Sequence record: PV805631.1
DNA: 64,000 nt
Origin: a phage
Reading direction: 5' to 3' (one strand)
Shown here: in pieces, positions 1 to 64,000 of the stretch
How the letters are laid out: every line of letters starts with the position of its first letter
Position numbering within the stretch: position 1 is the stretch's first letter
Translations under genes and position numbers: made by a program
The notes under the pieces: model-generated
Told to the model about the DNA's origin: nothing
What the model saw: the letters and a program-made list of their open reading frames with translations, nothing else
The model's database searches: none

Positions 1-371
1 CTAGCGGGAACTACGACATGGTTAGTCAACTGTGGCATAACTATGAGAAATCAGGATTCCTGTCTACCCGTATCTTTGATTATCTGGATTCTGACTCAAT
101 TAAACTGGTTGATACAGATGTAATCATGGCTATGATTAATACTATGCCTAAGAAACCATTCCCTGTAATGACTGTACATGACTGCTTCCGTTGTCATCCT
201 AACTACGGTAATGATCTGCGTCGTCAGTACAATCAGATTCTGTCTGACATTGCTAAGAGTGATCTACTGGGCTTCATCCTGTCTCAGGTACTGGGACAAG
301 AGTTCTCTGCTGGTAAGCTGGATGACAGCCTCTGGCAGGACATCCTTGAAACAGACTATGCGTTAAGTTAA
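1..371 (+). CDS. Phage single-subunit (T7-like) RNA polymerase, C-terminal fragment; 5' end lies outside the window (N4 RNAPII large-subunit-like)
   Basis: ORF runs off the window start. 'VHDCFRCHP' resembles T7 RNAP motif C (HDSFGT) and the C-terminus 'QDILETDYALS' resembles the T7 RNAP terminus 'RDILESDFAFA'. Confidence 0.8.
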   Translation, partial: SGNYDMVSQLWHNYEKSGFLSTRIFDYLDSDSIKLVDTDVIMAMINTMPKKPFPVMTVHDCFRCHPNYGNDLRRQYNQILSDIAKSDLLGFILSQVLGQEFSAGKLDDSLWQDILETDYALS

Positions 372-378
372 TAAACTG

Positions 379-412
379 GCCTCATACCTTCGGGTATGGG
401 GCTTTTATTTTT
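379..412 (+). terminator. Intrinsic terminator after the RNAP gene
   Basis: 10-bp GC-rich stem (GCCTCATACC / GGTATGGGGC, one wobble) with TTCG loop, followed by TTTTATTTTTT. Confidence 0.75.
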
Positions 413-415
413 TGC

Positions 416-613
416 TTGGAGGTAGTCAACATGACAGACATCTATGATGTTATTACTAAAACTGTACTGATAGTTTTATCTGCTATTGTGGTATTCACTA
501 TAGCCAATGTTCATAAATCCAAGTTTTCCTATTGCTACTATGGAGCATACTCTGCCGGTTGTTTTGTATTAGCCGGTTGGATAGCTTACTGGATTTACCG
601 CATCAACAACTAG
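416..613 (+). CDS. Small hydrophobic membrane protein (hypothetical)
   Basis: 65-aa ORF with two hydrophobic segments, bracketed by terminators. Confidence 0.4.
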   Translation: MEVVNMTDIYDVITKTVLIVLSAIVVFTIANVHKSKFSYCYYGAYSAGCFVLAGWIAYWIYRINN

Positions 614-640
614 CCACCCTCATGGGTGGCTTTCTTTTTT
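612..640 (+). terminator. Intrinsic terminator
   Basis: Stem AGCCACCC / GGGTGGCT, loop TCAT, then TTCTTTTTT. Confidence 0.7.
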
Positions 641-687
641 ATCAGCCTTCATAATAATTAGGCATATTTACTCAAGAGGATACATGT

Positions 688-1509
688 ATGCCAACCTTAA
701 AGATTGCGTTTAATAAAACAACCAACGTTGCTATCGTGCTTGATTCAGATGGTAGTGTTCCAGATGGTTTTGCGGAAGTAGGTACTTTTGTACATCCTGA
801 TGCCACTTACCCTGATAGCTTAGTTATCTATCACGGTGTACGTGACCTGTTGTATAAACGTTCTGCTGAAGACCCTGCTGAAGAAGGTTTCTGGCCTAAC
901 AGCATCGTGGATATGCAGTCGATCACTATTACCCCACAACTGACTATTGCTACCGAACTGCTTAATGAAGTCTCTGCCATCGAAGGTGAAGATATTAACT
1001 GGCATATTGATGTAGCAGGTGGTAAAGCACCTTTTACCTATAAGTGGCAATACAAAGCAGATACTGATGATGCAGTATTCACTGATATTGATTCTGATGA
1101 CAACGAATCTGCTGCTACTGCAACATTGACCATTAGTGGTGTAACCGCTGCTTCTGCTGGTACTTATAAAGTGATTGTTACTGATGCTAATGGAACCACG
1201 GTGGAAGATACCTCACTGCTGACTGTAAGCTACCCCGAAGCAAGCTCACTGGTAGCTACCCCAGATTCACTGGAACTGTCTGTTGCTGACGATACTACTG
1301 ATGGCAAGACTGTAACCATCACTGCTTTGCCTGTCGGAGCGTCTGTTGGTACTTTATCTATCAAGACTGCTCCGGATTCTGCCCGTGCTACAGCTACCAT
1401 TTCTGGTAACGTACTAACAGTTAAACCAGTGGCAGAAGGTGAAGCTACTTCTGTAGTAGTTACCAACGGTACTGTCGATGTAACCATCGCTATTACTGTT
1501 GCAGAGTAA
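688..1509 (+). CDS. Hypothetical protein with Ig-like repeat character
   Basis: 273 aa, Thr/Val/Ala-rich beta-strand segments such as 'TYKVIVTDANGTTVEDTSLLTV' and 'TVKPVAEGEATSVVVTNGTVDVTIAI'; domain assignment is by pattern only. Confidence 0.5.
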   Translation: MPTLKIAFNKTTNVAIVLDSDGSVPDGFAEVGTFVHPDATYPDSLVIYHGVRDLLYKRSAEDPAEEGFWPNSIVDMQSITITPQLTIATELLNEVSAIEGEDINWHIDVAGGKAPFTYKWQYKADTDDAVFTDIDSDDNESAATATLTISGVTAASAGTYKVIVTDANGTTVEDTSLLTVSYPEASSLVATPDSLELSVADDTTDGKTVTITALPVGASVGTLSIKTAPDSARATATISGNVLTVKPVAEGEATSVVVTNGTVDVTIAITVAE

Positions 1510-1567
1510 GGGTATCCCTTATTTGGGGTTATAAACCCTGAAAGGAATCCCTCTAGTTTGACCTCCC

Positions 1568-1597
1568 TATTGAAGGGAGGTCTTTTTTGACTTAAAC
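1568..1597 (+). terminator. Intrinsic terminator
   Basis: Stem GACCTCCCT / AGGGAGGTC followed by TTTTTT. Confidence 0.75.
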
Positions 1598-1613
1598 AAA
1601 CCGGAGCCAGGAA

Positions 1614-1802
1614 ATGTATAAAGAGATTGCATTCTTCTCGTTCTTATTAGGAGGGTTAATTGGTGCAGGAATTGTAGCTATTTCTAATACCTACTTTGGT
1701 TCTACTCCAAATTCTGTAACACAAACCCTCAAGCATGAATGTGAATTGAATATCCCTCGTAACCAAAACTGTGTAATGCAGTTCGTACCGGAGAAGAAAT
1801 GA
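1614..1802 (+). CDS. Small membrane protein (hypothetical)
   Basis: 62-aa ORF with N-terminal hydrophobic segment 'IAFFSFLLGGLIGAGIVAI'. Confidence 0.4.
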   Translation: MYKEIAFFSFLLGGLIGAGIVAISNTYFGSTPNSVTQTLKHECELNIPRNQNCVMQFVPEKK

Positions 1803-1984
1803 AACTAACCCAGTCCCAAGCAATTTTCCTTCGCATGGTTCAAGGTGGTTCTGCCACCAGCAACCGTAATAACAAAACCGCACAGTCTCTTAAGAAGCTG
1901 GGCTTAGTACAGTTCAATGCTGGTCTTGGGTGGTCATTAACCCCTACCGGTGTACTTCAACTCAACGAATTAAAAGGTAACTAA
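1799..1984 (+). CDS. Hypothetical protein
   Basis: 61-aa ORF overlapping the previous stop (ATGA) and abutting the next gene; operon packing. Confidence 0.35.
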   Translation: MKLTQSQAIFLRMVQGGSATSNRNNKTAQSLKKLGLVQFNAGLGWSLTPTGVLQLNELKGN

Positions 1985-2311
1985 ATGAAAACTTTAATTG
2001 CTGTTGTTCTAGTAGCTCTATCAGTTCTGTCATTCGGTGCTCAAGCATCTAGTCGTGCAACCTTGTTGGAATCTGCTGCTGATTACAAAGCTAATAATGC
2101 AAACTTTGTGAATCAAGGTTACTTCATGGGCATGGTTACTATGGGTGTGGAAGCAGGAAAGAATTGTGTACCTGACGGTATAAAATTAGGGCACATTTTT
2201 GACAGAGTGGCATCTATTATTCTGTATGACCGAAAGGTTAATGCAGTAAAAGTACCATCAGACATGGTTCTGTTAGCGATTAATACAGCCTATCCCTGCG
2301 TTAAATCTTAA
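1985..2311 (+). CDS. Hypothetical secreted/periplasmic protein
   Basis: N-terminal signal-peptide-like 'MKTLIAVVLVALSVLSFGAQA'. Confidence 0.45.
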   Translation: MKTLIAVVLVALSVLSFGAQASSRATLLESAADYKANNANFVNQGYFMGMVTMGVEAGKNCVPDGIKLGHIFDRVASIILYDRKVNAVKVPSDMVLLAINTAYPCVKS

Positions 2312-2345
2312 TTAGTAATTCCATTAACTTTAGGAGAGTAAGTAA

Positions 2346-3398
2346 ATGGCGAGCATTGACTCCTTGACTGTATGTAATACACGCCAAGCCCGTAACTTTA
2401 TTATCCGTGCCTTGCAAGCAGGTAACGTACCGTTCCTGACTTCATCACCAGGTATGGGTAAGTCTGCAATTATTCGTTCTATTGCAGAAGAATTTGGTAT
2501 GAAGCTGATTGACCATCGTCTGTCTACTTCTGCCCCGGAAGACTTATCTGGTCTACCATTCCGTAATGGTGACCGTGCAGAGTTTATTCCATTTGCTGAC
2601 TTATTCCCTATCGAGGGTGACAAAGTACCGGATGGTTATAATGGCTGGCTCCTGTTCCTTGATGAGTTCAACTCAGCTAAGAAAGAAGTAGTGGCTGCTG
2701 CATACAAACTAATTCTCGACCGCATGACCGGACAGAAAAAACTTCACCCTAATGTGATGATTATCTGTGCCGGTAACAAAGCTACTGACCGAGCCATAGT
2801 TAACCCACTGGGTACTGCAATGCAGTCTCGTGTTGTCCACTTCGAAATGGAACTCGACTTCGACATCTTTGTTGAAGACGTAATGATTCCACAAGAATGG
2901 GATGAGCGTCTGGTTGCATTCTTACATGCTAACCCTGGTTATCTGCATGACTTCGACCCCGCACATAAGAATAAAACATTCTGTTGCCCACGTACCTGGG
3001 ACTTTGTTAACAAAGACCTCAAGAACCGACCAGAAGGTGCTTTGCCTGATGAAGATTCTATCTACTATGCAGGCCACGTTACTGCTGGTAAAGCTACAGA
3101 GTTTGTTCAGTTCACTCAGGTATACAATCGTATGATTACGATTGAGAAGGTAGTAAAAGACCCGTTAGGCTGTGCACTACCGGAAGATAATAACCTGTGT
3201 TGGGCTACTGTTAACCATCTGGCTAACAAAACTACTGAAGATAACTTCGCTGATGTTCTTCAGTACATTGAACGCTTTAAAACGTTCACCCATAAGATTC
3301 TGTACTTCCGTACAGTAGGAAAAGCATTACCAGAAATTCAGGCTACCCCTGAATGGCGTAAGGCTGCTGCCAATATCTCTCGTTACATTCACGGATAA
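2346..3398 (+). CDS. AAA+ ATPase (MoxR/AAA_5-like)
   Basis: Walker A 'SPGMGKS', Walker B 'LLFLDEFN', sensor-like 'ICAGN'; RBS AGGAGAG upstream of the ATG. Confidence 0.75.
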   Translation: MASIDSLTVCNTRQARNFIIRALQAGNVPFLTSSPGMGKSAIIRSIAEEFGMKLIDHRLSTSAPEDLSGLPFRNGDRAEFIPFADLFPIEGDKVPDGYNGWLLFLDEFNSAKKEVVAAAYKLILDRMTGQKKLHPNVMIICAGNKATDRAIVNPLGTAMQSRVVHFEMELDFDIFVEDVMIPQEWDERLVAFLHANPGYLHDFDPAHKNKTFCCPRTWDFVNKDLKNRPEGALPDEDSIYYAGHVTAGKATEFVQFTQVYNRMITIEKVVKDPLGCALPEDNNLCWATVNHLANKTTEDNFADVLQYIERFKTFTHKILYFRTVGKALPEIQATPEWRKAAANISRYIHG

Positions 3399-3401
3399 AC
3401 T

Positions 3402-3878
3402 ATGAACTGGCATGAACTATTTGTTTATAGCAATGGTTCCCTTTACTGGAAAGTAAGTAGGGGCTGCGTAAAAGCAGGTGCCATTGCTGGTTGTTTGGAT
3501 AACAGCGGGTATTTGCGTGTTAAATGTAATAGAAAAAATCATTTAGTTCACCGCATAATTTATGAAATGGAAATTGGTCCAATTCCTGATGGTATGCAGG
3601 TAGACCATATTGACCACAATAGGCTAAATAATTACCCAAGTAATTTCCGTTTAGTAACAAACATGGTTAATAGTAAAAACCAAACCATGAGAGTAACAAA
3701 TACATCAGGTGTGACAGGAGTATACTGGCACACTCGGGATAAAATTTGGACTGCCCATATAAATGACAATGGTAAACAAATTTACTTAGGAAAATTTAAC
3801 AGTAAACAAGAAGCCATTTCAGCCAGAAAGGAAGCAGAAAAATTATTGGGCTACCATATAAATCATGGGGAACCCTAA
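3402..3878 (+). mobile_element. Free-standing HNH homing endonuclease (HNH plus AP2-like DNA-binding domain)
   Basis: 'DHIDHNRLNN...NFRLVT' HNH-type motif, then 'SGVTGVYWHTRDKIWTAHI...QIYLGKFNSKQEAISARKEA' AP2-like; sits between the ATPase and vWA genes. Confidence 0.75.
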
Positions 3879-5053
3879 TGAATAGTATACCTACGCATAC
3901 TCTCACTGATGAACGGTTAATGAGGGAGTACGATAGAATACAAGCGCAGGCATTTCTCGGACGTAGTGCAGCGTTTTTTGGTTCATTGCTGTGTAGTCTT
4001 AAGTTCTCATGGAAACGTGAGGGCTGTCCCACTGCATGTACCGACGGGATAGAACTCCATTTCAACCCAGACTTCTTTATCTGGATGTGTCCTGATGCAA
4101 GGGAAACAGTGCTAATGCACGAACTTTGGCATGTGGCATATCTGCATGGAATCCGTTGTGGAAGCCGTGATCCAGAAGTCTGGAACCAGGCATGTGACCA
4201 CTTCATTAACCTTCAGTTAGAGGAAGATGGTTACAAGTTCACTGGTATCGACAAAGGCATTTGCAAAGACCCTCAATATAAAGGATGGGTCGAAGAAGAC
4301 ATCTACGATGACCTGATGAAGAACCCTCAGAAAAGGCAGAAGCCGTCGGGGGGAGCTGGAGCAGGTCTTGCTGGCGACATGAAAGCTCCCTCTTCGGGGC
4401 AGTCCCAGGGTGCTGTTGTCAACAACGTAGTACGTGCAATACAAAGCCAGAAGATGGCTGGTGGAACGATGCCCGGTAAAGGTGCTGGTCGTATGGAAGA
4501 GGTTATTACCCAATTCCTTAAACCAGTGGTTCCGTGGCAGGAAGTCCTGATGAACTTCTTTACCGACATTGATGATACGCATTATACGTGGGCCAGACCC
4601 AACCGTCGTTTCACTGACGTCTATCTACCTTCTCTGGAAGATGATGAAGGACGTTTACGACACTTAGCCTATTTTGAGGATGTATCCGGTTCTATTAGTA
4701 GTGCTGACTCTCTGCGTTTTAACTCAGAGGTTGCCTACGTTAAGAGCCAGTTCAATCCTAAGAAGATGACCCTAATTACCTTCGACGATATTATCCAAGA
4801 AGAAATAGACATCACTGAAGAAGATACTTTTGAAGAGATTAAGATTACTGGACGAGGGGGTACAAACCTTGAACCAGTGCGTGAATGGATTATTAAGAAT
4901 AAGCCAACCGCTGCAATCATATTCTCTGATATGTATGTTCGCCCTATGGAAGATTTACCATTTGATATTCCTATCATCTGGTGTGTTCTGAATAATCCTA
5001 ATGCTACCGTACCTTTTGGGGAGGTAGTTCATATCCCTAAAGGAATGAAATAA
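3878..5053 (+). CDS. vWA-domain protein with N-terminal putative metallopeptidase-like region (partner of the AAA+ ATPase)
   Basis: 'VLMHELWHVAYLHG' (HExxH), C-terminal vWA-like 'ITGRGGTNLEPV...AAIIFSDMYV'. Confidence 0.65.
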   Translation: MNSIPTHTLTDERLMREYDRIQAQAFLGRSAAFFGSLLCSLKFSWKREGCPTACTDGIELHFNPDFFIWMCPDARETVLMHELWHVAYLHGIRCGSRDPEVWNQACDHFINLQLEEDGYKFTGIDKGICKDPQYKGWVEEDIYDDLMKNPQKRQKPSGGAGAGLAGDMKAPSSGQSQGAVVNNVVRAIQSQKMAGGTMPGKGAGRMEEVITQFLKPVVPWQEVLMNFFTDIDDTHYTWARPNRRFTDVYLPSLEDDEGRLRHLAYFEDVSGSISSADSLRFNSEVAYVKSQFNPKKMTLITFDDIIQEEIDITEEDTFEEIKITGRGGTNLEPVREWIIKNKPTAAIIFSDMYVRPMEDLPFDIPIIWCVLNNPNATVPFGEVVHIPKGMK

Positions 5054-5559
5054 TGATTGTTAATGGTAATTCTCTATACCGTTCATCTCAATTGCTGGAT
5101 GTCCCAGACCGTAAGGTATCCGAGCATGGTGTAAGCTATGGATTAGGTGAAGCTGGTTATGATATTCGTATCAAACAAGACATTACCTTCTATCGCTTAT
5201 TTGGGTTAATTCCAATGGTGAAAATCGTCGATGGAAAACAAGTATCACGCCATCTCGGTAAATTCGCATTAGCTTCAGCAATTGAGAAGTTCAACATGTC
5301 ACCCTCGTGTGTAGCTATCGTTCACGATAAGTCCACATGGGCAAGACGTGCATTATCTGTGTTCAATACCGTAATAGAACCAGGATGGAAAGGGTATCTT
5401 ACCCTTGAACTGGTCTATCACGGTCGTAAGAAACTGCATATCCCGGCTGGTGCTGGGATAGCTCAAGTATTATTTCATCTGGTTCAAGAGCCTGCTAATT
5501 ACAACGGCAAGTATCAGAATCAGGAGGACAAACCAGTAGCTGCAAGAAGCAGTAAATAA
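5053..5559 (+). CDS. dcd: dCTP deaminase-like protein
   Basis: 'IEPGWKGYLTLELVYHG...YNGKYQNQ' parallels E. coli Dcd 'IDPGWSGCIVLEF...YNRREDAKYRNQQG' as recalled. Confidence 0.65.
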   Translation: MIVNGNSLYRSSQLLDVPDRKVSEHGVSYGLGEAGYDIRIKQDITFYRLFGLIPMVKIVDGKQVSRHLGKFALASAIEKFNMSPSCVAIVHDKSTWARRALSVFNTVIEPGWKGYLTLELVYHGRKKLHIPAGAGIAQVLFHLVQEPANYNGKYQNQEDKPVAARSSK

Positions 5560-5568
5560 GGAAACAAC

Positions 5569-5769
5569 ATGTCTGTATTTCAAGTAACTCCTGTTGATAG
5601 TACCCAACGTAAAACTATTGTTGCAACTAATGTAGTAGATGTAGATGAAACCCCAGCTGGTGCTGTAATCCATCTGATTGATGGGCGAACTGTAACTGTA
5701 AAAGAAAGCTATCGTTCAGTACGTGGTTACGTCCGTAAAGCTTTAGCTGCTGTCTCTGATGCAGAGTAA
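5569..5769 (+). CDS. Hypothetical protein
   Basis: 66-aa ORF in operon context. Confidence 0.35.
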   Translation: MSVFQVTPVDSTQRKTIVATNVVDVDETPAGAVIHLIDGRTVTVKESYRSVRGYVRKALAAVSDAE

Positions 5770-5780
5770 GTAGCTGCCTA

Positions 5781-5808
5781 AATAGCCCAACTATGCTGGG
5801 CTATTTGT
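5781..5808 (+). terminator. Hairpin, possible weak terminator
   Basis: Stem AATAGCCCA / TGGGCTATT with a short T-tract. Confidence 0.3.
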
Positions 5809-6103
5809 GAAGAAACTAACTCAACCTCACATAGGAACCATCATGGAATCTTTAGCAGCAATCCTCGTTCTGTTATTTGCACTTGCTATATACCTTATCC
5901 CTACTATTATTGCTTTTGCACGAGGCCATGCCTCTAAGTGGGGCATTGGTATACTCAATATCGTATTAGGCTGGTCTTTAGTCTTCTGGGTAGTAGCACT
6001 GATTTGGTCACTGTCTAACAAAGGGCAGTCTCAGACTACAATCGTTAACGTTGGCAGTGGTAACCAGTACAACGTGTCTCAAACGAGCCAGTCTGATAAG
6101 TAA
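5807..6103 (+). CDS. Superinfection-immunity-like small membrane protein
   Basis: Two TM segments; 'PTIIAFARGH...ILNIVLGWSLVFWVVALIWSL' matches the Imm_superinfect-type motif as recalled. Confidence 0.55.
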   Translation: MKKLTQPHIGTIMESLAAILVLLFALAIYLIPTIIAFARGHASKWGIGILNIVLGWSLVFWVVALIWSLSNKGQSQTTIVNVGSGNQYNVSQTSQSDK

Positions 6104-6177
6104 CTAACCTAAGCATCATTGTATAGTGGTGCTTGTGGAAGTTGCTTCCAGCTCATTACTTATCCATCTCCTAATCC

Positions 6178-6206
6178 AAGCCCACCTAACCCGTGGGCTT
6201 TTTTTA
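6178..6206 (+). terminator. Intrinsic terminator
   Basis: Stem AAGCCCAC / GTGGGCTT followed by TTTTTTT. Confidence 0.75.
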
Positions 6207-6226
6207 ATTATAGGTAGTAAATACTA

Positions 6227-6670
6227 ATGCGTATCCCATTCCTAAGAAAAAGGGAACGGAATCCTGTTCTTTATAATAAAGGCATAGAGGATGAGTATGA
6301 ACTCAACCGTAAGGCCCGTTCCTACGCAGCAAAATTATTCATGGGGACTAGCAACCCTAATAGATTACTGGACTTTGTTTTCGAACAAGTCTTTATCATA
6401 TACAGCTTAGCTATGTCTGCTGGTTCACAAGAAGTAAGTGATAAGGCAAGATATGCTCTCTGTATGCTCCGGAAAGAGTATGAAGCCCTCCTGTATGAAG
6501 ACTTGTACTCCTTTAAGAAAGAAACCGCTGTAGCGTGTTCTGTGGCTCTTACTGAAGGTATAGCAGTATTACAAGAACTACCTCGTAGTGAGTTTAAGCT
6601 GGTATATGCCCAGGCCAGGAGAATTACAGAAAACCGAAGTGGTATTACCAACTATCTAAGGTCATTCTAA
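6227..6670 (+). CDS. Hypothetical protein
   Basis: 147-aa ORF; its stop overlaps the ThyX start. Confidence 0.45.
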   Translation: MRIPFLRKRERNPVLYNKGIEDEYELNRKARSYAAKLFMGTSNPNRLLDFVFEQVFIIYSLAMSAGSQEVSDKARYALCMLRKEYEALLYEDLYSFKKETAVACSVALTEGIAVLQELPRSEFKLVYAQARRITENRSGITNYLRSF

Positions 6671-7614
6671 TGATTAAGGCAACTGTCATTGCAGATTCCG
6701 TTCATCATGTAACGGGTACTCGTATTACTACCTTTGAATTGGTTTATCCTCGATTCATTCACAGTGAGTTTATGACCCACCGTGTATTCAACCGAAATGC
6801 TTCAAGTAGTCGTGCTATCCCTACTTCTAAGTTCATAGAACAGGTTCGTAATGAACCAGTGATGCCAAGTCACTGGGGCAAGAACCAGAAAGGTATGCAG
6901 GCATTTGAAGAATTGTCTGAAGACCAACGTAGTGATGCAACCTTTATCTGGGAACAGGCTGCATCCAGTGCTGCTACCTATGCAGAAATGCTTCGTCGTG
7001 GACAAGTACATAAGCAGATTGTTAACCGTATTCTGGAACCATTTACGCATATCCGTGTAGTGGTAACTTCAACTAGCTGGGCTAATTTCTATGGCTTACG
7101 TGACCATGAAGATGCTCAACCAGAGATTCGTGAACTGGCTCAAGCAATGCGTAAGGCTCATAATGAAAGTGTTCCATCTAAGCTGTCCCAAGGTGTGTGG
7201 CATCTGCCTTATATTCGCAAGATTGATTGTATTAACGCTTACGATCATTGCAAACATCAACGAGTTACTTGTGATAAACCAAGTGATGAAGAAGTTTTAG
7301 GCTTACTGCTTAAAGTCTCTGCTGCTCGCTGTGCACGTGCCTCCTATAACAACTTTGAAGGCAAGCCATCTACTATTAGTGATGACCTTGCCCTCTTTGC
7401 TAAGTTGGTAGAGAAACAACCAATTCATGCGTCACCTACTGAGCATCAAGCTACCCCGATGGACTTCAGTACCAAGTTTGTTAACAACCAGAACCCATTA
7501 ACCTGGGAACAAGGTGTTACCTCTATGGACCGTGAAGGTAAGCTGTACTCAGGCAACTTACTGGATTTCATCCAATTCCGTAAACTAATACCCGGAGAAA
7601 CAATTACAGAATGA
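6670..7614 (+). CDS. thyX: Flavin-dependent thymidylate synthase (ThyX-like)
   Basis: 'FMTHRVFNRNASSSRAIP' resembles the ThyX RHR-x7-S signature, with THR in place of RHR. Confidence 0.6.
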   Translation: MIKATVIADSVHHVTGTRITTFELVYPRFIHSEFMTHRVFNRNASSSRAIPTSKFIEQVRNEPVMPSHWGKNQKGMQAFEELSEDQRSDATFIWEQAASSAATYAEMLRRGQVHKQIVNRILEPFTHIRVVVTSTSWANFYGLRDHEDAQPEIRELAQAMRKAHNESVPSKLSQGVWHLPYIRKIDCINAYDHCKHQRVTCDKPSDEEVLGLLLKVSAARCARASYNNFEGKPSTISDDLALFAKLVEKQPIHASPTEHQATPMDFSTKFVNNQNPLTWEQGVTSMDREGKLYSGNLLDFIQFRKLIPGETITE

Positions 7615-7847
7615 AACGTTTAGCTATCCAAGCTCTATTTATAAGTATCATCCTGGTTCTGGAATTTGTATTTGCACTACATGGTGCACAGAGCCTGGAA
7701 GAGATGTTCTTCGTAGTAGCCCGTTTCTCTGCGTGTGTTCTTGGCTTGTGGTGTGTGTATTACTATGCACGAGATTACGCAGCCATTAAGGAACATGATG
7801 ATGCTAAGGAACGTCTACGACAATTCGTAGAAGAGAATCGTAAGTAA
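7611..7847 (+). CDS. Small membrane protein (hypothetical)
   Basis: Two hydrophobic segments; ATGA overlap with thyX. Confidence 0.4.
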   Translation: MKRLAIQALFISIILVLEFVFALHGAQSLEEMFFVVARFSACVLGLWCVYYYARDYAAIKEHDDAKERLRQFVEENRK

Positions 7848-7852
7848 ACCTA

Positions 7853-7879
7853 AGACCTCCTCCGGGAGGTCTTTTTTTG
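7853..7879 (+). terminator. Intrinsic terminator
   Basis: Stem AGACCTCC / GGAGGTCT with TCCG loop, then TTTTTTT. Confidence 0.8.
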
Positions 7880-8131
7880 GTTTCAATTACTGTCCCAGGA
7901 GGACTTATGGCAAGTTGGTACGCAACTATGTTGGAGAAAGATTCCAATGGACTATGCAGGGAATCCGTCGGTAGTTTTAAAAACATCTGTATAGATGGGC
8001 GTTTATGCATGATTAACGCAATAGATATTGCAGAAGAAACCCTGTCTAAAGAGTCAGGTTATGCAGGGTTTAAGCTGGAAAAACTTAATAGAGCCTGGGA
8101 TTACAGAAATCCTTTTATTTATAAAAATTAA
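7877..8131 (+). CDS. Hypothetical protein
   Basis: 84-aa ORF immediately after a terminator; coding status uncertain. Confidence 0.3.
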   Translation: MVSITVPGGLMASWYATMLEKDSNGLCRESVGSFKNICIDGRLCMINAIDIAEETLSKESGYAGFKLEKLNRAWDYRNPFIYKN

Positions 8132-8140
8132 GGAAACAGT

Positions 8141-8353
8141 ATGCCTGCTAAATACCGTATCAAAGACACTCCACTAATGTGTGAGGGTGAGAAGGGTGAC
8201 ATTGTATATGCCTGTATACAGGATGATTTCAATGCTGCTCTGATGTTAACCCAAATGACAAATACACTGCATGTATCAGTAACACTGGACCCTACCGGGG
8301 ACTATCCATGCTTCCCTATCCCTGCTCATAACCTGGAGCAAATCCGTGATTAA
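8141..8353 (+). CDS. Hypothetical protein
   Basis: RBS AAGGAAACAG upstream of the ATG. Confidence 0.4.
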   Translation: MPAKYRIKDTPLMCEGEKGDIVYACIQDDFNAALMLTQMTNTLHVSVTLDPTGDYPCFPIPAHNLEQIRD

Positions 8354-8660
8354 TCCTGAAGTTATTCATAGTAAAACTGGTAAGGCTGTACCACTTAGTG
8401 ATATTGCAGTTACTGGTGATATTGCTGCTTGCCCAGCTAATATCGCCTCCCTATGTATGTGCATTGCTGCACTAGCAGAAGAACGTAAATTATGGCTGGA
8501 ACCAAGCAAAGAAATGGTACTGGCTGGCATGTCTGAACTGAATGCACTTCTGAAAGAAATGTATGACGAGGATGGACAATTAGTTGAGCCAACTGATGAT
8601 CAGATTTCGGATGCTGTAGTATTCGTCCTTCAAGCAATGGCAGGTAAACGCAATGATTGA
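8346..8660 (+). CDS. Hypothetical protein
   Basis: 104-aa ORF overlapping the previous gene. Confidence 0.4.
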   Translation: MINPEVIHSKTGKAVPLSDIAVTGDIAACPANIASLCMCIAALAEERKLWLEPSKEMVLAGMSELNALLKEMYDEDGQLVEPTDDQISDAVVFVLQAMAGKRND

Positions 8661-8793
8661 AGTATTCATCTATTTCATGGCTCTACCCTACATACTTAAT
8701 GAGTTATTGGGTACATACGGTACAGCCGTAGGCATTTCTGTAGTTGTATTCAGTCTTTTCCTATAAGCAACATTTAAACTGGAGAGTAAATAA

Positions 8794-11358
8794 ATGTTAG
8801 TCGCAGATACCAATCAATCAGCCACTTCAGCGACACTGGGTGGCAAAGAAGCAATCGCTTTTGCCATCTCAGATGACCCGGCATTCTTTCATGTATTAAG
8901 TACCTCCTTGTATAACAACCCTACTCTGGCAGTAGTCCGTGAGACTATCTGTAACAGTTGGGATGCTCATATTGAAGCAGGTAAGACTGATACTCCTATC
9001 CGTATTACTATTGATACAGACAATTTTATTACCTTCCGTGACTTCGGTAATGGGATACCAGATGAACTCATTGGTTCCATTTATGGTGTCTACGGTGCAT
9101 CTACCAAGAAGTCCAACAGTAGTGTTACTGGTGGCTTTGGTTTGGGATGTAAATCCCCATTCGCTTATACAGATAGCTTCCAGGTTACTTCATGGAACCA
9201 GGGAAAGATGTCAGTATATAACGTAGCTAAGGCTGCGATTGAGAATGATGGTAAACCGGGTATTGTTCCTATTGTTACTGGTATTCCTACTGAGGAATCT
9301 GGTCTGGAAGTTAAATTCCAGCTAGGTAAACATGATGTGAATACCTTTGTACATTACATCACGTCAATTGTATTTAACGGTGAGATTAAGGCTGAGCTTA
9401 GTATTCCCAAACTTGTTCGTGAAGAAACAGGTAATAGTATTCAGCAGGGTAACTATACTCTACTGAATACGCTAGGTATGTCATTTGAACCAGGTTCATA
9501 TGATATGTCTGATAAATGGTATCAAGGCTATATGGGTAACAGCACCATCTTTGTTCGCTACGGTAACGTAATGTACCCAATAGTATCTAGCCCGGCTAGT
9601 GAAGAGGCTGTAGGTCTTATTCTCAACTTCATGAATATCATTGGAGCTGATAATTTAGTAGTTCAGGCTGCACCAGATACCTTAGCTATTGCCCCTAGTC
9701 GTGAAACGCTGTCTAACCAGAAGTTAACCGACGATGGTATTACTGCTCTATGCGTAGATTTAGTAGACCGTATGGAGAAAGAGATTAAGGCTAAGATTCC
9801 TGAAGCTATTAAGCAGGTTGAAGAATATGCCTCCCAATCTTCTACTCGTGACTGGGAATATCCTGCTTTCTTAAGTGCTGTTACAGACAGAACTGTTCAA
9901 CGCTATATGTCCTCTAGTTTGTGGGCTAAGCAGCGTAAACATCATGTTAAGCACTGGCGTAATCTATCCAATAAGGCATTACTAGCTCGCCCTGAATATG
10001 CAGGGCTTAAAAAACTGTATAGTAAGGCTATGCGTGCTCTTAAGTGTACGCGTGAAGATAAAACATACTATCAATTCCAGGATTTAGTATATCGGCATCT
10101 GCACTTACCTCAGCTTGCTGCTTTAAAAGCTACAGGTATTAAGTGGTCTGGTTACATAATGAACCAGGGTAGCAGTGTTGGCCTGGTAACAGGTAAACTT
10201 ACTGACTACTTTAAGATGGGCTATAACAGCCATTTGGGTATCGGTATATTCACTACCAAGAACGTTGTAGTTACAAGACGTTTATCTGACTGTGCAGACT
10301 CTTTTTCATACTTCCCTGATTACACCCAAGGTGATCTGAAGCGTACAGCTTTTGTTCACGTCGTTGGTCCTAAGAAAGGAGAAGCAGAAAAAGCTGTAGC
10401 TAAGTTCTCTGCTATGGGTTATCGGGTAATTGACCTTACTCAATACAATGAGTGGGACAAGCCAACTAACTTCCGCAGGGAACAGGCTAAGATAGCTGCT
10501 GAGAAGCGTGCTAAGACAATAGCTGCCAATAAAACCAAAGCAGGGGGTAAAACTAATGCACTGGTTTCATTGAATGCAGTACTTGGTACTACCCCTGTAC
10601 GAGATAAAAGCGGTGATTTGGTATCTAAACCATACATTGACAAGGATTTTGCTGACCCAAGATTCCATGAGGAACCTAGATTCGTTGAGGTGGATCTGCC
10701 TAAGTACTACGTACCAGCCAGTCAGGTTGTTTCTGGTAGACCAGCAACTGCCAAGATTGGAACCATGTGGAAATGGTATGAATTATCCGATGAGATGAAA
10801 GCAGAAACTGTTGTCTGTCGTAATCAAATCGAAGTTAACAAAGCCAAACGTCGTGGTGCTATTCACATTGACGATATTCGTCTTAATGAATTGATGTCTG
10901 TTATTACCAGCAAGGGATTCAAGAAGTACGCCACTGAACAACGTAACGGTGTTCTTGAGTATCTTGATTTAAATGACAAAGAATACTGTGAAATCCTCGA
11001 CATTCTTGGACTAACATTCAAACCATTACAGAGTCTGGTTCTTAAACCAGAGTACGAATGGGCATGTGACTTCCTAAGAAATCATTCAAGTAACAAAGAT
11101 AAACTGGTTGAGATGGGCCTCATTAAGTCAGTAGATGACTTGGAACCATATGTAAGGATGGTTAATCCTCGTATGCATAAGTATTTCAAAGTACTTAACG
11201 AGTACAAAGGGTTATTTAGATATAGCTGGAATGATAATGACATCCTGCAAAGCCTGGATTTGAGTAGATTAATCAAACATCTCAAGAAAAATCCAGAGGA
11301 TATTCCTGGGTTTAAGCCCCTCTACCGTAATCGTTTAAATAAACTGAAAGGTAAATAA
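8794..11358 (+). CDS. rIIA: rIIA-like protein with N-terminal GHKL-type ATPase fold
   Basis: 854 aa; 'NSWDAHIEAG...IRITID...FRDFGNGIP' is Bergerat-fold-like; followed directly by an rIIB-sized gene. Confidence 0.65.
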   Translation: MLVADTNQSATSATLGGKEAIAFAISDDPAFFHVLSTSLYNNPTLAVVRETICNSWDAHIEAGKTDTPIRITIDTDNFITFRDFGNGIPDELIGSIYGVYGASTKKSNSSVTGGFGLGCKSPFAYTDSFQVTSWNQGKMSVYNVAKAAIENDGKPGIVPIVTGIPTEESGLEVKFQLGKHDVNTFVHYITSIVFNGEIKAELSIPKLVREETGNSIQQGNYTLLNTLGMSFEPGSYDMSDKWYQGYMGNSTIFVRYGNVMYPIVSSPASEEAVGLILNFMNIIGADNLVVQAAPDTLAIAPSRETLSNQKLTDDGITALCVDLVDRMEKEIKAKIPEAIKQVEEYASQSSTRDWEYPAFLSAVTDRTVQRYMSSSLWAKQRKHHVKHWRNLSNKALLARPEYAGLKKLYSKAMRALKCTREDKTYYQFQDLVYRHLHLPQLAALKATGIKWSGYIMNQGSSVGLVTGKLTDYFKMGYNSHLGIGIFTTKNVVVTRRLSDCADSFSYFPDYTQGDLKRTAFVHVVGPKKGEAEKAVAKFSAMGYRVIDLTQYNEWDKPTNFRREQAKIAAEKRAKTIAANKTKAGGKTNALVSLNAVLGTTPVRDKSGDLVSKPYIDKDFADPRFHEEPRFVEVDLPKYYVPASQVVSGRPATAKIGTMWKWYELSDEMKAETVVCRNQIEVNKAKRRGAIHIDDIRLNELMSVITSKGFKKYATEQRNGVLEYLDLNDKEYCEILDILGLTFKPLQSLVLKPEYEWACDFLRNHSSNKDKLVEMGLIKSVDDLEPYVRMVNPRMHKYFKVLNEYKGLFRYSWNDNDILQSLDLSRLIKHLKKNPEDIPGFKPLYRNRLNKLKGK

Positions 11359-11362
11359 TCTG

Positions 11363-13408
11363 ATGAAAATCGAATTGATTTCTATCATCGCACTGGCAGT
11401 TGACAGTCGAAACCTCACACTGTGGAAGCCAGATGGCTCCACGGTTGTATATCCTCAGAGCGACCCACGGGTTGCTCGTATTGTATCTGAAGCACAGACC
11501 AAAGGTCTTGGTACTACCCAGGACCAAATAGAAGTAAACATTGCACCAGAAGTAGAGCTACGTACTGAATATCTGGAAGCAGAGAAGAACACCAACGGAT
11601 TCGTTCGCTTCTTTAAGGTAGCTAAAGCTAAACTCAAAGAGTTCTTCGAAGATGGTACAGGTGTTTCACCAGCCCGTACCGTTTCAGATATTAAGCTGGG
11701 TAATCCTACTAAGACGCTGGTATCTAAAGCTATGGATACCTTCCTGGCTGTTCAGGCTAATGAACCGGAGGTAACAGTAGCAGATGGTTACTACGACAAA
11801 CGTGACAATCTGATGTGGGTTACTGGCTGGGATAAAGACCATAACCATCTTGCACTGGTTCGTTTTATTAACGACGTACTTTGTTGGAGTCATAAACATA
11901 CTGATCTTACTCTTAGACAAGAATGGCCTATTGCAATTCGTGCAGTATCTGACGATGAAATGGGGGAGTTTGCTAAACAAGCTCAGAACATCAAAGGTGT
12001 ACACGTTGTATTTACCAATCGTGGGGAAACACCACTGCCTTACGTGGAAGTAGCTAAAACTACGAACCAGGATAAGCTGGCTGCTGCTTCTGAGAAACTG
12101 GCTGCATTGGGTGCTATCAGCACCGATGATGCTAACTTCCACACTGATGTGAAGGAAGATGAAGTGGTTGTTGCTGTTACCAACAATGGGGTTATCCCTG
12201 GGGTTGAGAACCTGCAACGTCACCTGCGTCAATCTGCCAAACTGAAAGACTACAAGGGCTTTACTAAGTTCCTTGAGCGTCTGGCTCCGGTTATTAAAGA
12301 CCGCCTGCACTCAGTGGAAGACCTGATGAAGTTCATGGAAACTGCTGAACTGCCTATCGCTGATGATGGCTCTATCCTGTTTCTGAAACGCCTTGAGTTC
12401 AGAGGTGAAGAAAATGGTAAACGTGTATTCGTTGACTGTCACTCGGGTAACATCCGTCAGTGGGTAGGCTGTAAAGTACAGGTACGGGAAGACCTGGTAG
12501 ACCCTGACCGTCGTCAGGACTGCTCTAATGGTCTGCACGTAGCATCCATGAGTTACATTCGTACCTTCGGTGGTAACGTAACTATCCTTGGTAAAGTAGC
12601 ACCAGAAGATGTATTTGCTGTTCCTGAGTACAACACTAATAAGATGCGTGTAGCTGCGTATCACATTATTGCTGAACTACCGGAAGAGGAACGTTGCAAC
12701 GTTAACAATGGCATTTATCTGTCTAAAACAGAAGTGGGTAAGAAACTGCTTAATGATGCCATCGTTGGGAACCATAGTTCACCTACCACACTCGTTATGG
12801 TTGGTGGGCATCATGGCACTAACCTCAAATACACCAATCTCTCGTCTGGTTCTGTAGAACAGTTCCGTACAGTTGCTAATAAAGAGGCACTGAATATGGA
12901 AGAGTCACTGAATGAAGCTGTAGCTGCTGAACCAGTGAAGGCTACTGACCTTAAACCTATTGTTAATAAGGCTCCTACCGTGAAAGAACAAATCCAGGAA
13001 CTGATTAAAGAGTTCCTTAACGCAACTACTCCGGAAGATAAATTAGCTGCTGCTGATTTGCTTGTGGAAATGCGAGGTAAGGCTCGTAAGCCATGGGCTG
13101 CTTTAGGTGTTGGTTCCGATGTGGTATCTAAGATTGCTGATGTGCGTAGTACTCGCATTCCTGCACCGAAAGCTGTACCAGTGAAGCAAGCTAAGGTTCA
13201 TCGCTCGGCTACTGCTACTAAGGTAGCACCGTCTGGTAAACACGCTGATAACCTGCGTAGCATCCTGAACGATACGTCCTACTCTGACTATCAGAAAGGT
13301 CATGCTCTACAAGACTATAAGCGTCATGCCAAGAAGTCATTCACTGCAATGGGTCTGACTGAAGAAGAAGCTAAGTTGGCTACCAAGCTGGCCAAGGCCG
13401 TTAAGTAA
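11363..13408 (+). CDS. rIIB: rIIB-like protein
   Basis: 681-aa ORF directly downstream of rIIA-like gene; call by synteny and size only. Confidence 0.5.
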   Translation: MKIELISIIALAVDSRNLTLWKPDGSTVVYPQSDPRVARIVSEAQTKGLGTTQDQIEVNIAPEVELRTEYLEAEKNTNGFVRFFKVAKAKLKEFFEDGTGVSPARTVSDIKLGNPTKTLVSKAMDTFLAVQANEPEVTVADGYYDKRDNLMWVTGWDKDHNHLALVRFINDVLCWSHKHTDLTLRQEWPIAIRAVSDDEMGEFAKQAQNIKGVHVVFTNRGETPLPYVEVAKTTNQDKLAAASEKLAALGAISTDDANFHTDVKEDEVVVAVTNNGVIPGVENLQRHLRQSAKLKDYKGFTKFLERLAPVIKDRLHSVEDLMKFMETAELPIADDGSILFLKRLEFRGEENGKRVFVDCHSGNIRQWVGCKVQVREDLVDPDRRQDCSNGLHVASMSYIRTFGGNVTILGKVAPEDVFAVPEYNTNKMRVAAYHIIAELPEEERCNVNNGIYLSKTEVGKKLLNDAIVGNHSSPTTLVMVGGHHGTNLKYTNLSSGSVEQFRTVANKEALNMEESLNEAVAAEPVKATDLKPIVNKAPTVKEQIQELIKEFLNATTPEDKLAAADLLVEMRGKARKPWAALGVGSDVVSKIADVRSTRIPAPKAVPVKQAKVHRSATATKVAPSGKHADNLRSILNDTSYSDYQKGHALQDYKRHAKKSFTAMGLTEEEAKLATKLAKAVK

Positions 13409-13411
13409 TAG

Positions 13412-13438
13412 CCTGTTCAAATGCCCTCACTTATAATA
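13412..13438 (+). promoter_or_regulatory. Hairpin after rIIB, possible weak terminator or regulatory element
   Basis: Stem CCCTCACTT / AAGTGAGGG with an AT-rich loop containing TATAAT. Confidence 0.3.
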
Positions 13439-13440
13439 AA

Positions 13441-13866
13441 GTGAGGGTAAATTTGAAGAGGAAGTGTACTATGAGTTCTGTATACAGAGTTAATCGCAAA
13501 GCAACTGATGAAGACATCATTCGTATGAATGCTGTTGGTCTATCCCTCGCAACTATCGCTAAGACGTTGGGGGTTCACCCCACTACGGTTACTCTGCGAT
13601 TGCGTTCTTTAAACATTGAACCAGCCGACACACGTCGGACGTTCATGGAGAATGTACTCCGTCCATTACCAACCCATGTGGTAGATTGGCTATCAGAGCA
13701 AGTTGGTCCTGCTTATGAGATTCGTTCATATGTAAGGGACTTGATTCTGGAGGCATATAATAATCGCCACCTTAACCAAGAGAGTGAGCATGACAAGTTC
13801 ATCCGTTTGTACGCTGGAAAACACACGGCAATGGTTTCTAAAAGCCGTACCAAATCCGACGAGTAA
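13441..13866 (+). CDS. Putative helix-turn-helix DNA-binding protein
   Basis: 'MNAVGLSLATIAKTLGVHPTTVTLRLRSL' is HTH-like; true start may be the Met at 13471. Confidence 0.45.
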   Translation: MRVNLKRKCTMSSVYRVNRKATDEDIIRMNAVGLSLATIAKTLGVHPTTVTLRLRSLNIEPADTRRTFMENVLRPLPTHVVDWLSEQVGPAYEIRSYVRDLILEAYNNRHLNQESEHDKFIRLYAGKHTAMVSKSRTKSDE

Positions 13867-13904
13867 GAACATTAGTACCCAGATTGGTTGTCATCTGGAA
13901 GAAG

Positions 13905-14245
13905 TAGAAGAAATGCTTCAGACCATTTATCCAAATGGTAGCTACGATGCAGAACTACTACAACGTGCACAGGATGCCATTACAAATCTGGCAAACCATA
14001 TGAAGCGTAATGACGATGCCTACCGTATTGATGGTAGTACCAACTTGCTGGATGCACTAGCAGACCAGATTGTTACAGCAACTGGCGTCGGTACTTTCCT
14101 TGGGATGAATGTCCCTGGAGCATTGGCTGAAGTCAATCGCTCAAACTATTCCAAGTTCGAAGATGGAGAACCTATCTTCAACGAGAACAAGAAAGTCATG
14201 AAGGGGAAAGATTACACTCCCCCTGATTTAAAACCTTACATCTAA
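13905..14245 (+). CDS. Hypothetical protein (possibly all-alpha NTP-pyrophosphohydrolase-like)
   Basis: ORF frame 13784-14245 overlaps the HTH gene; first ATG at 13905 lies downstream of its stop. 'EEVEE' and acidic helices are only suggestive. Confidence 0.35.
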
Positions 14246-14266
14246 CCCTCTACGGAGGGTTTTTTA
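14245..14266 (+). terminator. Intrinsic terminator
   Basis: Stem ACCCTC / GAGGGT, loop TACG, then TTTTT. Confidence 0.7.
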
Positions 14267-14278
14267 CTGGAGATTTAA

Positions 14279-15589
14279 ATGTTTTCCAAACCTACCAAAG
14301 CCCCATTGAACCAGGGGCAAGAAGCGGTTGCGAAGGAGTTCTTCGACTTCCTGCTCGACCCTAATGCCACAGAGTTCGGAATAAGTGGACCTGGAGGAAC
14401 TGGTAAGACATTCCTGATGTCGCACCTCATTGATGACACTATGCCTGCATATATGGAAACCTGTTCTCTAATGGGAACCAAGCCTCTGTATAACGAAGTT
14501 GTCATGACTGCGACCACGAACAAAGCTGCTGAAGTTCTGGCTCAAGCTACTGGACGTCCAACGTCTACCTATCATTCCTTCCAGGGACTGATTGTTAAGA
14601 ATGACTTTAAAACCGGTGAGGCTAATGTCGTACCGTCTAAGTCATTCAATATTAAGAAGAACAAGATTATCTTCGTAGATGAAGCATCCATGATTGACCG
14701 TCAGTTACTTAAGTATGCACGTGAAGGTACTCACCAGTGCAAACTGGTATTCGTAGGTGATGCTTCTCAGCTTCTGCCTGTTAAAGAGAGTAAGTCTCCA
14801 GTGTATGCTGGCAATATCCCAACACACTATCTGACTGAACAGATGCGTACCGATACACCGGAACTCAAAGCATTGCACCAGCAATTGCGTGATACGGTGG
14901 AAGGTAAGACAGGCTTCCTGCCTATTAAATGTATTCCAGGCATTATTGACTGGGTACAAGGGGAAGAGATGGAGAAACTGGTTCTCAGTCACTTCACCCA
15001 ACCCACCAATAGCCGTATTGTTGCTTACACCAATGACCAGGTTATTAATTACAATAACTACATTCGTGAAGCTAATGGCTACGTAGGTGAATACTCCATT
15101 GGTGAACAACTAGTTTCTAACTCAGCTGTTCGCTTGGGCGGGGAAGACCGTCTGTCTATCGAGCAGGACGTAAAACTCATTGACCAAGATAGCAGTACTC
15201 GCATGATTAAGGTTACAGGCGACCTGGAACTGGAAGTCCGTGATAGTACTCTAGACCTTGGTTATGGTGGTATTGTTAGTGAAGTACCAGTTCCTACCGA
15301 CCCAGACTACTTCAACCGTTTGGTTAAGTGGTTAGGTAAAGAGAAGAACTGGGAACCTTACTTCCGCCTTAAAGAAACCATTCCAGACCTGCGTGCTACT
15401 CATGCATGTACTGTTCATAAATCACAAGGCTCTACTTACGACACAATCTTCATTGATGCAAATGACCTCTCAAGCTGTCGCCAACCTGATATGGTTGCCC
15501 GTCTGCTTTACGTCGCTGTGTCTCGTGCCCGTAAGCGAGTAGTGTTCTATGGCAATCTTGCCAGTAAGTATGGTGGTCTAACTTTCTAA
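14279..15589 (+). CDS. Dda/RecD-like superfamily 1 DNA helicase
   Basis: Walker A 'GPGGTGKT', Walker B 'IIFVDEASMI', C-terminal 'ACTVHKSQGSTYDTIFID'. Confidence 0.8.
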   Translation: MFSKPTKAPLNQGQEAVAKEFFDFLLDPNATEFGISGPGGTGKTFLMSHLIDDTMPAYMETCSLMGTKPLYNEVVMTATTNKAAEVLAQATGRPTSTYHSFQGLIVKNDFKTGEANVVPSKSFNIKKNKIIFVDEASMIDRQLLKYAREGTHQCKLVFVGDASQLLPVKESKSPVYAGNIPTHYLTEQMRTDTPELKALHQQLRDTVEGKTGFLPIKCIPGIIDWVQGEEMEKLVLSHFTQPTNSRIVAYTNDQVINYNNYIREANGYVGEYSIGEQLVSNSAVRLGGEDRLSIEQDVKLIDQDSSTRMIKVTGDLELEVRDSTLDLGYGGIVSEVPVPTDPDYFNRLVKWLGKEKNWEPYFRLKETIPDLRATHACTVHKSQGSTYDTIFIDANDLSSCRQPDMVARLLYVAVSRARKRVVFYGNLASKYGGLTF

Positions 15590-15599
15590 GGGAGGGTAT

Positions 15600-16130
15600 A
15601 TGCCTCAGATTGGTTCAGCGACTATTGGTCAGGTTGCCAATAGTAGTGAGATAGTCAAACACCTGTTCTTAGCAGAACTGGTTCGTCTTGATGGTGTGTT
15701 AAACGGCATTATTGATAAGAATGATCGTATCAATGGCGTAGACGTATCGGCTGGATTTCTTCATCAAGGGGAGTTCTATCAGCGTTCTAACGCTACCAGA
15801 CCTCCAACCTACGGTGAGCGATTAACACTTAATCCAGAACTTTGGCCTGCAATGGACAAGTATCTGAAAGCCTCCAGTCGTCTGATTATGGAAGTACACC
15901 TTGTGAACCAGACTGTATATCGTCTGGTTCGTGGTTGTATGTCCTATCAGGATGTACGTGATGCTTTACCTGAATGTCTGGTAGCACAAGACCAGACTGG
16001 TCAGTACAAAGGACTACCACGTACTCGTGAAGCTGCTTGGACTCTTGCTGGTGATGCTATGGCAATCAAACAGTATGAGAAGATTCTTCCCTCTATCGAG
16101 TACTATGCAGCTTCACATCTGATTTTCTAA
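15600..16130 (+). CDS. Hypothetical protein
   Basis: 176-aa ORF with RBS GGGAGGG; lies between helicase and polymerase. Confidence 0.45.
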   Translation: MPQIGSATIGQVANSSEIVKHLFLAELVRLDGVLNGIIDKNDRINGVDVSAGFLHQGEFYQRSNATRPPTYGERLTLNPELWPAMDKYLKASSRLIMEVHLVNQTVYRLVRGCMSYQDVRDALPECLVAQDQTGQYKGLPRTREAAWTLAGDAMAIKQYEKILPSIEYYAASHLIF

Positions 16131-16139
16131 GGTAAAGCT

Positions 16140-18719
16140 ATGCGTTACATCACCTCTCAGGATACTGGCAAGTATCCTATTGCTATCCTCGGTCATCAAA
16201 TCCGAAGGGAGGAGATGATTAAAACCTACCTGCTGCCTTATGACCTAAGCATGGAAGATTTCATCTTCCTTGAACTTCATTCTGCCCCTGGCAAGAAGAA
16301 GACCCCTGCAAGGGAGATTAAGGAGTTCATACAGCAGGAACTACAGCAAGTACTGGATGATGCAGAGACTCAATACATTATCTGTACCGATTCTGACTAC
16401 TTCAAAATACTGACTAAAGAAGCTAAAGCAGAGGCTAACCTCGGCTATGTTTGTGATTCAGTATGGGGTAAGCAGAAGGTTATCTATACACCTAGCTACA
16501 GACAGGTCTTTTATGACCCACCTGTAGTGAAAGCCAAGATTGCTCAGGGAATGGATGCATTACTTAACCACATTCGCGGACAGTATGCTGAACCAGGGCA
16601 GGGAATCATTGAGTTTGAAGCCTACCCAGATACACCCGAAAAGATTAAAGCCTGGTTGGACCAGTTGCTTGAGATGAATAAGCCTCTGGCTATAGACATC
16701 GAATCATTCGGTTTAAAGCACTATAACGCAGGCATAGGAACGATTACGTTCTGTTGGAGTAAGACACAAGGCATAGCCTTTAATGTGGACTACGAGCCAA
16801 TTAAGGGAGCTACTGAAGCACCTTATGGGCGTATAAACAGGAATGATGTTGTTCGTAACCTGTTACGCGAGTTCTTCATTAAGTACACCCAACGGCAGAT
16901 GTATCACAACATTAGCTATGACGTGTACATACTTATCTATCAGTTATTCATGGATAACCTGATTGATACGGAAGGCTTACTACATGGCATGGAAATCATG
17001 CTACGTAACTGGGACTGTACTAAGTTAATCACCTACCTGGCTACTAACAGTTGTGCCGGTAATCACCTTAGTCTGAAAGACCAGGCTCAGGAGTATGCTG
17101 GTAACTATGCTCAGGATGATATTAAAGACATACGTCTTATTCCTAATGAGCAACTGTTACGCTACAACCTCATTGATGGTTTGTGTACGTGGTACACCTA
17201 CGAGAAGCACTGGGATACTCTCATTGCTGATGACCAACTAGATGTTTACAACAACATCTTTAAACCAGCCTGTGAAGACATTATTCAGATGCAGTTAACC
17301 GGTATGCCCATGAATATGGAAACCGTTAACCAAGTGGCTGAAGAGATGGAAACTGACAGGAACCAGGCTTTGAAAACTATTCGTGAGTCTAAGCTCATGA
17401 AGAATTTCACCCTGATGCTTCGTCAGGAATGGGTAGACGATAAGAATGCTAAGCTTAAGAAGAAGCAAGTAACATTGGCTGATTGTGACATTGAGTTTAA
17501 TCCTAACTCCGGTCCTCAATTACAGAAACTGTTATTTGATTATATTGGCTTACCGGTTCTTGGTCTTACTAAGAGCAAGCAACCTGCTACTGACGGTGAC
17601 ACTATTAAAGCACTGCGTACACATACGCAGAGTGAAGATGTTAAGGAACTGCTCAATGCACTTATCGACTATAAACTCGTGGATAAGATTATCACTAGTT
17701 TTATACCAGCTTTCAGGAATGCCCAACCGGGGCCGGATGGCTGGCACTATCTGTTCGGAAACCTCAATCTGGGAGGCACAGTCTCCGGTAGGCTATCGGC
17801 TTCAGAGCCAAATCTACAAACAATTCCATCCGGTTCTAAATATGCCAAGAAGATTAAGAAATGCTTCGAAGCCCCTCCTGGCTGGATATTTTGCGGTTTG
17901 GACTTCGCCTCGCTGGAAGACAGAATATCTGCATTGACTACCAAAGACCCCCAGAAGCTGAAGGTGTATACCGATGGCTATGATGGTCATAGTCTTCGTG
18001 CGTATGCTTACTTTGGTGAGCAGATGCCAGACATAGTAGACACAGTTGAGTCAATCAATTCTATTCAGACGAAGTACAAGCACTTGCGTAGTGATTCTAA
18101 AGCCCCAACTTTCTTGCTTACCTATGGTGGCACGTACATGGGCTTGATGAAAAACTGTGGCTTCTCAGAAGAGAAAGCTAAGACAACAGAGAAACGTTAT
18201 CACGACCTCTATGTAGTTAGTGATGCGTGGGTTCAGGCTAAGCTAGATGAAGCTGCCAAAACTGGTTATGTTACTGCTGCATTTGGTTTGAGAGTGCGTA
18301 CTCCTTTACTGGCTCAGGTATTACGTGGGACATGTAAGACTCCATATGAAGCAGAAGCTGAAGGTAGGACTGCTGGTAATGCCTTGGGGCAAAGCTGGTG
18401 TCTACTGAATAACCGTGCTGGTTCAGAATTTATGCGTAAAGTCAGAGCCAGTGAGTTCAGATTAGATATACGCCCTAGTATTCACATTCATGATGCTCAG
18501 TACTTCATGATTCGTGACAATATGGATACCTTGCAGTACACGAACAAGCACTTGGTGGAAGCCGTTAACTGGCAAGACCATCCTGATATTGCTCATCCAG
18601 AAGTTGGTTTGGGTGGGGAACTATCCTTGTTTTACCCAACGTGGGCTAACGAGATTGAGATTCCAAATCACGCTACCCCAGAAGAAGTTCATCAAATAAT
18701 TCAAAAGGCATTCGCATGA
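16140..18719 (+). CDS. Family A DNA polymerase with 3'-5' exonuclease domain
   Basis: Exo motif 'LAIDIESFGL'; Pol A motif A 'LDFASLEDRI', motif B 'RSDSKAPTFLLTYGG', motif C 'IHIHDAQY'. Confidence 0.9.
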   Translation: MRYITSQDTGKYPIAILGHQIRREEMIKTYLLPYDLSMEDFIFLELHSAPGKKKTPAREIKEFIQQELQQVLDDAETQYIICTDSDYFKILTKEAKAEANLGYVCDSVWGKQKVIYTPSYRQVFYDPPVVKAKIAQGMDALLNHIRGQYAEPGQGIIEFEAYPDTPEKIKAWLDQLLEMNKPLAIDIESFGLKHYNAGIGTITFCWSKTQGIAFNVDYEPIKGATEAPYGRINRNDVVRNLLREFFIKYTQRQMYHNISYDVYILIYQLFMDNLIDTEGLLHGMEIMLRNWDCTKLITYLATNSCAGNHLSLKDQAQEYAGNYAQDDIKDIRLIPNEQLLRYNLIDGLCTWYTYEKHWDTLIADDQLDVYNNIFKPACEDIIQMQLTGMPMNMETVNQVAEEMETDRNQALKTIRESKLMKNFTLMLRQEWVDDKNAKLKKKQVTLADCDIEFNPNSGPQLQKLLFDYIGLPVLGLTKSKQPATDGDTIKALRTHTQSEDVKELLNALIDYKLVDKIITSFIPAFRNAQPGPDGWHYLFGNLNLGGTVSGRLSASEPNLQTIPSGSKYAKKIKKCFEAPPGWIFCGLDFASLEDRISALTTKDPQKLKVYTDGYDGHSLRAYAYFGEQMPDIVDTVESINSIQTKYKHLRSDSKAPTFLLTYGGTYMGLMKNCGFSEEKAKTTEKRYHDLYVVSDAWVQAKLDEAAKTGYVTAAFGLRVRTPLLAQVLRGTCKTPYEAEAEGRTAGNALGQSWCLLNNRAGSEFMRKVRASEFRLDIRPSIHIHDAQYFMIRDNMDTLQYTNKHLVEAVNWQDHPDIAHPEVGLGGELSLFYPTWANEIEIPNHATPEEVHQIIQKAFA

Positions 18720-19021
18720 CTAAAAGTACTAAAGAAACCATCGTCAAAAAATATCATTGGATGGTGGCAGCACAGGTAATCTTCCAGCTCCCTAAAGCTG
18801 ATGATGGTTCTCTGCTTACCATGAACACAATGCTGCTCACTACCGAACCTCATGTGACCTATAAAGATTTGGCTCGTGCCAATCATTCCCTGAAAATTAG
18901 TCTGGACCAGCGTTTCGACACCTCAGTTGACCTGAAAGACATTGTTTATCTGTCTCTTAGCAACCTGGGTCTGATGTCTGAACCAGAGTTCCAGGCAAAC
19001 ATGATTCCCAAGGGGGAATAA
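18716..19021 (+). CDS. Hypothetical protein
   Basis: ATGA overlap with the polymerase stop. Confidence 0.4.
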   Translation: MTKSTKETIVKKYHWMVAAQVIFQLPKADDGSLLTMNTMLLTTEPHVTYKDLARANHSLKISLDQRFDTSVDLKDIVYLSLSNLGLMSEPEFQANMIPKGE

Positions 19022-19491
19022 TGACTAAGCTCTCCGGTGGCCTTAATAACTACTATGTAGTTTCAATTAAGAATCCCCAACGGAAAGAGCAAGAGCCATA
19101 TCAAGCAGAGTGTGAGGATATTATCCAAGCACTGGGCATGACCTTCGATGAAGGTTGTGCCTTTAAAGCTCTATGGCGAAATGCTGCTGCCCGTATGGGT
19201 AATGGTAAACCAGGTAATAAAGCCCTGTATGACTGTGAGAAGCTAGTTCATTACGCTAATCGTATTCTCGCTAAAGAAAGGTTAGCGGAGGAACCAGCAG
19301 TCAAAGATGTCCTTAACTCTGTGTGTAATAATTGGATTTACTCTAACGAGAAACCTCTGCTCACTAAACCATTTACGTTTATTGAGGTTATCTTCAAAGA
19401 CCAGACTATCCCTATTCCAAGCACTTACCTTGCGAATAACATTGGAGCAATTCCTTGGGATAATGTACAGAAATACAGGATTACTTACTGA
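19021..19491 (+). CDS. Hypothetical protein
   Basis: 156-aa ORF in operon context. Confidence 0.4.
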   Translation: MTKLSGGLNNYYVVSIKNPQRKEQEPYQAECEDIIQALGMTFDEGCAFKALWRNAAARMGNGKPGNKALYDCEKLVHYANRILAKERLAEEPAVKDVLNSVCNNWIYSNEKPLLTKPFTFIEVIFKDQTIPIPSTYLANNIGAIPWDNVQKYRITY

Positions 19492-19562
19492 TGAAGATAA
19501 CCAACAACCATGATGTCTCACTAGCTCTGGCTGTATGGCTATTGCATGATGAGTAACTAATT

Positions 19563-28415: not shown

Positions 28416-31400
28416 TTAATTTACTAAGTTCACCCAAGGGTTCAGGTTGTGAGCACGAAGCCCCTGACCAAAGCCCCATGAGTAATCCAGACTACCCTTA
28501 GCAGCAATACTAAAGATGTTGTCCTGAATAGGTAAGCCAACGTTACCAAACATGGTAGGAGTTGGAGCCAGCATCGCCATTGCTGCATGTACTGGGTTAT
28601 TGCGAATCATGGACACTGCAACCTTAGCTGAACGAATCTTAAAGTTGTAGAACCACATTAAACCAACGCTTTCCATATACCCACGGAAACGGCCCGGCAG
28701 ACGGTCATAGTTAATGAACTCTTCGGTTACACGTCCCAGTGCTTCTTCACGAGTCTTACCTTTACGCTGGGTCAATTCATCATAGATGATTGCTTTAGCG
28801 ATAAAGTCAGAGTACTCAACCGTCTTCTGGATACCCTGGAACAGAGCAGTATCCTTAGTGATAAGTGCATAACGACCAGCAGCACGTACAGACTTAGGTA
28901 ACTTATCCGCCAGCTTTTCCATGTATTCGTGAAGTTTACCTTCAGTAATCAGGATGTCATCACGACCAATACCAGCATCTGCAATTGAAGAGAACTCACC
29001 AGCTTCTATCAGAGGCCAGATACTCATACGCTTATGGCTATCAGTAATGGACTGAATCTCAGCCTTAAGTTTACGAATCTGGTTCGGGTTAGTAGCTGCA
29101 CGTAATTCTGCTTCTGCATCTACCTGACGTAAACGAGATTTAAGGTATTGGTTAATCTCAGCAGTCTTCCGTGGAATGCTCTTAGCAATGTTCTTAACCG
29201 GTACACCACGAGCAACCATCTGGTAAAGGTTAGCCAAAAAGTTAACAACAGGTACGACTACTGACTTAACTACAATCAGAGTCTTAGCATCTTTAACTAA
29301 ATTTTGAACCAGGTTCTCACCACCCATTAAGTACTTATAGGCACGGTTACCGGCTAAACCCAGAATAGCTTTTTTAAAAGTATTAAGCGTTTCCGGGGAC
29401 CAACGAGAATTACCAGACCAAGCATCACCAATCGAAGCTGCACGATAGCCAAGTGCATCATTCAGCATGTCACGACGTACCCACAGTTCACCCTCACCAA
29501 ACAGTTTTTCTGCTTTCCGTCGAGTTTCACTGTTCATCAGCTTAAGAGCATCAGCAGTTACTGGGTCCAGTTTAGAACCAAAAAGGTTCACGTACTGGGA
29601 CTTATTAGCAGCAGACATCTTAATGTCTTCCTTGTACATGCTATACAGGTTCTCAATCAGCATATCATTGAAACGCTGAGCCTTAGCTTCTTCCACCTGA
29701 CGTCCACGCCATACACCAATTGCACGGGCAAGATGATTTTCACCTTCAATATGCTTCAGCATATTAGGGTTAATTGATTGCTCATAAGCAACCACATCAC
29801 CTTTAGCATTATATACAGGCAGCAGTGGTTCATTACCACGTTCACCACGAGCTAGTGCTTTAGCGATACGGTCTACAGAAGGCTTGTCAGTAATACGACC
29901 AGCTACCATGGAACCCATAGTAAAGCCTGTACCGAGGTCTACACCACCAGCAGTATTACGAACGTTCTGTAGAATACCTTGTGAGAACGGAGCCTGTGCC
30001 TGTACTGGGGCAAAGTAGTAGCTACGTGCCAGACCTCGGTTAGCAGAGCTACCTTGATAAGTACCCAGACGAACATAGGACTTCTCTATCAAATCACCAA
30101 ACTCGCTATCTTCAGCAACAACCAGACTAACACCCTGTTTAGTCTCACTAGGGATATACCCTTTGTACTGGTTCAGGGTTGCACGCATATCAGACTTGGC
30201 TTTAGCCATTTCATCTTTACGCTGCCCAACCAGGTAAGAAGTAGCAAAGTCCATTCCCTCAACTTCTGTCTGAGCCAGTGAAGATAACATCTCACGGTCG
30301 GACTTGTTCATTGCTTCCAGTGCATACAGGGTAATAAGTTTATCCAGTTGAGCTACATCTACAATAGAACGAGTAGTCTTACGTTCACCCAGCATACGAG
30401 AGATTGCAGTAGCATTACGCAGCAAGTTTTTACCGACTGTGCCATTAATCATGTACTGAGCCAGTTGCTTAGATTTACGGTTAATCAGAGGCCAGTTACG
30501 ACCAGCTTGTTTCTGCAAATCTGCTTCCAGCTTATTCACTTCACGGTCAACAATCTTCTGGTCTGAAAGCAGGTCACGAATTTCAGCCAGAGACATGGTG
30601 TCACGCAGGACAGCTAAGTCAGTTTTACCCATACCAGTGTACATTGCTTTCCACTCATCCTTAGTCAGCTTACGGCTGAACTTAGATGCGATAGTGGTAG
30701 GCAGGTGTTCACGGAACTGCTGACGGTCAGCCTGCACCTGTGCACGGACTGCTTTAATCAAATCGTATACAGAAGCATTGCTCTTAGTACGACCGGTTAA
30801 ATCATTAACCAGGTCATGGAAAGGTTGCCATACTTTACCCTGGTTCATTGCAACCATAACGCCTTCAGCTACGTTTGCACCATTCTTCTCTGTAGCAATA
30901 GCAGCCATTAGTTGTGCAGCATGAGCAGCACCTTTGACCAATGGGTTCTTGGTATTAGCTGCAACTTCACGAGCACTTTCTAAAACACGAGTAGACAGTA
31001 CATCAATAGAGTCCACCAAATACTGGTTAGCACGGTCAATAGCATTACCACTAGGAGTAGCAACGGAATCATAGAATGACTGTGCATTTAGGCTAGTCTG
31101 CATGATTGTTTGAGCCAGTGCATCCATACCTTCCTGTACGTTGGTAGCTTTGGTATCACCTGCTACACGAGCATTCAGACTAGCCATTGCAGCAGTACCA
31201 ATGTTAGTCAGCATTGCATCAACGGTATTCCCAGATTTCTTATCTGCTTTCATAACAGGAATGTTAGCCAGTACGTTACGTACCTCTTCACTTACCATTG
31301 CCAGACCAACAAAGGTAGGCAGTATTGAAGAACGACCCTGTGCATCAAACTCAATATTGTTAGCACCCATGATGGTATCGAACTTCTGCTGTGCATAGTA

Positions 31401-34400
31401 ACGGTCAGCAGGGTTAGTACTATCTGGGTCAGTCATGAATGATTCAACAGTCAGGTTCTTAGTAACGTGTGCATAGTATTCCTGTGCACGAGAAAGAGCA
31501 GCCGGACTAATAGCAGCTTCAGTAGCGAGTGCAGCAACAATGTTAGTAAAGAGACGCTGCTCCTGCATATTCATAGTGAAGCCATGAGCCTGAACATCAC
31601 GGGTTACTTTAGTTGCGTGCTTTTTCGCATCAGAGAACTTACCTTCACGGATTACTTGCTGTACTGGTTCTGAACCAATGTAGTTAGTAATCAGCTTATC
31701 AAATGTCTGTCCTAACTCTTCCAGACGGGTATTGTCACCATATGCTTTGTTATGGAACAAAGTAGTATCTTTGGCTACAGCAGCAGTAGGAGCCTGCCCA
31801 CGCATAACAACTGAAGAGTTAAACAGTAAGCCAGAGAACATATCATCAGCATTAGCAGGTGCTTCTTCACGACCAAATACCAGTCGCTTGATTGCTTCAT
31901 ATACAGACTGAATCATAACTTTCAGTGCTGTGGTCTTCTTCTGCTTACTAATTAGCTCCTGGTTAGTTAAACCCCATGCCATGTACTCATTTAATGCAGC
32001 AGCTTTAGCTATTGCTGGTTCAATATAGCCATTAGACAAGTAGCCGTTAATGGTATAGAGGGCATCGGCATATGCTTCACGTACTTCCGGAGATTCATCC
32101 TTAACATCCAGAGCAAGGAACTGGTTCATCAGGTCTTCGATATTCTGGACTGCTTCGTTAGGAGTACCCTCATAGTGAGCCAGTACAGATTCAAAAGTAG
32201 AAGCATGTACCAATTCATGAACCAGAGTCTCTAAGGAAGGGGTGACTAAGTAGATGGTCTTATCATCAAAGTTAGTCCAGCCGTATGTATTACCTGCTTC
32301 GGCAGCTTCAATATCTTCTGGTGCTGGACGGGTAATGTTCTTCTCAATAGCGTAAGCATCCAATTGAGCAGGAGTACCGTAAACAACCTTGTAGTCTTTA
32401 GCAGCAAGGGATTTCTGTATCTCTTTCAATACTGCTTGCTGTTCTGGAGACATCTCTTTAGCCAGCTTGGTAATAGCAGTATTAGACAATAGACGTACAC
32501 CAGACTTAAGTACACGACCAACTTGTTCCATTGCTGGCACTTCTTTAACAGGTGCTTCTTTAGTAGGTACTTCTTTCACTGGATCTGCTTTAGCAGCACG
32601 TACTGCATCACGACGCTTATTTAATTCAGCATCAAACAGTTCGTTCAGCTTAGCTACTTGCTGGTCTACAGTCAGTCCCTCAAGAGAAATTTTACCGTTG
32701 TTCACATAAGGAGCACCTACAGCAGCCATCTGGTCAACAGTGGTCTGTACCTGGTTCATTACTTTGTGGCGAATATCCACACTTAAAGCAATGTTACGCA
32801 GGTTACGCTCAATAAGGTTAACACCGGAATTCTTAATCATATCAATCTTATACTGCCTGTCTCCCTCAACGCGACTGATATGAGAAAGCTGTTCAAAATC
32901 TAAAGCGGAACGGGCAATGTCATCAATTGTCTTATCTGACAACTTATCAAAGTCTACATTCTTCAAGAACTCAGAGAAGGATTCATATACAGCCTTGATA
33001 GGATTCCCCTGCCAGGAAGTGTATACAGCCTCGTTTGCTTTACGACTTGCATCAGTGATGTCACTAATACCAATGTTCATACCATCAAAGATTTTCAGGG
33101 TATTCTTCGGAGCACCTTTCATAGTAGAAAGGGTCTGCATCATCATGCCATCACCAGTACCGATGGTCATAAATGGAATACCTGCAACACCTGCTTGTGA
33201 AGGAGCATAGATGCTCATTGGCACACGCATACGGTCATCTAAGTTGGTAGCCAGTACTTGGTTAGCAACGTCAGTACTCTCACTGCCAGCAAGGTAGAAA
33301 GTCTGTGAGCCAGTCTCAATCATTGGAGCCAGTGGTGATAATGATTCCTGGATTTCATTCAGTTCTTTCTGTGTTAAGAAATCACCCTTCTTCCAGGTTG
33401 GGTCTTTTTCTTTTTCTGCTAGCTTAGCCTGTACTGCTTGCTGGAACATATCCTGCAATACCAGGGACTGAATCTGAGTAGCCTTCTGCAAGTTCTCAGT
33501 AGAGTACATCAGACCTTCACCAACAGTATTACGGATACCAGTACGCATTGGTTCAACGAACAAATGGAGCATATTCTCTTGTAAGTTCTTCAGAGCATTA
33601 CCGGATACGGTAAATTTCTGAGGGTCTAACTTACCAGTCAGAGCACCATCTACTTCCTTAATAAATAACTTACCCTTACGCTTAGCTGGAATCTTACCGG
33701 TCAGTGCTTCCATAGAAGTAAGGAAAGTATCCAGCATAGCCTGAGCATCTGCCTCAGACGCAGCCTCCTTACCAAACATTGCCATAGCCGGGGAAATGCT
33801 AGGGTCAGCAGCACGTGCTTGCAGAACGTCGCTGAAGCGTTCGTAGATGGTGTCAGTAATTGCACTGACCATCTTGCCAGCAATACCACGAGCACCAGAA
33901 CCATAGATGGTAATGGTCAGAGGGTTCTTAGCGATACCACGTTTCAGGTCCAGAGTACCATCTTCATTCAGGTTAAAGTCTTTAATGAACAGGTCCATTA
34001 ACTTCTGGAGATGATTTATCTGGTTCATAACTGGAACGTTGTTACGGTAAGTAGTACGTAACTCATTCAGTGCTTGTTGTAGACCATTGGTAGATGCTTC
34101 ATACAAGTCAACATTATCGTCGATAGAACAATGTTCATTCATCGTTTTACCAGCACGACCGAAAAACAAACCACCTTTGGCAGTATTCTTAATCCAGTCT
34201 GGAGTGAACTTACCACCGGTCATTAATACCATTGCGTTGATTGGGCCGTTGGTTACACCATCAGCTTCAACGTACAGAGGGGTAGTAAAATTAACACGAT
34301 CATCACTGTTCAGGTAACGGGCATATTCCATCAGAGCCATGAGAGCCACGAAGGATTTGTTATCACCCAGAGAGGTTTTCAGAATATCTACTGCATCAGT

Positions 34401-37400
34401 AGGTAAGTAGCCAGACTTATCAAACTCGACCATCATATCAACAGCAGGTTTCAGATTACCTTCCAGAGCTTTGGTCAGATTTTCAGACATAGCTTCACGG
34501 GACATTTTATGTACCTTGATGCCTAATGCCTGAGCCAGACCTAACTGGAAGTCAGAGAACGCTTGGCTGTTTTCATTACTCAAGTCAATAGTAGAGAAGG
34601 TTGGCAGAATTGCTTCACGAACCAGCTTACTGGATTGTGGGTTATTCTTACCAAGCATCTGCATACGACCTACACGGGTCATGTTGTAACCGTAGTGAAT
34701 GGGGGTATCCAAACCATTCTCTTGTTCTTTTAGCTGATTAATTAAACCGAACAAGGAATCATATGCCATAGACACAGACAGGTTTTTACCCTCCAGTGAC
34801 TTAGCAGTGTTACCGTTCAACAGTTTAGGATTAAGAGTACCAGCACCCATCAGTTCCAGAATGCCGTCACGCCCCAATGCTTCATAGAAGTTAACCATCG
34901 GCATGTGTACACGGAACTCCGTAGCCTGTTCAGCTTTCAAAGCAGCTTTCTGTTCCGGGGTATTCCTAACAGCAGGGTTACGTAACTGAGTTTGAGCCAC
35001 GGAAGGAATGTCATCACCGAAGTACGTTTTCTCTTCCGGATTTACCAGCACAGCTTCCTCAATTGCTGTAGGGAAATTATTAATAGGGTCTTTATCTGCC
35101 AACTTATTAATAGTGTACAGACCAATAGTCTTATTAGAGTCCGGGTCAATCTCAGACACATCCAGCATAGTCTCAGTAACTGCACCCATCTCAATGAGGG
35201 AAGACAGAATCTCTGTAGCCATTGCCACTGGAATACCCTTGGTATAACCCAGTGGTGCATTAGGGTTACGGTTTAAACCCCAGTAGGATTCAATCTTTTG
35301 AGCCAGTGAGTTAGTAGCCTCAATCAGAGTCTGGGCATTATCAAACTCAGCCAGAATACTTTCTGGTAACAGAGATGCATCTACACCAGTAATAGCAGCC
35401 ACGTCTTTCATGTCTTTAATGGCAGCATTCTGTGTAGCAGTCAGTCGCCATTGCAAACCAGCAAGTACAGCAGTCTCTAACAACTGATCATTGAACTTAA
35501 AGGTATCCCCGTCTTTCTCTACGATGTTAAGTAACTTACCACCTACCCAACGGTTAGCCTCAGTACCTTCTGCAAAACGTTTACCAACATTCTTATTAGC
35601 AAGGAACTTAGCCAGTCGTTCAGACAAAGTAGTCTTCAAAGTTTCCCCAAAGTCCATCAAGTCTTGATAGCGTTCTAACACATCACCTGCGAGAACGTTA
35701 TTTTCTTTTTGAGTGAACGCTTCAAAGCGAGCAGCAGAAGACAGTGCTTTCTTGATATCAGCCAAAGGAGATTCTGAACCAATGGTACGAGTCTTAGGTT
35801 CTTCCGGTAAGGTAAATGCTTTCAGAAACTGGTTCGGTGTCTTTTCATTGTTATAGACAGGGAACACTGCTTCCATTCCAGAAAGAGGTTTGCCACCCAC
35901 TGTATAATCTGCTTTCAGCTGAGCCAGTGATACTTCATCTTCCTCTACGTTGTTAGTGTTAAGACCAGAGGTATCTACACCAACCAGAATATGTGCATTA
36001 TTGGCTTCAACGAAAGATTGAACAGTATTGAATTGTTCAGCAGTCAGTTTCTGATCATCGAACAGCTGTAAGGACACAAACGGTTGTTCGCTGCCTTTAT
36101 AGAACATAGAGCGAATAGCACCTGTATCCAGAGACATATCACGATAACCATCATGACCAAATACATCGGACAGGCTGATATGGTCGCCATTAGAGCCAAC
36201 CACAGTACCATCAGCAAACAGCCATGGACTCTCTCTACGATCACCATACTTATTAAGAGTTTCCTGTGAAATAGTATTTTCTTTCACATAAGCATCTCTT
36301 TCAGATTCGGTAGGTTGCTCGATGGTATCCTCATTAGTAAGGGTAGCATCATCTACAACCGGGCTAGCCTTTTCAGACTTAGGTACTTTCTCTTCCTGTA
36401 CAGGTGTAACTTCTGGCTGGGAGAATGTATTACGTACATAGTTCATAAAATCATTACGTGCTTGGGAAGGGGAAGACCATACTTCCCGTGTGCTACGTAA
36501 ACTAAAGATTCGACCTTCAGGAGTCATTACGTAAGGTACATTTGTTTTACCGTACTTAAATGAAGTGAGTACATCTGACTTACCAGTAACAGTGCTTTCC
36601 CCTGGAATGACAATAGTCTTACCACCAGTAGAAGGAACAGCACGAACACCCTCAATATCCTTACCAAGAGAAATATACTCTTTACCGTTGTAATCAAAGT
36701 ACTGACCTATCTGCATATAGGTAGCTTGTTGCTTACCAGTAAACTCAGCAGTTTTCATCTCCGGGCCGTTAGGTACAGACGTACTTTCAGACTTAGGCTT
36801 AGATACTTTCTCTGGTTCTGACTTAGACTCTACAGTGTTAGGGGCAGTCTCTTTTGCTTCGACTGGTGCAGTTTTTGACTGTACAGTAATGGCTGGTTCC
36901 TGTGTTTTTACAGGTGTTTCATCAACCTGATTCACTGGTTCATTAGTCTGTTGGGACTGAGTGGCATTAAGACCACCTTGACGGAACTCTTTAACTACCT
37001 GGGCAGCTGGCTTGTTCAGACGTGAATCCAACGAGGTAACTTTCACATGAGAAACATTAAGCTCCGGGTAAGCCGTAGCAAGTGCATTAGCAATATCAGC
37101 TACGGTTTTGGCCTCCAGTGCTACTTGCTGGGCAAACTTAACAGACTTGGTATCATAAGGATTAACACCGAGGCCAGTACGACTACGTACCCATTCACGG
37201 GTAGGCGTGAGAGCCTGATAATGAACAGACTTATTCTTATCCGCATTCCCCGAAATCAGATGCTCATTCAACGCTCCGACCTTATTCTGCATGTGCTGGG
37301 CGAACTTCATAAAATCGCTCAGATAAGCGGAAGCCAAATCGAAGTTACCAGAGTTATACGCAGAACGAATGCGTTTCGCATGTTGCAACGCAGAGTACTG

Positions 37401-39695
37401 TCCTTCATTAGAACGAGACTCGTCGGTTTTAATCTGTTTACTAACAATGTCTTGAGGACGTAAGCCCAGTTCTTCTGCTTTAGCATCATACTCACGTGCA
37501 CCCTGTAACAGAGCAGCAGCTGATTGCAGGGCAGCACGTTGACGATTATTCAGTGTAATCTTACCTTCACTTGCGTGCTTCAGAACCATGTTCACTGAAT
37601 CTGCATCCAGTACTTCTGGAGACACATCAGCAGCCATAGCAATGTTGTTTGCTTGGGCTTGATTAGCTTCTTCAGTAGCTTTCAGTTTACCTGCTTCAGC
37701 TTGTTCCTGAATCATGGAATGGATGGCACGGAATGCACGAAGTACTTTAGGGGTATTCTGTATGTTAGCCATCAGGCCGGAGAACTGGTCTACGATTGCA
37801 GCAGCAGGAGAACCTTGTTCCAGATTAGCCAGAGCACCTGGGTCACGGTTAATGAAGCTATCCATAGACATGATGTTGTCATACATCTGGATTGCAGCTT
37901 CCATTTGAACGTCAGGGTCTTCAGCAGTATTAACCAAGTCAGCCATCTTCTGAATAGCTTCCACACGGTTAGTGGAACCAGAAACAGCTTCACGGATTAC
38001 TGGGTTGGCTTGTTCCAATTCTACTGGGTCAAACTTCATTGCCTGAGTCAAGTCAGCAGCATACTGGGTAGCAGCAGCTTTCTCTTCTGGAGTGATATCC
38101 ATTGCATCTACTGCTTCCTGTACGGTTGCCTGTGCTTGTTCTGCCTGAGCAACAGCTTCCTGTGCAGCAGCATTAACCGTAGCATCGGCTACAGGGGATG
38201 CTTGTTCATTACGCTTAGCAACTTCTTCCCCACGTTGAACCAGGATGTTAGTAAGAGGAGATGCAGCTTTTGCTAATGTTTTACCAACCAGAGAAGCACC
38301 AGCCAGAGTGGTACGAAGAGCAGGTCCAGCAGCAGCACCGGCAGCTTTAACAGTTGCACCAGGAGCCTGAGCAACACCAGCACTACCGAAGCCATAGAGT
38401 GCACCAAGACCCGCTTGCTCACCGACACCTTTGAGGGTATCTCGGGATGCATCAACATTTTCCTTGATTGCACGGTTCTGTGCGAACTGACCAAAGCCTG
38501 ATTGAGTACCCTCTTCAAAAGTCTGAGCACCAAGGTTAGTAAGAGCTGCCCCAGCAGAACCAACCCTCATGGGGTTAAGTTCAAACTTAGATACTAACGG
38601 ACCCATAGCAGCAGCAACTGGGGCAGTTAAGGCAGCAGCAATGATACCCGTTTCAGATGCAGTCTGACGACGTGCTTCATCAGGAGATAAACCATCAGCA
38701 ATATGTTGTTGGTAAACAGGAGACTTACTTGCCAGTTCTGGATGGGACATCTTCATGATTTCAGAAGCAGTCTGTTGGTATGCACCCCCGGCTTCCATGC
38801 CACCGATTGCAATAGCAGGTGCAGCAACACGACCAGTAGACAATGCAACCTGTGCAGGACGTGAACCCAACCCAGCAGCTAAGGTAATACCCTTAACAGC
38901 TTTATCACCACCTACCATTACTTTACCGAGTGCAGATACACCACGAATAAGTGGACCACCAGTAAAGAGGGAACCGACACCCTCACTCAGTCCATCTGAG
39001 GCAGCCATACCATTATCAAGTGTGTTAGCAACAGAGTCGAAAGCATCACGACCAATACGAGACAGGGAGGCAACCAAATCACTCTCCCCGTTTTTGATGT
39101 CCTGTTCATAGAGTTTCTGGTTCTTTTGAGCAGAAATCTGGTTCTGATTCTGAACAACTTTACGGGTAGCATTCAGTGCATCAGACTGTAGATTGTGTAC
39201 GCCTTCATTCAGCCAATCCATCCCGGAAGCAATGGTTGCCCCGGCATTATCATTGACCAGACCTGCGCCAAGAGCAGCAATGCCCCCAAGGGTATTAGCA
39301 ACACCAAGACCAACACCAGAAAGAGTATCGCCAAATGCTTCTGCGTTAGTACGCTGTTTAGATAAGTCCTGACGTACAGCATCCGCAGCATTAGCTCGGC
39401 TATTAAGAATCTGTAAACCTTGCTCATTACCGTACTTATTAATGATTTCTAATGGGGAGGCTTGAGTGAAGTCTGCCTGAAGTGAACCTGGTTCGAATGC
39501 ACCGATTCCAAGATTACCTACTCGTCCAGTCTGGAGAGTGTAAGCATTCTCTGGGGTTAATTGGAAAGGGCTTTGCCCTTGTGCAGCTTGCTTCTGAGAG
39601 GTTGCAGTAGAGACATCGACTTGCTTAGCATTAGTGATGCTGTCTGCGAAACCTGCCAGACGGTCAAATGTTGACATAGCATGTTTCCTGTTCAA
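28416..39695 (-). CDS. Giant virion-encapsidated RNA polymerase (N4 vRNAP-like)
   Basis: Single 3759-aa ORF; single-subunit RNAP motifs in order: T/DxxGR 'MTRVGRMQ', motif B-like 'KRGIAKNPLTITIYGSG', Asp-containing 'KIFDGMNIGISD'; last gene of the late block. Confidence 0.85.
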   Translation of the reverse strand: MNRKHAMSTFDRLAGFADSITNAKQVDVSTATSQKQAAQGQSPFQLTPENAYTLQTGRVGNLGIGAFEPGSLQADFTQASPLEIINKYGNEQGLQILNSRANAADAVRQDLSKQRTNAEAFGDTLSGVGLGVANTLGGIAALGAGLVNDNAGATIASGMDWLNEGVHNLQSDALNATRKVVQNQNQISAQKNQKLYEQDIKNGESDLVASLSRIGRDAFDSVANTLDNGMAASDGLSEGVGSLFTGGPLIRGVSALGKVMVGGDKAVKGITLAAGLGSRPAQVALSTGRVAAPAIAIGGMEAGGAYQQTASEIMKMSHPELASKSPVYQQHIADGLSPDEARRQTASETGIIAAALTAPVAAAMGPLVSKFELNPMRVGSAGAALTNLGAQTFEEGTQSGFGQFAQNRAIKENVDASRDTLKGVGEQAGLGALYGFGSAGVAQAPGATVKAAGAAAGPALRTTLAGASLVGKTLAKAASPLTNILVQRGEEVAKRNEQASPVADATVNAAAQEAVAQAEQAQATVQEAVDAMDITPEEKAAATQYAADLTQAMKFDPVELEQANPVIREAVSGSTNRVEAIQKMADLVNTAEDPDVQMEAAIQMYDNIMSMDSFINRDPGALANLEQGSPAAAIVDQFSGLMANIQNTPKVLRAFRAIHSMIQEQAEAGKLKATEEANQAQANNIAMAADVSPEVLDADSVNMVLKHASEGKITLNNRQRAALQSAAALLQGAREYDAKAEELGLRPQDIVSKQIKTDESRSNEGQYSALQHAKRIRSAYNSGNFDLASAYLSDFMKFAQHMQNKVGALNEHLISGNADKNKSVHYQALTPTREWVRSRTGLGVNPYDTKSVKFAQQVALEAKTVADIANALATAYPELNVSHVKVTSLDSRLNKPAAQVVKEFRQGGLNATQSQQTNEPVNQVDETPVKTQEPAITVQSKTAPVEAKETAPNTVESKSEPEKVSKPKSESTSVPNGPEMKTAEFTGKQQATYMQIGQYFDYNGKEYISLGKDIEGVRAVPSTGGKTIVIPGESTVTGKSDVLTSFKYGKTNVPYVMTPEGRIFSLRSTREVWSSPSQARNDFMNYVRNTFSQPEVTPVQEEKVPKSEKASPVVDDATLTNEDTIEQPTESERDAYVKENTISQETLNKYGDRRESPWLFADGTVVGSNGDHISLSDVFGHDGYRDMSLDTGAIRSMFYKGSEQPFVSLQLFDDQKLTAEQFNTVQSFVEANNAHILVGVDTSGLNTNNVEEDEVSLAQLKADYTVGGKPLSGMEAVFPVYNNEKTPNQFLKAFTLPEEPKTRTIGSESPLADIKKALSSAARFEAFTQKENNVLAGDVLERYQDLMDFGETLKTTLSERLAKFLANKNVGKRFAEGTEANRWVGGKLLNIVEKDGDTFKFNDQLLETAVLAGLQWRLTATQNAAIKDMKDVAAITGVDASLLPESILAEFDNAQTLIEATNSLAQKIESYWGLNRNPNAPLGYTKGIPVAMATEILSSLIEMGAVTETMLDVSEIDPDSNKTIGLYTINKLADKDPINNFPTAIEEAVLVNPEEKTYFGDDIPSVAQTQLRNPAVRNTPEQKAALKAEQATEFRVHMPMVNFYEALGRDGILELMGAGTLNPKLLNGNTAKSLEGKNLSVSMAYDSLFGLINQLKEQENGLDTPIHYGYNMTRVGRMQMLGKNNPQSSKLVREAILPTFSTIDLSNENSQAFSDFQLGLAQALGIKVHKMSREAMSENLTKALEGNLKPAVDMMVEFDKSGYLPTDAVDILKTSLGDNKSFVALMALMEYARYLNSDDRVNFTTPLYVEADGVTNGPINAMVLMTGGKFTPDWIKNTAKGGLFFGRAGKTMNEHCSIDDNVDLYEASTNGLQQALNELRTTYRNNVPVMNQINHLQKLMDLFIKDFNLNEDGTLDLKRGIAKNPLTITIYGSGARGIAGKMVSAITDTIYERFSDVLQARAADPSISPAMAMFGKEAASEADAQAMLDTFLTSMEALTGKIPAKRKGKLFIKEVDGALTGKLDPQKFTVSGNALKNLQENMLHLFVEPMRTGIRNTVGEGLMYSTENLQKATQIQSLVLQDMFQQAVQAKLAEKEKDPTWKKGDFLTQKELNEIQESLSPLAPMIETGSQTFYLAGSESTDVANQVLATNLDDRMRVPMSIYAPSQAGVAGIPFMTIGTGDGMMMQTLSTMKGAPKNTLKIFDGMNIGISDITDASRKANEAVYTSWQGNPIKAVYESFSEFLKNVDFDKLSDKTIDDIARSALDFEQLSHISRVEGDRQYKIDMIKNSGVNLIERNLRNIALSVDIRHKVMNQVQTTVDQMAAVGAPYVNNGKISLEGLTVDQQVAKLNELFDAELNKRRDAVRAAKADPVKEVPTKEAPVKEVPAMEQVGRVLKSGVRLLSNTAITKLAKEMSPEQQAVLKEIQKSLAAKDYKVVYGTPAQLDAYAIEKNITRPAPEDIEAAEAGNTYGWTNFDDKTIYLVTPSLETLVHELVHASTFESVLAHYEGTPNEAVQNIEDLMNQFLALDVKDESPEVREAYADALYTINGYLSNGYIEPAIAKAAALNEYMAWGLTNQELISKQKKTTALKVMIQSVYEAIKRLVFGREEAPANADDMFSGLLFNSSVVMRGQAPTAAVAKDTTLFHNKAYGDNTRLEELGQTFDKLITNYIGSEPVQQVIREGKFSDAKKHATKVTRDVQAHGFTMNMQEQRLFTNIVAALATEAAISPAALSRAQEYYAHVTKNLTVESFMTDPDSTNPADRYYAQQKFDTIMGANNIEFDAQGRSSILPTFVGLAMVSEEVRNVLANIPVMKADKKSGNTVDAMLTNIGTAAMASLNARVAGDTKATNVQEGMDALAQTIMQTSLNAQSFYDSVATPSGNAIDRANQYLVDSIDVLSTRVLESAREVAANTKNPLVKGAAHAAQLMAAIATEKNGANVAEGVMVAMNQGKVWQPFHDLVNDLTGRTKSNASVYDLIKAVRAQVQADRQQFREHLPTTIASKFSRKLTKDEWKAMYTGMGKTDLAVLRDTMSLAEIRDLLSDQKIVDREVNKLEADLQKQAGRNWPLINRKSKQLAQYMINGTVGKNLLRNATAISRMLGERKTTRSIVDVAQLDKLITLYALEAMNKSDREMLSSLAQTEVEGMDFATSYLVGQRKDEMAKAKSDMRATLNQYKGYIPSETKQGVSLVVAEDSEFGDLIEKSYVRLGTYQGSSANRGLARSYYFAPVQAQAPFSQGILQNVRNTAGGVDLGTGFTMGSMVAGRITDKPSVDRIAKALARGERGNEPLLPVYNAKGDVVAYEQSINPNMLKHIEGENHLARAIGVWRGRQVEEAKAQRFNDMLIENLYSMYKEDIKMSAANKSQYVNLFGSKLDPVTADALKLMNSETRRKAEKLFGEGELWVRRDMLNDALGYRAASIGDAWSGNSRWSPETLNTFKKAILGLAGNRAYKYLMGGENLVQNLVKDAKTLIVVKSVVVPVVNFLANLYQMVARGVPVKNIAKSIPRKTAEINQYLKSRLRQVDAEAELRAATNPNQIRKLKAEIQSITDSHKRMSIWPLIEAGEFSSIADAGIGRDDILITEGKLHEYMEKLADKLPKSVRAAGRYALITKDTALFQGIQKTVEYSDFIAKAIIYDELTQRKGKTREEALGRVTEEFINYDRLPGRFRGYMESVGLMWFYNFKIRSAKVAVSMIRNNPVHAAMAMLAPTPTMFGNVGLPIQDNIFSIAAKGSLDYSWGFGQGLRAHNLNPWVNLVN

Positions 39696-39771
39696 ACTTA
39701 TATCGTATATAGGTAACTTACTCTACAGTAAGCCAGTTAAAGAAAAAAGCCCCGTAGGGCTTTTATTAGTA

Positions 39772-41736
39772 TTACCGATTTTGTCTGGGTTGCATATACT
39801 CAGGCAGTCCTTGTGCCTGACGTAAGTACCGTGCAGCACGTTCTTCATCTTCCTTGGCTCGTGCCCTGTCCACACTAGCCTGTGACCGAAAACCTCTTGG
39901 AGCCAGGTTAGCTGGGTCAGCCTGTACTTGTGCCTGTGCAGCTTGGAGCATTGCAGCAGCTTTAGTAACAGCCTCCTGTCGTGCAGGTAACAGTGCAGTA
40001 AGACCAGTTTGCCCGGTGTTAATCTTATTCTGGGTATTTGCCAGTGCAGCTACAGCAGCATCATACGCAGTCTGTGCTGCCTGAATATTCTGCATAGCTT
40101 GAGCACGACCTAGGTTACGAACACTACCTTCCAGTGGTTCTCCACGTTTCACACCCTCAATTAACTGTTCTACCTGACGGTCATTAAGACGCATACCATT
40201 ACCGGCTTCATTGGTAATGAATGGGTTAACTGCATCAATAGCACGGCTAATATAACCTTCCGGTACACCGGTCTGTGCACGTTGCATAACAGCAGCAGCC
40301 ATAGCAGGTGACATATTCCCACGTTGGGAAATATCGTTCAGTCGGTTCAGTACCCAGTTACGGTCAGCACCTTTAAAATCACCTTCCAACAGACGGTTAG
40401 CAATCTCACCTACTGGGGTATTATCAGTGACAGTACCGAGGAAGTCTGTGTTAAGACTACCGGTGTTATCCTGCATGGAACGTGTACCAATCATACCCTG
40501 AGCCAGAGTAGATACTGCCTGATTACCTTGATTATTCTGAACCATAGCTAGTGGGTCAGCCCCTACTTCAGCTTGGGCAATAACAGGTTTAATCTCTTCC
40601 CATGTCATATCCTTATAAGCACCTGGGGTAGAGTTAGGCAGAGCAGCCCAAGTATCTTTAAGGTTACCGTTCTTACGAGCCTCGAAGATAGCCTTACCAA
40701 TCTTATCCTGGTTCTCAGGAGAAAGGGGCTGGCTTTGCCAATCTGAACCAAGAACTTTAGGAGCGAAGTCTTTCAGGGTAGCTTGGTTAATCTGGAATGC
40801 TCCAACAGGTGAAGCACCCTGATTCGACTTCATACCATCCTGGTGTTTAATTACATCACCAATACTCATTTGAGTAATAGGAGTAGATGTACCAGCAAAC
40901 TGGTAGGTAACATCGTAAGGGGAACCCTGACGTGTACCAGCAGTACCCGGAGCAGACGTAGCACCAACATTGTTACCGTAAACACCCGGGTATGCTCGTG
41001 CAAGCATTTCCTGCAAACGTGCCTGGGCAACCGGAGACAGGTTCTTACTATATGCTTCTGCCAATAGACGGGCATCATTAGGGTTCTCAGCACCACGGGT
41101 AATCTGTGACATTACACCCATAGCTGCCTGACTATCGGCATCATTACGCTGAGCAACACCTAAATCAAAACGGTTCTGTGCCTGATTAATAGCCTGACCA
41201 CTTTGGCCTTGAAGACGGCTCAGCATGTCCAATTGCTGGTCAGCAGGGAGTGCAGACAATGCATCACGGGTCTGACTTAATGCAGCATTAATACGGTTCT
41301 GGTCACCTGACTGGTATGCCTCAGACAGTAAACGGATAGCAGGGGAAGCATTATCTAATGCAGTGTTAGTATCCTGTAAACGACCAAAGCGATACGCATT
41401 GTAGTCATTGGTTCCCTGCTGACCTTGTTGAGTCAACAGTGTACCTGCTCTCTCATCCAGGTTTTGAAGGGTACGCTGGTTTATCAATGAACGGTCAACC
41501 CCCTGAAATAATGCACCAGATGCCAAAGCATTACGGTACTCAGTAGGGTCTTGGTACTGCATAGCATTCATCATGACGGCATTGCCAGCCTCCTGCTTGG
41601 CAGCGTTCTGGAAATTACCCAGTGCATCACTTAAGCCGGAGGTGGCGTTACCAATCATGCTGCCAAATGTGCGAATGCTGTCACCAACTCCAGAAAAGTT
41701 AGGTGCATCAACATTACGCCATGTAATTTGAGCCAT
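39772..41736 (-). CDS. Virion-associated protein, possible muralytic/internal virion protein
   Basis: 654 aa, Gln/Ala-rich repeats; 'GAFQINQATL' is only weakly transglycosylase-like. Confidence 0.45.
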   Translation of the reverse strand: MAQITWRNVDAPNFSGVGDSIRTFGSMIGNATSGLSDALGNFQNAAKQEAGNAVMMNAMQYQDPTEYRNALASGALFQGVDRSLINQRTLQNLDERAGTLLTQQGQQGTNDYNAYRFGRLQDTNTALDNASPAIRLLSEAYQSGDQNRINAALSQTRDALSALPADQQLDMLSRLQGQSGQAINQAQNRFDLGVAQRNDADSQAAMGVMSQITRGAENPNDARLLAEAYSKNLSPVAQARLQEMLARAYPGVYGNNVGATSAPGTAGTRQGSPYDVTYQFAGTSTPITQMSIGDVIKHQDGMKSNQGASPVGAFQINQATLKDFAPKVLGSDWQSQPLSPENQDKIGKAIFEARKNGNLKDTWAALPNSTPGAYKDMTWEEIKPVIAQAEVGADPLAMVQNNQGNQAVSTLAQGMIGTRSMQDNTGSLNTDFLGTVTDNTPVGEIANRLLEGDFKGADRNWVLNRLNDISQRGNMSPAMAAAVMQRAQTGVPEGYISRAIDAVNPFITNEAGNGMRLNDRQVEQLIEGVKRGEPLEGSVRNLGRAQAMQNIQAAQTAYDAAVAALANTQNKINTGQTGLTALLPARQEAVTKAAAMLQAAQAQVQADPANLAPRGFRSQASVDRARAKEDEERAARYLRQAQGLPEYMQPRQNR

Positions 41737-41748
41737 GATGGTTTCCTA

Positions 41749-42231
41749 TTAACGAGTAAGTTTATTAGCTGCAATGTAAGCATCAGCTGAAGACTGGTCA
41801 CGGTTCTCTGCTGTAGCACGGCTACGAGCACGGTCTTCCAGTGCAGTGTTATAAGACTTAATCTGATTATTCAGGTTAGTGTTAGTAACGCTCTTAGCAA
41901 AGTTCAACTGGTTTTTGGCTAACTTGTTAGCCTGGAAACCACCATAGATATTGGCTAAGGAACCAAGTGCATCAAGTCCTAGTTGGAAGGTAGGAATATT
42001 CATGCCTAATTGGTCAGTCAAGCCTGAATCATTACCTGAGCCAAACAAAGAACTATCCAAACTACCATTTAAAAAATCCATGCCAACTGTTTGTCCGGGC
42101 CGATAATTCATTGCCGGAGTACTAAAGTTTTGCTTCTGGTTGTTACCAGATAACCAGGACAAAGCCCCTGGCTGAAGGGTTTGGTTGCCTGTAAAGAATG
42201 ACAAATCCATGGGGATTCTCCTGTTAAACAA
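41749..42231 (-). CDS. Hypothetical virion protein
   Basis: 160-aa ORF tightly packed in the late block. Confidence 0.45.
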   Translation of the reverse strand: MFNRRIPMDLSFFTGNQTLQPGALSWLSGNNQKQNFSTPAMNYRPGQTVGMDFLNGSLDSSLFGSGNDSGLTDQLGMNIPTFQLGLDALGSLANIYGGFQANKLAKNQLNFAKSVTNTNLNNQIKSYNTALEDRARSRATAENRDQSSADAYIAANKLTR

Positions 42232-44875
42232 GGTCAGTATTAAGAGTCATATCAGAGTAGCTGCCAATCATGTTTAAGGACATGTCAGCTATATCCGAAC
42301 CAGTCATAAGAGTACGTGAGAGGAAAGAATCCAACGACTCCAATGACACAAATTGCATAGGGTCAATTACACCCTGCCCAGCAGTACCAAACATTTCTTC
42401 ATACTGCTTATTGATTGCCATCATATCAGTATTGTACTGCTGCATTACATTCTCTGCTTTCTGAATAGTAGCAGCCGTAGATGCATTAATATACTGGCTA
42501 ATACCATTACCTACTGAACTGGTAAGCTGCATAATGTTCTGAGCATTCATCATTTCACCGGCTAAGGTAGATAAGGATGTACCAGTAGACATAGCAGTAC
42601 CAACGTTCATAGCCACCATTGAAGCAATAGCAGCAATGATAAAACCTAGCTTATCACCAAACAGAGAAGTGGATACTTTAGTGACAATAGATATCATAAT
42701 CATTGCAGCAATGGCGTTTGCTACAGCACCTACTATTACAGCAGCTAATCCAACAAAACCTAGCGATGCACCAACTGCACCATAAGCCCCAAGAATACCT
42801 GCACCACCAGCACTACCAGCACCCATAGTAAATACGGATATAACGACAGCAACTACAACAACCACAATCTTAAAGGCAGAGGACTGATACCACTTTTTCT
42901 TAACCTTTTTATATGAGTTCATTACTAAGTAAGAGCAGGCAGTAGATAACTGAGTGCTACGAACTAGTGACATTGAACGATAGATGTTGGTGTGCAGGGG
43001 AATAATGAATCCACTCTCTTCTGCATCACCCATTGCTTCAGCAACATCAATATTTACTGACTTATTTTTATATACCTTGTTGCTATGATGAAGGCCCAAT
43101 ACCCTAAGTTTACGGTAGGTATTATTACCATCCTGCCAAAGCAACTCATATTCTTGCATAGTATAAAACGTAGGGGTAACTTCCAGCTTTTTGCTAGCAC
43201 CAGCACGCATGTTCTTACGGGTAAGGGTTATATCCCCTGCATATCTGGCTCGAAGTTGTCCTTGTTTAGCACCAGCCCATGCTTCACCGGAATGGGTAGT
43301 TTCAAATACGTAGTTCCAACTAATAGTCATATCATACTTATAATGCTTACTACTATGCACCCTAAACTCCCGCTTAGGTATAACAGGGTATTCTGGCAGC
43401 GGTGGAGGTGTTCCAACAATTTGGCCTTCATGCCTGTCCCACCATTCCTCATATGCATCTACTGCATCGTTTGCTGCCTGATAACCTGCAATCACTGCTT
43501 CCAGTGTAGGGTAGGTTGGATCAGGTGGAAATGCTTCAGTAGCCATCTGAAAGAAACGGTAGATGTATTCCTTAGCAGTATCTTCTGGAGTATTAAGAGA
43601 TACACCGAATGTGCCATAGATGTATTGAATATCGCCTATGTCATCATTCTTCTTAAGCTCAGTCACTACTTTATCTAGCTTACCACCAGTAGCTTTATAG
43701 AGTGCCTTCTTACAGTGGGGGTAGATTGTGTCATTCTCTACCCATTGCTTATCATTCCTGATTGGAATAAATGGATAGAATCGGTTATCAGTAGCCTCAG
43801 TTTCAAACAGTGAATCGAGTGTAGCGTTACCTGAGTTCTTCTTATAGATAAGCATCTTAGGTGTACCAACAGCAGTCATCTCAGTGTCAGTACGAGTAGT
43901 CTGGGATGAGTACTTACGAACCAGTGTCTCTGTGGTCGTGGTGATTGTATCGGTGCGAGTAACACCACCACCTAAATTAACTACATTAGTGGTTACAGTA
44001 GTACTGGATTGAACCTCACCAAACTTTCTATGAGTCATTACCCTGTCAGATACAACTACAGTTACATCATCAGGTTTCTCAGTGAACCCTCTACGGTAAA
44101 CCTTAACGTAAGAGTTCCAGTTATCCACACTTGGTACAGTAACAGTACTGTCTTCATATGGTCTACCATCAGAGTAAACAGAATGAGTCTGTATAGTCTT
44201 AGTAAGATTGGTTGTGTTAGCCGTCGTATTACTTGAGATGGTAGTCCATAACAGAGTAGACGGTAAGTCATTTTCGCTGTTATAGACAGTAGTCGGACCT
44301 ACTACCGGTGGATTGGTAGCCGGGGACTTATAGAACGTGTAATCAGCATAGAGATACAAAGCACCTGGTTCAAAGTTAGTAGGTGTGAATGTAATGGGGG
44401 AACCTCCATCTAAGGAGGTCATAGCGATTACATTGGTATCTTCATCAATGTCTACATCGAATCGTTCCATGATTCGACTTGGGGCATTCTCATAAAGATA
44501 CTGATCACACCATTGCTCAAAGTCAGCAAAGCCAATCTCTGCTGCCTGAACATAGACAGATTCTCCAGCAGGTGGAGTAATTTGACCCTCTATAACAGTA
44601 GGGTCAATCTTAGCCAGTACACCTAATGAAGCCCCTGCCATACCAACTTCTGAATCATAGTGGTTCTTGCTCCAGCTAGAGAACAGTCGCATACGTATAC
44701 CAGGCCCCTTCAGATAACTATCAGAGATAGTGTCTGCCATAGTGAATCCTGTATCAGCAACAATCTTACCGATGACTACAGTCTTCATATAGTTTGGACG
44801 TTTGTGTATATCCCCTGCCATGTTATAGACAGAGGATGCTACGTATACTTTGGTCTTACTACTGAATAAGCCCAT
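42224..44875 (-). CDS. Large virion protein with an extended Gly/Ala-rich hydrophobic segment
   Basis: 883 aa; 'VVVVVAVVISVFTMGAGSAGGAGILGAYGAVGASLGFVGLAAVIVGAVANAIAAMIMISIV'. Confidence 0.5.
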   Translation of the reverse strand: MGLFSSKTKVYVASSVYNMAGDIHKRPNYMKTVVIGKIVADTGFTMADTISDSYLKGPGIRMRLFSSWSKNHYDSEVGMAGASLGVLAKIDPTVIEGQITPPAGESVYVQAAEIGFADFEQWCDQYLYENAPSRIMERFDVDIDEDTNVIAMTSLDGGSPITFTPTNFEPGALYLYADYTFYKSPATNPPVVGPTTVYNSENDLPSTLLWTTISSNTTANTTNLTKTIQTHSVYSDGRPYEDSTVTVPSVDNWNSYVKVYRRGFTEKPDDVTVVVSDRVMTHRKFGEVQSSTTVTTNVVNLGGGVTRTDTITTTTETLVRKYSSQTTRTDTEMTAVGTPKMLIYKKNSGNATLDSLFETEATDNRFYPFIPIRNDKQWVENDTIYPHCKKALYKATGGKLDKVVTELKKNDDIGDIQYIYGTFGVSLNTPEDTAKEYIYRFFQMATEAFPPDPTYPTLEAVIAGYQAANDAVDAYEEWWDRHEGQIVGTPPPLPEYPVIPKREFRVHSSKHYKYDMTISWNYVFETTHSGEAWAGAKQGQLRARYAGDITLTRKNMRAGASKKLEVTPTFYTMQEYELLWQDGNNTYRKLRVLGLHHSNKVYKNKSVNIDVAEAMGDAEESGFIIPLHTNIYRSMSLVRSTQLSTACSYLVMNSYKKVKKKWYQSSAFKIVVVVVAVVISVFTMGAGSAGGAGILGAYGAVGASLGFVGLAAVIVGAVANAIAAMIMISIVTKVSTSLFGDKLGFIIAAIASMVAMNVGTAMSTGTSLSTLAGEMMNAQNIMQLTSSVGNGISQYINASTAATIQKAENVMQQYNTDMMAINKQYEEMFGTAGQGVIDPMQFVSLESLDSFLSRTLMTGSDIADMSLNMIGSYSDMTLNTDLV

Positions 44876-44876
44876 A

Positions 44877-45719
44877 TTAATTCAGCCCGTTGTTAGACTT
44901 CAGCTTGGACAGAATGGTATCAATACTTGCGTTGGTGAATCCATTAGGTGGGTTCAAGCCTTCATCAATAGTCTTCTGTGTAATCCATGCATCAGTAAAC
45001 AACTTAGATGCTTTAACTTCTGCATCACGTTGGTAAGAAGTAATCTGTTGAGAGTACAACTCTTTCTGCTTACCTACGGAACCCCTAACTGCTGCACCGT
45101 CTGTACGAGTATCCAATGTCTGTGCACGTTGTGCCTCAGTCTGCTCAGTAATCAGTTTAAGCTGTTGGGGTAACATCTGGTCAGCATTAAACAATGCAGC
45201 ACAGTATGTCTCAGACTCAGTAGCAATCTTCATCTTAGTGAGTGCATATTCACTCTTAGCAGACAGTGCCTGAATCTTAGCCAGCACATACTGAGCTTTA
45301 GATGTTGCCAGTTGAACACGTGCAGTAACTGCCTGAATCTGTGCCATAGCAGCAGCCCAGTACGCTTGGTCTCGACCAAGTAAGAACTGAACAGCATTAC
45401 TCATGCAAGATTCCATCATAGCAATGTATGCTTTGGTATATTCACCACCGGTAATACGGTTAGCTTTAAACTCAGCCTTAAGATGATTGTGTGCAGATTC
45501 CATTAATGCATCAAACGTACCACTACCACCTACTTCACGGGTAGTAAGTGATTCATTGGTTACTTTAGTAATAGCATCAAAGATTGGAGAATTATCTCCA
45601 CCAGGGATATCCCATTCAGGGCCAGACATATCAATGTCAGGGAGGGTAAAGTCATCACCCTTAGTTAACTCTTCTAGGAGTCGGTTAGCTTCTACCTCAG
45701 CAGAACAAGACATAATCAT
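44877..45719 (-). CDS. Hypothetical virion structural protein
   Basis: 280 aa, alpha-helical Ala/Gln-rich; late-block position. Confidence 0.45.
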
Positions 45720-45789
45720 TCCTCTTGGTTCAAAAAGAAACGGCCCACGGAGTTACCCCAGTGAGCCGTGTTGAACTGTAGCTTATACG

Positions 45790-46431
45790 TTAATCGTTCA
45801 GGCTACCAGCAGCAATCTGTGCTTGAGCCAGTTGAGCCAATTCTGCTTCAGTCAGCGGAGGCAATACTTCAATGGAGAACTCACGTGCTTCTGTTGCACG
45901 GATATCCGGTAAGCCATTCTTACCTTTACGAGTCGTAATGTTGATGAACTTACGCTCTTTAAGGAACTCGTAGATACAGTACGGAATATGATAACCATTA
46001 TCGGTCACTTCACCGAATGGAACAAACTTACGTACAGTACCCATATATTCGTTAGCTACGGTGATAATCTCACCCGGCAGGTCTTTCTTCTTAGGGTCAA
46101 GGTTCTGGATACGTACACGAATCAGTCGAGTCTGTTCTGCACGAATCTTCTGACCCAGGGTCATCTTCTTAACACCAGCTTCCTGTTTTTCACCCAAAGG
46201 ATTAACAGCAGCTTCTTTTACTTCTGGTTCATCTTTTGCTTGTGCAGCTTCAATTTTCTCACGGAGCTTTTCAACGGAGATGTTGTTAGAGAACTTAATA
46301 TTCATCAACGTTGCACGTTGCTTAAGAACTTCAAGTTCGCTAGGCATTGCAATATCGTTAACGGTATCTTCGTTGCCCTGTACGTCCAGTTCTACGCCAG
46401 TGGTCGGTTTATCGTTAATGCTCATGTTCAT
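45790..46431 (-). CDS. Hypothetical structural protein
   Basis: 213-aa ORF immediately downstream of the capsid gene. Confidence 0.45.
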   Translation of the reverse strand: MNMSINDKPTTGVELDVQGNEDTVNDIAMPSELEVLKQRATLMNIKFSNNISVEKLREKIEAAQAKDEPEVKEAAVNPLGEKQEAGVKKMTLGQKIRAEQTRLIRVRIQNLDPKKKDLPGEIITVANEYMGTVRKFVPFGEVTDNGYHIPYCIYEFLKERKFINITTRKGKNGLPDIRATEAREFSIEVLPPLTEAELAQLAQAQIAAGSLND

Positions 46432-46498
46432 ATTTCCTGTGGTTCAACTAGTTTTATTAAGAGGGGGACACTAGTCCCCCTTATTTTATTTAGGACTA

Positions 46499-47701
46499 TT
46501 ACAGAGGAGCAACAGTCTTAATCAGAGCCAGACGTTCCGGACGTTTAACCAGGATACCGTAGTACCACTTGATGGAGCTGAAGCCAGTCTCACCATACGG
46601 GTCATTACGGTCAGCAGTTTCTCGACCAGGCATCTTAGTCATGATGGAGAACTTAACAGACTTACCATCAGTCTGGAAACCAATGGTAGAGAAGGAGTCA
46701 TCACCAACTACCAGCATCGGGAACACGTCATAGTGTTCTTCGCCACTAACCATAGAAGAACGGTAACCTGGGTTAGTAGAGACTTGTGCACCAGCACCTG
46801 CCCAATGCAGCATCTCAGGAACCTGGATAATACGGAACTTGTCGATACAACCAATTTCACCATTCATCAGAGTACCAGCGTCAGCATAGTGCTGAACCTC
46901 AATGAATGCTTTGTTACCGAACAGGTCTTTCATCGCTTTCAGTTCTGGAACTAGTTCAGAACCAACGTACATTACACGAGTACCGCCAAGTACTTTGGTA
47001 TCGGTAAGTTTAGAACCAGTGATGATAGTAGTCTGAGTCGGAGTACGGTTCTCAGTAAGAATCTGGTCAAGACGCATCAGGTTCTTATAAGAAACTACAG
47101 ACGGGGTAGCACCTTCACCCGTGATGGTAGCATCGGAAGTAGCAGCACCTGCATACAGTACAGTACCAGCAGCAGCCAACAGGTCTTTCTGGAGAACAGC
47201 TTCAGTCAGCTGTACAGCACCGTTCATCAGTTCACGAGACAGGTGTTCTTTCAGTTGGTCATCAGAATCAAAGTCCAGGGACTCTTGAGTAAATTCGTAG
47301 AAGAAACCGAACTTATGGATGGAACCTTCACGGGACAGACGGGTAAAGCCTACACGGTTAACACGACCACCGTTCTCTGTCAGCAGAGGCAGTTTAGAAG
47401 TGATGTTACCAACGTCTCGGGAAGAACCATACAGGTTACCATTAACGATGGTAGCACCATTAGCATCAATACCCTGGTCGTTGATGTTCTTATCGTCAAG
47501 CAGTGGAACGTACTCATACACCTTAACAGTCTTACCGTAGTTCTTCGGCATGTTAATAGTGTTAGCCAGTGGCATGAAGTACTGGTCTTTACGGGACTGA
47601 ATAATAGCTTTCTTCAGCCAGTAATAGGTATTCATCTGGTCGGAACCAGCACCATCAATGCTAGATTTCTGGCCGTCAATTGGGGCGTTATAGTTTAACA
47701 T
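46499..47701 (-). CDS. Major capsid protein
   Basis: 400 aa, the size expected for an N4-type capsid protein, between the scaffold-like and portal-side genes; call by size and synteny. Confidence 0.6.
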
Positions 47702-47717
47702 ATCATCTTATTCCTGT

Positions 47718-48938
47718 TTAAAGACTACCCGGTACTGGGAGTTTAGCGAAATCTTCATCACTCATTGCGAGTGGGTTTACAATAGGTGTTGCTTTACGTG
47801 TAGCAGCCCGATTAAGGGAAGCTGCTTTAGCTTGCTCACTGTTAGCCAGAGTCTGCTTAGGTTGTGCTACACGCACTACCGGCTGAACCACTGGCTTAAC
47901 TGCTTGTACCGGTTCTGGCTTAGCCGCTCGGTTAAATGCCCCTTGCTGTGTAAGGAGGTTACCGACGTGGTTATAAGCCTGAATGAACGGAGTACCTACC
48001 GGAATCTGGCCTAACATTTGAAGACGGTTCACTTCGTTTGCAATGGTGTCATAAATACCATTCTCACGTTGTTCGTGAATAGTCTGGAGTAGGCCACGAT
48101 TCTGGTAAAGAGCTTCTTTACTGGCAGCATCCCATGTCGAGCCGATAACACCTAATGTAGCTTGTCCTTCTTGAGTAGACTTTAAGTCGTCAATTTCGGT
48201 TGCAAAATCTGCTTCGGTGTCGGTAACACGGTGATTGCCACCCTGGTAGTTAATTTCTTCATCTGGGTTAAAGTCCAGAGGATCTGTACCAGAGTCTTTG
48301 AGCAACTTCTTAATGGCTTCAGGATTCTTTTTATCCAGGTCAATAAGGAAAGAAAGTTTATCCTCATCCATTAAACCGTTGTTCTGTAACATCAGCATTA
48401 CCTTACGGTAAGGCTTTAGTTCTTGCATCTTGCGAGTATAGTTAGCACCCATCTGCATCAGGCTAATGGCCTCCTCCGGTGAACGGGGAGTAATCACTTT
48501 GCCGTTAGCTTTAAAAGGAGCCATCAACTTCTCGTAACCTTCTTTATAGTTGAAGTCAGCAGGCAGACCTTCAGACTGTTTGCCTTCTTCTTTCTGTTCC
48601 TGGCCTGGTTCAGTAGTAGAAGGTTCAGCTTTAGTAATCGGCTCACCGTTACTATCAACTTCTGTGTCAACAACTTTATCATCAACTTTATCAGAAGTTA
48701 AAGAATTTGCTGAATCTTCTTCATCAGGTTCGGCTTCAGGGGGGGTTTCTTCGGTTGGTAGGTCTTCAACAGCAGGGGTGTCAACTTCTTCTTCAGGAGT
48801 CTGTACGCCGTTGGTTTCTGGGTTGTTCTGAGTGGAAGTATCTTCCTCAGCAATAATTGCTGGGGCTTCCATATTCAGAATCTCATCATCCGACATTGCG
48901 AGAATGTCGGAAGCTGTGGTTGCAGCTTCCGTAGTCAT
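47718..48938 (-). CDS. Putative scaffolding/head assembly protein
   Basis: Highly acidic low-complexity N-terminus, immediately upstream of the capsid gene. Confidence 0.4.
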   Translation of the reverse strand: MTTEAATTASDILAMSDDEILNMEAPAIIAEEDTSTQNNPETNGVQTPEEEVDTPAVEDLPTEETPPEAEPDEEDSANSLTSDKVDDKVVDTEVDSNGEPITKAEPSTTEPGQEQKEEGKQSEGLPADFNYKEGYEKLMAPFKANGKVITPRSPEEAISLMQMGANYTRKMQELKPYRKVMLMLQNNGLMDEDKLSFLIDLDKKNPEAIKKLLKDSGTDPLDFNPDEEINYQGGNHRVTDTEADFATEIDDLKSTQEGQATLGVIGSTWDAASKEALYQNRGLLQTIHEQRENGIYDTIANEVNRLQMLGQIPVGTPFIQAYNHVGNLLTQQGAFNRAAKPEPVQAVKPVVQPVVRVAQPKQTLANSEQAKAASLNRAATRKATPIVNPLAMSDEDFAKLPVPGSL

Positions 48939-48957
48939 AGGAAATATCTCCGGTTAA

Positions 48958-49302
48958 TTATTCGTCTTCAGGTTCAGCACGAACTGCGTCGAGTTCTTCT
49001 TCTACCTGTAGAATAACGTCAGCTTCGTTTTCGCCCATACGAATGGCAAGATCAAGCCAACGACGTAAGTGACCAGCAGCTTGAGCCATGTTCAATGCAT
49101 CTGCACGGTTATTAGGTTCAAGCAGTGGGTCACCAGACTCTTGCACGTAACGTGCACAATCTTCCGTACAGAACTGGCGAAGAATTACTTTACGGAACAG
49201 TGGATTCTCCAGAAGTTTACGTACATCTTCTGCATGTGCAACTGCACCTTTAGCAGCTTCCAGTCGATGTTCCAGTCCAGCGATTGTTGATTCTTTACTC
49301 AT
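48958..49302 (-). CDS. Hypothetical protein
   Basis: 114-aa ORF between portal and scaffold-like genes. Confidence 0.4.
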   Translation of the reverse strand: MSKESTIAGLEHRLEAAKGAVAHAEDVRKLLENPLFRKVILRQFCTEDCARYVQESGDPLLEPNNRADALNMAQAAGHLRRWLDLAIRMGENEADVILQVEEELDAVRAEPEDE

Positions 49303-49315
49303 GTGAAGGTCTGCC

Positions 49316-51586
49316 TTACAGGTTCATGCCAAGAGCCGATGCTGGGTCTTGGCTAGGGTCATAGTATTGGGAACTAAGTGAATAAGCTGGGTCTTGCTGA
49401 GCAGCTAAATCCCGTTCTGGTATAGAGTTCACGTTAGTCAAAGTATTATATCCAACAGCTGCAGATATGTTGGGGGTAGTTTCCCCTTCTTTAATAGGTG
49501 TTGTCAATGCCTTAGTTATCTGAAGGTTCTGGTTTCCTTGGGATTGTGCTTTTTGTTTTTCCATATCACGAGCATGTTTAGTACCAGATTCCTGTTCCAG
49601 ATAATCCAGGTCTTTAAGGTCACCACTGGAAGCAGCCTCTTTAGCCTTAGCCATATTGAGTGCAATCTTACTTTGTAACTCTTCATTCTCAAGCTGTGCT
49701 TTCTGAATTGCCAATTGCTTAAGCTGTTCTTCCATAGGGTCTGGCTGTGGTTGCCAGGTACGTAACTCATGAGCCAGGTCGGGCATACGTTTAAGTTCTG
49801 CAATCTTAGCTACGAGAGATAACGTAATAGTTTGGTCAACCGTATTACCCAATGTTTGAACCATGAAGCTCAAGTCCTGGGATTTCTGGTTATCAATTTC
49901 AGCAGTGTTGATATCAACCTCAATATCGAAGTTACCTTTAAGGTCTTCACGGTTAATCTCTACATACTGCTCGTTAGTAATACGTACTACTTCTTTCTCA
50001 GATAAGAACACAGCATTCATTGCACAAATCTTAGTACCAATGTCTGCCATGCCCTTAGCTAATCGGCGAAGGATTGCCATCTCACGTTTGGATGCTGCAT
50101 CAAGTGCACCACGAATACCGGCAGCCACTTCCCCGTAAGCTGAACCAGTTACACCACCAGAGAATGCTTTAACACCAGTTAATGATTCAGCTTCCTGGTT
50201 TTGCATCTGGGTCATTATTATTGCCGACTGAGGTAACTCAGGGAACTTATGTTCCATAATGGCCTGACTAGGATTACCCTGCATTGGGTTGTATTCGTAG
50301 TCTTGCCCATCGTCATATCGACGACGGTTTAGTGTATCCAACATCCCTTTAGGATAACCACGTTGACCGTTTGCACTTCGACCTAACAGGTCAATCATCC
50401 CACGCATAGTTGCACCAAGAATTGCTTGGTTATCCCCTAACAGTTCAGCATCAGCTTCACCGAAGAGTTCGCGTTTACGGGGCATGTAAGGAACAACTAC
50501 TAAAGGTAATTTACCGTCAGGGAATGGGTTCCTCTCCATACGAATAAGAGTAGAACCAATCCAGGTAGCAACAATAGGTTCCAGAGAACCATCATCATTG
50601 ATGTCGTAAAATCCCCAGTACTCATAAGCAACAACCTTCTTACGAAGTGCATCCTTAAACTGGAAGTCACTAGGAGTTTTACTTTCATGGTCTGGGTCAG
50701 TCATAGGACTGGAACTTTCCCAGTCAATCTTATCTAAATTGTGATAACGGTCCTTATTCTTCATGAGGTCTGCTTTGCATGTCTCAAAGGAGATAACTGC
50801 ATACAGAGCCTTATCCAAATCACCGTTACAGCTTGGGTCAATAACTACGTTATTAGGGTTAAGCATTTCAACGGTAGGTCTGTTAACTAGTGCCTTCTCT
50901 ACTTCTACTTCAGTAACTCCAGTCTGGATTGCATAGGTAGCTTCCCCAGTTTCATTAAAGTAGTTAACAGCTTCCTTAATATCTTCCGACATTGTCTCAT
51001 CGTACTCACGAGGATTCTCTGCCTGAAGCTGTAAAGCCTGTTGAAGAACATCTGCTTGTTCCTGGTTCTCGATTGGATATAACTGGAAGACTGGTGTTTC
51101 TGTTTTAATCTTAACAGTCTTACGTTCCCAACCAATACGAGCAATACCAGTACCGTCATCTACAACACTGTGTACGTAATCATCTACTAGTTTCACTTTA
51201 TTAAGCTGGGTACGGAATTGGTAGTTAAGAACTAATTCATTCTGACGTGCAGCTAACTCATCTTCAAAAGTAACCGGAGTTACTTTAAAGAGCTTATTAG
51301 ACGAGAGAAAAGGCTCAGACAATGGAGCATATCGCCATTCTGCCTGACGGCGAACCAGTCTGGGTTGGACTTGTGAGCGCCCCTTAACCTTTGGGGGTTT
51401 AGCTTTACCTTTAACTTCCATCAGGTCATTCCACTCACGAATCTGAGCCATAATTGCATCGTGAGCAGGTTTAGCTGATTCCAAATCACCTTTCAGTAAT
51501 TGGATACTTGGTTCCTTCTTCCAGTCCGTTAGCTTCTCTGATTGAGCCGGGTCTGGTAAAGGCTTAAAAGTGTCTTGGTGTTCCAT
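49316..51586 (-). CDS. Portal protein
   Basis: 756 aa, upstream of the head genes; call by size and synteny. Confidence 0.6.
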
Positions 51587-51594
51587 AGTTAATC

Positions 51595-52095
51595 CTATTC
51601 AAAAAGTTTACGGTCAGCCTGAATTTGCTTACCCAACTCAATTAGTTGGTTGTCACGGAGTCTAACAGTTGCCCGGAGTTCTTCAACCAAACGTCTGCCT
51701 TCTTCAAGACTGTTGTCGAGTCTGGCTGCATGGCTTGCAAGACTTCTGCACTCAAGGGTTCCGGCTTCGGCTTGACGTTTATATACCGATGCTCGTTTTT
51801 CAGACTGTTGCATCCGGCTGTCATAATCACTGCTAACGCGAGCAAGCTCGCTTGCGTAATTACTCTCAGCCGTCTGCAACCGGGAAGTGAGTAACCCGAC
51901 TTCATAACTATGGTTTCTTTGGAGAGCATTGTATTTGTCCTGTAGTTTTTGTGTTGCCTTCTGGTCTTCAACCTTTTGAGCATCCCACTTCTTTTGAACA
52001 GTAGACTGTCCGTTGGAATTGCCCCAAAAGTAAATGGTGGCCCCGAGGACCACCACCAGAAGATAAGGCCAACCTTTAGAGATTAGCATCTTCAT
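51595..52095 (-). CDS. i-spanin (Rz-like)
   Basis: N-terminal TM '[20 protein letters not shown]' then coiled-coil-like periplasmic region; lies just downstream of the endolysin gene. Confidence 0.55.
51642..51905 (-). CDS. o-spanin (Rz1-like lipoprotein) embedded in another frame of the i-spanin gene
   Basis: '[32 protein letters not shown]' is a lipoprotein signal with lipobox, followed by a Pro-rich short mature region. Confidence 0.5.
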   Translation of the reverse strand: MKSGYSLPGCRRLRVITQASLLALAVIMTAGCNSLKNEHRYINVKPKPEPLSAEVLQAMQPDSTTVLKKADVWLKNSGQLLDSVTTN

Positions 52096-52711
52096 TACAT
52101 GCCTCCAGTGGTACATTACCGATTCGGTTAGCTACCCAACCATACGTAAAGTCTGGCATGTTCAATGAGGTGTAGTGGTTCAGTTGTTTAGCATCGAGTA
52201 ACTTAATCATTACCTGACATGCTGCAACTTTGCCTCGTTTTTTCTGCAATGCTTTATATGCATTAACAGTACCTGCACCGACTTTACCATCAACTTGTAT
52301 TTTAGGGTAGTCTTTGCCATCACGGGACATTTCATTAAGAGATTGCTGCAACCATTTAGCTGGTCTGGTTACACCGGTATTAACCCCAGCATCAACCAGT
52401 TTGTGTGTTATAGCAGGAGATATATCAGCGAAGGCTACGAAGTTAGGCTTAATAACGTAGTCATCAATGTATATCTCAGCAGCCATCTCTTTAGATAAAC
52501 CCTTCATGGAACCATCCCAACCATACTCAGTAGCCAGAACTTCTTTATGAGACTTAGCTACTGATTGGGTAATACCATGATTAGTTTCCCCACCTGGGTC
52601 ACGAGGATTGTTTACGTACCCTCCTTCCATATAGAACACTGCCCCCAGAATAGCAGCGACAACTCCTCCCACTACACCCCCTTTTGCAGCAAGTTTCTGT
52701 TTAGCTTTCAT
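52076..52711 (-). CDS. Endolysin, GH108-like N-acetylmuramidase with N-terminal signal-anchor-release (SAR) segment
   Basis: 'MEGGYVNNPRDPGGETNHGIT' matches the GH108 motif as recalled; N-terminal 'GGVVGGVVAAILGAVFY' is SAR-like. Confidence 0.7.
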   Translation of the reverse strand: MKAKQKLAAKGGVVGGVVAAILGAVFYMEGGYVNNPRDPGGETNHGITQSVAKSHKEVLATEYGWDGSMKGLSKEMAAEIYIDDYVIKPNFVAFADISPAITHKLVDAGVNTGVTRPAKWLQQSLNEMSRDGKDYPKIQVDGKVGAGTVNAYKALQKKRGKVAACQVMIKLLDAKQLNHYTSLNMPDFTYGWVANRIGNVPLEACNEDANL

Positions 52712-52961
52712 GAGAATCTTCCTTTGGATGGAATCGTATTAGTCTGCCCACAATGTTTAAGGCAAATAGTGCGATTGTAATACTGGAACCATGTGGAATA
52801 TCTTCAAGGATGTGACGAGGTAGTCCTGTTAGCATTGGTTGGATAATATCCACTGTAGAAAACAGAATTAATCCAAATGCACTAATCTGAACAGATGCCC
52901 ACTTCCAGGACTTCTTCCAGTTAGGAACTAGCCCTATTTTTCTTTTTAGCTTGCGAACCAT
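52701..52961 (-). CDS. Putative holin
   Basis: Two TM segments ('VQISAFGLILFSTVDII', 'SSITIALFALNIVGRLI'); immediately upstream of the endolysin; start taken at an internal Met. Confidence 0.45.
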   Translation of the reverse strand: MVRKLKRKIGLVPNWKKSWKWASVQISAFGLILFSTVDIIQPMLTGLPRHILEDIPHGSSITIALFALNIVGRLIRFHPKEDSHES

Positions 52962-53278
52962 GCGAATATCTCCCGTCTTGCAGCAGCCAATACACCAATA
53001 ATTGCACCTGCCCCAGCCCATACCCACTTACCAAAAATCCCAGCACCTGCAACCTTATGTTTGATGGTGATGAACTCTTCAATGGTAGGTTCGGACTTAG
53101 TGATGCTCTCCTCTACCCGTTTAAGTCGGGTACTGAGGTCACCCATAGACTCGCTTAGCTTTTTAATAGACTCTTCCATTTTCTCCCTATCCCTCGATTC
53201 ACGAGTTTGGTTTTCGAAAATGTTTCTCAGTCTCTCTTCAAGTCTGGCTAGAGTTACGTTATCTGGTTCATTTCCCAT
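52946..53278 (-). CDS. Tail-anchored membrane protein, possible lysis regulator
   Basis: Charged helical N-terminus, C-terminal TM 'WVWAGAGAIIGVLAAA'; first gene of the lysis cassette. Confidence 0.35.
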   Translation of the reverse strand: MGNEPDNVTLARLEERLRNIFENQTRESRDREKMEESIKKLSESMGDLSTRLKRVEESITKSEPTIEEFITIKHKVAGAGIFGKWVWAGAGAIIGVLAAARREIFAWFAS

Positions 53279-53482
53279 AGGGATTTTCTCAGGTTAGTTA
53301 AGTCGTAATTGACTAAAACAGTCTACCTAATGACTTGTTTTTGGTACAACAAAAACCCACCCCCCGCAACCTAGTTGGGCTGGTTAAAGCCTGAAATATG
53401 GAACAGCAGTCACCAAAACAACAAAGACCATACTTAGGGTTGAGACAACCATATGGGTGGCTATATGCGTATAATATTTTTA

Positions 53483-53506
53483 GGGAGCAAGTGTATACTT
53501 GCTCCC
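53483..53506. promoter_or_regulatory. Perfect 10-bp palindromic hairpin between tailspike and lysis genes
   Basis: GGGAGCAAGT-GTAT-ACTTGCTCCC; no U-tract on either strand. Confidence 0.4.
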
Positions 53507-53525
53507 CAGAGTTATCTCAGAGTCA

Positions 53526-56060
53526 TCAGAACACATAATCCAGTTGCGTAAGCTGCTTCAACTGAATCTGCACGGTACTATCCAGAGTTACTGCCGGAAC
53601 AGTTAAGCCAGAAACACCGATTGCAAAGTCCGCAATGAACCCGGTAGTAGGATTCTTTACTATATCCGCCCCAGTACCCCCAGAACCTGTACTTGCAAAC
53701 TGAGTCTGCTTAGTACCATAAGCATTCCCTGTACCCGCAATAACTAGTTGCCATACACCCCTGCCGAGCGTACCTGGAATACTCAAGCTACCTGAACCAG
53801 CAGCCCGAAATATCTTGGTATTCTCATAGAACATACACTCTTGCAACGTGCAGGTACTTCTCTGCCCGGTACTCACAACCTGATTACCCCGGAAGCTAAA
53901 GTTAGTCTGGTCATTCAGAACGAAGTCACACAGCTTAGCCTCTTGCACCCGCACGTTCATATCCAGAGTGTTGGCATGAGCAATCAGGGACTTAGGAATA
54001 CCTTGCACCTTATATCCAACAGCACGATAACTTAAATCCAGAGAGTTGTACTGCTTCACGGAGTTGCCAATCAGCTTAACCGTCTGTCCCCGATATACCT
54101 GGGATGCGCTAGCCCCAGCGTTAACTATAATAGCCTCGGTTGTGTTATTGACAGTCTGACACTTAAGTACAACCGTATTGTGACTGATATCGATATCCTG
54201 GTACACCTGGTATGAGCTATCCCCTGCTCCGGTCGATATAGCTACCCCATCAAAAGCTCTAAGCTCGCAATAGTTGTTGTGAATCTTAACAAAGGGGTTC
54301 GGATACGTCGCTGCCGTAGCCTCCCCGCCGCCACCTACATCGATGCTGCGAGTATACTTTCCACCTATAAGCAGTCCGGAAGTAGCACTAGCAGGAATAT
54401 CTCTGGAGCGCACATAGTTGTTGCTAACGATGAGGTTGTATGGTTCGTAGTTTGGATTCCAACCTGCCCCACATTTAGCATATATACCAACTACGCCGTG
54501 CTCAAGGCACATGTTCTCCGTGATGATTACCTGCCCACCACCGTGGAAGTCAATACACTTATGACGACAGTTCTTAATCTGGTTTTTAGCAACAACTACG
54601 TTCCTGATTCTTCGGTTACGCGCATGCGAAATACCGTACCCAGGGTCGTAGCTATCGTTCAGAACATCATCACCGTAAGGGTGTCCAATATTCTGGATAT
54701 CGTTGGACTCATAGTTTAGTCTGTAGCCGGACAGTACGTAGATACCTGCACTGTAGCAATCCTTGATGGTACAGCCCATAACCATAACACCGTCAGGTAC
54801 ATCCGTGTCATTCGTATAATCCGTGCTGCCGTAGGTAGTCGCAATGTTACGGATGCCTATACCAATGCCACCAAAGTTAAAACCGGATACGTGCGAGTTC
54901 AGAATAAGGATGCCACGGCAGCCGCGTTGCACCTTGATACCATTAGCCCAGCTTCCGATGTAACCGCCAAGGAAAGTCCCCCAGGTACTGCGCCACCCAT
55001 CCAACTGATTACCCGCGTCATCATAGTTAGGGAACTGTCCAGCTACACCAGCATAAGCACCAGACGTGTACGCACTGGAGTCAACGGAGTTATTAGGACC
55101 TGTAAACAGTGCTGTATCGTATCCGAAACGAGCCTCACCTTTCTCTGCATAACCAGTAGGCACATCTATAGCAGGGAACTTGTTAGGGCCACGCACAGTC
55201 AGCGATACAGTCACGTTCCGGCAATTTACAAGGGCAAGTCCGTCCAGCCCATGCGTATTCACAATTATAGTGCCGTTGGAGATACGAATACCTTCCTTAT
55301 TTACCAGTGCCAGACACGGACTGTAGTTACGTGTACCGTCGCTGAAGTCAGGCTCAGTAGGGTACGTAGAAGCCAATGCAGGATTTTTTCGAACTAAATA
55401 TGTCTTTCCACCTAAATCTATGTCGCCAGTAGCGGCGTCGAAACATGCCTGCACTGCCAACGTATCGTCGGCAACGCCATCACCAACCGCCCCCCATCCA
55501 CGTGGATCGCCATTATCACGCCAGCGAGCCATTTGTAGTTCGGGGTATTTTGTTGCACCTTCAGGGTCTGAAATCTGTCCTCGTAGTACCGCATCCCCAA
55601 CACTCACCCAAGCACCCAGACCAACGCCACCAGAAGTTTCGGGGGTTGAATCAGCAGGAACCTCTTTAGGCAATACACCATCCCATCGATACTTACCATC
55701 GGTAAAGACAACCAGTTCATTCTTGGTATTAACTGTTACACCAGTATCAAATGAACCAGGTAAGGTTACATACTCTTCACGAGCAACAGCCAGTGCACCT
55801 AAGTCCACACTACCAGCAGAGTGAACTAATACACCAGCAGGACTAAGGCTTATAGCAGTAACACCTGAACCAATGTTAGCAGGTAAGGAATAAGCACGCT
55901 GTGTCCCTTTGTCGTAGATGACTTTGTAACCACTTAGTACAGCACCCACTGAGAAGTAAACAACCTCAGATTGTTTAACCCCAAAGTGACGTGCTATTGC
56001 TTGTTTATTGGTTAGGATTCCTGTTGAACCCTTACCGCCTTGTGAGAACATTTCGTTCAT
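53526..56060 (-). CDS. Tailspike, right-handed beta-helix (pectate-lyase-like, possible depolymerase)
   Basis: 'WGAVGDGVADDTLAVQACFDAA...IDLGGKTYLV' is a pectate-lyase-3-type motif; many N-x-[ST]/Gly-rich beta-helix rungs. Confidence 0.65.
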   Translation of the reverse strand: MNEMFSQGGKGSTGILTNKQAIARHFGVKQSEVVYFSVGAVLSGYKVIYDKGTQRAYSLPANIGSGVTAISLSPAGVLVHSAGSVDLGALAVAREEYVTLPGSFDTGVTVNTKNELVVFTDGKYRWDGVLPKEVPADSTPETSGGVGLGAWVSVGDAVLRGQISDPEGATKYPELQMARWRDNGDPRGWGAVGDGVADDTLAVQACFDAATGDIDLGGKTYLVRKNPALASTYPTEPDFSDGTRNYSPCLALVNKEGIRISNGTIIVNTHGLDGLALVNCRNVTVSLTVRGPNKFPAIDVPTGYAEKGEARFGYDTALFTGPNNSVDSSAYTSGAYAGVAGQFPNYDDAGNQLDGWRSTWGTFLGGYIGSWANGIKVQRGCRGILILNSHVSGFNFGGIGIGIRNIATTYGSTDYTNDTDVPDGVMVMGCTIKDCYSAGIYVLSGYRLNYESNDIQNIGHPYGDDVLNDSYDPGYGISHARNRRIRNVVVAKNQIKNCRHKCIDFHGGGQVIITENMCLEHGVVGIYAKCGAGWNPNYEPYNLIVSNNYVRSRDIPASATSGLLIGGKYTRSIDVGGGGEATAATYPNPFVKIHNNYCELRAFDGVAISTGAGDSSYQVYQDIDISHNTVVLKCQTVNNTTEAIIVNAGASASQVYRGQTVKLIGNSVKQYNSLDLSYRAVGYKVQGIPKSLIAHANTLDMNVRVQEAKLCDFVLNDQTNFSFRGNQVVSTGQRSTCTLQECMFYENTKIFRAAGSGSLSIPGTLGRGVWQLVIAGTGNAYGTKQTQFASTGSGGTGADIVKNPTTGFIADFAIGVSGLTVPAVTLDSTVQIQLKQLTQLDYVF

Positions 56061-56107
56061 ATAAACCTCTTTGTTTTTCTAAGAAACCCCGCCGAAGCGG
56101 GGGTATT

Positions 56108-59100
56108 CTACCTGATAATGAACTTACCGAGGCTCATATCATTTATCAGAGTTGCAACTATGTTTGCCAGTTGGGTGGTTGTTAACGTGTTCACATCACC
56201 ACCACGCAACTGTCCGGCGTTTGTGAATGGGAACTGCTGAGGCTGAGCGCTATTGTAAAACTGGTTCCCCTCTTCATACCGAGAAGACGGCGTAGAAGTG
56301 TAAAGGATTCCTTTAGTAGTCGCAGGAACAGAACAATTCACGATGTTTACATGACCAGCGATGCCAACGCACTCGATAGGGCGATCAACAGTACCAAACG
56401 GTTGAACACCAACCAGGCGATGCACGTTCAAGCTCTGAGCTGCCTGCGCGTACAGATAAGAACTAGGCTGCCCGTTAACACCTCTGATGTTCCAGTTGTC
56501 TACTTCAATGTGTCGGGCATTATGAATCTGACAGATTGCTTGACCGTCTGCATCAGGAAATGCACCAACAATACGCACGTTCTTCATAGTGATATCGGAA
56601 GTAGCTGTTGCGTTCAACCCGCAGTTAATCATAACAGCTTTAGAACCAGATTGTGTGCAGTGGATTGTCAGCCCGTCGAATTCAATATCGCCTAGATTTA
56701 CTGTGTGAGAGGAGCCATCCTTACGCAAAAAGAATACAGCCCAATCTGTGTGTCCTGTTATTAAGATATTACTAAATCGCAGGCGTGTGCAGACTACCGG
56801 ATAATATCGACAGAGGATTGGCTGTGAACAATTCTTGATTGTGATGTTGTCATACGTGACATCACTGGAACCCTCAATCGCAATACCCGCATTACATGCT
56901 TCAATGTAAGCACCGGTCACACTTCCGTTGGTGAAGTTTGCGCGGATGCCATGCGATTCACAGTTCTTAATTGTTACGTTGCTAATGTTGACGCGAGTAA
57001 TTGCAGTACCATTACCACCACCAACGCCAGTAACCAAATCTTCAGACTGAAGACGCAAACCGTTACCGCCGGACCCATTAATACTAATATCATGAATCAT
57101 CACATTAAGCGTGCGACCGGGACGTGCTGAAGTCATAAACACAGAAGATGCCCATGTGTCTCTAGTACGGATATGATGTATATGTGCTTCTGTTGCGTTC
57201 CCAACAATAATCGCCATGCCCTGACGGTTGCTGCCGTCCGGCTGTTGGATTTCTCCCCGCCCACAATCGTGAGAATACAAGTTGTTTGCAAGCGCCCATC
57301 TTCCATAATCCATTGTTACGTTACTGTTCCATGCCCCCTGCAATTCACACCCAGAAAGCTCAAGCGTACCAGCAGATTGCATAGCCAACCCAACGCCAGG
57401 GTCAAATGACGCATCCTGTCGGTAGAAATCAAAAAGGAAGTTACCGACAATGCGGATGTCATAAGGGGTATAGTCATATTCATTGTTTGTATCATTCCAT
57501 GTTCTCGGTGAACGCAGCCAGAACTGACGTGAATCTACCGTCACTTTCGGTAATAGCGGTTTGAGGTGAATATCCCCCTGGATGGTGAATATACCCTCAA
57601 CTGTAACCGGTGAATAGCCAATGTAAATATTACCTGCCTTTGGTAGTAGGCGTGAAAGCTGCGCATCGTTCTGCGCAATCTTCCAGCCAGTGATCACTTC
57701 GTTGAAGAACGAAGCCGGATATAGCTCGTGAGCGCCGTTAATGACGGTCTGGTCGAAACTGGTGACTGTCACAGATGACGTAAGCGCGGAACCCAACATC
57801 ATCAGATTGCCACTCACCCTGACAAACAGTACTCCTGACGGAATAACATCACCGACAGACAACGAACGGTTATTTTCTGTTGGGAAGCACGAACCACCGT
57901 AAAAACCTGATGGTATGTTGGTGGTAAAACTATTGTATTCTACCCAGGCGTTTGCCGATACTCCGCCAGTATTTATCGGCGTAGAGTTAGCCCCCACTGT
58001 TTTTGGTAAGGTTCCACCCCAGGCGTAGCACTGACCAGCAGCAACATGCCATACGACATCTAATTTGCTAGTAACTGTTGCACCCTCCTCAAAACTACCA
58101 TCAACAAGCGTTAAGCCAGCCTCTGCAAGACTACGACGCCATAGTTCTCTGGTATTTCGCTGTTGGTAGGAATCCAGCAGAGTAACAGTAATATTTCCGG
58201 GGGAATAAGTTAACTGCCCATTGGAGACAGCGTTGATGTAAACATTAGTAGGTAGAGTGGGTAACCCATAAATGTGTTGTGTAACTACATCATAAATTAC
58301 CTTCTTACCATTAAGTACCTGAGTAGTATCCGTACTAAGGATTACTTCAGAATCTTTTACGTTAGCTGCACGAGCCACTTCCTGAATAGTGTGGTCTGTT
58401 ATTTCAAGTACCTTAGCTTCCCCGCCCAACTGAACAATAAGACGATCATTCGTAGCCAAGGGTTCAGTAAGAAGGATTCGGTTATTGTCTGAGTCAATCG
58501 TATAGGAGTTATTAGTTAACCCTTTATGGAAACGTAAACCATTCTTGTATACAGCAGGTACAGCCTGGAAAGTGAAAGGAATATCAATTACCTGCTCCCC
58601 ACCAACAGCAGCACCATGATTGTACAACCAGTTAATAGTTACCCAGTCGGATACGTTAGGGTTATCCGGTGTAGCAGGAACACCTGTACGCATAACAACA
58701 ACAAAGTCACCCTGCTCCAGTGGAGTAGTAAACTTAATCTCAAAAGCTACTGGGTCATACTCAAAATCGTAACCCTCAGTCTGCCAATCACCATTAACAA
58801 TCATAAATGGTGCACCAGCCGTTTCATCAGGGATACGAATGGTAGTCTCACCTCCATTAGCTGAACCAGAATTATAAATCCAGGGGATGTAGCCACCATC
58901 GTTAGATTTATCAGCACCAGTATCCGAACCGGTAGTAGCTACCTTAACCCACGAACCAGTTGCAGTAGTATCGTCTGGTAGGATACCGGTACGGTCACCC
59001 TCTACGTACAAGTAGTCAGTAACCTGACGGTCACCAGCAGGAGTCTTGTCATAGATACGAGCAAAGGAGGCCTTAGTAGTTAACGCCTTAAGCTCTGCCT

Positions 59101-59305
59101 CAGACTGTACACCTAGAACCATTCCATACTGGTTCAGGAAATCATAGATAAGTTTTAGGTTACCCAGGTTACAGTAGACAGTGCGAACCACATGGTAAGC
59201 ATTACCAAGTAGTGCATCTACCATTGGGTCGTTGGATTTATTCTGGCAGTAAGGATTGGACCAATCCTGATTTGCATCGAAGGGGGTATGTGCGTTCATC
59301 GCCAT
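56108..59305 (-). CDS. Second tailspike/tail fibre with beta-helix repeats
   Basis: 1065 aa; 'NISNVTIKNCESHGIRANFTNGSVTGAYIEACNAGIAIEGSSDVTYDNITIKNC' rungs; shares an 'LPKxVxAxSTPxxxGGV...AWV' module with the first tailspike. Confidence 0.6.
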   Translation of the reverse strand: MAMNAHTPFDANQDWSNPYCQNKSNDPMVDALLGNAYHVVRTVYCNLGNLKLIYDFLNQYGMVLGVQSEAELKALTTKASFARIYDKTPAGDRQVTDYLYVEGDRTGILPDDTTATGSWVKVATTGSDTGADKSNDGGYIPWIYNSGSANGGETTIRIPDETAGAPFMIVNGDWQTEGYDFEYDPVAFEIKFTTPLEQGDFVVVMRTGVPATPDNPNVSDWVTINWLYNHGAAVGGEQVIDIPFTFQAVPAVYKNGLRFHKGLTNNSYTIDSDNNRILLTEPLATNDRLIVQLGGEAKVLEITDHTIQEVARAANVKDSEVILSTDTTQVLNGKKVIYDVVTQHIYGLPTLPTNVYINAVSNGQLTYSPGNITVTLLDSYQQRNTRELWRRSLAEAGLTLVDGSFEEGATVTSKLDVVWHVAAGQCYAWGGTLPKTVGANSTPINTGGVSANAWVEYNSFTTNIPSGFYGGSCFPTENNRSLSVGDVIPSGVLFVRVSGNLMMLGSALTSSVTVTSFDQTVINGAHELYPASFFNEVITGWKIAQNDAQLSRLLPKAGNIYIGYSPVTVEGIFTIQGDIHLKPLLPKVTVDSRQFWLRSPRTWNDTNNEYDYTPYDIRIVGNFLFDFYRQDASFDPGVGLAMQSAGTLELSGCELQGAWNSNVTMDYGRWALANNLYSHDCGRGEIQQPDGSNRQGMAIIVGNATEAHIHHIRTRDTWASSVFMTSARPGRTLNVMIHDISINGSGGNGLRLQSEDLVTGVGGGNGTAITRVNISNVTIKNCESHGIRANFTNGSVTGAYIEACNAGIAIEGSSDVTYDNITIKNCSQPILCRYYPVVCTRLRFSNILITGHTDWAVFFLRKDGSSHTVNLGDIEFDGLTIHCTQSGSKAVMINCGLNATATSDITMKNVRIVGAFPDADGQAICQIHNARHIEVDNWNIRGVNGQPSSYLYAQAAQSLNVHRLVGVQPFGTVDRPIECVGIAGHVNIVNCSVPATTKGILYTSTPSSRYEEGNQFYNSAQPQQFPFTNAGQLRGGDVNTLTTTQLANIVATLINDMSLGKFIIR

Positions 59306-60006
59306 CCTCGTTGTTCAAATTTAGTTTCGGTAATTGAAATACTTCCATTAGCCAGGTCGTAATCAACAACCTCACCACAGATGCTTTCATACGTTTGCAG
59401 ATACTCTGCTGCTTTAGCGTTAGCTTCAGGTGTATTCAAACCAGTGTGGTAACGATAACCCACCCAGTTATGAAGTGCCGTCATTAGCGTATCAGCTAAA
59501 TCAACTTCCTGTTCTTCATCACCCGTAAGAACTGGGTGCTTAGCTTGATACGTTACGTTAAGTGCCTCGAAGTGTCGAGGTCGCATACACTGAATAGTAT
59601 CAGGCCGTGGGGTGAAAATAGCATGGGGGTCTGAGTCGTCGTTCAGTCTACGTCGATTCCCCGAGTTATCAAACACATTTAAGATTTTAATAACATCATC
59701 CTGGAAAGGTTTCATGAACCCATCCATGATGTACGGATATTGGACCTCAAGAGTAGGCTTAGTAAATTTGGAGTAAGCATATTTGGATTGAAGAGGATAA
59801 TCAGTACGCCCTTCCTTCATCTCCACAATGCAGCTATTTGTCTTAAGAGGGAAACGACTATGCAGTCGTACCAGTCCTTCATTAATAGCAGCCAGTATCT
59901 CCGGCTTACTATCTGGTTCAATATCTAGTCTGTCATCCGTGACTGCACCAGTACCTTTTAAGGTACTTAGTGCTAAGCCACGGTATACTTCCGATAATTT
60001 CTGCAT
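59296..60006 (-). CDS. Hypothetical virion/tail protein
   Basis: 236-aa ORF between terminase and tailspike genes. Confidence 0.45.
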   Translation of the reverse strand: MQKLSEVYRGLALSTLKGTGAVTDDRLDIEPDSKPEILAAINEGLVRLHSRFPLKTNSCIVEMKEGRTDYPLQSKYAYSKFTKPTLEVQYPYIMDGFMKPFQDDVIKILNVFDNSGNRRRLNDDSDPHAIFTPRPDTIQCMRPRHFEALNVTYQAKHPVLTGDEEQEVDLADTLMTALHNWVGYRYHTGLNTPEANAKAAEYLQTYESICGEVVDYDLANGSISITETKFEQRGWR

Positions 60007-60012
60007 GGTTCC

Positions 60013-61623
60013 TCACACAATGTATGAACGTAGTGGGTTAACACTATCTTCTTCTTCCTCATCCCACATTGGGTCACCCTTGTTATCCACCAAAGTCATA
60101 CCTGCTTGTGGTTTCCAAGGATTGAGATAACCCAGCATGGAGATAGTATCAATACAGTCATCCTTACCTTTAATCCCATTAATGGTAGCTAGTTTAATCT
60201 GGCCCATGAAAAGACCCATAATAGTTGTATCTCTCAACTCTTCCGGGAAGTACATCTTACCAGCTTTGAACCATGGAACTACCAGGTTAAAACGTGACAG
60301 TTTAGAGGTTACAGGACGGATGCCTGGCTTACCACCCTCAGAAGATGCAAAGTTAAAGAAGACATTACGGTTAATCATTTCTTTCTGAAGGAGTGATATG
60401 AATCCACCTTGCTGTCCTGTAATTTCGACACCAACGTTTTGTGGTTGGTATTCCTGAACCAGACGGAACAAGTCGTCAAAGTTTTTATCCATAAGCTGAC
60501 GATTAGCCACACCGTCAACCCAGAACCAATCTCCATTAGAACTGTAAGCCCAAACTGATATGACGCTGTAGTCACTGGTCTGTTTCTCCGAAGTAGCAAA
60601 GTCTGTTGTAATGTAATAGTTGTAGCAGGACTTCATCCTTAACAGTTGTTGCCTGCTGTACCACTTAATCTCACTATCCTGAACAAGACGTTCATCTTCA
60701 GAACTAATACGAAGCATAAGTTCCTGGTAGAAACCAGCCAGCTTACCGGTCTTAACTGCCATATCGTATTGGGCTTTGATATAGTCATACGAGAAACGGT
60801 CATCCCATGCACCCTGAAACTCTTCTCTACTACATGGGAACTTCTCGCACACAGGCCATACGTTGACATCCCATGCACCGGACTCAACTGCTTCAATGAT
60901 GATGTCTTCCTTATTAAAGGGAGTACCATTGAAGATTACCTTACGGCGTGTCGGGTCAAGAGCATGGTTTACGCCTTTATAGACGGTATCCTTGATGGCT
61001 TCCATGCTTGTCTTAGAGTTAGCATCACCATCACTAATCAGGTCATCCAGTACGCAAAGTGTTGGACGCTTACCATATATCTTCGTACCACGAAGACCTG
61101 TCTTAGCACCAAACAACTTAACACCCAGTCGATGACCTTCTGCATTACGGAATTCTAATAGGTTATCCGTAAAGATAGCTTCAGGTATCCACTGTTGGAG
61201 GAACTCACTATTCTTATATCGGAACTCAATGTTCTTACGTGCGGACTTAGCACCGTTATCCATTGAGTCGGATACGTAGATCATTCCTTCTACCTTACCT
61301 AAACTTGGTAAGTGTCCAAACACTGCCAAGAACAAAGTAAAGTATTCCATGAACACAGCAGTCTTACCTGCACCACGGAAGCACAGATTAACTACATACT
61401 GGTTCGGGGTAATCATCTTATCCAACATCTTCAGGTGAACTGGGGGTGTTTTGTTGGATTCACCTTCTTTGCCATTAACCAACTTAATAAAGTTGGCAAA
61501 GGTAAGAGCAAACTGACTAGGAACATAGTTAGAAGAATTAAGGTGGGAGTAGTCCACCTGGTCTAGCCATTCATCTAGTTCCTGCTTAATTAACTCAGAC
61601 ATCTGTAATGTCCTCATCTGCAC
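60013..61623 (-). CDS. Terminase large subunit
   Basis: Walker A-like 'FRGAGKTA', Walker B-like 'LCVLDDLISD', C-terminal nuclease-type 'YYITTDFATS...DYSVISVW'. Confidence 0.8.
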   Translation of the reverse strand: MQMRTLQMSELIKQELDEWLDQVDYSHLNSSNYVPSQFALTFANFIKLVNGKEGESNKTPPVHLKMLDKMITPNQYVVNLCFRGAGKTAVFMEYFTLFLAVFGHLPSLGKVEGMIYVSDSMDNGAKSARKNIEFRYKNSEFLQQWIPEAIFTDNLLEFRNAEGHRLGVKLFGAKTGLRGTKIYGKRPTLCVLDDLISDGDANSKTSMEAIKDTVYKGVNHALDPTRRKVIFNGTPFNKEDIIIEAVESGAWDVNVWPVCEKFPCSREEFQGAWDDRFSYDYIKAQYDMAVKTGKLAGFYQELMLRISSEDERLVQDSEIKWYSRQQLLRMKSCYNYYITTDFATSEKQTSDYSVISVWAYSSNGDWFWVDGVANRQLMDKNFDDLFRLVQEYQPQNVGVEITGQQGGFISLLQKEMINRNVFFNFASSEGGKPGIRPVTSKLSRFNLVVPWFKAGKMYFPEELRDTTIMGLFMGQIKLATINGIKGKDDCIDTISMLGYLNPWKPQAGMTLVDNKGDPMWDEEEEDSVNPLRSYIV

Positions 61624-62284
61624 GTACTAGTTTAGAACCAGCAATCTCTTTAGTAGGTACACCACTATTGATTGCATTAATTTGCTGTTCAGCTAATGCA
61701 GCAAGTGTTGCCTTGAGATCAGTCAACCCAGAGTTCTCTCTCAAGTCCAGATTGATATTCGTTACCTGATCTTTCGGTTTAGCTAAGTGGGTAAGGATAG
61801 AGTTAGCTGCATCACATCTTACCTTCTCACTTACCGCTGTAGTCATCAGTTCAACCTGAACATTGATTGCCTTCTGATAGTTGTCTTGGTTCACAATCCA
61901 CACCGGAACCAAACTTTGTTCCATGATGAGGTTAACTAACTTACCTCTGTGATAAGCAGATACGTAAGCACTAATATCTTTCTCACTGGTTCCTCGAGCT
62001 ACAAGTTCTGCTTGTCGGTTAGGAAATGTTTTGAAGTAGGCTTCCTTATTTGAGTAGCCCATGTGTTTGTAAGTCACATACTGAACTGCATTCATGTAGT
62101 CCTGCGTCTTAAACTTACCCTCTTTCATAACACCAGAGTAAGAGATGAAGTTTTCACGAAATGCTTCAGCAACCAGTTGGTCTTGGGTTATGTTGTTAAT
62201 CGTGTCTACCAACTCCTGGCTTACACTGTTCTTGAAGTTAGCAGGTAAGGCATTAATGATTTGCTGCTTAGTTAGCTCTCTCAT
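61595..62284 (-). CDS. Hypothetical protein upstream of terminase (possible small terminase subunit)
   Basis: 229 aa, first gene of the late block, overlaps the terminase start; functional call by position only. Confidence 0.4.
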   Translation of the reverse strand: MRELTKQQIINALPANFKNSVSQELVDTINNITQDQLVAEAFRENFISYSGVMKEGKFKTQDYMNAVQYVTYKHMGYSNKEAYFKTFPNRQAELVARGTSEKDISAYVSAYHRGKLVNLIMEQSLVPVWIVNQDNYQKAINVQVELMTTAVSEKVRCDAANSILTHLAKPKDQVTNINLDLRENSGLTDLKATLAALAEQQINAINSGVPTKEIAGSKLVRADEDITDV

Positions 62285-62455
62285 ACTTATCTCTCTACAA
62301 AGTTATGTCTATTAACGAAGATTCTTTTCTTGGGGTGAGATACCCCTTGAAGAAACTCTAACACACAGTTACACTTTAGTCATGATATAGAAAAAGTTCA
62401 TGATACTAAATAGTATGTAATGTTCCGATGACCCTATTCCCAAAAGGAGTAACCT
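62285..62455. promoter_or_regulatory. Divergent intergenic region between late and early-type genes
   Basis: 170-bp AT-rich spacer between oppositely oriented genes; contains hairpin GGGGT-GAGAT-ACCCC and direct repeats TCATGATA. Confidence 0.4.
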
Positions 62456-62746
62456 TTGAGAATCTATATGAGAGTCATCGACTCTAAAGACGAATACTCA
62501 GAGATAGACCATACCAAAGCTGGCTTTATGGCTGGTGACATAATCCTTACCCATGACGAAGATACATTCCATGAGTTATCTGGAATGATGCTATTAGAGA
62601 ACCGTCCTGGTATTACCATCTTAGAACCGCAAGAAACTTACTCTTTAGAAAAGTCTATTCCATCTCTTGTGTTCTTCACAAAATTACCTCATAGTGTCTC
62701 CATCAAACGAAGCAAAGATAGCGTTCGGATGACGGTGATGATGTGA
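62456..62746 (+). CDS. Early-type hypothetical protein
   Basis: RBS AGGAG 6 nt upstream of a TTG at 62456, with ATG at 62468 in frame. Confidence 0.4.
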   Translation: MRIYMRVIDSKDEYSEIDHTKAGFMAGDIILTHDEDTFHELSGMMLLENRPGITILEPQETYSLEKSIPSLVFFTKLPHSVSIKRSKDSVRMTVMM

Positions 62747-62895
62747 TTAGTCATACCGCCTAGTAGACAGTGGCGGTACTCGTAAAGAGTTAATAACTTC
62801 TACAGTCAGGGTTCCCCGGCTCCTTTCCTACTCCGTAGGTCTAACGGTACATAAGTACCTAGGGGGGTGAACTGACCCGTGATTGAAAACGGTAA

Positions 62896-62933
62896 GGGGT
62901 AGGGTCGAGAGGCTCTACCCCATTTCTTTTTCT
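62896..62933 (+). terminator. Intrinsic terminator-like hairpin immediately upstream of the next gene
   Basis: Stem GGGGTAG...CTACCCC with inner pairs, followed by ATTTCTTTTTCT; RBS GGAGG follows directly. Confidence 0.55.
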
Positions 62934-62947
62934 GGAGGCATGCAATT

Positions 62948-63346
62948 ATGAGCATCTACGCTTTTGATATTGATATTACTGGAGTACTCCGTAAACAGGA
63001 ACCCTATTACCTTGGGGAACCAGAAGTAGTAAGTAAGTTCACTGCCCCGTCACAATCAGTATTCTTACCAGATTGCGAAGAGTCCCATGAAATAATTGGT
63101 TCTCTTTTCTTATCCAATCTTCAACTTAACACTGAGATACTTACTGAACCAAGGGTGTATGACCTTACCTATTATGATGGGTTTAACGAGTTCTTCCCCG
63201 GCATACGCTTCTATAAGATAGATGGTTGGGAATTGATAGCTGACCATAACGTCTTTAATAAGACACTTTCCATTTACTTCAGATCTATCCCTAAAGGAAG
63301 GAAAATCAATCATGAAATTCATAATGACCATCCCCAGTTTTGTTGA
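62948..63346 (+). CDS. Early-type hypothetical protein
   Basis: 132-aa ORF with RBS GGAGG. Confidence 0.4.
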   Translation: MSIYAFDIDITGVLRKQEPYYLGEPEVVSKFTAPSQSVFLPDCEESHEIIGSLFLSNLQLNTEILTEPRVYDLTYYDGFNEFFPGIRFYKIDGWELIADHNVFNKTLSIYFRSIPKGRKINHEIHNDHPQFC

Positions 63347-63356
63347 GGGGGAATCT

Positions 63357-63626
63357 ATGTACACAACTGACTTCTCTTTAGAAGAGGTCATGAACAGCAA
63401 CCCCCAGCAAGTAATCCTGGTTCCTACCTTAGAGAATTATCACGAAGTAAGGGGTCAACTCTTCTTAGCAGGCAATGACCGTAAGGTTGTATGCATTATC
63501 CCACCTTCTGTCTATACCAACTATAACGCTAATGACCCCATACCGTACATGCTGGTATCCGATGAATACCAATGGGGGAGTCGTTACGAGAATGGTGAAT
63601 ATCATTACTACTATGTAAGGAAGTAG
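63357..63626 (+). CDS. Early-type hypothetical protein
   Basis: ORF frame 63312-63626; start taken at internal ATG 63357 with RBS GAGGGGGAA. Confidence 0.35.
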   Translation: MYTTDFSLEEVMNSNPQQVILVPTLENYHEVRGQLFLAGNDRKVVCIIPPSVYTNYNANDPIPYMLVSDEYQWGSRYENGEYHYYYVRK

Positions 63627-63629
63627 GGT

Positions 63630-63941
63630 ATGCACCTGTACTGCCTGATTAGCTATGCCACTACCTGTTATCTATCCCCGTATACAATGGATAATATTCT
63701 GGCAGGTAAGGGGAGTGCTGCCACCATCCTATATGAACCAAGTGAAGAAGCAGAAGTATTCCTAGGTACTTGCTTAATACTGGGGCAACCTATCCAATTC
63801 ATTAAGATAGTGGATTCTGTGGAAATACCGGAGCACACCTGTGTGTACATACTGTCTGATAAAGAGCCTATGGTAGCTACTACTCTTACAGGTAGACTCA
63901 TTACCCTTTACCCTTCCTCCTATTTAACTGCTTATAAGTGA
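63630..63941 (+). CDS. Early-type hypothetical protein
   Basis: 103-aa ORF starting 4 nt after the previous stop. Confidence 0.4.
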   Translation: MHLYCLISYATTCYLSPYTMDNILAGKGSAATILYEPSEEAEVFLGTCLILGQPIQFIKIVDSVEIPEHTCVYILSDKEPMVATTLTGRLITLYPSSYLTAYK

Positions 63942-64000
63942 GATAGCTATAATATTTTTGCATGTCAAAATTGTGATAGCTATGTATGGCTGTAGTGGTG

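Follow-up and report, generated by a model that had tools for sequence, protein, structure and literature searches.

The window, the whole stretch of 64,000 nucleotides that was analysed, is 100% identical to Escherichia phage vB_EcoP_G7C. The ATPase/peptidase-vWA pair at this locus is already known and is annotated as gp24 and gp25 of this N4-like coliphage; the RefSeq record labels the two genes as similar to N4 gp24 and gp25. The genes and the hairpins that flank them are as follows.

1560..1582, plus strand: terminator-like hairpin closing the gp17 unit; the record likewise marks a stem_loop here
2346..3398, plus strand: gp24, AAA+ ATPase of the MoxR class (helix-2-insert clade), 350 aa (Pfam AAA, PHROG 1297 'ATPase', motifs)
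3402..3878, plus strand: gp24.1, free-standing HNH_3 + AP2 homing endonuclease, 158 aa (Pfam, PHROG 99)
3878..5053, plus strand: gp25, zincin-like metallopeptidase domain, linker and minimal vWA domain, 391 aa (Pfam DUF2201_N, DUF2201)
6178..6200, plus strand: next terminator-like hairpin (sequence scan)

The hairpin at 1560..1582 is likely the upstream limit of the gp24-gp25 transcription unit, as judged from the sequence. No terminator-like hairpin was found on the plus strand between 1582 and 6178, and gp17.1 to gp27.1, including gp24, gp24.1, gp25 and gp26, are therefore probably co-transcribed. Stop and start codons overlap as TAATG at 3876-3880 and 5051-5055. The decoration protein gp17 is encoded approximately 840 bp upstream of the pair, and the dCTP deaminase and ThyX genes follow immediately downstream. 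The order in N4, in which gp24 is an AAA ATPase and gp25 a vWFA protein, is the same (RNAP1/RNAP2, gp24, gp25, dCTP deaminase, ThyX); the G7C pair differs from the N4 pair in the HNH homing endonuclease between the genes and in nothing else.

gp24.1 sits exactly in the gp24/gp25 junction and fills the gap between them. It matches Pfam HNH_3 (E 9e-18), AP2 (E 6.5e-7) and PHROG 99 (E 2.6e-63). In phage PhAPEC7, which is without gp24.1, gp24 and gp25 are 7 bp apart, and the identity between G7C and PhAPEC7 ends immediately past the gp24 stop codon. The gene is also missing at the same site in many other relatives. gp24.1 is a passenger that stands outside the proposed gp24/gp25 machine. The first-pass annotation had placed the ATPase and vWA genes exactly (2346-3398 and 3878-5053), and both open reading frames are real; it had missed the 158-aa HNH/AP2 protein, and the pair is not adjacent in G7C.

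PMC4193335 gives N4-like phages 14 core genes, N4 gp24 and gp25 among them, and reports the two as middle transcripts; it lists their function as unknown, as does PMC2784036. The pair is approximately 50-60% identical across N4-like phages of many hosts and is conserved family-wide. No functional study of the pair family was found in the literature, and searches on N4 gp24/gp25 brought up genome descriptions only. A DUF2201 literature search returned nothing relevant, and the text of the CRISPRi-ART paper mentions neither phage N4 nor N4 gp24/gp25. The locus is annotated, its architecture has been described before, and a specialist would find nothing unexpected in it. The new observations are the counts of upstream ATPase linkage, the constant position of the pair in the Schitoviridae, and the homologous pairs on conjugative plasmids and ICE-like islands.

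Domains and motifs of gp24 and gp25

By its motifs, gp24 belongs to the AAA+ ATPase superfamily. Walker A (GxxGxGK[ST]), Walker B (hhhhDE), the polar sensor 1 residue and the arginine finger, by which the superfamily is defined, are all present, and these elements are invariant in 35 phage homologues and approximately 100% conserved in 140 homologues.

2448-2465, plus strand: Walker A, PGMGKS
2511..2642 (aa 56-99), plus strand: conserved insert between strand 2 and strand 3 at the position of helix 2, starting DHRLSTSAPEDLSGLP (alignment, model)
2655-2666, plus strand: Walker B, FLDE
2769-2777, plus strand: sensor 1, AGN
2826-2831, plus strand: arginine finger, SR

The protein matches Pfam AAA (E 2.4e-6, 28.4 bits; cut-off 21.2) and PHROG 1297 'ATPase' (E 4.5e-134). 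The AAA+ core (approximately aa 1-180) is followed by a family-specific helical C-terminal domain (aa 187-344), and no Pfam match was found in aa 186-350. The clade of MoxR, dynein-midasin, chelatase and YifB proteins is defined by a helix 2 insert and a pre-sensor-1 β-hairpin. In the gp24 model, no regular helix lies between strands E52-58 and E100-106. Helix 2 is replaced by a highly conserved non-helical segment of 40 residues (aa 59-99) that is modelled at low confidence (pLDDT ~55), and D56, R58, T61, S62, P64, D66, G69 and P71 of the insert are invariant in the phage alignment. A short hairpin (aa 127-135) precedes strand E137-144 in the model, which is the arrangement of a pre-sensor-1 β-hairpin. 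Among solved structures, gp24 is closest in fold to CbbQ, dynein, NorQ and midasin, and its nearest relatives by structure and by sequence belong to the helix-2-insert clade. The MoxR-like label of the first-pass annotation thus holds by structure and sequence motifs and fails by Pfam AAA_5 (PF07728), for which gp24 remains below the gathering score (17.8 versus 22 bits); because the family is too divergent for this curated model, clade membership rests on the former two and on the genomic coupling to a vWA-domain partner. The predicted structures of gp24 and gp25 are monomers. For phage U1G, whose gp24 is split, a group I intron is not claimed, since the Rfam match is sub-threshold (23.7 bits versus 50).

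gp25 is composed of a zincin-like domain (approximately aa 1-150), a flexible Gly/Ala/Ser-rich linker (approximately aa 150-260) and a vWA domain (aa 263-386). Pfam DUF2201_N, 'putative metallopeptidase' (E 1.3e-54, 186.1 bits), and DUF2201, 'VWA-like' (E 2.9e-34, 118.3 bits), follow one another from the N- to the C-terminus, both above the gathering score. The profile searches therefore recover the Walker-type ATPase and the HExxH-vWA protein that had been read from the letters, with scores far beyond chance. The two-domain architecture recurs in all 120 homologues among the matches listed, and 22,106 cluster representatives match the gp25 family at E<=1e-3. The functional sites of gp25 are the following.

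4118..4198, plus strand: predicted metal/catalytic site, H81-E82-x-x-H85-x4-H90, R93, R97 and A105-C106-D107 (conservation)
4679..4930, plus strand: MIDAS of the vWA domain, D268-x-S270-G-S272, T329 (GGT) and D351 (SD), approximately 100% conserved in 158 homologues

The predicted metal/catalytic residues, which begin with HELWHVAYLH (nt 4118-4147), are invariant or nearly so in 36 phage, 79 genome-collection and 79 viral homologues; H81, E82 and H85 are invariant in the phage homologues. H90 is replaced by Asp in two phage sequences and is kept in 77 of the 79 genome-collection homologues, and D107 is kept in all 79. Both residues are, on conservation, candidate third metal ligands. The general-base glutamate of HExxH is present in 151/156 scored homologues, which points to hydrolysis at this site. 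Two homologues carry inteins inserted exactly between A105 and C106 of the ACD motif. The vWA domain exhibits a Rossmann-like α/β fold and the MIDAS pattern DxSxS...T...D, with the DVSGS motif at nt 4679-4693; D268, S270, S272, T329 and D351 are invariant among the gp25 homologues. HExxH, H90, D107, the MIDAS, Walker A/B, sensor 1 and the arginine finger are conserved at close to 100% in 158 homologues, which, together with the inteins at the ACD motif, suggests selection on activity. No match of the N-terminal domain to a solved zincin structure was observed, and when PDB sequences were searched with the gp25 profile, the matches were marginal and confined to vWA domains.

Gene linkage and genome contexts of the pair

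A gp24-like ATPase gene is located upstream on the same strand in 69 of the 70 viral loci with enough upstream sequence, and an ATPase gene lies likewise upstream of the vWA gene in approximately 70 of 80 genome-collection loci. The two genes abut in 28 viral loci. This linkage bears out the pairing that the first-pass annotation had proposed. The Schitoviridae-like contigs examined always carry the middle RNA polymerase genes RNAP1/RNAP2, ATPase, vWA, (dCTP deaminase/ThyX/rII), helicase and DNA polymerase on one strand, and in compact genomes of this type the pair directly adjoins the helicase or DNA polymerase genes. Location in the middle-gene block does not by itself tell when the products act.

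Homologous pairs on conjugative plasmids and ICE-like islands are usually accompanied by a third gene. ATPase-f1-vWA triads are found on a conjugative Burkholderia plasmid, where the triad abuts type IV secretion (T4SS) genes, and in ICE-like islands. Among the other genes of those islands are PRTRC, RNase H, Gp157, SNF2 helicase, Mom and methyltransferase genes. The plasmid and ICE-like flanks examined showed no virion genes. Neither of the third genes, bacterial f1 (~311 aa) and marine viral g217 (~217 aa), matches Pfam or NCBIfam, and the two families are not related by hhalign (probability 0.8%). Their HMMs match nothing in the window, which holds no such third partner gene. For gp24, gp25 and gp17.3, scans with PADLOC and NCBIfam yielded nothing useful; the sole PADLOC match was a stray one to DolB (E 0.002).

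In the jumbo phage RaK2, four genes labelled 'virion structural protein' and one Hsp70-like gene directly precede the pair, and a thymidylate synthase gene lies downstream of it. The RaK2 structural genes, gp17 upstream of the G7C pair and the T4SS adjacency on the plasmid are contexts that are not replication-like.

Comparison with described MoxR/vWA systems

A MoxR ATPase paired with a metallopeptidase-vWA protein has been described in group 2.2 jumbo phages, for which virion assembly with proteolytic processing was proposed (Iyer et al. 2021, PMC7824862). RaK2 gp482/gp481 have the same two-gene architecture as the G7C pair. The RaK2 ATPase is annotated as 'similar to N4 Gp24', and tblastn gives 24% identity over 93% of the gp25 length. 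At ~425 and 461 aa, the RaK2 proteins exceed those of G7C in length, and their genes, unlike the G7C pair, adjoin virion structural genes. The virion-assembly proposal fits the Schitoviridae and plasmid contexts less well.

AAA+/vWA pairs had been introduced in the first-pass annotation as commonly acting as chaperone-like machines, in agreement with the general MoxR/vWA mechanism given in PMC9976466, PMC13036017 and PMC7159879; most characterised couples insert metals or activate enzymes (PMC13036017, PMC9976466). The clients of NorQ/NorD, CbbQ/CbbO, RavA/ViaA and midasin are metalloenzymes or ribosome assembly factors, and the vWA partners in these systems are without a zincin domain, unlike gp25 with its zincin-like region. 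Compared with the cellular couples, the gp25 vWA domain is minimal (~125 aa) and has no obvious pore-penetrating 'finger', whereas gp24 has its own 160-aa C-terminal helical domain. The couple of Acidianus two-tailed virus (ATV) is virus-encoded as in G7C and is reported to be needed for tail development, as cited in PMC7824862 and PMC7159879. This couple differs from the G7C pair in having no peptidase domain and in serving the extracellular tail growth of an archaeal virus.

MoxR/vWA pairs also serve in bacterial conflict systems (Kaur et al. 2020, PMC7159879). The ternary systems (VMAP, iSTAND, FtsH, β-propeller) have a lineage-specific third gene, as do the bacterial, plasmid and some viral homologues of the G7C pair. 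In contrast, the G7C pair is without a third gene and its putative zincin effector is fused N-terminally to the vWA domain. A ternary system of the defence type was rejected for G7C, which has no third component beside the homing endonuclease and no PADLOC match. An AAA+ motor is combined with an HExxH zinc protease in the AAA+ metalloprotease FtsH and in the segregase-protease pair of Cdc48/p97 with Wss1/SPRTN. The likeness of gp24/gp25 to these proteins is one of functional analogy alone. gp24 lies in a different AAA+ clade, and the predicted gp24/gp25 activities reside on separate polypeptides that the vWA domain would bridge.

Possible roles of the pair

We tentatively favour, with somewhat less than even confidence, the reading that gp24 and gp25 work together as a two-part machine of the MoxR/vWA type, which uses ATP to remodel and cleave proteins and has a conserved role that is not specific to the virion. 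By analogy with NorQ/NorD, CbbQ/CbbO and midasin, gp24 would form a hexameric ring. The vWA domain of gp25 may dock on this ring, capture an acidic substrate residue via the MIDAS ion, or both. ATP hydrolysis would pull or twist through the flexible gp25 linker, and the HExxH domain would then cut the exposed substrate, making the whole a split version of an AAA+ metalloprotease. The conserved job would be intracellular and middle-phase, tied to the transcription-to-replication module and to mobile element establishment. Its target may be a conserved phage-encoded or universal protein; a virion-specific maturation step would not be involved.

The principal alternative, unlikely in our judgement and still a serious contender, is a chaperone-protease of virion morphogenesis, in which the MoxR/vWA couple would assist the assembly of a large virion component and the zincin would process structural proteins. 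The capsid, the tail and the packaged 3,500-aa virion RNA polymerase are its candidate components. The jumbo-phage proposal of Iyer et al. 2021 and the ATV precedent (PMC7824862, PMC7159879) favour this role, as does a 'second structural module' near gp24/gp25 homologues in roseophages. The core-gene status and slow evolution of the pair resemble those of morphogenesis genes. The position of the RaK2 pair directly downstream of structural and Hsp70-like genes, the G7C decoration protein encoded just upstream and the plasmid triad beside T4SS genes all fit an assembly chaperone for a large envelope-spanning machine. However, no mention of proteolytic capsid maturation was found in one Schitoviridae structure paper, and gp24/gp25 homologues are absent from the available part of the RPP1/RLP1 virion protein table. 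Homologues reside on conjugative plasmids and ICE-like islands, whose examined flanks showed no virion genes, and in every Schitoviridae-like contig examined the pair lies in the RNAP/replication block and not among the late structural genes.

A protease for host take-over or counter-defence is improbable. Its vWA/MIDAS would capture a host protein, either a defence or a housekeeping factor, for the ATPase to extract and the zincin to destroy, and it would resemble zincin domains such as ArdC that are carried by conjugative elements. Counter-defence genes are normally variable and accessory, whereas gp24 and gp25 are core genes that remain approximately 50% identical between phages infecting alpha-, beta- and gamma-proteobacteria; the pair has no PADLOC match, and the possible specificity genes f1 and g217 are absent from the window. 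Consistent with such a role, the module is common to conjugative plasmids, ICE-like islands and lytic phages, each of which has to become established in a new cell. Genes of the anti-restriction type, such as Mom and an orphan DUF4942 methyltransferase, are also present in the bacterial islands. The use of MoxR/vWA pairs in conflict systems (PMC7159879) points the same way.

A cofactor-insertion chaperone that loads metal into a phage or host enzyme, as CobS/CobT, BchI/BchD, NorQ/NorD and CoxD/CoxE do, is highly improbable. HExxH would then be a metal-handling site and not a peptidase, against which the general-base glutamate argues. The role would match that of most characterised couples (PMC13036017, PMC9976466) and the nucleotide-metabolism enzymes encoded downstream (dCTP deaminase and ThyX in G7C, thymidylate synthase in RaK2), but many lineages keep the pair without these enzymes, and the plasmid and ICE contexts offer no obvious metalloenzyme client. 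A clamp-loader-like or initiator-like replication role for gp24 as an AAA+ protein, with gp25 as an incidental neighbour, is scarcely credible, given the top structural matches of gp24 (MoxR, dynein, midasin), its helix-2 insert and pre-sensor-1 hairpin, and the near-obligate vWA linkage at >140 loci in phages, plasmids and chromosomes.

A long shot is that the pair acts as an essential 'segregase-protease' of mobile elements, which would extract and cut proteins bound tightly or covalently to incoming or replicating DNA. In N4-like phages, where the pair would act as transcription gives way to replication, a trapped topoisomerase and the injected virion RNA polymerase are candidate substrates; in conjugative elements the candidate is the relaxase. 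This would explain the Schitoviridae core status of the pair and its position between the RNA polymerase and DNA polymerase genes, as well as its recurrence near helicase, RNase H and T4SS genes on plasmids and ICEs. If true, the pair would be the prokaryotic mobile-element counterpart of Cdc48/p97 with Wss1/SPRTN.

gp24 and gp25 are among the few genes common to every N4-like phage and are conserved as strongly as the polymerases, and no function has been assigned to them across approximately 20 years of N4 genomics. The >20,000 sequence clusters with the gp25 architecture span podophages, jumbo phages, conjugative plasmids and integrative elements. For the remodelling and cleavage machine favoured here, the identity of the substrate would close a real gap in the N4 life cycle and would reveal what a protease-coupled MoxR/vWA motor does.

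Organisation of the gp24-gp25 locus

A megablast search with window nucleotides 2000-5600 identified the DNA as Escherichia phage vB_EcoP_G7C (HQ259105 / NC_015933; 100% identity, full length), an N4-like podophage of the Schitoviridae (Gamaleyavirus). Window coordinates equal record coordinates minus 7515. The first-pass annotation had proposed a MoxR-like ATPase paired with a metallopeptidase-like vWA protein, and both ORFs lie exactly where it placed them. RefSeq labels them 'ATPase; similar to N4 gp24' and 'VWA-like domain-containing protein; similar to N4 gp25'. The pairing stands, but an intervening homing endonuclease gene, gp24.1 ('HNH endonuclease' in RefSeq), had been overlooked.

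Genes of the locus
2346-3398, + strand: gp24, 350 aa; ATPase with Walker A PGMGKS, Walker B FLDE, sensor 1 AGN and an SR arginine finger
3402-3878, + strand: gp24.1, 158 aa; HNH_3 + AP2 homing endonuclease, exactly at the gp24/gp25 junction
3878-5053, + strand: gp25, 391 aa; zincin-like domain with HELWHVAYLH, and vWA domain with the MIDAS motif DVSGS...GGT...SD

In phage PhAPEC7, gp24.1 is absent and gp24 and gp25 are 7 bp apart, and identity between the two phages ends directly past the gp24 stop codon; gp24.1 is therefore a recent passenger. Many other relatives also lack it. By eye, the first ~60 nt of gp25, beside the insert, appear more diverged from PhAPEC7 than does the gp24 terminus flanking the insert, which is identical in both phages. 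In phage U1G (NC_070872; locus L165, 647-2581), gp24 is broken into two ORFs by a ~940 bp insert, which bears an HNH gene annotated 'phage intron' and gives a sub-threshold Rfam match to a group I intron (23.7 vs 50 bits, E 0.005). The gene is also split in other Gamaleyavirus relatives (proteins P0141, P0145 and P0201). Homing elements seem to favour the gp24-gp25 locus.

TAATG stop/start overlaps occur at both ends of gp25, including that of gp24.1 onto gp25, and the + strand shows no terminator-like hairpin from 1582 to 6178, which suggests that the genes are probably co-transcribed and translationally coupled. Directly 5´ of gp24 lies gp17.3 (1985-2311, + strand; 108 aa), which has a signal-peptide-like N-terminus, a weak match to the Pfam Rap1a immunity family (E 1.4e-3) and the label 'Tai4' in annotations of relatives. 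If gp17.3 is Tai4, a lytic phage would carry an immunity protein against a type VI secretion amidase effector. On the 3´ side, 5807-6103 (+ strand) encodes a small membrane protein that the record calls Imm-like ('immunity to superinfection'; similar to Imm of the T4-type phage JS98); its gene probably shares the + strand transcription unit with gp24-gp26.

The ATPase and the zincin-vWA protein

gp24 contains the Walker A and B motifs recognised at first pass and matches Pfam AAA (E 2.4e-6) and PHROG 1297 'ATPase' (E 4.5e-134). The profile searches that had been proposed returned ATPase, vWA-like and putative metallopeptidase matches, but AAA_5 remained below its cut-off (17.8 vs 22 bits). Among N4-like phages infecting diverse hosts, gp24 homologues share ~52% identity; P35, G38, K39, S40, D106, E107, N144, R162 and R216 are invariant in the alignment (n=35), as is the segment D56-H-R-x2-T-S-x-P-x-D-x2-G-x-P. 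An AlphaFold2 model (pLDDT 87.6) exhibits the AAA+ strand order. Strand 2 (aa 52-58) leads to strand 3 (aa 100-106) without a regular helix, the expected position of helix 2 being taken by that 40-residue conserved segment, and a small hairpin lies ahead of the sensor-1 strand. These two features mark the helix-2-insert clade of AAA+ proteins (PMC7159879). There is strong evidence that gp24 is a catalytically competent MoxR-class AAA+ ATPase.

The HExxH-containing N-terminal region and C-terminal vWA domain noted earlier in gp25 correspond to DUF2201_N ('putative metallopeptidase', E 1.3e-54) and DUF2201 ('VWA-like', E 2.9e-34). No placement of the N-terminal domain among solved zincins was obtained, the match lists being filled by vWA domains. 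Homologues (970 matches at E<1e-5) are ~50% identical across N4-like phages. Invariant residues in 36 sequences comprise H81, E82, H85, R93, R97, A105 and D107 in the zincin part and D268, S270, G271, S272, T329 and D351 in the MIDAS part. H90 is nearly invariant; its replacement by Asp in 2 of the 36 is consistent with a role as metal ligand. Conservation of these residues is ~100% in 79 genome-collection and 79 viral homologues; only E82 departs from this, five of the genome-collection proteins lacking it. The predicted zincin-type site is, on this pattern, under strong purifying selection. The five exceptions (among loci L002-L081) carry T, A or L in place of the HExxH glutamate, whereas both histidines, H90, D107 and the complete MIDAS motif are retained; such proteins may have lost peptidase activity but still bind metal and substrate.

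In two homologues, an intein splits the invariant ACD motif precisely at the A105/C106 junction. Inteins usually reside in catalytic sites, and their insertion here indicates that the ACD motif is functionally central. The two proteins, P0248 (701 aa) and P0244 (519 aa), bear Pfam Intein_splicing and Hint domains, and the insertion site corresponds to window nucleotides 4190-4198.

Homologues of gp25 are often mislabelled 'HNH endonuclease' (e.g. NC_019526 RaK2 gp481, NC_070858, NC_031063); these are DUF2201_N + DUF2201 proteins without an HNH domain, and the PHROG 1314 annotation, which bears this label, may be the source. The zincin-only homologue of rV5-like phages is sometimes labelled 'putative anti-sigma factor'.

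Distribution and gene neighbourhood

A gp24-like ATPase gene lies upstream of the vWA gene on the same strand in 69 of 70 IMG/VR loci with enough upstream sequence (abutting in 28, with >400 bp inserted in 33) and in ~70 of 80 loci of the GTDB genome collection. This linkage strongly supports gp25 as the dedicated vWA partner of gp24 and the two genes as one co-inherited and, as predicted from their sequence, co-transcribed module. The gp25 profile matched 22,106 cluster representatives among 1.84 billion (E<=1e-3). With tblastn, homologues were detected in 692 phage records, including Schitoviridae infecting Escherichia, Pseudomonas, Vibrio, Klebsiella, Erwinia, Rhizobium and Achromobacter, and on 93 plasmids, 30 of which are typed conjugative. 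RaK2/121Q-like and PA5oct-like jumbo phages encode full-length homologues (24-29% identity); in rV5-like phages, homology is limited to the zincin domain.

Neighbouring genes, labelled by comparison with G7C proteins, follow an invariable order on one strand in Schitoviridae: RNAP1/RNAP2, ATPase, vWA, (dCTP deaminase, ThyX, rIIA/B), then helicase and DNA polymerase. In compact lineages, helicase or DNA polymerase genes directly touch the pair. N4 gp24 ('unknown') and gp25 ('vWFA domain') are listed among 14 core genes and reported as middle transcripts (PMC4193335), with their function given as unknown (PMC2784036).

The isolate genome of Mesorhizobium yinganensis CN2-181 (727-kb contig, 4854-12279) contains a block of gp24, gp25 (45% identity), dCTP deaminase and ThyX genes adjoining the housekeeping genes ribBA and chorismate synthase, which suggests an integrated N4-like element or remnant; if true, this would be surprising in a family considered strictly lytic. 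Comparable cases are a Roseococcus MAG (L003, 297-kb contig) and a 153-kb Mesorhizobium contig (P0153). The Acinetobacter baumannii 'plasmid' pRBH2-3 (NZ_CP110465, 75 kb) encodes a phage-type single-subunit RNA polymerase, a gp24-like ATPase, an HNH gene product and a gp25 homologue, and has the appearance of an N4-like phage genome that was submitted as a plasmid.

Outside Schitoviridae, two uncharacterised third genes accompany the pair. One of ~311 aa, f1, lies between the two genes or just before them in 39 genome-collection loci, mostly bacterial chromosomes; examples occur in ICE-like islands and conjugative plasmids (among L012-L081, e.g. L075 5054-5989; L082 11013-11942). An unrelated gene of ~217 aa, g217, characterises another set of viral contigs, at least 19 in number (among L133-L161, e.g. 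L133 5345-6007) and putatively marine, judging only by their IMG source ids. Neither product has a Pfam or NCBIfam match, and no homologue of either was found in the window. Genome-collection neighbours (PRTRC ThiF, PRTRC_E, RNase H, Siphovirus Gp157, Mom, DUF4942 methyltransferase, SNF2-type helicase) are typical of mobile elements; PRTRC is a cassette from integrative and conjugative elements (PMC3318190). Plasmid 1 of Burkholderia pseudomallei TSV202 (typed conjugative, MOBH, MPF_T) carries an ATPase-f1-vWA triad (HMM matches E 9e-45, 1e-73 and 1e-62), directly followed 3´ by genes for a T2SS/T4P/T4SS-family ATPase, TrbC/VirB2-, VirB3- and VirB4-family proteins, a TraI-domain protein and TraD. 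In RaK2, four 'virion structural protein' genes and an Hsp70-like gene precede the pair, and DprA-like and thymidylate synthase genes follow it.

Proposed mechanism and role

In NorQ/NorD, the ATPase hexamer binds one vWA protein, whose finger plugs the pore and whose C-terminus provides a second contact, and ATP-driven twisting acts on the vWA-protein linker (PMC9976466, PMC13036017). No experimental study of a DUF2201-type pair was found in the literature. By analogy with such couples, gp24 would form a ring, the MIDAS of gp25 would capture the target, the gp25 linker would pass on the force and the HExxH site would perform cleavage. On this reading, the module would be a split AAA+ metalloprotease.

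Somewhat more weight is given to a role outside the virion, linked to replication or to establishing the element, than to virion morphogenesis. Three observations favour it: the pair keeps an invariant place in the RNAP/replication block of Schitoviridae, transcripts of the N4 genes are reported as middle-class, and modules on plasmids and ICE-like islands had no virion genes in the examined flanks. Iyer et al. proposed virion assembly with proteolytic processing for the jumbo-phage pair (PMC7824862), by analogy with the archaeal virus ATV, whose tail assembly requires a MoxR/vWA pair. Three observations count against a non-virion role: the RaK2 neighbourhood, the decoration gene gp17 near the pair in G7C and the T4SS genes adjoining the plasmid triad. 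Each would suit a chaperone that helps to assemble a large machine spanning the envelope. Counter-defence is less likely, since gp24 and gp25 are slowly evolving core genes; retention of the catalytic glutamate places metal insertion lower still.

The interpretation made at first pass is supported as far as it goes. Because the RaK2 genes are homologous to gp24/gp25, the MoxR and peptidase-vWA architecture is already on record, and the G7C pair, an annotated member of it, is already known. New here are its distribution across elements, the constancy of its synteny, the variation in third genes and an ACD motif marked by inteins.

Follow-up and report, generated by a model that had tools for sequence, protein, structure and literature searches.

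The gene gp24.1, at positions 3402-3878 (+) of the 64,000-nucleotide stretch of phage DNA analysed here (the window), very probably is, or recently was, a homing endonuclease gene inserted at the junction of gp24 and gp25, as judged from sequence comparison and structure modelling. The open reading frame starts with ATG and encodes a protein of 158 aa. The stretch 2346-5053 is 100% identical to Escherichia phage vB_EcoP_G7C (HQ259105 / NC_015933), an N4-like phage classified in Schitoviridae, Enquatrovirinae, Gamaleyavirus; window coordinates equal the coordinates of the G7C record minus 7515. GenBank already annotates the ORF in G7C as gp24.1, "putative HNH homing endonuclease". An earlier note had read it as a homing endonuclease gene inserted between the ATPase gene and its VWA partner. 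Empty alleles, the domains of the protein, the scattered distribution of carriers, local differentiation, low GC content, the GenBank annotation and PMC3670811 support this reading.

The gene is packed between its neighbours as the earlier note had described. The upstream flank gp24 (2346-3398, +; 350 aa) encodes an AAA-type ATPase (Pfam AAA, E 2.4e-6; PHROG 1297 ATPase, E 4.5e-134; G7C annotation) and ends with TAA at 3396-3398. The intergenic spacer ACT follows (3399-3401, +), so that the ATG of gp24.1 at 3402 begins on the fourth base past the stop. At the other end, the gp24.1 TAA (3876-3878) and the ATG of gp25 (3878-3880) share one A, giving TAATG. The downstream flank gp25 (3878-5053, +; 391 aa; G7C annotation) matches the Pfam families DUF2201_N (E 1.3e-54), a putative metallopeptidase domain, and DUF2201 (E 2.9e-34), a VWA-like domain. 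NCBIfam has no match for gp24, gp24.1 or gp25.

Free-standing is the appropriate description of gp24.1: it is accompanied by no intron RNA, does not lie in frame within a host gene, and is flanked by gp24 and gp25 that are both full length in comparison with empty alleles. It is neither intron- nor intein-borne. A search of Rfam at gathering thresholds recovered no intron RNA family anywhere in the window, and with the ORF lying between two intact genes we rejected an intron-encoded gp24.1 for G7C. We also rejected a promoter or terminator of its own, because a consensus scan of 2000-5800 gave sites that were no commoner than in shuffled sequence and none that was suitably placed. Most simply, gp24.1 is co-transcribed with gp24-gp26.

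The HNH/AP2 architecture proposed in the earlier note is borne out by profile searches for the nuclease part, and by the modelled fold for the AP2 part. In the predicted protein, a His-Me finger nuclease domain that resembles I-HmuI and has its full set of catalytic residues precedes an AP2 domain. The nuclease domain occupies aa 48-91 (3543-3674, +), as placed by Pfam and by a phmmer alignment to PDB entry 1u3e. It matches Pfam HNH_3 (PF13392) above the cut-off (64.1 bits against 24.8, E 9.2e-18), and the protein matches PHROG 99 'HNH endonuclease' with E 2.6e-63. The AP2-type DNA-binding domain, comprising three strands and a helix at approximately aa 102-149 (3705-3848, +), was placed by Pfam, the model and Foldseek. 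Its Pfam AP2 match (PF00847, aa 102-138, E 6.5e-7) scores 30.0 bits, under the cut-off of 33.3; a precomputed PF00847 match is present in close homologues of gp24.1, and the call is backed by the confident model and by the Foldseek matches to AP2 domains.

The structure model, built with AF2 from 49 homologues, has a pLDDT of 92.1. It contains a beta-beta-alpha-metal fold (strands 65-69 and 82-86, then a helix at 87-91) and an AP2 fold in which a three-stranded antiparallel sheet (107-110, 115-122, 125-132) packs on a helix (135-149). The top PDB match of the model in Foldseek is I-HmuI (1u3e; E 1.1e-4, probability 1.00), while its C-terminal unit matches the plant AP2 domains TEM1, WRI1 and AtERF1 with probabilities of 0.99-1.00 and rmsd of 1.1-2.6 A. 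In the phmmer alignment to 1u3e, residues D68-H69, N81 and N90 fall on D74-H75, N87 and N96 of I-HmuI, which we take to be the catalytic general-base His and the metal-binding Asp and Asn residues of that enzyme. Across the 49 homologues H69, N77 and N81 are invariant, and D68 and N90 are at least 90% conserved.

Homologues of gp24.1 occur in 3645 phage records; the best match outside the genus, among the matches listed, is in Klebsiella phage KLPN1 (47% identical). Between G7C and UE-M6 the gene has a dN/dS of 0.095, which indicates that the protein is under purifying selection. That the ORF arose by chance, or is an annotation artefact without coding function, would fit its small size and nothing else. 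The profile matches (HNH_3 E 9e-18, PHROG 99 E 2.6e-63), the 3645 homologue records, the pLDDT of 92 and the dN/dS value rule this out, and we give it a negligible probability.

I-HmuI of Bacillus phage SPO1 is also the best match to gp24.1 by sequence among solved structures (E 7.4e-5, ~23% identity), and the likeness extends to the fold and to the aligned catalytic D-H...N...N residues. I-HmuI is encoded in a group I intron in a DNA polymerase gene, and its C-terminal DNA-binding region is of the helix-turn-helix type. In contrast, gp24.1 is free-standing and carries an AP2 domain in place of that region. Closer in architecture is the HNH-AP2 family, described as a recognised homing endonuclease family of phages, cyanobacteria and protists in PMC10448857, which cites Magnani et al. 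2004. Members of this family, including IPA-HNH of vibriophage ICP1, share with gp24.1 an N-terminal HNH and a C-terminal AP2 domain; like gp24.1 they are phage-borne, mostly free-standing and often located beside conserved genes. Two differences are apparent: the HNH part of ICP1 IPA-HNH is too divergent for Pfam HNH_3 (PMC10448857) whereas that of gp24.1 is canonical, and the putative target of gp24.1 is the gp24/gp25 (ATPase/VWA-like) pair and not a replication or structural gene.

The comparison with related genomes had been set beforehand as a check on the insertion reading. A megablast search returned 59 related records, which represent approximately 42 distinct Gamaleyavirus-like phages; we retrieved and aligned 19 loci for comparison of the junction. 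Ten phages have a gene at the gp24/gp25 junction: G7C, UE-M6, UE-S5a, UE-S5b, UE-M3, Mimir124, Bp4, PD38, Uz-1 and Moonfish. It is missing from about three quarters of the relatives (~32 of 42) and from the outgroups Jgk1, Moo19 and N4. The absence in the ~32 phages is evident from the length of the interval, which they span in 2233-2236 bp and not in the ~2710 bp of the carriers; the interval is longer only where separate insertions occur in gp24. Endonuclease-free alleles therefore exist and form the majority, and the gene is far from being present at this site in all relatives.

The empty junctions also polarise the change. Jgk1 (~80% identity) and Moo19 (Moovirus) have an empty junction together with the non-carrier type of gp25 5' end, and N4 has no gene between gp24 and gp25, where the annotated gap is 167 nt. 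It follows that the empty state is ancestral. The N4 gap (1998-2164 of the retrieved locus) contains a GGGAG...CTCC inverted repeat as well as an open frame of ~55 codons. At 3549-3593 of the retrieved Moo19 locus, translation of the gp25 homologue probably begins 3 nt past the stop of the ATPase gene (ATGAACCAG...), which places it 14 codons ahead of the annotated start.

Alignment of the junctions indicates where the gene entered. In the empty alleles of Gamaleyavirus, gp24 and gp25 are 4-7 nt apart, usually with a 7-nt spacer and with 4 nt in PW8 and ECBP1, and the junction takes the form TAA, 4-7 nt, ATGAACCAG. A typical empty allele reads ...CACGG(A/G)TAA-TCACAAC-ATGAACCAGATACCTCAGCAC..., that is, TAA-spacer-ATGAAC-CAG. 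The occupied allele reads ...TAA-spacer-ATGAAC-TGG...CATGG(G/A)G(A/C)ACC(C/T)TA-ATGAA(T/C)..., so that the insertion is flanked on both sides by the hexamer ATGAAY. The left copy, ATGAAC at 3402-3407 (+), is the start of gp24.1; in empty alleles gp25 begins with the same six bases. The insertion is accordingly one nucleotide shorter than the ORF (476 nt in Mimir124). The 7-nt spacer TCACAAC/TCACATC of most empty alleles is retained in Mimir124, Bp4 and PD38; in G7C it has shrunk from 7 to 3 nt, leaving ACT.

By this alignment, gp24.1 has taken over the former start of gp25 (ATGAAC) with its upstream signals, and gp25 has a new start, rebuilt at the gp24.1 stop (TAATG). A Shine-Dalgarno-like GGGGA at 3867-3871 (+), found by sequence and junction alignments within the last gp24.1 codons (..NHGEP*), plausibly keeps gp25 translated. 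Its equivalent GGAG is retained in Mimir124, Bp4, PD38 and Moonfish, and the motif in either form sits 6-8 nt upstream of the gp25 ATG. The C-terminal ..NHG(E/A)P* is kept in all gp24.1 lineages, with UE-M6 ending in ..HGAS. The motif and the rebuilt TAATG start together leave both gp24 and gp25 intact in one operon.

The contribution of gp24.1 to the start of gp25 raises the possibility that the protein has been domesticated and, instead of spreading itself, mainly acts as an AP2-type DNA-binding regulator, couples the translation of gp25, or is directed against competing phages through marker exclusion. Its 3' end gives gp25 a putative ribosome-binding site and an overlapping start, a feature that its three lineages share; three HNH-AP2 paralogues are retained in G7C; and AP2 domains have elsewhere been co-opted as transcription factors, according to PMC10448857, which refers to Magnani et al. 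However, three quarters of the relatives do without the gene, with gp24 and gp25 only 4-7 nt apart, and it is therefore not essential to the function of gp24/gp25. Conservation extends to the nuclease motif and is not limited to the AP2 part, and marker exclusion is the same biochemical activity as homing. We therefore regard domestication as very unlikely.

Several features point instead to a mobile gene. In neighbour-joining trees of both flanks (700 nt upstream, at the 3' end of gp24, and 1055 nt of gp25 from +113 to its end) the carriers are not monophyletic but form three or more clades that are mixed with non-carriers: UE-M6 clusters with U1G, Bp4 and PD38 cluster with IME11, pSb-1 and 24-32N, and G7C and Mimir124 cluster with SP5M, NAN33P5 and E20. 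The GC content of gp24.1 is 36.5%, against 44% for the window, which makes it the lowest 477-nt window in the 64 kb (lowest 0.2%).

The junction genes form three lineages, namely G7C/UE, Mimir124 (73% nucleotide identity) and Bp4/PD38/Moonfish (62%). Synonymous sites are saturated between the lineages, whereas the flanks differ by a dS of only 0.16-0.39; within the G7C/UE lineage the dS of the gene is 0.37, matching the flanks. This pattern indicates that old lineages of the cassette have been shuffled onto young backbones or, alternatively, that the site has been invaded repeatedly. An 81% homologue of gp24.1 occupies the same site, but homologues with 49-56% identity lie at other loci in unrelated contexts, for example beside a DNA polymerase A gene. 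Site fidelity is thus limited to junction copies of ~60% identity or more, and the scatter of the more distant homologues is expected of a family with diversifying specificity.

Two of the junction copies are disrupted. The Moonfish copy (~1557-2005 of the retrieved locus) has lost 31 nt between TCTGGTA direct repeats, which cuts the protein to 117 aa and removes most of the AP2 domain; it is a decayed or decaying allele, of the kind that a late stage in the life cycle of a homing endonuclease gene should produce. In the Bp4 record (501-3210 of the retrieved locus) frameshifts split gp24, gp25 and the endonuclease gene at their junction, that of the endonuclease gene being a 1-nt loss in an A-run; the near-identical PD38 is intact. 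These splits are probably homopolymer sequencing errors and not biology. We did not count the Bp4 frameshift as gene decay, since gp24 and gp25 of the same record are split too.

Presence of gp24.1 is linked to a recoded tract at the 5' end of gp25 (3893-3970, +; core 3894-3937), delimited by fixed differences, divergence, a tract tree and blastn. As fixed differences we counted sites with no allele shared between carriers and non-carriers, over 2157 comparable columns of gp24 and gp25. All nine such differences outside the gene lie at 3894-3937, corresponding to gp25 nt +17 to +60, and the whole length of gp24 has none. Random groupings of six phages (3000 permutations) give a mean of 0.003 fixed differences and a maximum of 2. 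Six of the nine are synonymous, including two arginine codon switches from CGT to AGG/AGA (AGR); the remainder comprise Q6T, S10T and a change in codon 13, which is synonymous in most carriers and Q13R in G7C.

The tract has sharp limits, and differentiation of carriers from non-carriers extends over no more than the gene itself and ~60 nt of gp25. Divergence between carriers and non-carriers reaches 0.28-0.31 just downstream of the gene, against 0.02-0.12 elsewhere in gp24 and gp25, where it equals the diversity within groups. G7C and its nearest non-carrier relative, SP5M, agree at every one of the final 78 nt of gp24 and differ at ~29 of the 78 nt of 3893-3970, and downstream of 3970 the mismatch density drops to background. 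A tree of the tract alone recovers the carriers as monophyletic, which they are in no other part compared. Sensitive blastn searches of 3879-3990 against 50,697 phage records found the recoded tract in carrier Gamaleyaviruses only and recovered no source lineage for it, so that an external donor was rejected. The sampled records include no 'immune empty' allele, that is, the tract without the gene. We also considered whether the target is unusually conserved in non-carriers and rejected this, because its nucleotide diversity (0.05-0.10) is no outlier relative to the rest of the genes. The first ~25 nt of gp25 are invariant out to Moo19.

We consider it more likely than not that the recoded tract marks the target or immunity site of gp24.1, and it probably represents a disrupted target site, which would make it a self-immune version of the target. 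Alternatively, it could be a donor polymorphism that has hitch-hiked since the first insertion and is not a selected determinant of immunity. The two readings are not mutually exclusive.

A course of events consistent with these results would be the following. An HNH_3-AP2 gene would have entered an ancestral phage of the Gamaleyavirus group exactly at the gp25 start codon; the gene is inherited as a cassette with the recoded stretch of gp25, codons 6 to 20. In a mixed infection the enzyme would recognise the conserved, unrecoded gp25 5' end of a non-carrier and nick or cut it. Recombinational repair from the carrier genome would then copy the gene and the adjacent recoded tract into the recipient, while the tract would shield carriers from their own enzyme. 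The loss of differentiation within ~100 nt would reflect sharp limits of co-conversion. We infer the nuclease activity of gp24.1, its target and its super-Mendelian transmission. I-HmuI is a nickase, and a double-strand break by gp24.1 should therefore not be assumed.

A similar scheme is familiar from the free-standing endonucleases of T-even phages, such as SegG at gene 32 and MobE at nrdB, which are encoded by intergenic genes and spread by 'intronless homing'. Their target lies in the adjacent conserved gene, the donor is shielded by target polymorphisms, and nearby markers are co-converted. Seg enzymes are of the GIY-YIG family and Mob enzymes of a different HNH type, and their activity has been shown experimentally. 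The linked recoded tract at gp24.1 matches this scheme; the nuclease families differ, and the activity of gp24.1 is a prediction.

The main competitor to active homing is that gp24.1 is a passive accessory gene, a former homing endonuclease whose patchy distribution results from ordinary homologous recombination and occasional deletion, with no enzyme-driven conversion. A neutral accessory gene could likewise become distributed over different backbones when co-infecting phages undergo ordinary homologous recombination. Gamaleyaviruses recombine heavily, as the equality of between-group divergence and within-group diversity outside the cassette illustrates, and 22 module-swap loci are reported for G7C-like phages (bioRxiv 10.1101/542787); according to the same preprint, the swaps often involve genes related to homing endonucleases. 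Decayed copies are also present, namely those with the 31-nt deletion of Moonfish and the frameshift of Bp4, the latter perhaps a sequencing error. Yet the catalytic residues are intact, purifying selection is strong (dN/dS 0.095), and the low GC content has not drifted to the genome average. The gene is perfectly linked to the recoded tract on its target side, and the boundaries are extremely sharp. Deletion fails to account for the empty outgroups, which carry the non-carrier type of tract. We accordingly consider a purely passive gene unlikely and favour a present or recent homing endonuclease gene.

A broader reading would see the mobile unit as a self-immunising cassette that persists as a long-lived polymorphism, with three lineages competing for one site and the gp24-gp25 module serving as a hotspot of nuclease genes. 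The cassette would consist of the endonuclease gene, the built-in ribosome-binding site of gp25 and the 45-80-nt recoded gp25 5' end. We give this reading an even chance. If true, it would offer a compact natural system for studying arms races between endonuclease and target and the replacement of lineages. Of practical value is a clean, testable prediction of the target, namely the first ~60 nt of gp25 in their unrecoded form. At 158 aa the enzyme is small, and for crosses there are natural pairs of carriers and non-carriers, which include three diverged enzyme lineages at one site.

With regard to the hotspot, intron-like insertions encoding NUMOD4-HNH_3-AP2 proteins are present inside gp24 of U1G, PW8, NAN33P5 and pSb-1. 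These insertions of ~870 bp lie at codons ~67, 105 (in the Walker B 'LDEF' motif) and 216, equivalent to 2545, 2660 and 2993 of the window; they span 822-1760 in U1G and 708-1575 in PW8 (retrieved-locus coordinates), and NAN33P5 has two of them. Their matches to group I introns are full-length and sub-threshold (19-36 bits, cut-off 50). The gp24 gene of G7C has none of these ~870-bp insertions. The nucleases inside gp24, including those of the Vibrio N4-like phages JA1 and VchO139-I, in which HNH genes split the gp24 homologue (PMC3670811), belong to the same nuclease plus AP2 family as gp24.1 and occur in the same neighbourhood. They differ from it in splitting the ATPase gene and in their extra NUMOD4, whereas gp24.1 interrupts no gene and has no intron RNA signature. 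Taking the gp24.1 site together with the three intron-like ones inside gp24, mobile elements seem to have a hotspot in the gp24-gp25 module.

Elsewhere in the window, two further ORFs encode HNH_3 and AP2 domains: gp41.1 (19563-20060, +), located before the gp42 exonuclease and 30% identical to gp24.1, and gp47.1 (26077-26574, +), located after gp47 and 37% identical. Their numbering marks both ORFs as insertions relative to N4, and the G7C annotation calls them HNH endonucleases.

As a homing endonuclease gene, gp24.1 is new neither in kind nor as an individual case. With five, G7C has more HNH homing endonuclease genes than any other N4-like phage, and none of them disrupts a gene (PMC3670811). 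In the literature searched we found no mention of the recoded tract that is linked to gp24.1, of the ribosome-binding site that is built into the gene or of its three lineages. These are modest added details and not surprising ones, since such features are to be expected. In lytic phages, free-standing homing endonuclease genes are a leading cause of mosaicism and marker exclusion, and mapping the genes with their targets therefore helps to explain phage recombination boundaries.

Annotation of the flanking region calls for some care. PHROG 1314 and many RefSeq records (e.g. NC_070869, NC_008720, NC_070850) give proteins of the gp25 family the label 'HNH endonuclease'. Pfam detects no HNH domain in gp25, giving only DUF2201_N and DUF2201. 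The label is probably a propagated misannotation, and could inflate or mislead annotation-based counts of homing endonuclease genes. Upstream of gp24, the gene gp17.3 (1985-2311, +) encodes a protein of 108 aa with a signal-peptide-like N-terminus and a weak match to Pfam Rap1a (E 0.0014, below the cut-off). In several relatives it is annotated as Tai4/Rap1a, a family of type VI secretion immunity proteins, which would be an odd cargo for a lytic phage.

Follow-up and report, generated by a model that had tools for sequence, protein, structure and literature searches.

The window analysed here, a stretch of 64 kb out of a 72.9-kb genome, belongs to Escherichia phage vB_EcoP_G7C (G7C; HQ259105 / NC_015933), which in a megablast search of a phage collection gave a 100% identical, full-length match to window positions 5000-7000. 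Window coordinates equal G7C record coordinates minus 7515. G7C is an N4-like podovirus of the genus Gamaleyavirus (Schitoviridae, Enquatrovirinae). A virulent lifestyle is general among N4-like phages, and the match to this virulent phage bears out the original prediction, made from the letters alone, that the locus lies in a lytic-type genome.

The gene examined, gp27.1 (imm), is found at approximately 13.36 kb in the G7C record, with gp26 (dCTP deaminase) and gp27 upstream and gp29 and gp30 (ThyX) downstream. It is encoded on the plus strand, as are the dCTP deaminase, thyX, rIIA/B and replication genes, and all the features described below for the locus lie on that strand. The GenBank record of G7C describes its product as [quoted passage not shown], and RefSeq as "immunity to superinfection". 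The identification of gp27.1 as an Imm-type gene is already known, the G7C record and dozens of related genomes carrying the same label; our literature search found no published experiments on gp27.1 or on any Gamaleyavirus Imm homologue.

Gene model and protein architecture

An open reading frame of 98 amino acids with a GTG start is present at 5807-6103, and the two motifs originally quoted from it, PTIIAFARGH and LGWSLVFWVVALIWSL, are found in its translation exactly as given. Nevertheless, the true start is almost certainly not this GTG but the ATG at 5843, from which a protein of 86 amino acids is read up to a TAA stop (5843-6103). This shorter model, preferred on the evidence of the family match, GenBank and the relatives, follows from three observations: the ATG and the Shine-Dalgarno sequence AGGA located 6 nt before it (5833-5836) are unchanged in all seven related Gamaleyavirus loci compared; the GenBank gene model starts at the ATG; and the alignment with T4 Imm begins at Met1 of both proteins (METL.. 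vs MESL..). The GTG codon at 5807 was rejected as a start, being GAG in one relative (L012), lacking a ribosome-binding site, and contributing its first G as the last paired base of an upstream hairpin (5779-5807).

The hydropathy profile of the 86-residue form (Kyte-Doolittle, 19-residue windows) contains two hydrophobic segments, at residues ~1-29 and 33-59, and an AlphaFold2 model of moderate confidence (mean pLDDT 65.8), for which a 14-sequence alignment was the input, places helices at residues 2-27 and 32-60, followed by a disordered tail. Both analyses agree with the two transmembrane (TM) helices first proposed for this protein. As modelled, gp27.1 would form a helical hairpin, in which a conserved basic loop of a few residues, R27-G-H-A-S-K32 (5921-5938), connects TM helix 1 (residues ~3-26; 5849-5920) to TM helix 2 (residues ~33-58; 5939-6016), the latter supported by the Pfam match as well as by hydropathy and AlphaFold2. 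A polar, variable C-terminal tail rich in Q/S/T/N (residues 59-86; 6017-6100), delimited by the alignment and by the predicted disorder, would complete the protein. The Pfam Imm_superinfect domain itself covers residues 16-57 (nt 5888-6013).

Across the 14 aligned relatives, Y17, P20, R27-G-H and W55-x-L-S-N-K-G are kept; within the loop, R27, G28, H29 and S31 never vary, and A30 and K32 hardly do. The tail starts with an invariant SNKG (residues 58-61) and is variable from there on, and among gp27.1 homologues it occurs in two length and sequence variants within the genus. By the positive-inside rule the loop is predicted to be cytoplasmic and both termini periplasmic, an orientation in which the variable C-terminal tail could meet an incoming injection apparatus. 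The search for relatives in the PDB yielded none that was meaningful, the sole match being a designed helical-repeat protein over 24 residues.

Family membership, distribution and selection

A resemblance to the Imm_superinfect family had been suggested at the outset, and a Pfam HMM search upholds it: gp27.1 matches PF14373 with 60.7 bits (E 1.2e-16) over the full length of the model (positions 1-42 of 42), against a curated gathering score of 27.9 bits. No other Pfam family passes its curated cutoff for this protein. Furthermore, gp27.1 matches PHROG 1039, "immunity to superinfection", with an E value of 1.9e-33, a group placed by PHROGs in the category "moron, auxiliary metabolic gene and host takeover"; a search of NCBIfam returned no match, and neither did a search with PADLOC. 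T4 Imm (P08986), which is listed as a member of PF14373 (PMC6024767), scores 58.2 bits against the same model (imm from NC_000866) and aligns with gp27.1 by BLASTP at 33% identity over 69 aa (E 1e-10). When searched against the window by tblastn, it matches at one place only, 5843-6031 (E 3.7e-7). At the level of sequence, these results demonstrate that gp27.1 belongs to the T4 Imm / PF14373 family.

The likeness to T4 Imm (imm, NP_049660 / P08986), the founding member of PF14373, extends over size (83 aa as against 86 aa for gp27.1), two TM helices with a short basic loop, R-G-x-x-S, between them, and the shared pattern Y-x-x-P-x-x-I-A-x-x-R-G ... W ... I-W-S. Both imm genes are carried by virulent coliphages and lie among pre-replicative genes of nucleotide metabolism and replication, T4 imm adjoining gene 42 and gene 43 and G7C imm lying between the dCTP deaminase gene and thyX. 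The two proteins differ in their tails, Q/S/T/N-rich in gp27.1 and charged in T4 Imm, and in their carriers, G7C being an N4-like podovirus whose injected cargo includes a giant virion RNA polymerase, whereas T4 is a contractile-tail myovirus. No homologue of T4 Spackle (gp61.3), an inhibitor of the gp5 tail lysozyme, was found in the 64-kb window, where no tblastn match was better than E 4.4, and this absence fits a podovirus devoid of a gp5-type tail lysozyme.

Homologues of imm were identified in the phage collection in ~55 G7C-like records of 69-76 kb, a count that includes GenBank/RefSeq duplicates, most of them from Escherichia and Shigella phages; identity ranged from 75 to 100% and query coverage from 74 to 100%, and the majority are annotated as immunity proteins. 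Many metagenome contigs of ~72 kb also encode a homologue. In Klebsiella phage vB_Kpl_K57alpha1.2 (OY979416.1, 50584-50805) the imm homologue is labelled "virion RNA polymerase", probably an annotation artefact. Over the core of the protein (residues 1-62), dN/dS ranged from 0.02 to 0.23 in 20 of 21 pairs, demonstrating purifying selection.

Outside Gamaleyavirus, the nearest relatives of gp27.1 are not those of T-even phages. The Imm of Escherichia phage Mangalitsa, an unrelated virulent myovirus (Chaseviridae), is 64% identical over 80 aa, closer than T4 Imm, and that of Acinetobacter Obolenskvirus-type 44-kb myoviruses reaches 62-71% over the core; the Imm of Klebsiella and Citrobacter T4-like phages is 49% identical. 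All of these homologues are annotated as superinfection immunity, and they belong to different virus families with different genome backbones. The presence of one Imm subtype on unrelated backbones implies that virulent phages have exchanged the cassette horizontally. In Mangalitsa, imm (L027:2501-2755) lies among small early-type genes, ~2 kb from a thyX gene.

The extent of the family depends on the sensitivity of the search. A word-indexed protein search recovered relatives of at least 61% identity only, and a scan of IMG/VR eight loci, all but one of them close relatives; an exhaustive profile search reached 13,095 cluster representatives at E<=1e-3, of which 1,206 also pass E<=1e-10, and family members much longer than 86 aa are numerous among them. 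The PF14373 domain is also found in bacterial genomes, including those of Sphingomonadales, Acinetobacter and Chryseobacterium. These chromosomal proteins share with gp27.1 the two-TM domain, with comparable HMM scores, and differ from it in that they are encoded by the host, frequently carry additional domains (SHOCT) and are situated in housekeeping neighbourhoods. One such protein, of 137 aa, is encoded on the chromosome of Chryseobacterium hagamense (L023:3863-4276) and has a SHOCT domain at its C terminus in addition to Imm_superinfect (63.4 bits); its neighbours are genes for a peptidase M3, a YchJ-like protein and an FKBP, with no obvious prophage. In Campylobacter jejuni, the host-encoded PF14373 protein Cj0423 belongs to the operon that phage infection induces most strongly (PMC6024767). 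In a family this large, with chromosomal members, membership alone is no proof of exclusion, and the PF14373 domain may be a general membrane module.

Flanking structures and history of the locus

Between the gp27 stop codon and imm lies the hairpin already mentioned, at 5779-5807, formed by UAAAUAGCCCA and UGGGCUAUUUG around a 7-nt loop and annotated in GenBank as a stem_loop (record 13300-13316). It comprises 11 pairs and has a folding energy of -14.2 kcal/mol (z -4.1), a stability that none of 200 shuffled sequences equalled. In seven relatives the core stem TAGCCCA/TGGGCTA is invariant and six of the seven loop positions vary. The upstream hairpin of the original prediction is therefore real; it is devoid of a proper U-tract, and the terminator scan made no call there.

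Downstream of the gene, three elements follow one another. Right after the imm stop codon there is a hairpin of -13.9 kcal/mol (6110-6135), which by alignment with N4 is homologous in position to the first hairpin between gp27 and gp28 of that phage. Directly 3' of it is a small hairpin of 5 bp, GGAAG-uug-CUUCC (6136-6150). The third element is an intrinsic terminator at 6178-6207, AAGCCCAC-7nt-GUGGGCUU followed by U7, recovered by the terminator scan, by folding and by the N4 alignment; its stem of 8 bp (6178-6200) is followed by T7, in agreement with the terminator initially placed downstream of the gene. The terminator is common to N4 (GCCCAC..GTGGGC TTTTTTAATTA, with T6/7-AATTA after the stem), and the same element is annotated as a terminator in PhAPEC7. 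The pairing of the post-stop hairpin (6110-6135) is preserved by multiple compensatory changes in one relative (L011), and the N4 hairpin at the homologous site (L004:4040-4075) has a different sequence; both observations suggest that the structure itself, separate from the terminator 40 nt further on, is under selection, with a processing or stability site and a phage RNAPII signal as candidate roles.

These elements bear on how imm is expressed. The hairpins on both sides of the gene agree with its earlier description as an independently expressed unit; on the other hand, a scan for sigma-70-like promoters upstream of imm found none, and the upstream hairpin has no proper U-tract. Independent expression is consequently plausible, and read-through from gp26/gp27 into imm is equally possible, because the upstream hairpin lacks such a tract. 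The corresponding region of N4 is transcribed by the phage RNAPII ("middle" class). By synteny with N4, imm would fall in the same "middle"-class region. No known RNA families were detected around imm, where only sub-threshold terminator-like matches were obtained.

Comparison with N4 clarifies the history of the locus. N4 and G7C are syntenic for gp24, gp25, the dCTP deaminase gene gp26, gp27, gp29 and the thyX gene gp30. N4 has no Imm homologue, its slot being filled by gp28, which encodes an unrelated soluble protein of 80 aa without Pfam match. The intergenic region after imm in G7C is homologous to the N4 gp27-gp28 intergenic region (global alignment, z 8.8 relative to shuffles), and in PhAPEC7 the gene order is a gp27-like gene, imm, the terminator, a gp28 homologue and gp29. 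The absence of imm from N4, the N4-homologous region that follows it and the order in PhAPEC7 together indicate that imm, in comparison with N4, is an insertion, an accessory cassette that entered the backbone after gp27 and directly upstream of the ancestral gp27-gp28 hairpin and terminator. G7C itself has no gp28 homologue (window 6104-6226), while PhAPEC7 (L026:1444-1941) and other Gamaleyaviruses retain gp28; G7C has thus also lost gp28, and its being missing here and kept in relatives marks the slot as a hotspot of gene gain and loss.

A direct repeat flanking imm, of the form stop codon + hairpin + TTGTG(G)AAG, was considered and rejected: its strict local alignment scored 17, the mean of shuffled sequences being 12.5, and 22 of 500 shuffles scored at least as well. 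Under a lenient global alignment, the intergenic region before imm weakly resembles the terminator half of the region after it (z 5.7).

Several further features of the window were recorded. Relative to N4, several genes for HNH homing endonucleases have been inserted in the genome as gp2.1, gp15.1, gp24.1 (window 3402-3878), gp41.1 and gp47.1, and in related phages an HNH gene occurs near the imm/gp29 region. Directly 3' of thyX, gp30.1 (78 aa; window 7611-7847; PHROG 12633) apparently has two hydrophobic segments and is another small putative membrane protein. The rIIA-like and rIIB-like genes (gp33 and gp34; window 8794-13408) begin ~2.7 kb downstream of imm, so that G7C-like phages unite two gene sets familiar mainly from the membrane and exclusion biology of T4. 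Finally, window 26780-28415, between gp47.2 on the plus strand and the 3' end of the virion RNA polymerase gene on the minus strand, constitutes a stretch of ~1.6 kb without ORFs of more than ~60 aa, unusually long for non-coding DNA in a phage and situated where transcription directions converge; ARAGORN found no tRNA in it and no Rfam family scored above threshold, and its GenBank annotation consists of rho-independent terminators only.

Function of gp27.1

T4 Imm blocks the transfer of T-even DNA into the cytoplasm, and together with the separate periplasmic Spackle system it keeps superinfecting DNA out of the cytoplasm and so exposes that DNA to degradation (PMC6024767; PMC10002423; PMC7677548). 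By analogy, the most likely function of gp27.1, to which we assign a probability of roughly 0.6, would be a block of T4-Imm type against the entry of secondary-phage genomes at the inner membrane. The protein would be made before or during replication and insert into the host inner membrane, where, in the manner reported for T4 Imm, it would keep secondary-phage genomes from crossing; the DNA of the secondary phage would be stranded in the periplasm and degraded, and the infected cell would thereby be reserved for the first phage. To our knowledge, the functional annotation of PF14373 derives from T4 Imm alone, to which gp27.1 is 33% identical. T4 Imm acts on injection by T-even myoviruses, whereas an N4-like podovirus injects its DNA and a virion RNA polymerase of 3,759 aa by a different route, which counts against an entry block of the same kind in G7C, as do the size of the family, the absence of a Spackle partner from the window and the negative NCBIfam and PADLOC searches.

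Among the alternatives, the one that retains most weight, although we regard it as considerably less probable, is that gp27.1 guards the inner membrane of the infected cell against damage by secondary adsorption ("secondary traumatisation"), or modulates the timing of lysis. The action of T4 Imm has been reviewed by Abedon as poorly understood and as possibly preventing membrane damage by secondary adsorption, and T4 imm mutants are reported there to be partially defective in lysis inhibition (PMC6832632). The rIIA/rIIB-like genes of G7C are relevant to such a role, and the broad bacterial spread of PF14373 fits a generic membrane function. However, G7C has been reported to lack lysis inhibition (PMC12642591), which argues against a role in lysis timing, and against membrane protection it is the DNA-entry block that is cited as the function of T4 Imm (PMC6024767; PMC10002423).

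It is also conceivable, though improbable, that gp27.1 resembles T4 Imm in fold only and is a membrane protein of host takeover or counter-defence, directed for example against a membrane-acting abortive-infection effector or a host Imm-like protein. Host-encoded PF14373 proteins do exist, among them C. jejuni Cj0423 in its phage-induced operon (PMC6024767), and the PHROGs category of PHROG 1039 is a host takeover grouping; nonetheless, PADLOC gave no match for gp27.1, and its similarity to T4 Imm spans the full length of the protein, beyond a shared fold.

Far less credit can be given to gp27.1 being a lysis protein, that is a class II-type holin or antiholin. Like holins, it is small and has two TM helices, and T4 Imm "reportedly molecularly resembles a holin" (PMC6832632). 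The lysis cassette of G7C (spanins gp60/60', muramidase gp61, gp62 and gp63) is nevertheless located at 59.4-61.1 kb of the record, on the opposite strand and in the late region, ~46 kb from imm, and we reject the holin reading on location; in addition, the lysis proteins of N4 are defined and include no Imm homologue (PMC12642591), and no holin family is found among the Pfam matches of gp27.1. A functionless imm, whether a chance ORF or a remnant in decay, for which its small size alone would speak, is refuted by a dN/dS far below 1, the invariant start and ribosome-binding site, the ~55 phage records, the metagenome contigs and the strong HMM match.

Returning to the block of genome entry as the preferred reading, the distribution of the subtype invites a more specific and clearly more speculative proposal. 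Since virulent phages of at least four families (Schitoviridae, Chaseviridae, T4-like Straboviridae and Acinetobacter Obolenskvirus-type myoviruses) exchange this Imm subtype, the Imm of G7C-like phages might act on a step of inner-membrane translocation common to different injection machines, and exclusion might then operate across families. We consider this proposal doubtful, its probability being well below that of the entry block itself. If it were true, competitors such as T-even phages would be excluded, rather than G7C-like phages alone, and the variable C-terminal tail, predicted to be periplasmic and present as two variants in the genus, would become a candidate determinant of specificity.

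An exclusion function of gp27.1 would matter in several respects. It would have to be taken into account in the design of phage cocktails: pathogenic E. coli is among the targets of G7C-like phages, whose Imm could antagonise co-administered phages. The Imm-type block of genome translocation could also be studied in a second and very different injection system, that of a podovirus carrying a virion RNA polymerase. The superinfection exclusion system of N4 has been described as uncharacterised (PMC12642591); the Imm homologue of G7C-like phages might be the exclusion device of this N4-like branch.

Follow-up and report, generated by a model that had tools for sequence, protein, structure and literature searches.

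The giant virion RNA polymerase (vRNAP) of this phage owes its surplus of ~253 aa over the phage N4 protein to two discrete in-frame modules, inserts A and B, located in the tether linking the N-terminal domain (NTD) to the polymerase domain (Pol), and not to terminal extensions. The gene lies on the minus strand of the window (the whole 64,000-nt stretch of phage DNA analysed, record PV805631.1), where the ORF listing gives an uninterrupted frame of 3759 aa from the first in-frame TTG to a TAA stop, the same span that the original prediction had put forward, with no strand given, as a single unbroken ORF. This frame contains one stop, the terminal TAA, versus 100–490 in each of the five other frames, and the probability of meeting no stop in 3759 codons is ~1e-96 as estimated from base composition. 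Translation almost certainly begins at the ATG at 39677, which yields 3753 aa (the numbering used below), because AGGAAA lies upstream of this codon, the TTG has no Shine–Dalgarno sequence, and N4 and G7C gp50 both begin MS(V/T)FDRLAGFADS.

28416..39695, minus strand: ORF as listed, TTG to TAA, 3759 codons.
28416..39677, minus strand: probable CDS from ATG to stop, 3753 aa; orthologous to G7C gp50 and N4 gp50 (identity, annotation, PHROG).
39684..39689, minus strand: Shine–Dalgarno-like AGGAAA, 6 nt 5′ of the ATG (read from sequence).
39743..39764, minus strand: terminator-like GC hairpin and T-run between the gp51 stop (39772) and gp50 (sequence).
28384..28411, no single strand: bidirectional rho-independent terminator just beyond the gp50 stop, where plus- and minus-strand gene blocks converge.

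Both terminators have annotated counterparts, the hairpin at the equivalent position in PhAPEC7 and the bidirectional terminator downstream of gp50 in G7C.

There is little room for doubt that this ORF encodes gp50, the single-subunit RNA polymerase packaged in the virions of a G7C-like Gamaleyavirus (Schitoviridae). It shares 98.6% nucleotide identity over 100% of its length with the gene annotated 'virion RNA polymerase' in G7C (Escherichia phage vB_EcoP_G7C gp50, YP_004782180.1, Gamaleyavirus), and the full-length protein is 99% identical to that of G7C and, collinearly, 67% identical to that of N4. The match to PHROG 2206, 'virion RNA polymerase', scores 4055 bits. Profile searching for RNAP motifs, the check named with the original prediction, recovered all four Pfam domains (vRNAP_dom_2, vRNAP_plug, N4_RNAP_helical and vRNAP_dom; E 1e-25 to 5e-101), with the accessions PF21867, PF21624, PF21894 and PF21769 in Pol far over their gathering scores. 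Against the PDB, the full-length N4 structures 9PNR and 11GP were matched at 4946 bits and the mini-vRNAP at 1650 bits. Pfam, PDB and motif mapping thus agree with the claim of a vRNAP with a central single-subunit RNAP core, and its length does exceed that of N4 gp50 (3753/3759 versus 3500 aa) while staying within the ~3300–3800 aa of the gp50 family. Judged by sequence, the polymerase itself is already known, being a near-identical copy of an annotated gene.

The genomic setting is that of an ejection/structural operon. Three ORFs (654, 160 and 883 aa) precede gp50 on the same strand, in a region 98.8% identical at the nucleotide level to G7C gp51–gp54, with gp50 directly after the gp51-gp52-gp53 homologues. 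Cysteine occurs once in 3753 aa (aa 1850), versus 0.93% in other ORFs of at least 200 aa, and the gp51 homologue has none; such scarcity is a published hallmark of schitovirus ejection proteins, which cross the periplasm, in a survey where vRNAP length across 191 schitoviruses averages 3476 ± 176 aa (PMC11445570). In the G7C record, gp51 and gp54 are marked as present in the virion, and gp50 carries no such note. By coordinate mapping to G7C, the window apparently lacks ~7.8 kb at the left end of the genome, the expected site of early promoters.

It is hardly conceivable that so long an ORF is an assembly or annotation artefact fusing separate genes. The pSb-1 record does carry the gene in three pieces, and other records mislabel it 'DNA polymerase' or 'gram positive anchor domain protein', but G7C, sequenced independently, is collinear and shows a single in-frame 15-nt indel and no frameshift, coverage of the ORF reaches 80% or more in 59 phage records, and N4 gp50 was purified and its structure solved as one 3500-aa chain. 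On these three grounds the fusion was rejected.

The protein follows the N4 gp50 order of NTD, linker 1, Pol, linker 2 and C-terminal domain (CTD) (3500 aa; PDB 9PNR, 11GP, 3Q0A, 2PO4), as laid out here from the N to the C terminus.

36975..39677, minus strand: NTD, aa 1–901 (N4 1–906), putative membrane-associating part (N4 alignment, hydropathy; N4 function PMC13434306).
35880..36974, minus strand: linker 1, aa 902–1266 (N4 907–1007), P/E/K/T/S-rich tether (N4 alignment, composition).
32586..35879, minus strand: Pol, aa 1267–2364 (N4 1008–2104, 'mini-vRNAP') (four Pfam domains; PDB 3q0a, 2po4, 9pnq).
34665..34679, minus strand: T/DxxGR motif TRVGR, aa 1667–1671, R1671 = N4 R424 (N4 alignment).
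34245..34274, minus strand: motif A YVEADGVTNG, catalytic D1806 = N4 D559 (N4 alignment).
33900..33941, minus strand: motif B RGIAKNPLTITIYG, R1913/K1917/Y1925 = N4 R666/K670/Y678 (N4 alignment).
33075..33095, minus strand: motif C KIFDGMN, catalytic D2198 = N4 D951 (N4 alignment).
32526..32585, minus strand: linker 2, aa 2365–2384, 15-nt tandem repeat (PVKEV/PTKEA) (sequence, G7C alignment).
28419..32525, minus strand: CTD, aa 2385–3753 (N4 2123–3500), helical, putatively autoinhibitory (alignment to 9PNR, 11GP; PMC13434306, PMC13492108, PMC5512222).
32205..32219, minus strand: HExxH = HELVH, aa 2487–2491, zincin-like metallopeptidase motif of CTD-C1 (aligns with N4 H2228).

Residues 1–965 align to N4 1–969 at 1158 bits, and a hydropathy scan places hydrophobic Gly/Ala-rich stretches of the NTD at aa 118–142 and 340–364. 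Both motifs that the original prediction had picked out are present in Pol, where TRVGRMQ (aa 1667–1673) aligns to the N4 T/DxxGR motif (R424) and the motif B-like stretch KNPLTITIYGSG (aa 1917–1928) aligns to N4 motif B (K670, Y678). In mini-vRNAP numbering, R424, D559, R666/K670/Y678 and D951 are the motif residues reportedly given by Kazmierczak 2002 and Murakami 2008; the N4 sequence has the expected residue types at these positions, and their equivalents in the present protein, together with that of W129, are identical within identical local context. All catalytic and promoter-contact residues checked are shared with N4, as are the HExxH motif and the near absence of cysteine. A full-length structure for the vRNAP family was published in 2026, and for the zincin-like HELVH motif the published sources are Iyer et al. 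2017 (PMC5512222) and Bellis 2026.

The NTD and CTD do flank Pol as the original prediction described, but its view that these flanks are of unclear function gives way to roles published for N4, in which the NTD inserts into the membrane and the helical, HExxH-bearing CTD autoinhibits the polymerase (PMC13434306, PMC13492108). The HExxH-domain region is needed for encapsidation according to Iyer et al. (PMC5512222). From orthology to N4, we infer encapsidation, ejection and hairpin-promoter transcription of gp50 in the present phage. A few copies would be packaged in the capsid, a step to which published work links the HExxH-domain region. Upon infection of E. coli, gp50 would be threaded domain by domain through the ~30–35 Å tail and gp51/gp52 channel, and its NTD would insert into the membrane. 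The central T7-like polymerase would then refold in the cytoplasm and transcribe early genes from DNA-hairpin promoters, which would help to pull the genome in, and the helical HExxH CTD would keep it autoinhibited until a promoter is bound.

A proteolytic role for the CTD, in which the zincin-like domain cuts gp50 after packaging or injection so that the polymerase and the linker modules become effectors in their own right, appears improbable. HELVH is conserved, Iyer et al. group the region with zincin metallopeptidases and put forward autoprocessing (PMC5512222), and insert B resides elsewhere in polyvalent proteins; yet Iyer et al. themselves state that N4 vRNAP is found unprocessed (PMC5512222), recombinant N4 gp50 is undegraded with its NTD intact, and the cryo-EM papers (PMC13434306, PMC13492108) give the CTD an autoinhibitory role and report no proteolytic one.

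The alignment to N4 that had been suggested with the original prediction delimits the core and maps the extra residues to linker 1. This segment is ~100 aa of low-complexity sequence with no folded module in N4, and has grown to ~365 aa here through inserts A and B; the indel map resolves the extra residues as 136 + 5 + 114 + 10.

36414..36767, minus strand: insert A, aa 971–1088 (GPEMK...NTFSQP), orphan module (tblastn, BLASTP, AF2).
35898..36266, minus strand: insert B, aa 1138–1260, unnamed ~120-aa alpha/beta domain family (tblastn, representative search, AF2).

The two modules are unrelated to each other by hhalign. Their presence varies among close relatives, with neither in PhAPEC7 (3450 aa), insert B only in Bp4 (3570 aa) and both in G7C (3748 aa), and they are therefore dispensable for core function. 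G7C gp50 also has the same neighbours and the same single cysteine at aa 1850; the present protein is longer by one extra 5-aa linker 2 repeat unit (3753 versus 3748 aa). Nucleotide identity between the two phages is 100% in the NTD, in most of linker 1 together with insert A and most of insert B, and over the bulk of the CTD. Of the 28 amino acid substitutions, 27 lie within aa 1296–2420 (Pol, linker 2 and the beginning of the CTD) and one is at aa 3749. This clustering in the aligned sequences suggests a recombination patch.

Insert A was found by tblastn in three phage records and is common only to G7C and Shigella phage B2. In the vRNAP of B2 (gp30, 3741 aa; Ithacavirus, Humphriesvirinae), it occupies the same relative place in the linker upstream of Pol (~aa 957–1083), but the flanking linker sequence is unrelated, and tblastn did not find insert B there. 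The insert A copies share 76% amino acid and 76.6% nucleotide identity, whereas identity falls to 26% across the Pol and C-terminal regions in a 2550-column BLASTP alignment. This disparity points to horizontal exchange of insert A with a phage of another subfamily. An exhaustive search of a 1.84e9-representative library recovered no relatives of insert A, and searches of IMG/VR, metagenome contigs and GTDB genomes with the protein, the two-sequence alignment and a degenerate IFSLRSTREVW pattern returned G7C alone. The module is predicted, at low confidence, to be beta-rich with a C-terminal helix (AF2 pLDDT 39, single sequence), and a profile search against the PDB gave nothing significant.

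Insert B has a far wider distribution. It occurs in 29 phage records by tblastn and in only some Gamaleyaviruses, being absent from PhAPEC7 and N4, and 20 representatives in the 1.84e9-representative library match the region at E ≤ 2e-4. Members are 24–68% identical, share the motif SPWL..DG..GDH...TGAIR...Q.LT..Q. and retain a mostly polar set of invariant residues (S, P, L, G, D, H, R and Q), and the AF2 fold is confident (pLDDT 94.9). Alignment columns D28, H29 and R52 of the family correspond to D1165, H1166 and R1189 of gp50. A degenerate DNA pattern encoding SPWL..DG(7 aa)DH picked out 16 IMG/VR loci, 15 of which were confirmed by HMM. Insert B has no Pfam, NCBIfam or PADLOC match and no significant PDB match, and 19 family members gave no match to Pfam LPD models at E ≤ 1.

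The homologues co-occur with LPD38, LPD22, LPD39, SLT, InPase, ART-PolyVal and ddrB-ParB, and are further hosted by SNF2-type helicase plus methyltransferase proteins and by TrwC relaxase proteins. One homologue, P0011, stands alone as a 166-aa protein. Homologues also precede Pol in two vRNAPs, immediately in a distant one (P0012; 25% identity over the part of Pol that aligns) and at an upstream position in one encoded on an IMG/VR contig (L012). On this distribution of sequence matches, insert B is a conserved domain shared with the polyvalent proteins of phages and conjugative elements, which are co-injected and combine several effectors. Such proteins are giant, multi-domain and delivered with DNA, and include the DarB-like helicase plus methylase giants. 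Iyer et al. 2017 had already counted N4-type vRNAPs in this class, with a zincin-like domain as the constant fusion partner and ART, lysozyme or PBECR domains as variable ones; their paper does not mention G7C (PMC5512222). In keeping with this class, gp50 combines the HExxH region, variable inserted modules and, in insert B, a domain shared with the LPD-, ART-PolyVal-, InPase-, SLT-, ddrB-ParB- or TrwC-bearing proteins listed above. Two polyvalent proteins (P0003 and P0004) carry insert B at 57–60% identity alongside SLT, a helicase, a methyltransferase, LPD39 or ddrB-ParB, with no polymerase. Of the LPD1–40 families, those in Pfam were compared with insert B, and none matched it.

We tentatively favour a reading in which the polymerase brings inserts A and B into the cell with it, as accessory cargo or effector beads. 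More speculatively, the NTD–Pol tether may act as a cargo slot for small modules that fold independently. These would be swapped in and out, also across subfamilies and with DarB-like polyvalent proteins, and would enter the host alongside the polymerase to serve as early effectors, insert B being a new and possibly enzymatic domain and insert A a lineage-restricted one. The suggestion of an enzymatic effector family comes from the invariant S/P/L/G/D/H/R/Q constellation of insert B and its lack of a significant structural match.

Neutral length variation is a serious competitor, although it too falls short of being probable. The inserts, inactive in themselves in this context, would then only lengthen the disordered tether that connects the membrane-bound NTD with the cytoplasmic polymerase. 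Both lie within a low-complexity P/E/K/T/S-rich linker, relatives more than 90% identical at the nucleotide level lack one or both (PhAPEC7, Bp4), insert A relatives were detected in two phage lineages only, and their presence or absence in phages that are nearly identical is as compatible with neutrality as with an accessory function. However, a neutral spacer does not readily account for a family with eight invariant residues and a confidently predicted fold, nor for the recurrence of insert B directly upstream of Pol in a 25%-identical vRNAP. The retention of insert A, with sharp boundaries, at 76% identity between vRNAPs otherwise only 26% identical likewise suggests selection on the module.

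An identity of the inserts as inteins, or as self-splicing or selfish elements of another kind that the mature protein would lack, can be discounted almost entirely. Inteins are not known to be as small as these ~118–123-aa modules. The insertions are in-frame, sharply bounded and patchily distributed, and the G7C group has intron/homing-endonuclease insertions in other polymerase genes (bioRxiv 10.1101/542787), but aa 900–1300 contain no Pfam match of any kind, hence no Hint domain, at E ≤ 5. The boundaries have no cysteine (insert A runs GPEMK...FSQP, and the sole cysteine is at aa 1850), the modules occupy a disordered linker and not a conserved catalytic site, and insert B is a stable domain in many other proteins. 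Intein identity, which calls for a Hint profile match and a Cys/Ser/Thr nucleophile at the splice junctions, was rejected on these grounds.

The functions of the inserts are a modest lead. The length difference from N4 is explained, in that linker 1, which is unresolved in the N4 cryo-EM maps, can host folded beads. This affects the beads-on-a-string model of translocation, since any added beads must also pass through the ~30–35 Å channel. Insert B represents a widespread domain of injected polyvalent proteins that had gone unannotated, and G7C with E. coli 4s offers a tractable system in which it could be studied genetically.

The gp50 gene is a single reading frame with no internal stops, as originally predicted, whereas each of the five remaining frames holds 100–490 stops across this interval. 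From base composition, the probability of 3759 stop-free codons is ~1e-96. The in-frame TTG has no ribosome-binding site, whereas an ATG at 39677, 18 nt 3′ of it, has AGGAAA 6 nt before it and opens a product beginning MSTFDRLAGFADS..., an N terminus common to N4 and G7C gp50. This makes 3753 aa the most likely length of the true product. The collinear, independent G7C sequence rules out an artefactual gene fusion, as does N4 gp50, which was purified and solved as a single chain.

Features at the gp50 locus
28384–28411, bidirectional GC-rich hairpin terminator, 5 nt past the gp50 stop
28416–39695, minus strand, gp50 ORF, 3759 codons, opening at the first in-frame TTG and closed by TAA
32539–32576, linker-2 tandem repeat, 15-nt unit, 2.5 copies, encoding PVKEV/PTKEA
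34128–34130, C1850, the sole gp50 cysteine
35898–36266, insert B, aa 1138–1260
36414–36767, insert A, aa 971–1088
39743–39764, terminator-like hairpin between the gp51 homologue and gp50
39772–41736, minus strand, gp51 ejection-protein homologue, 654 aa, zero cysteines

Homologues of gp51, gp52, gp53 and gp54 lie upstream of gp50 on the same strand. Beyond its stop, the bidirectional hairpin marks the convergence of plus-strand replication genes and minus-strand structural genes; G7C is likewise annotated with a bidirectional terminator at the gp50 end. A 165-aa plus-strand ORF (26077–26574) occupies the position of the gp47.1 HNH homing endonuclease, which is annotated in G7C and absent between gp47 and gp48 of the N4 map.

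Megablast against 50,697 phage records yielded 88 matches to the ORF, 59 with at least 80% coverage. G7C, in full Escherichia phage vB_EcoP_G7C (Gamaleyavirus, Schitoviridae), aligns along 100% of the ORF with 98.6% identity, and the matching feature is a 3748-aa gp50 annotated 'virion RNA polymerase' (vRNAP). The protein is end-to-end collinear with G7C and N4 gp50 (3500 aa), with 99% and 67% amino acid identity, respectively. Further support for the predicted vRNAP comes from a positive profile search (four N4-vRNAP Pfam families, E 1e-25 to 5e-101), from PHROG 2206 'virion RNA polymerase' (4055 bits), and from PDB matches to polymerase-domain crystal structures and 2025–26 full-length N4 cryo-EM entries. 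Both motifs quoted in the original prediction are present; their N4 counterparts in the alignment are the T/DxxGR motif and motif B. Alignment mapping shows R424, D559, R666, K670, Y678, D951 and W129 (N4, mini-vRNAP numbering) to be identical here, in identical local sequence, and the C-terminal HExxH is kept as HELVH at aa 2487. At the sequence level, gp50 displays all testable defining features of the vRNAP family; it is essentially G7C gp50, and thus an already known member of an annotated, structurally characterised family. Orthologues are mis-annotated 'DNA polymerase' in the U1G, ST4, PD205 and HK2 records, others are labelled 'gram positive anchor domain protein' (ECBP1 GenBank record) or 'hypothetical protein', and the pSb-1 record splits the vRNAP gene in three pieces.

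Differences from G7C number 153 nt, all but 3 of them within window positions 32178–35946 (ORF nt 3732–7500). Beginning at the end of insert B, this ~3.8-kb stretch crosses Pol and linker 2 into the start of the CTD, while the NTD, the remaining CTD and most of linker 1 are 100% identical; it resembles a patch acquired by recombination from another Gamaleyavirus. The linker-2 repeat has one unit fewer in G7C, corresponding to a 5-aa insertion here (aa 2368–2372). Of the 3753 gp50 residues only 1 is a cysteine, whereas cysteine makes up 0.93% of the phage's other large ORFs. Schitovirus ejection proteins are characteristically poor in cysteine according to published work (PMC11445570), making C1850, shared with G7C, a rare exception. 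Cysteine is absent from the vRNAPs of N4, B2, PhAPEC7, Bp4 and the distant P0012, and from P0003 and P0004, two polyvalent proteins lacking a polymerase.

Alignment to N4 vRNAP delimited the polymerase and mapped the insertions to linker 1.

Domains of gp50 from the N4 alignment
aa 1–901, NTD
aa 902–1266, linker 1
aa 1267–2364, Pol
aa 2365–2384, linker 2
aa 2385–3753, CTD

In two papers from 2026, full-length N4 gp50 is described as a lipid-binding NTD (aa 1–906), a low-complexity linker of ~100 aa not visible in cryo-EM (aa 907–1006), a right-hand polymerase (aa 1008–2104) followed by a short second linker, and a large, helical, HExxH-containing CTD (aa 2123–3500) that keeps the polymerase autoinhibited up to promoter binding (PMC13434306, PMC13492108). 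According to Iyer et al. (2017, PMC5512222), encapsidation requires the region with the HExxH domain. As proposed for N4, gp50 would pass as beads on a string through the ~30–35 Å tail and the gp51/gp52 channel. Linker 1 would then tether it to the membrane during early-gene transcription, and the CTD may here too autoinhibit the polymerase until a promoter is bound.

The predicted excess over N4 is real (3753 versus 3500 aa). Blocks of 136, 5, 114 and 10 aa fall between N4 positions 965 and 1006, while everything else differs by ≤9 aa in the indel map, placing the surplus in sequence almost entirely in linker 1. A five-phage linker alignment resolves two discrete modules in P/E/K/T/S-rich spacer: PhAPEC7 (3450 aa) and N4 have neither, Bp4 (3570 aa) has B only, and G7C and the window phage have both. 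Inserts A and B are unrelated to each other. Inteins are ruled out, as the linker region matches no Pfam family, the boundaries are cysteine-free and the inserts lie in disordered linker.

Insert B occurs in 29 phage records (tblastn), all Escherichia/Shigella Gamaleyavirus-like vRNAPs at ≥90% identity, and is missing from other Gamaleyavirus members. Searching 1.84 billion cluster representatives exhaustively with phmmer (E≤1e-3) returned 22 proteins, the best 20 all matching the insert B region. Homologues include a stand-alone 166-aa protein; large proteins with LPD38, LPD22, LPD39, SLT lysozyme, InPase, ddrB-ParB, an SNF2-type helicase plus methyltransferase, or TrwC relaxase; and the distant vRNAP P0012. 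The 3597-aa P0012 has its insert-B-like domain directly upstream of a Pol 25% identical to the window's over ~400 aligned residues. A degenerate DNA pattern located 16 IMG/VR loci (15 HMM-confirmed), including one further vRNAP and one ART-PolyVal protein. The large hosts correspond to the 'polyvalent proteins' described by Iyer et al. 2017, who had already assigned N4-type vRNAPs, variably fused to ART, lysozyme and PBECR domains, to this class (PMC5512222). The nearest relatives (57–64% identity) include the polymerase-less P0003 and P0004, whereas the vRNAP P0012 is more distant (37%), which suggests exchange of insert B between vRNAPs and other injected giant proteins. At about aa 1120–1400, the N-terminal half of the P0012 sequence also shows HELDH, a second motif of the HExxH type, slightly upstream of the insert-B-like domain; the pre-Pol region thus carries differing extra modules across schitovirus lineages.

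A 19-member insert B alignment contains invariant S, P, L, G, D, H, R and Q, with the motif SPWL..DG..GDH...TGAIR...Q.LT..Q, and AlphaFold2 predicts from it a compact alpha/beta domain (pLDDT 94.9). Sequence searches of Pfam, NCBIfam, PADLOC and PDB gave zero matches. The set of conserved polar residues may point to a role in catalysis or ligand binding.

Among all phage records, insert A has relatives only in G7C and Shigella phage B2, an Ithacavirus of another subfamily; the B2 copy occupies the corresponding place in the linker. No further relatives turned up in the representative library, in IMG/VR, in two metagenome scans or in a GTDB genome scan. The window and B2 modules share 76% amino acid and 76.6% DNA identity within sharp boundaries (GPEMK...FxQP), against merely 26% for the Pol and C-terminal regions (BLASTP), which argues for horizontal transfer. 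AF2 modelling from the single sequence gave a poor prediction (pLDDT 39), with beta strands and a C-terminal helix.

The inserts may be early effectors, a tentative reading that falls somewhat short of an even chance. Neutral expansion of the tether is nearly as likely. Insert B is, however, conserved in very distant proteins and insert A is retained in phages that are otherwise divergent, both of which argue for selection on the modules. Release of the linker modules through HExxH-mediated cleavage (the Iyer hypothesis) is conceivable but lacks support, since N4 gp50 occurs unprocessed.

What gp50 adds to a known family is the localisation of its extra length to two swappable linker-1 modules. 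Insert A provides evidence of cross-subfamily exchange, and insert B represents a widespread domain of polyvalent proteins that has no name and whose confidently predicted fold is unmatched.
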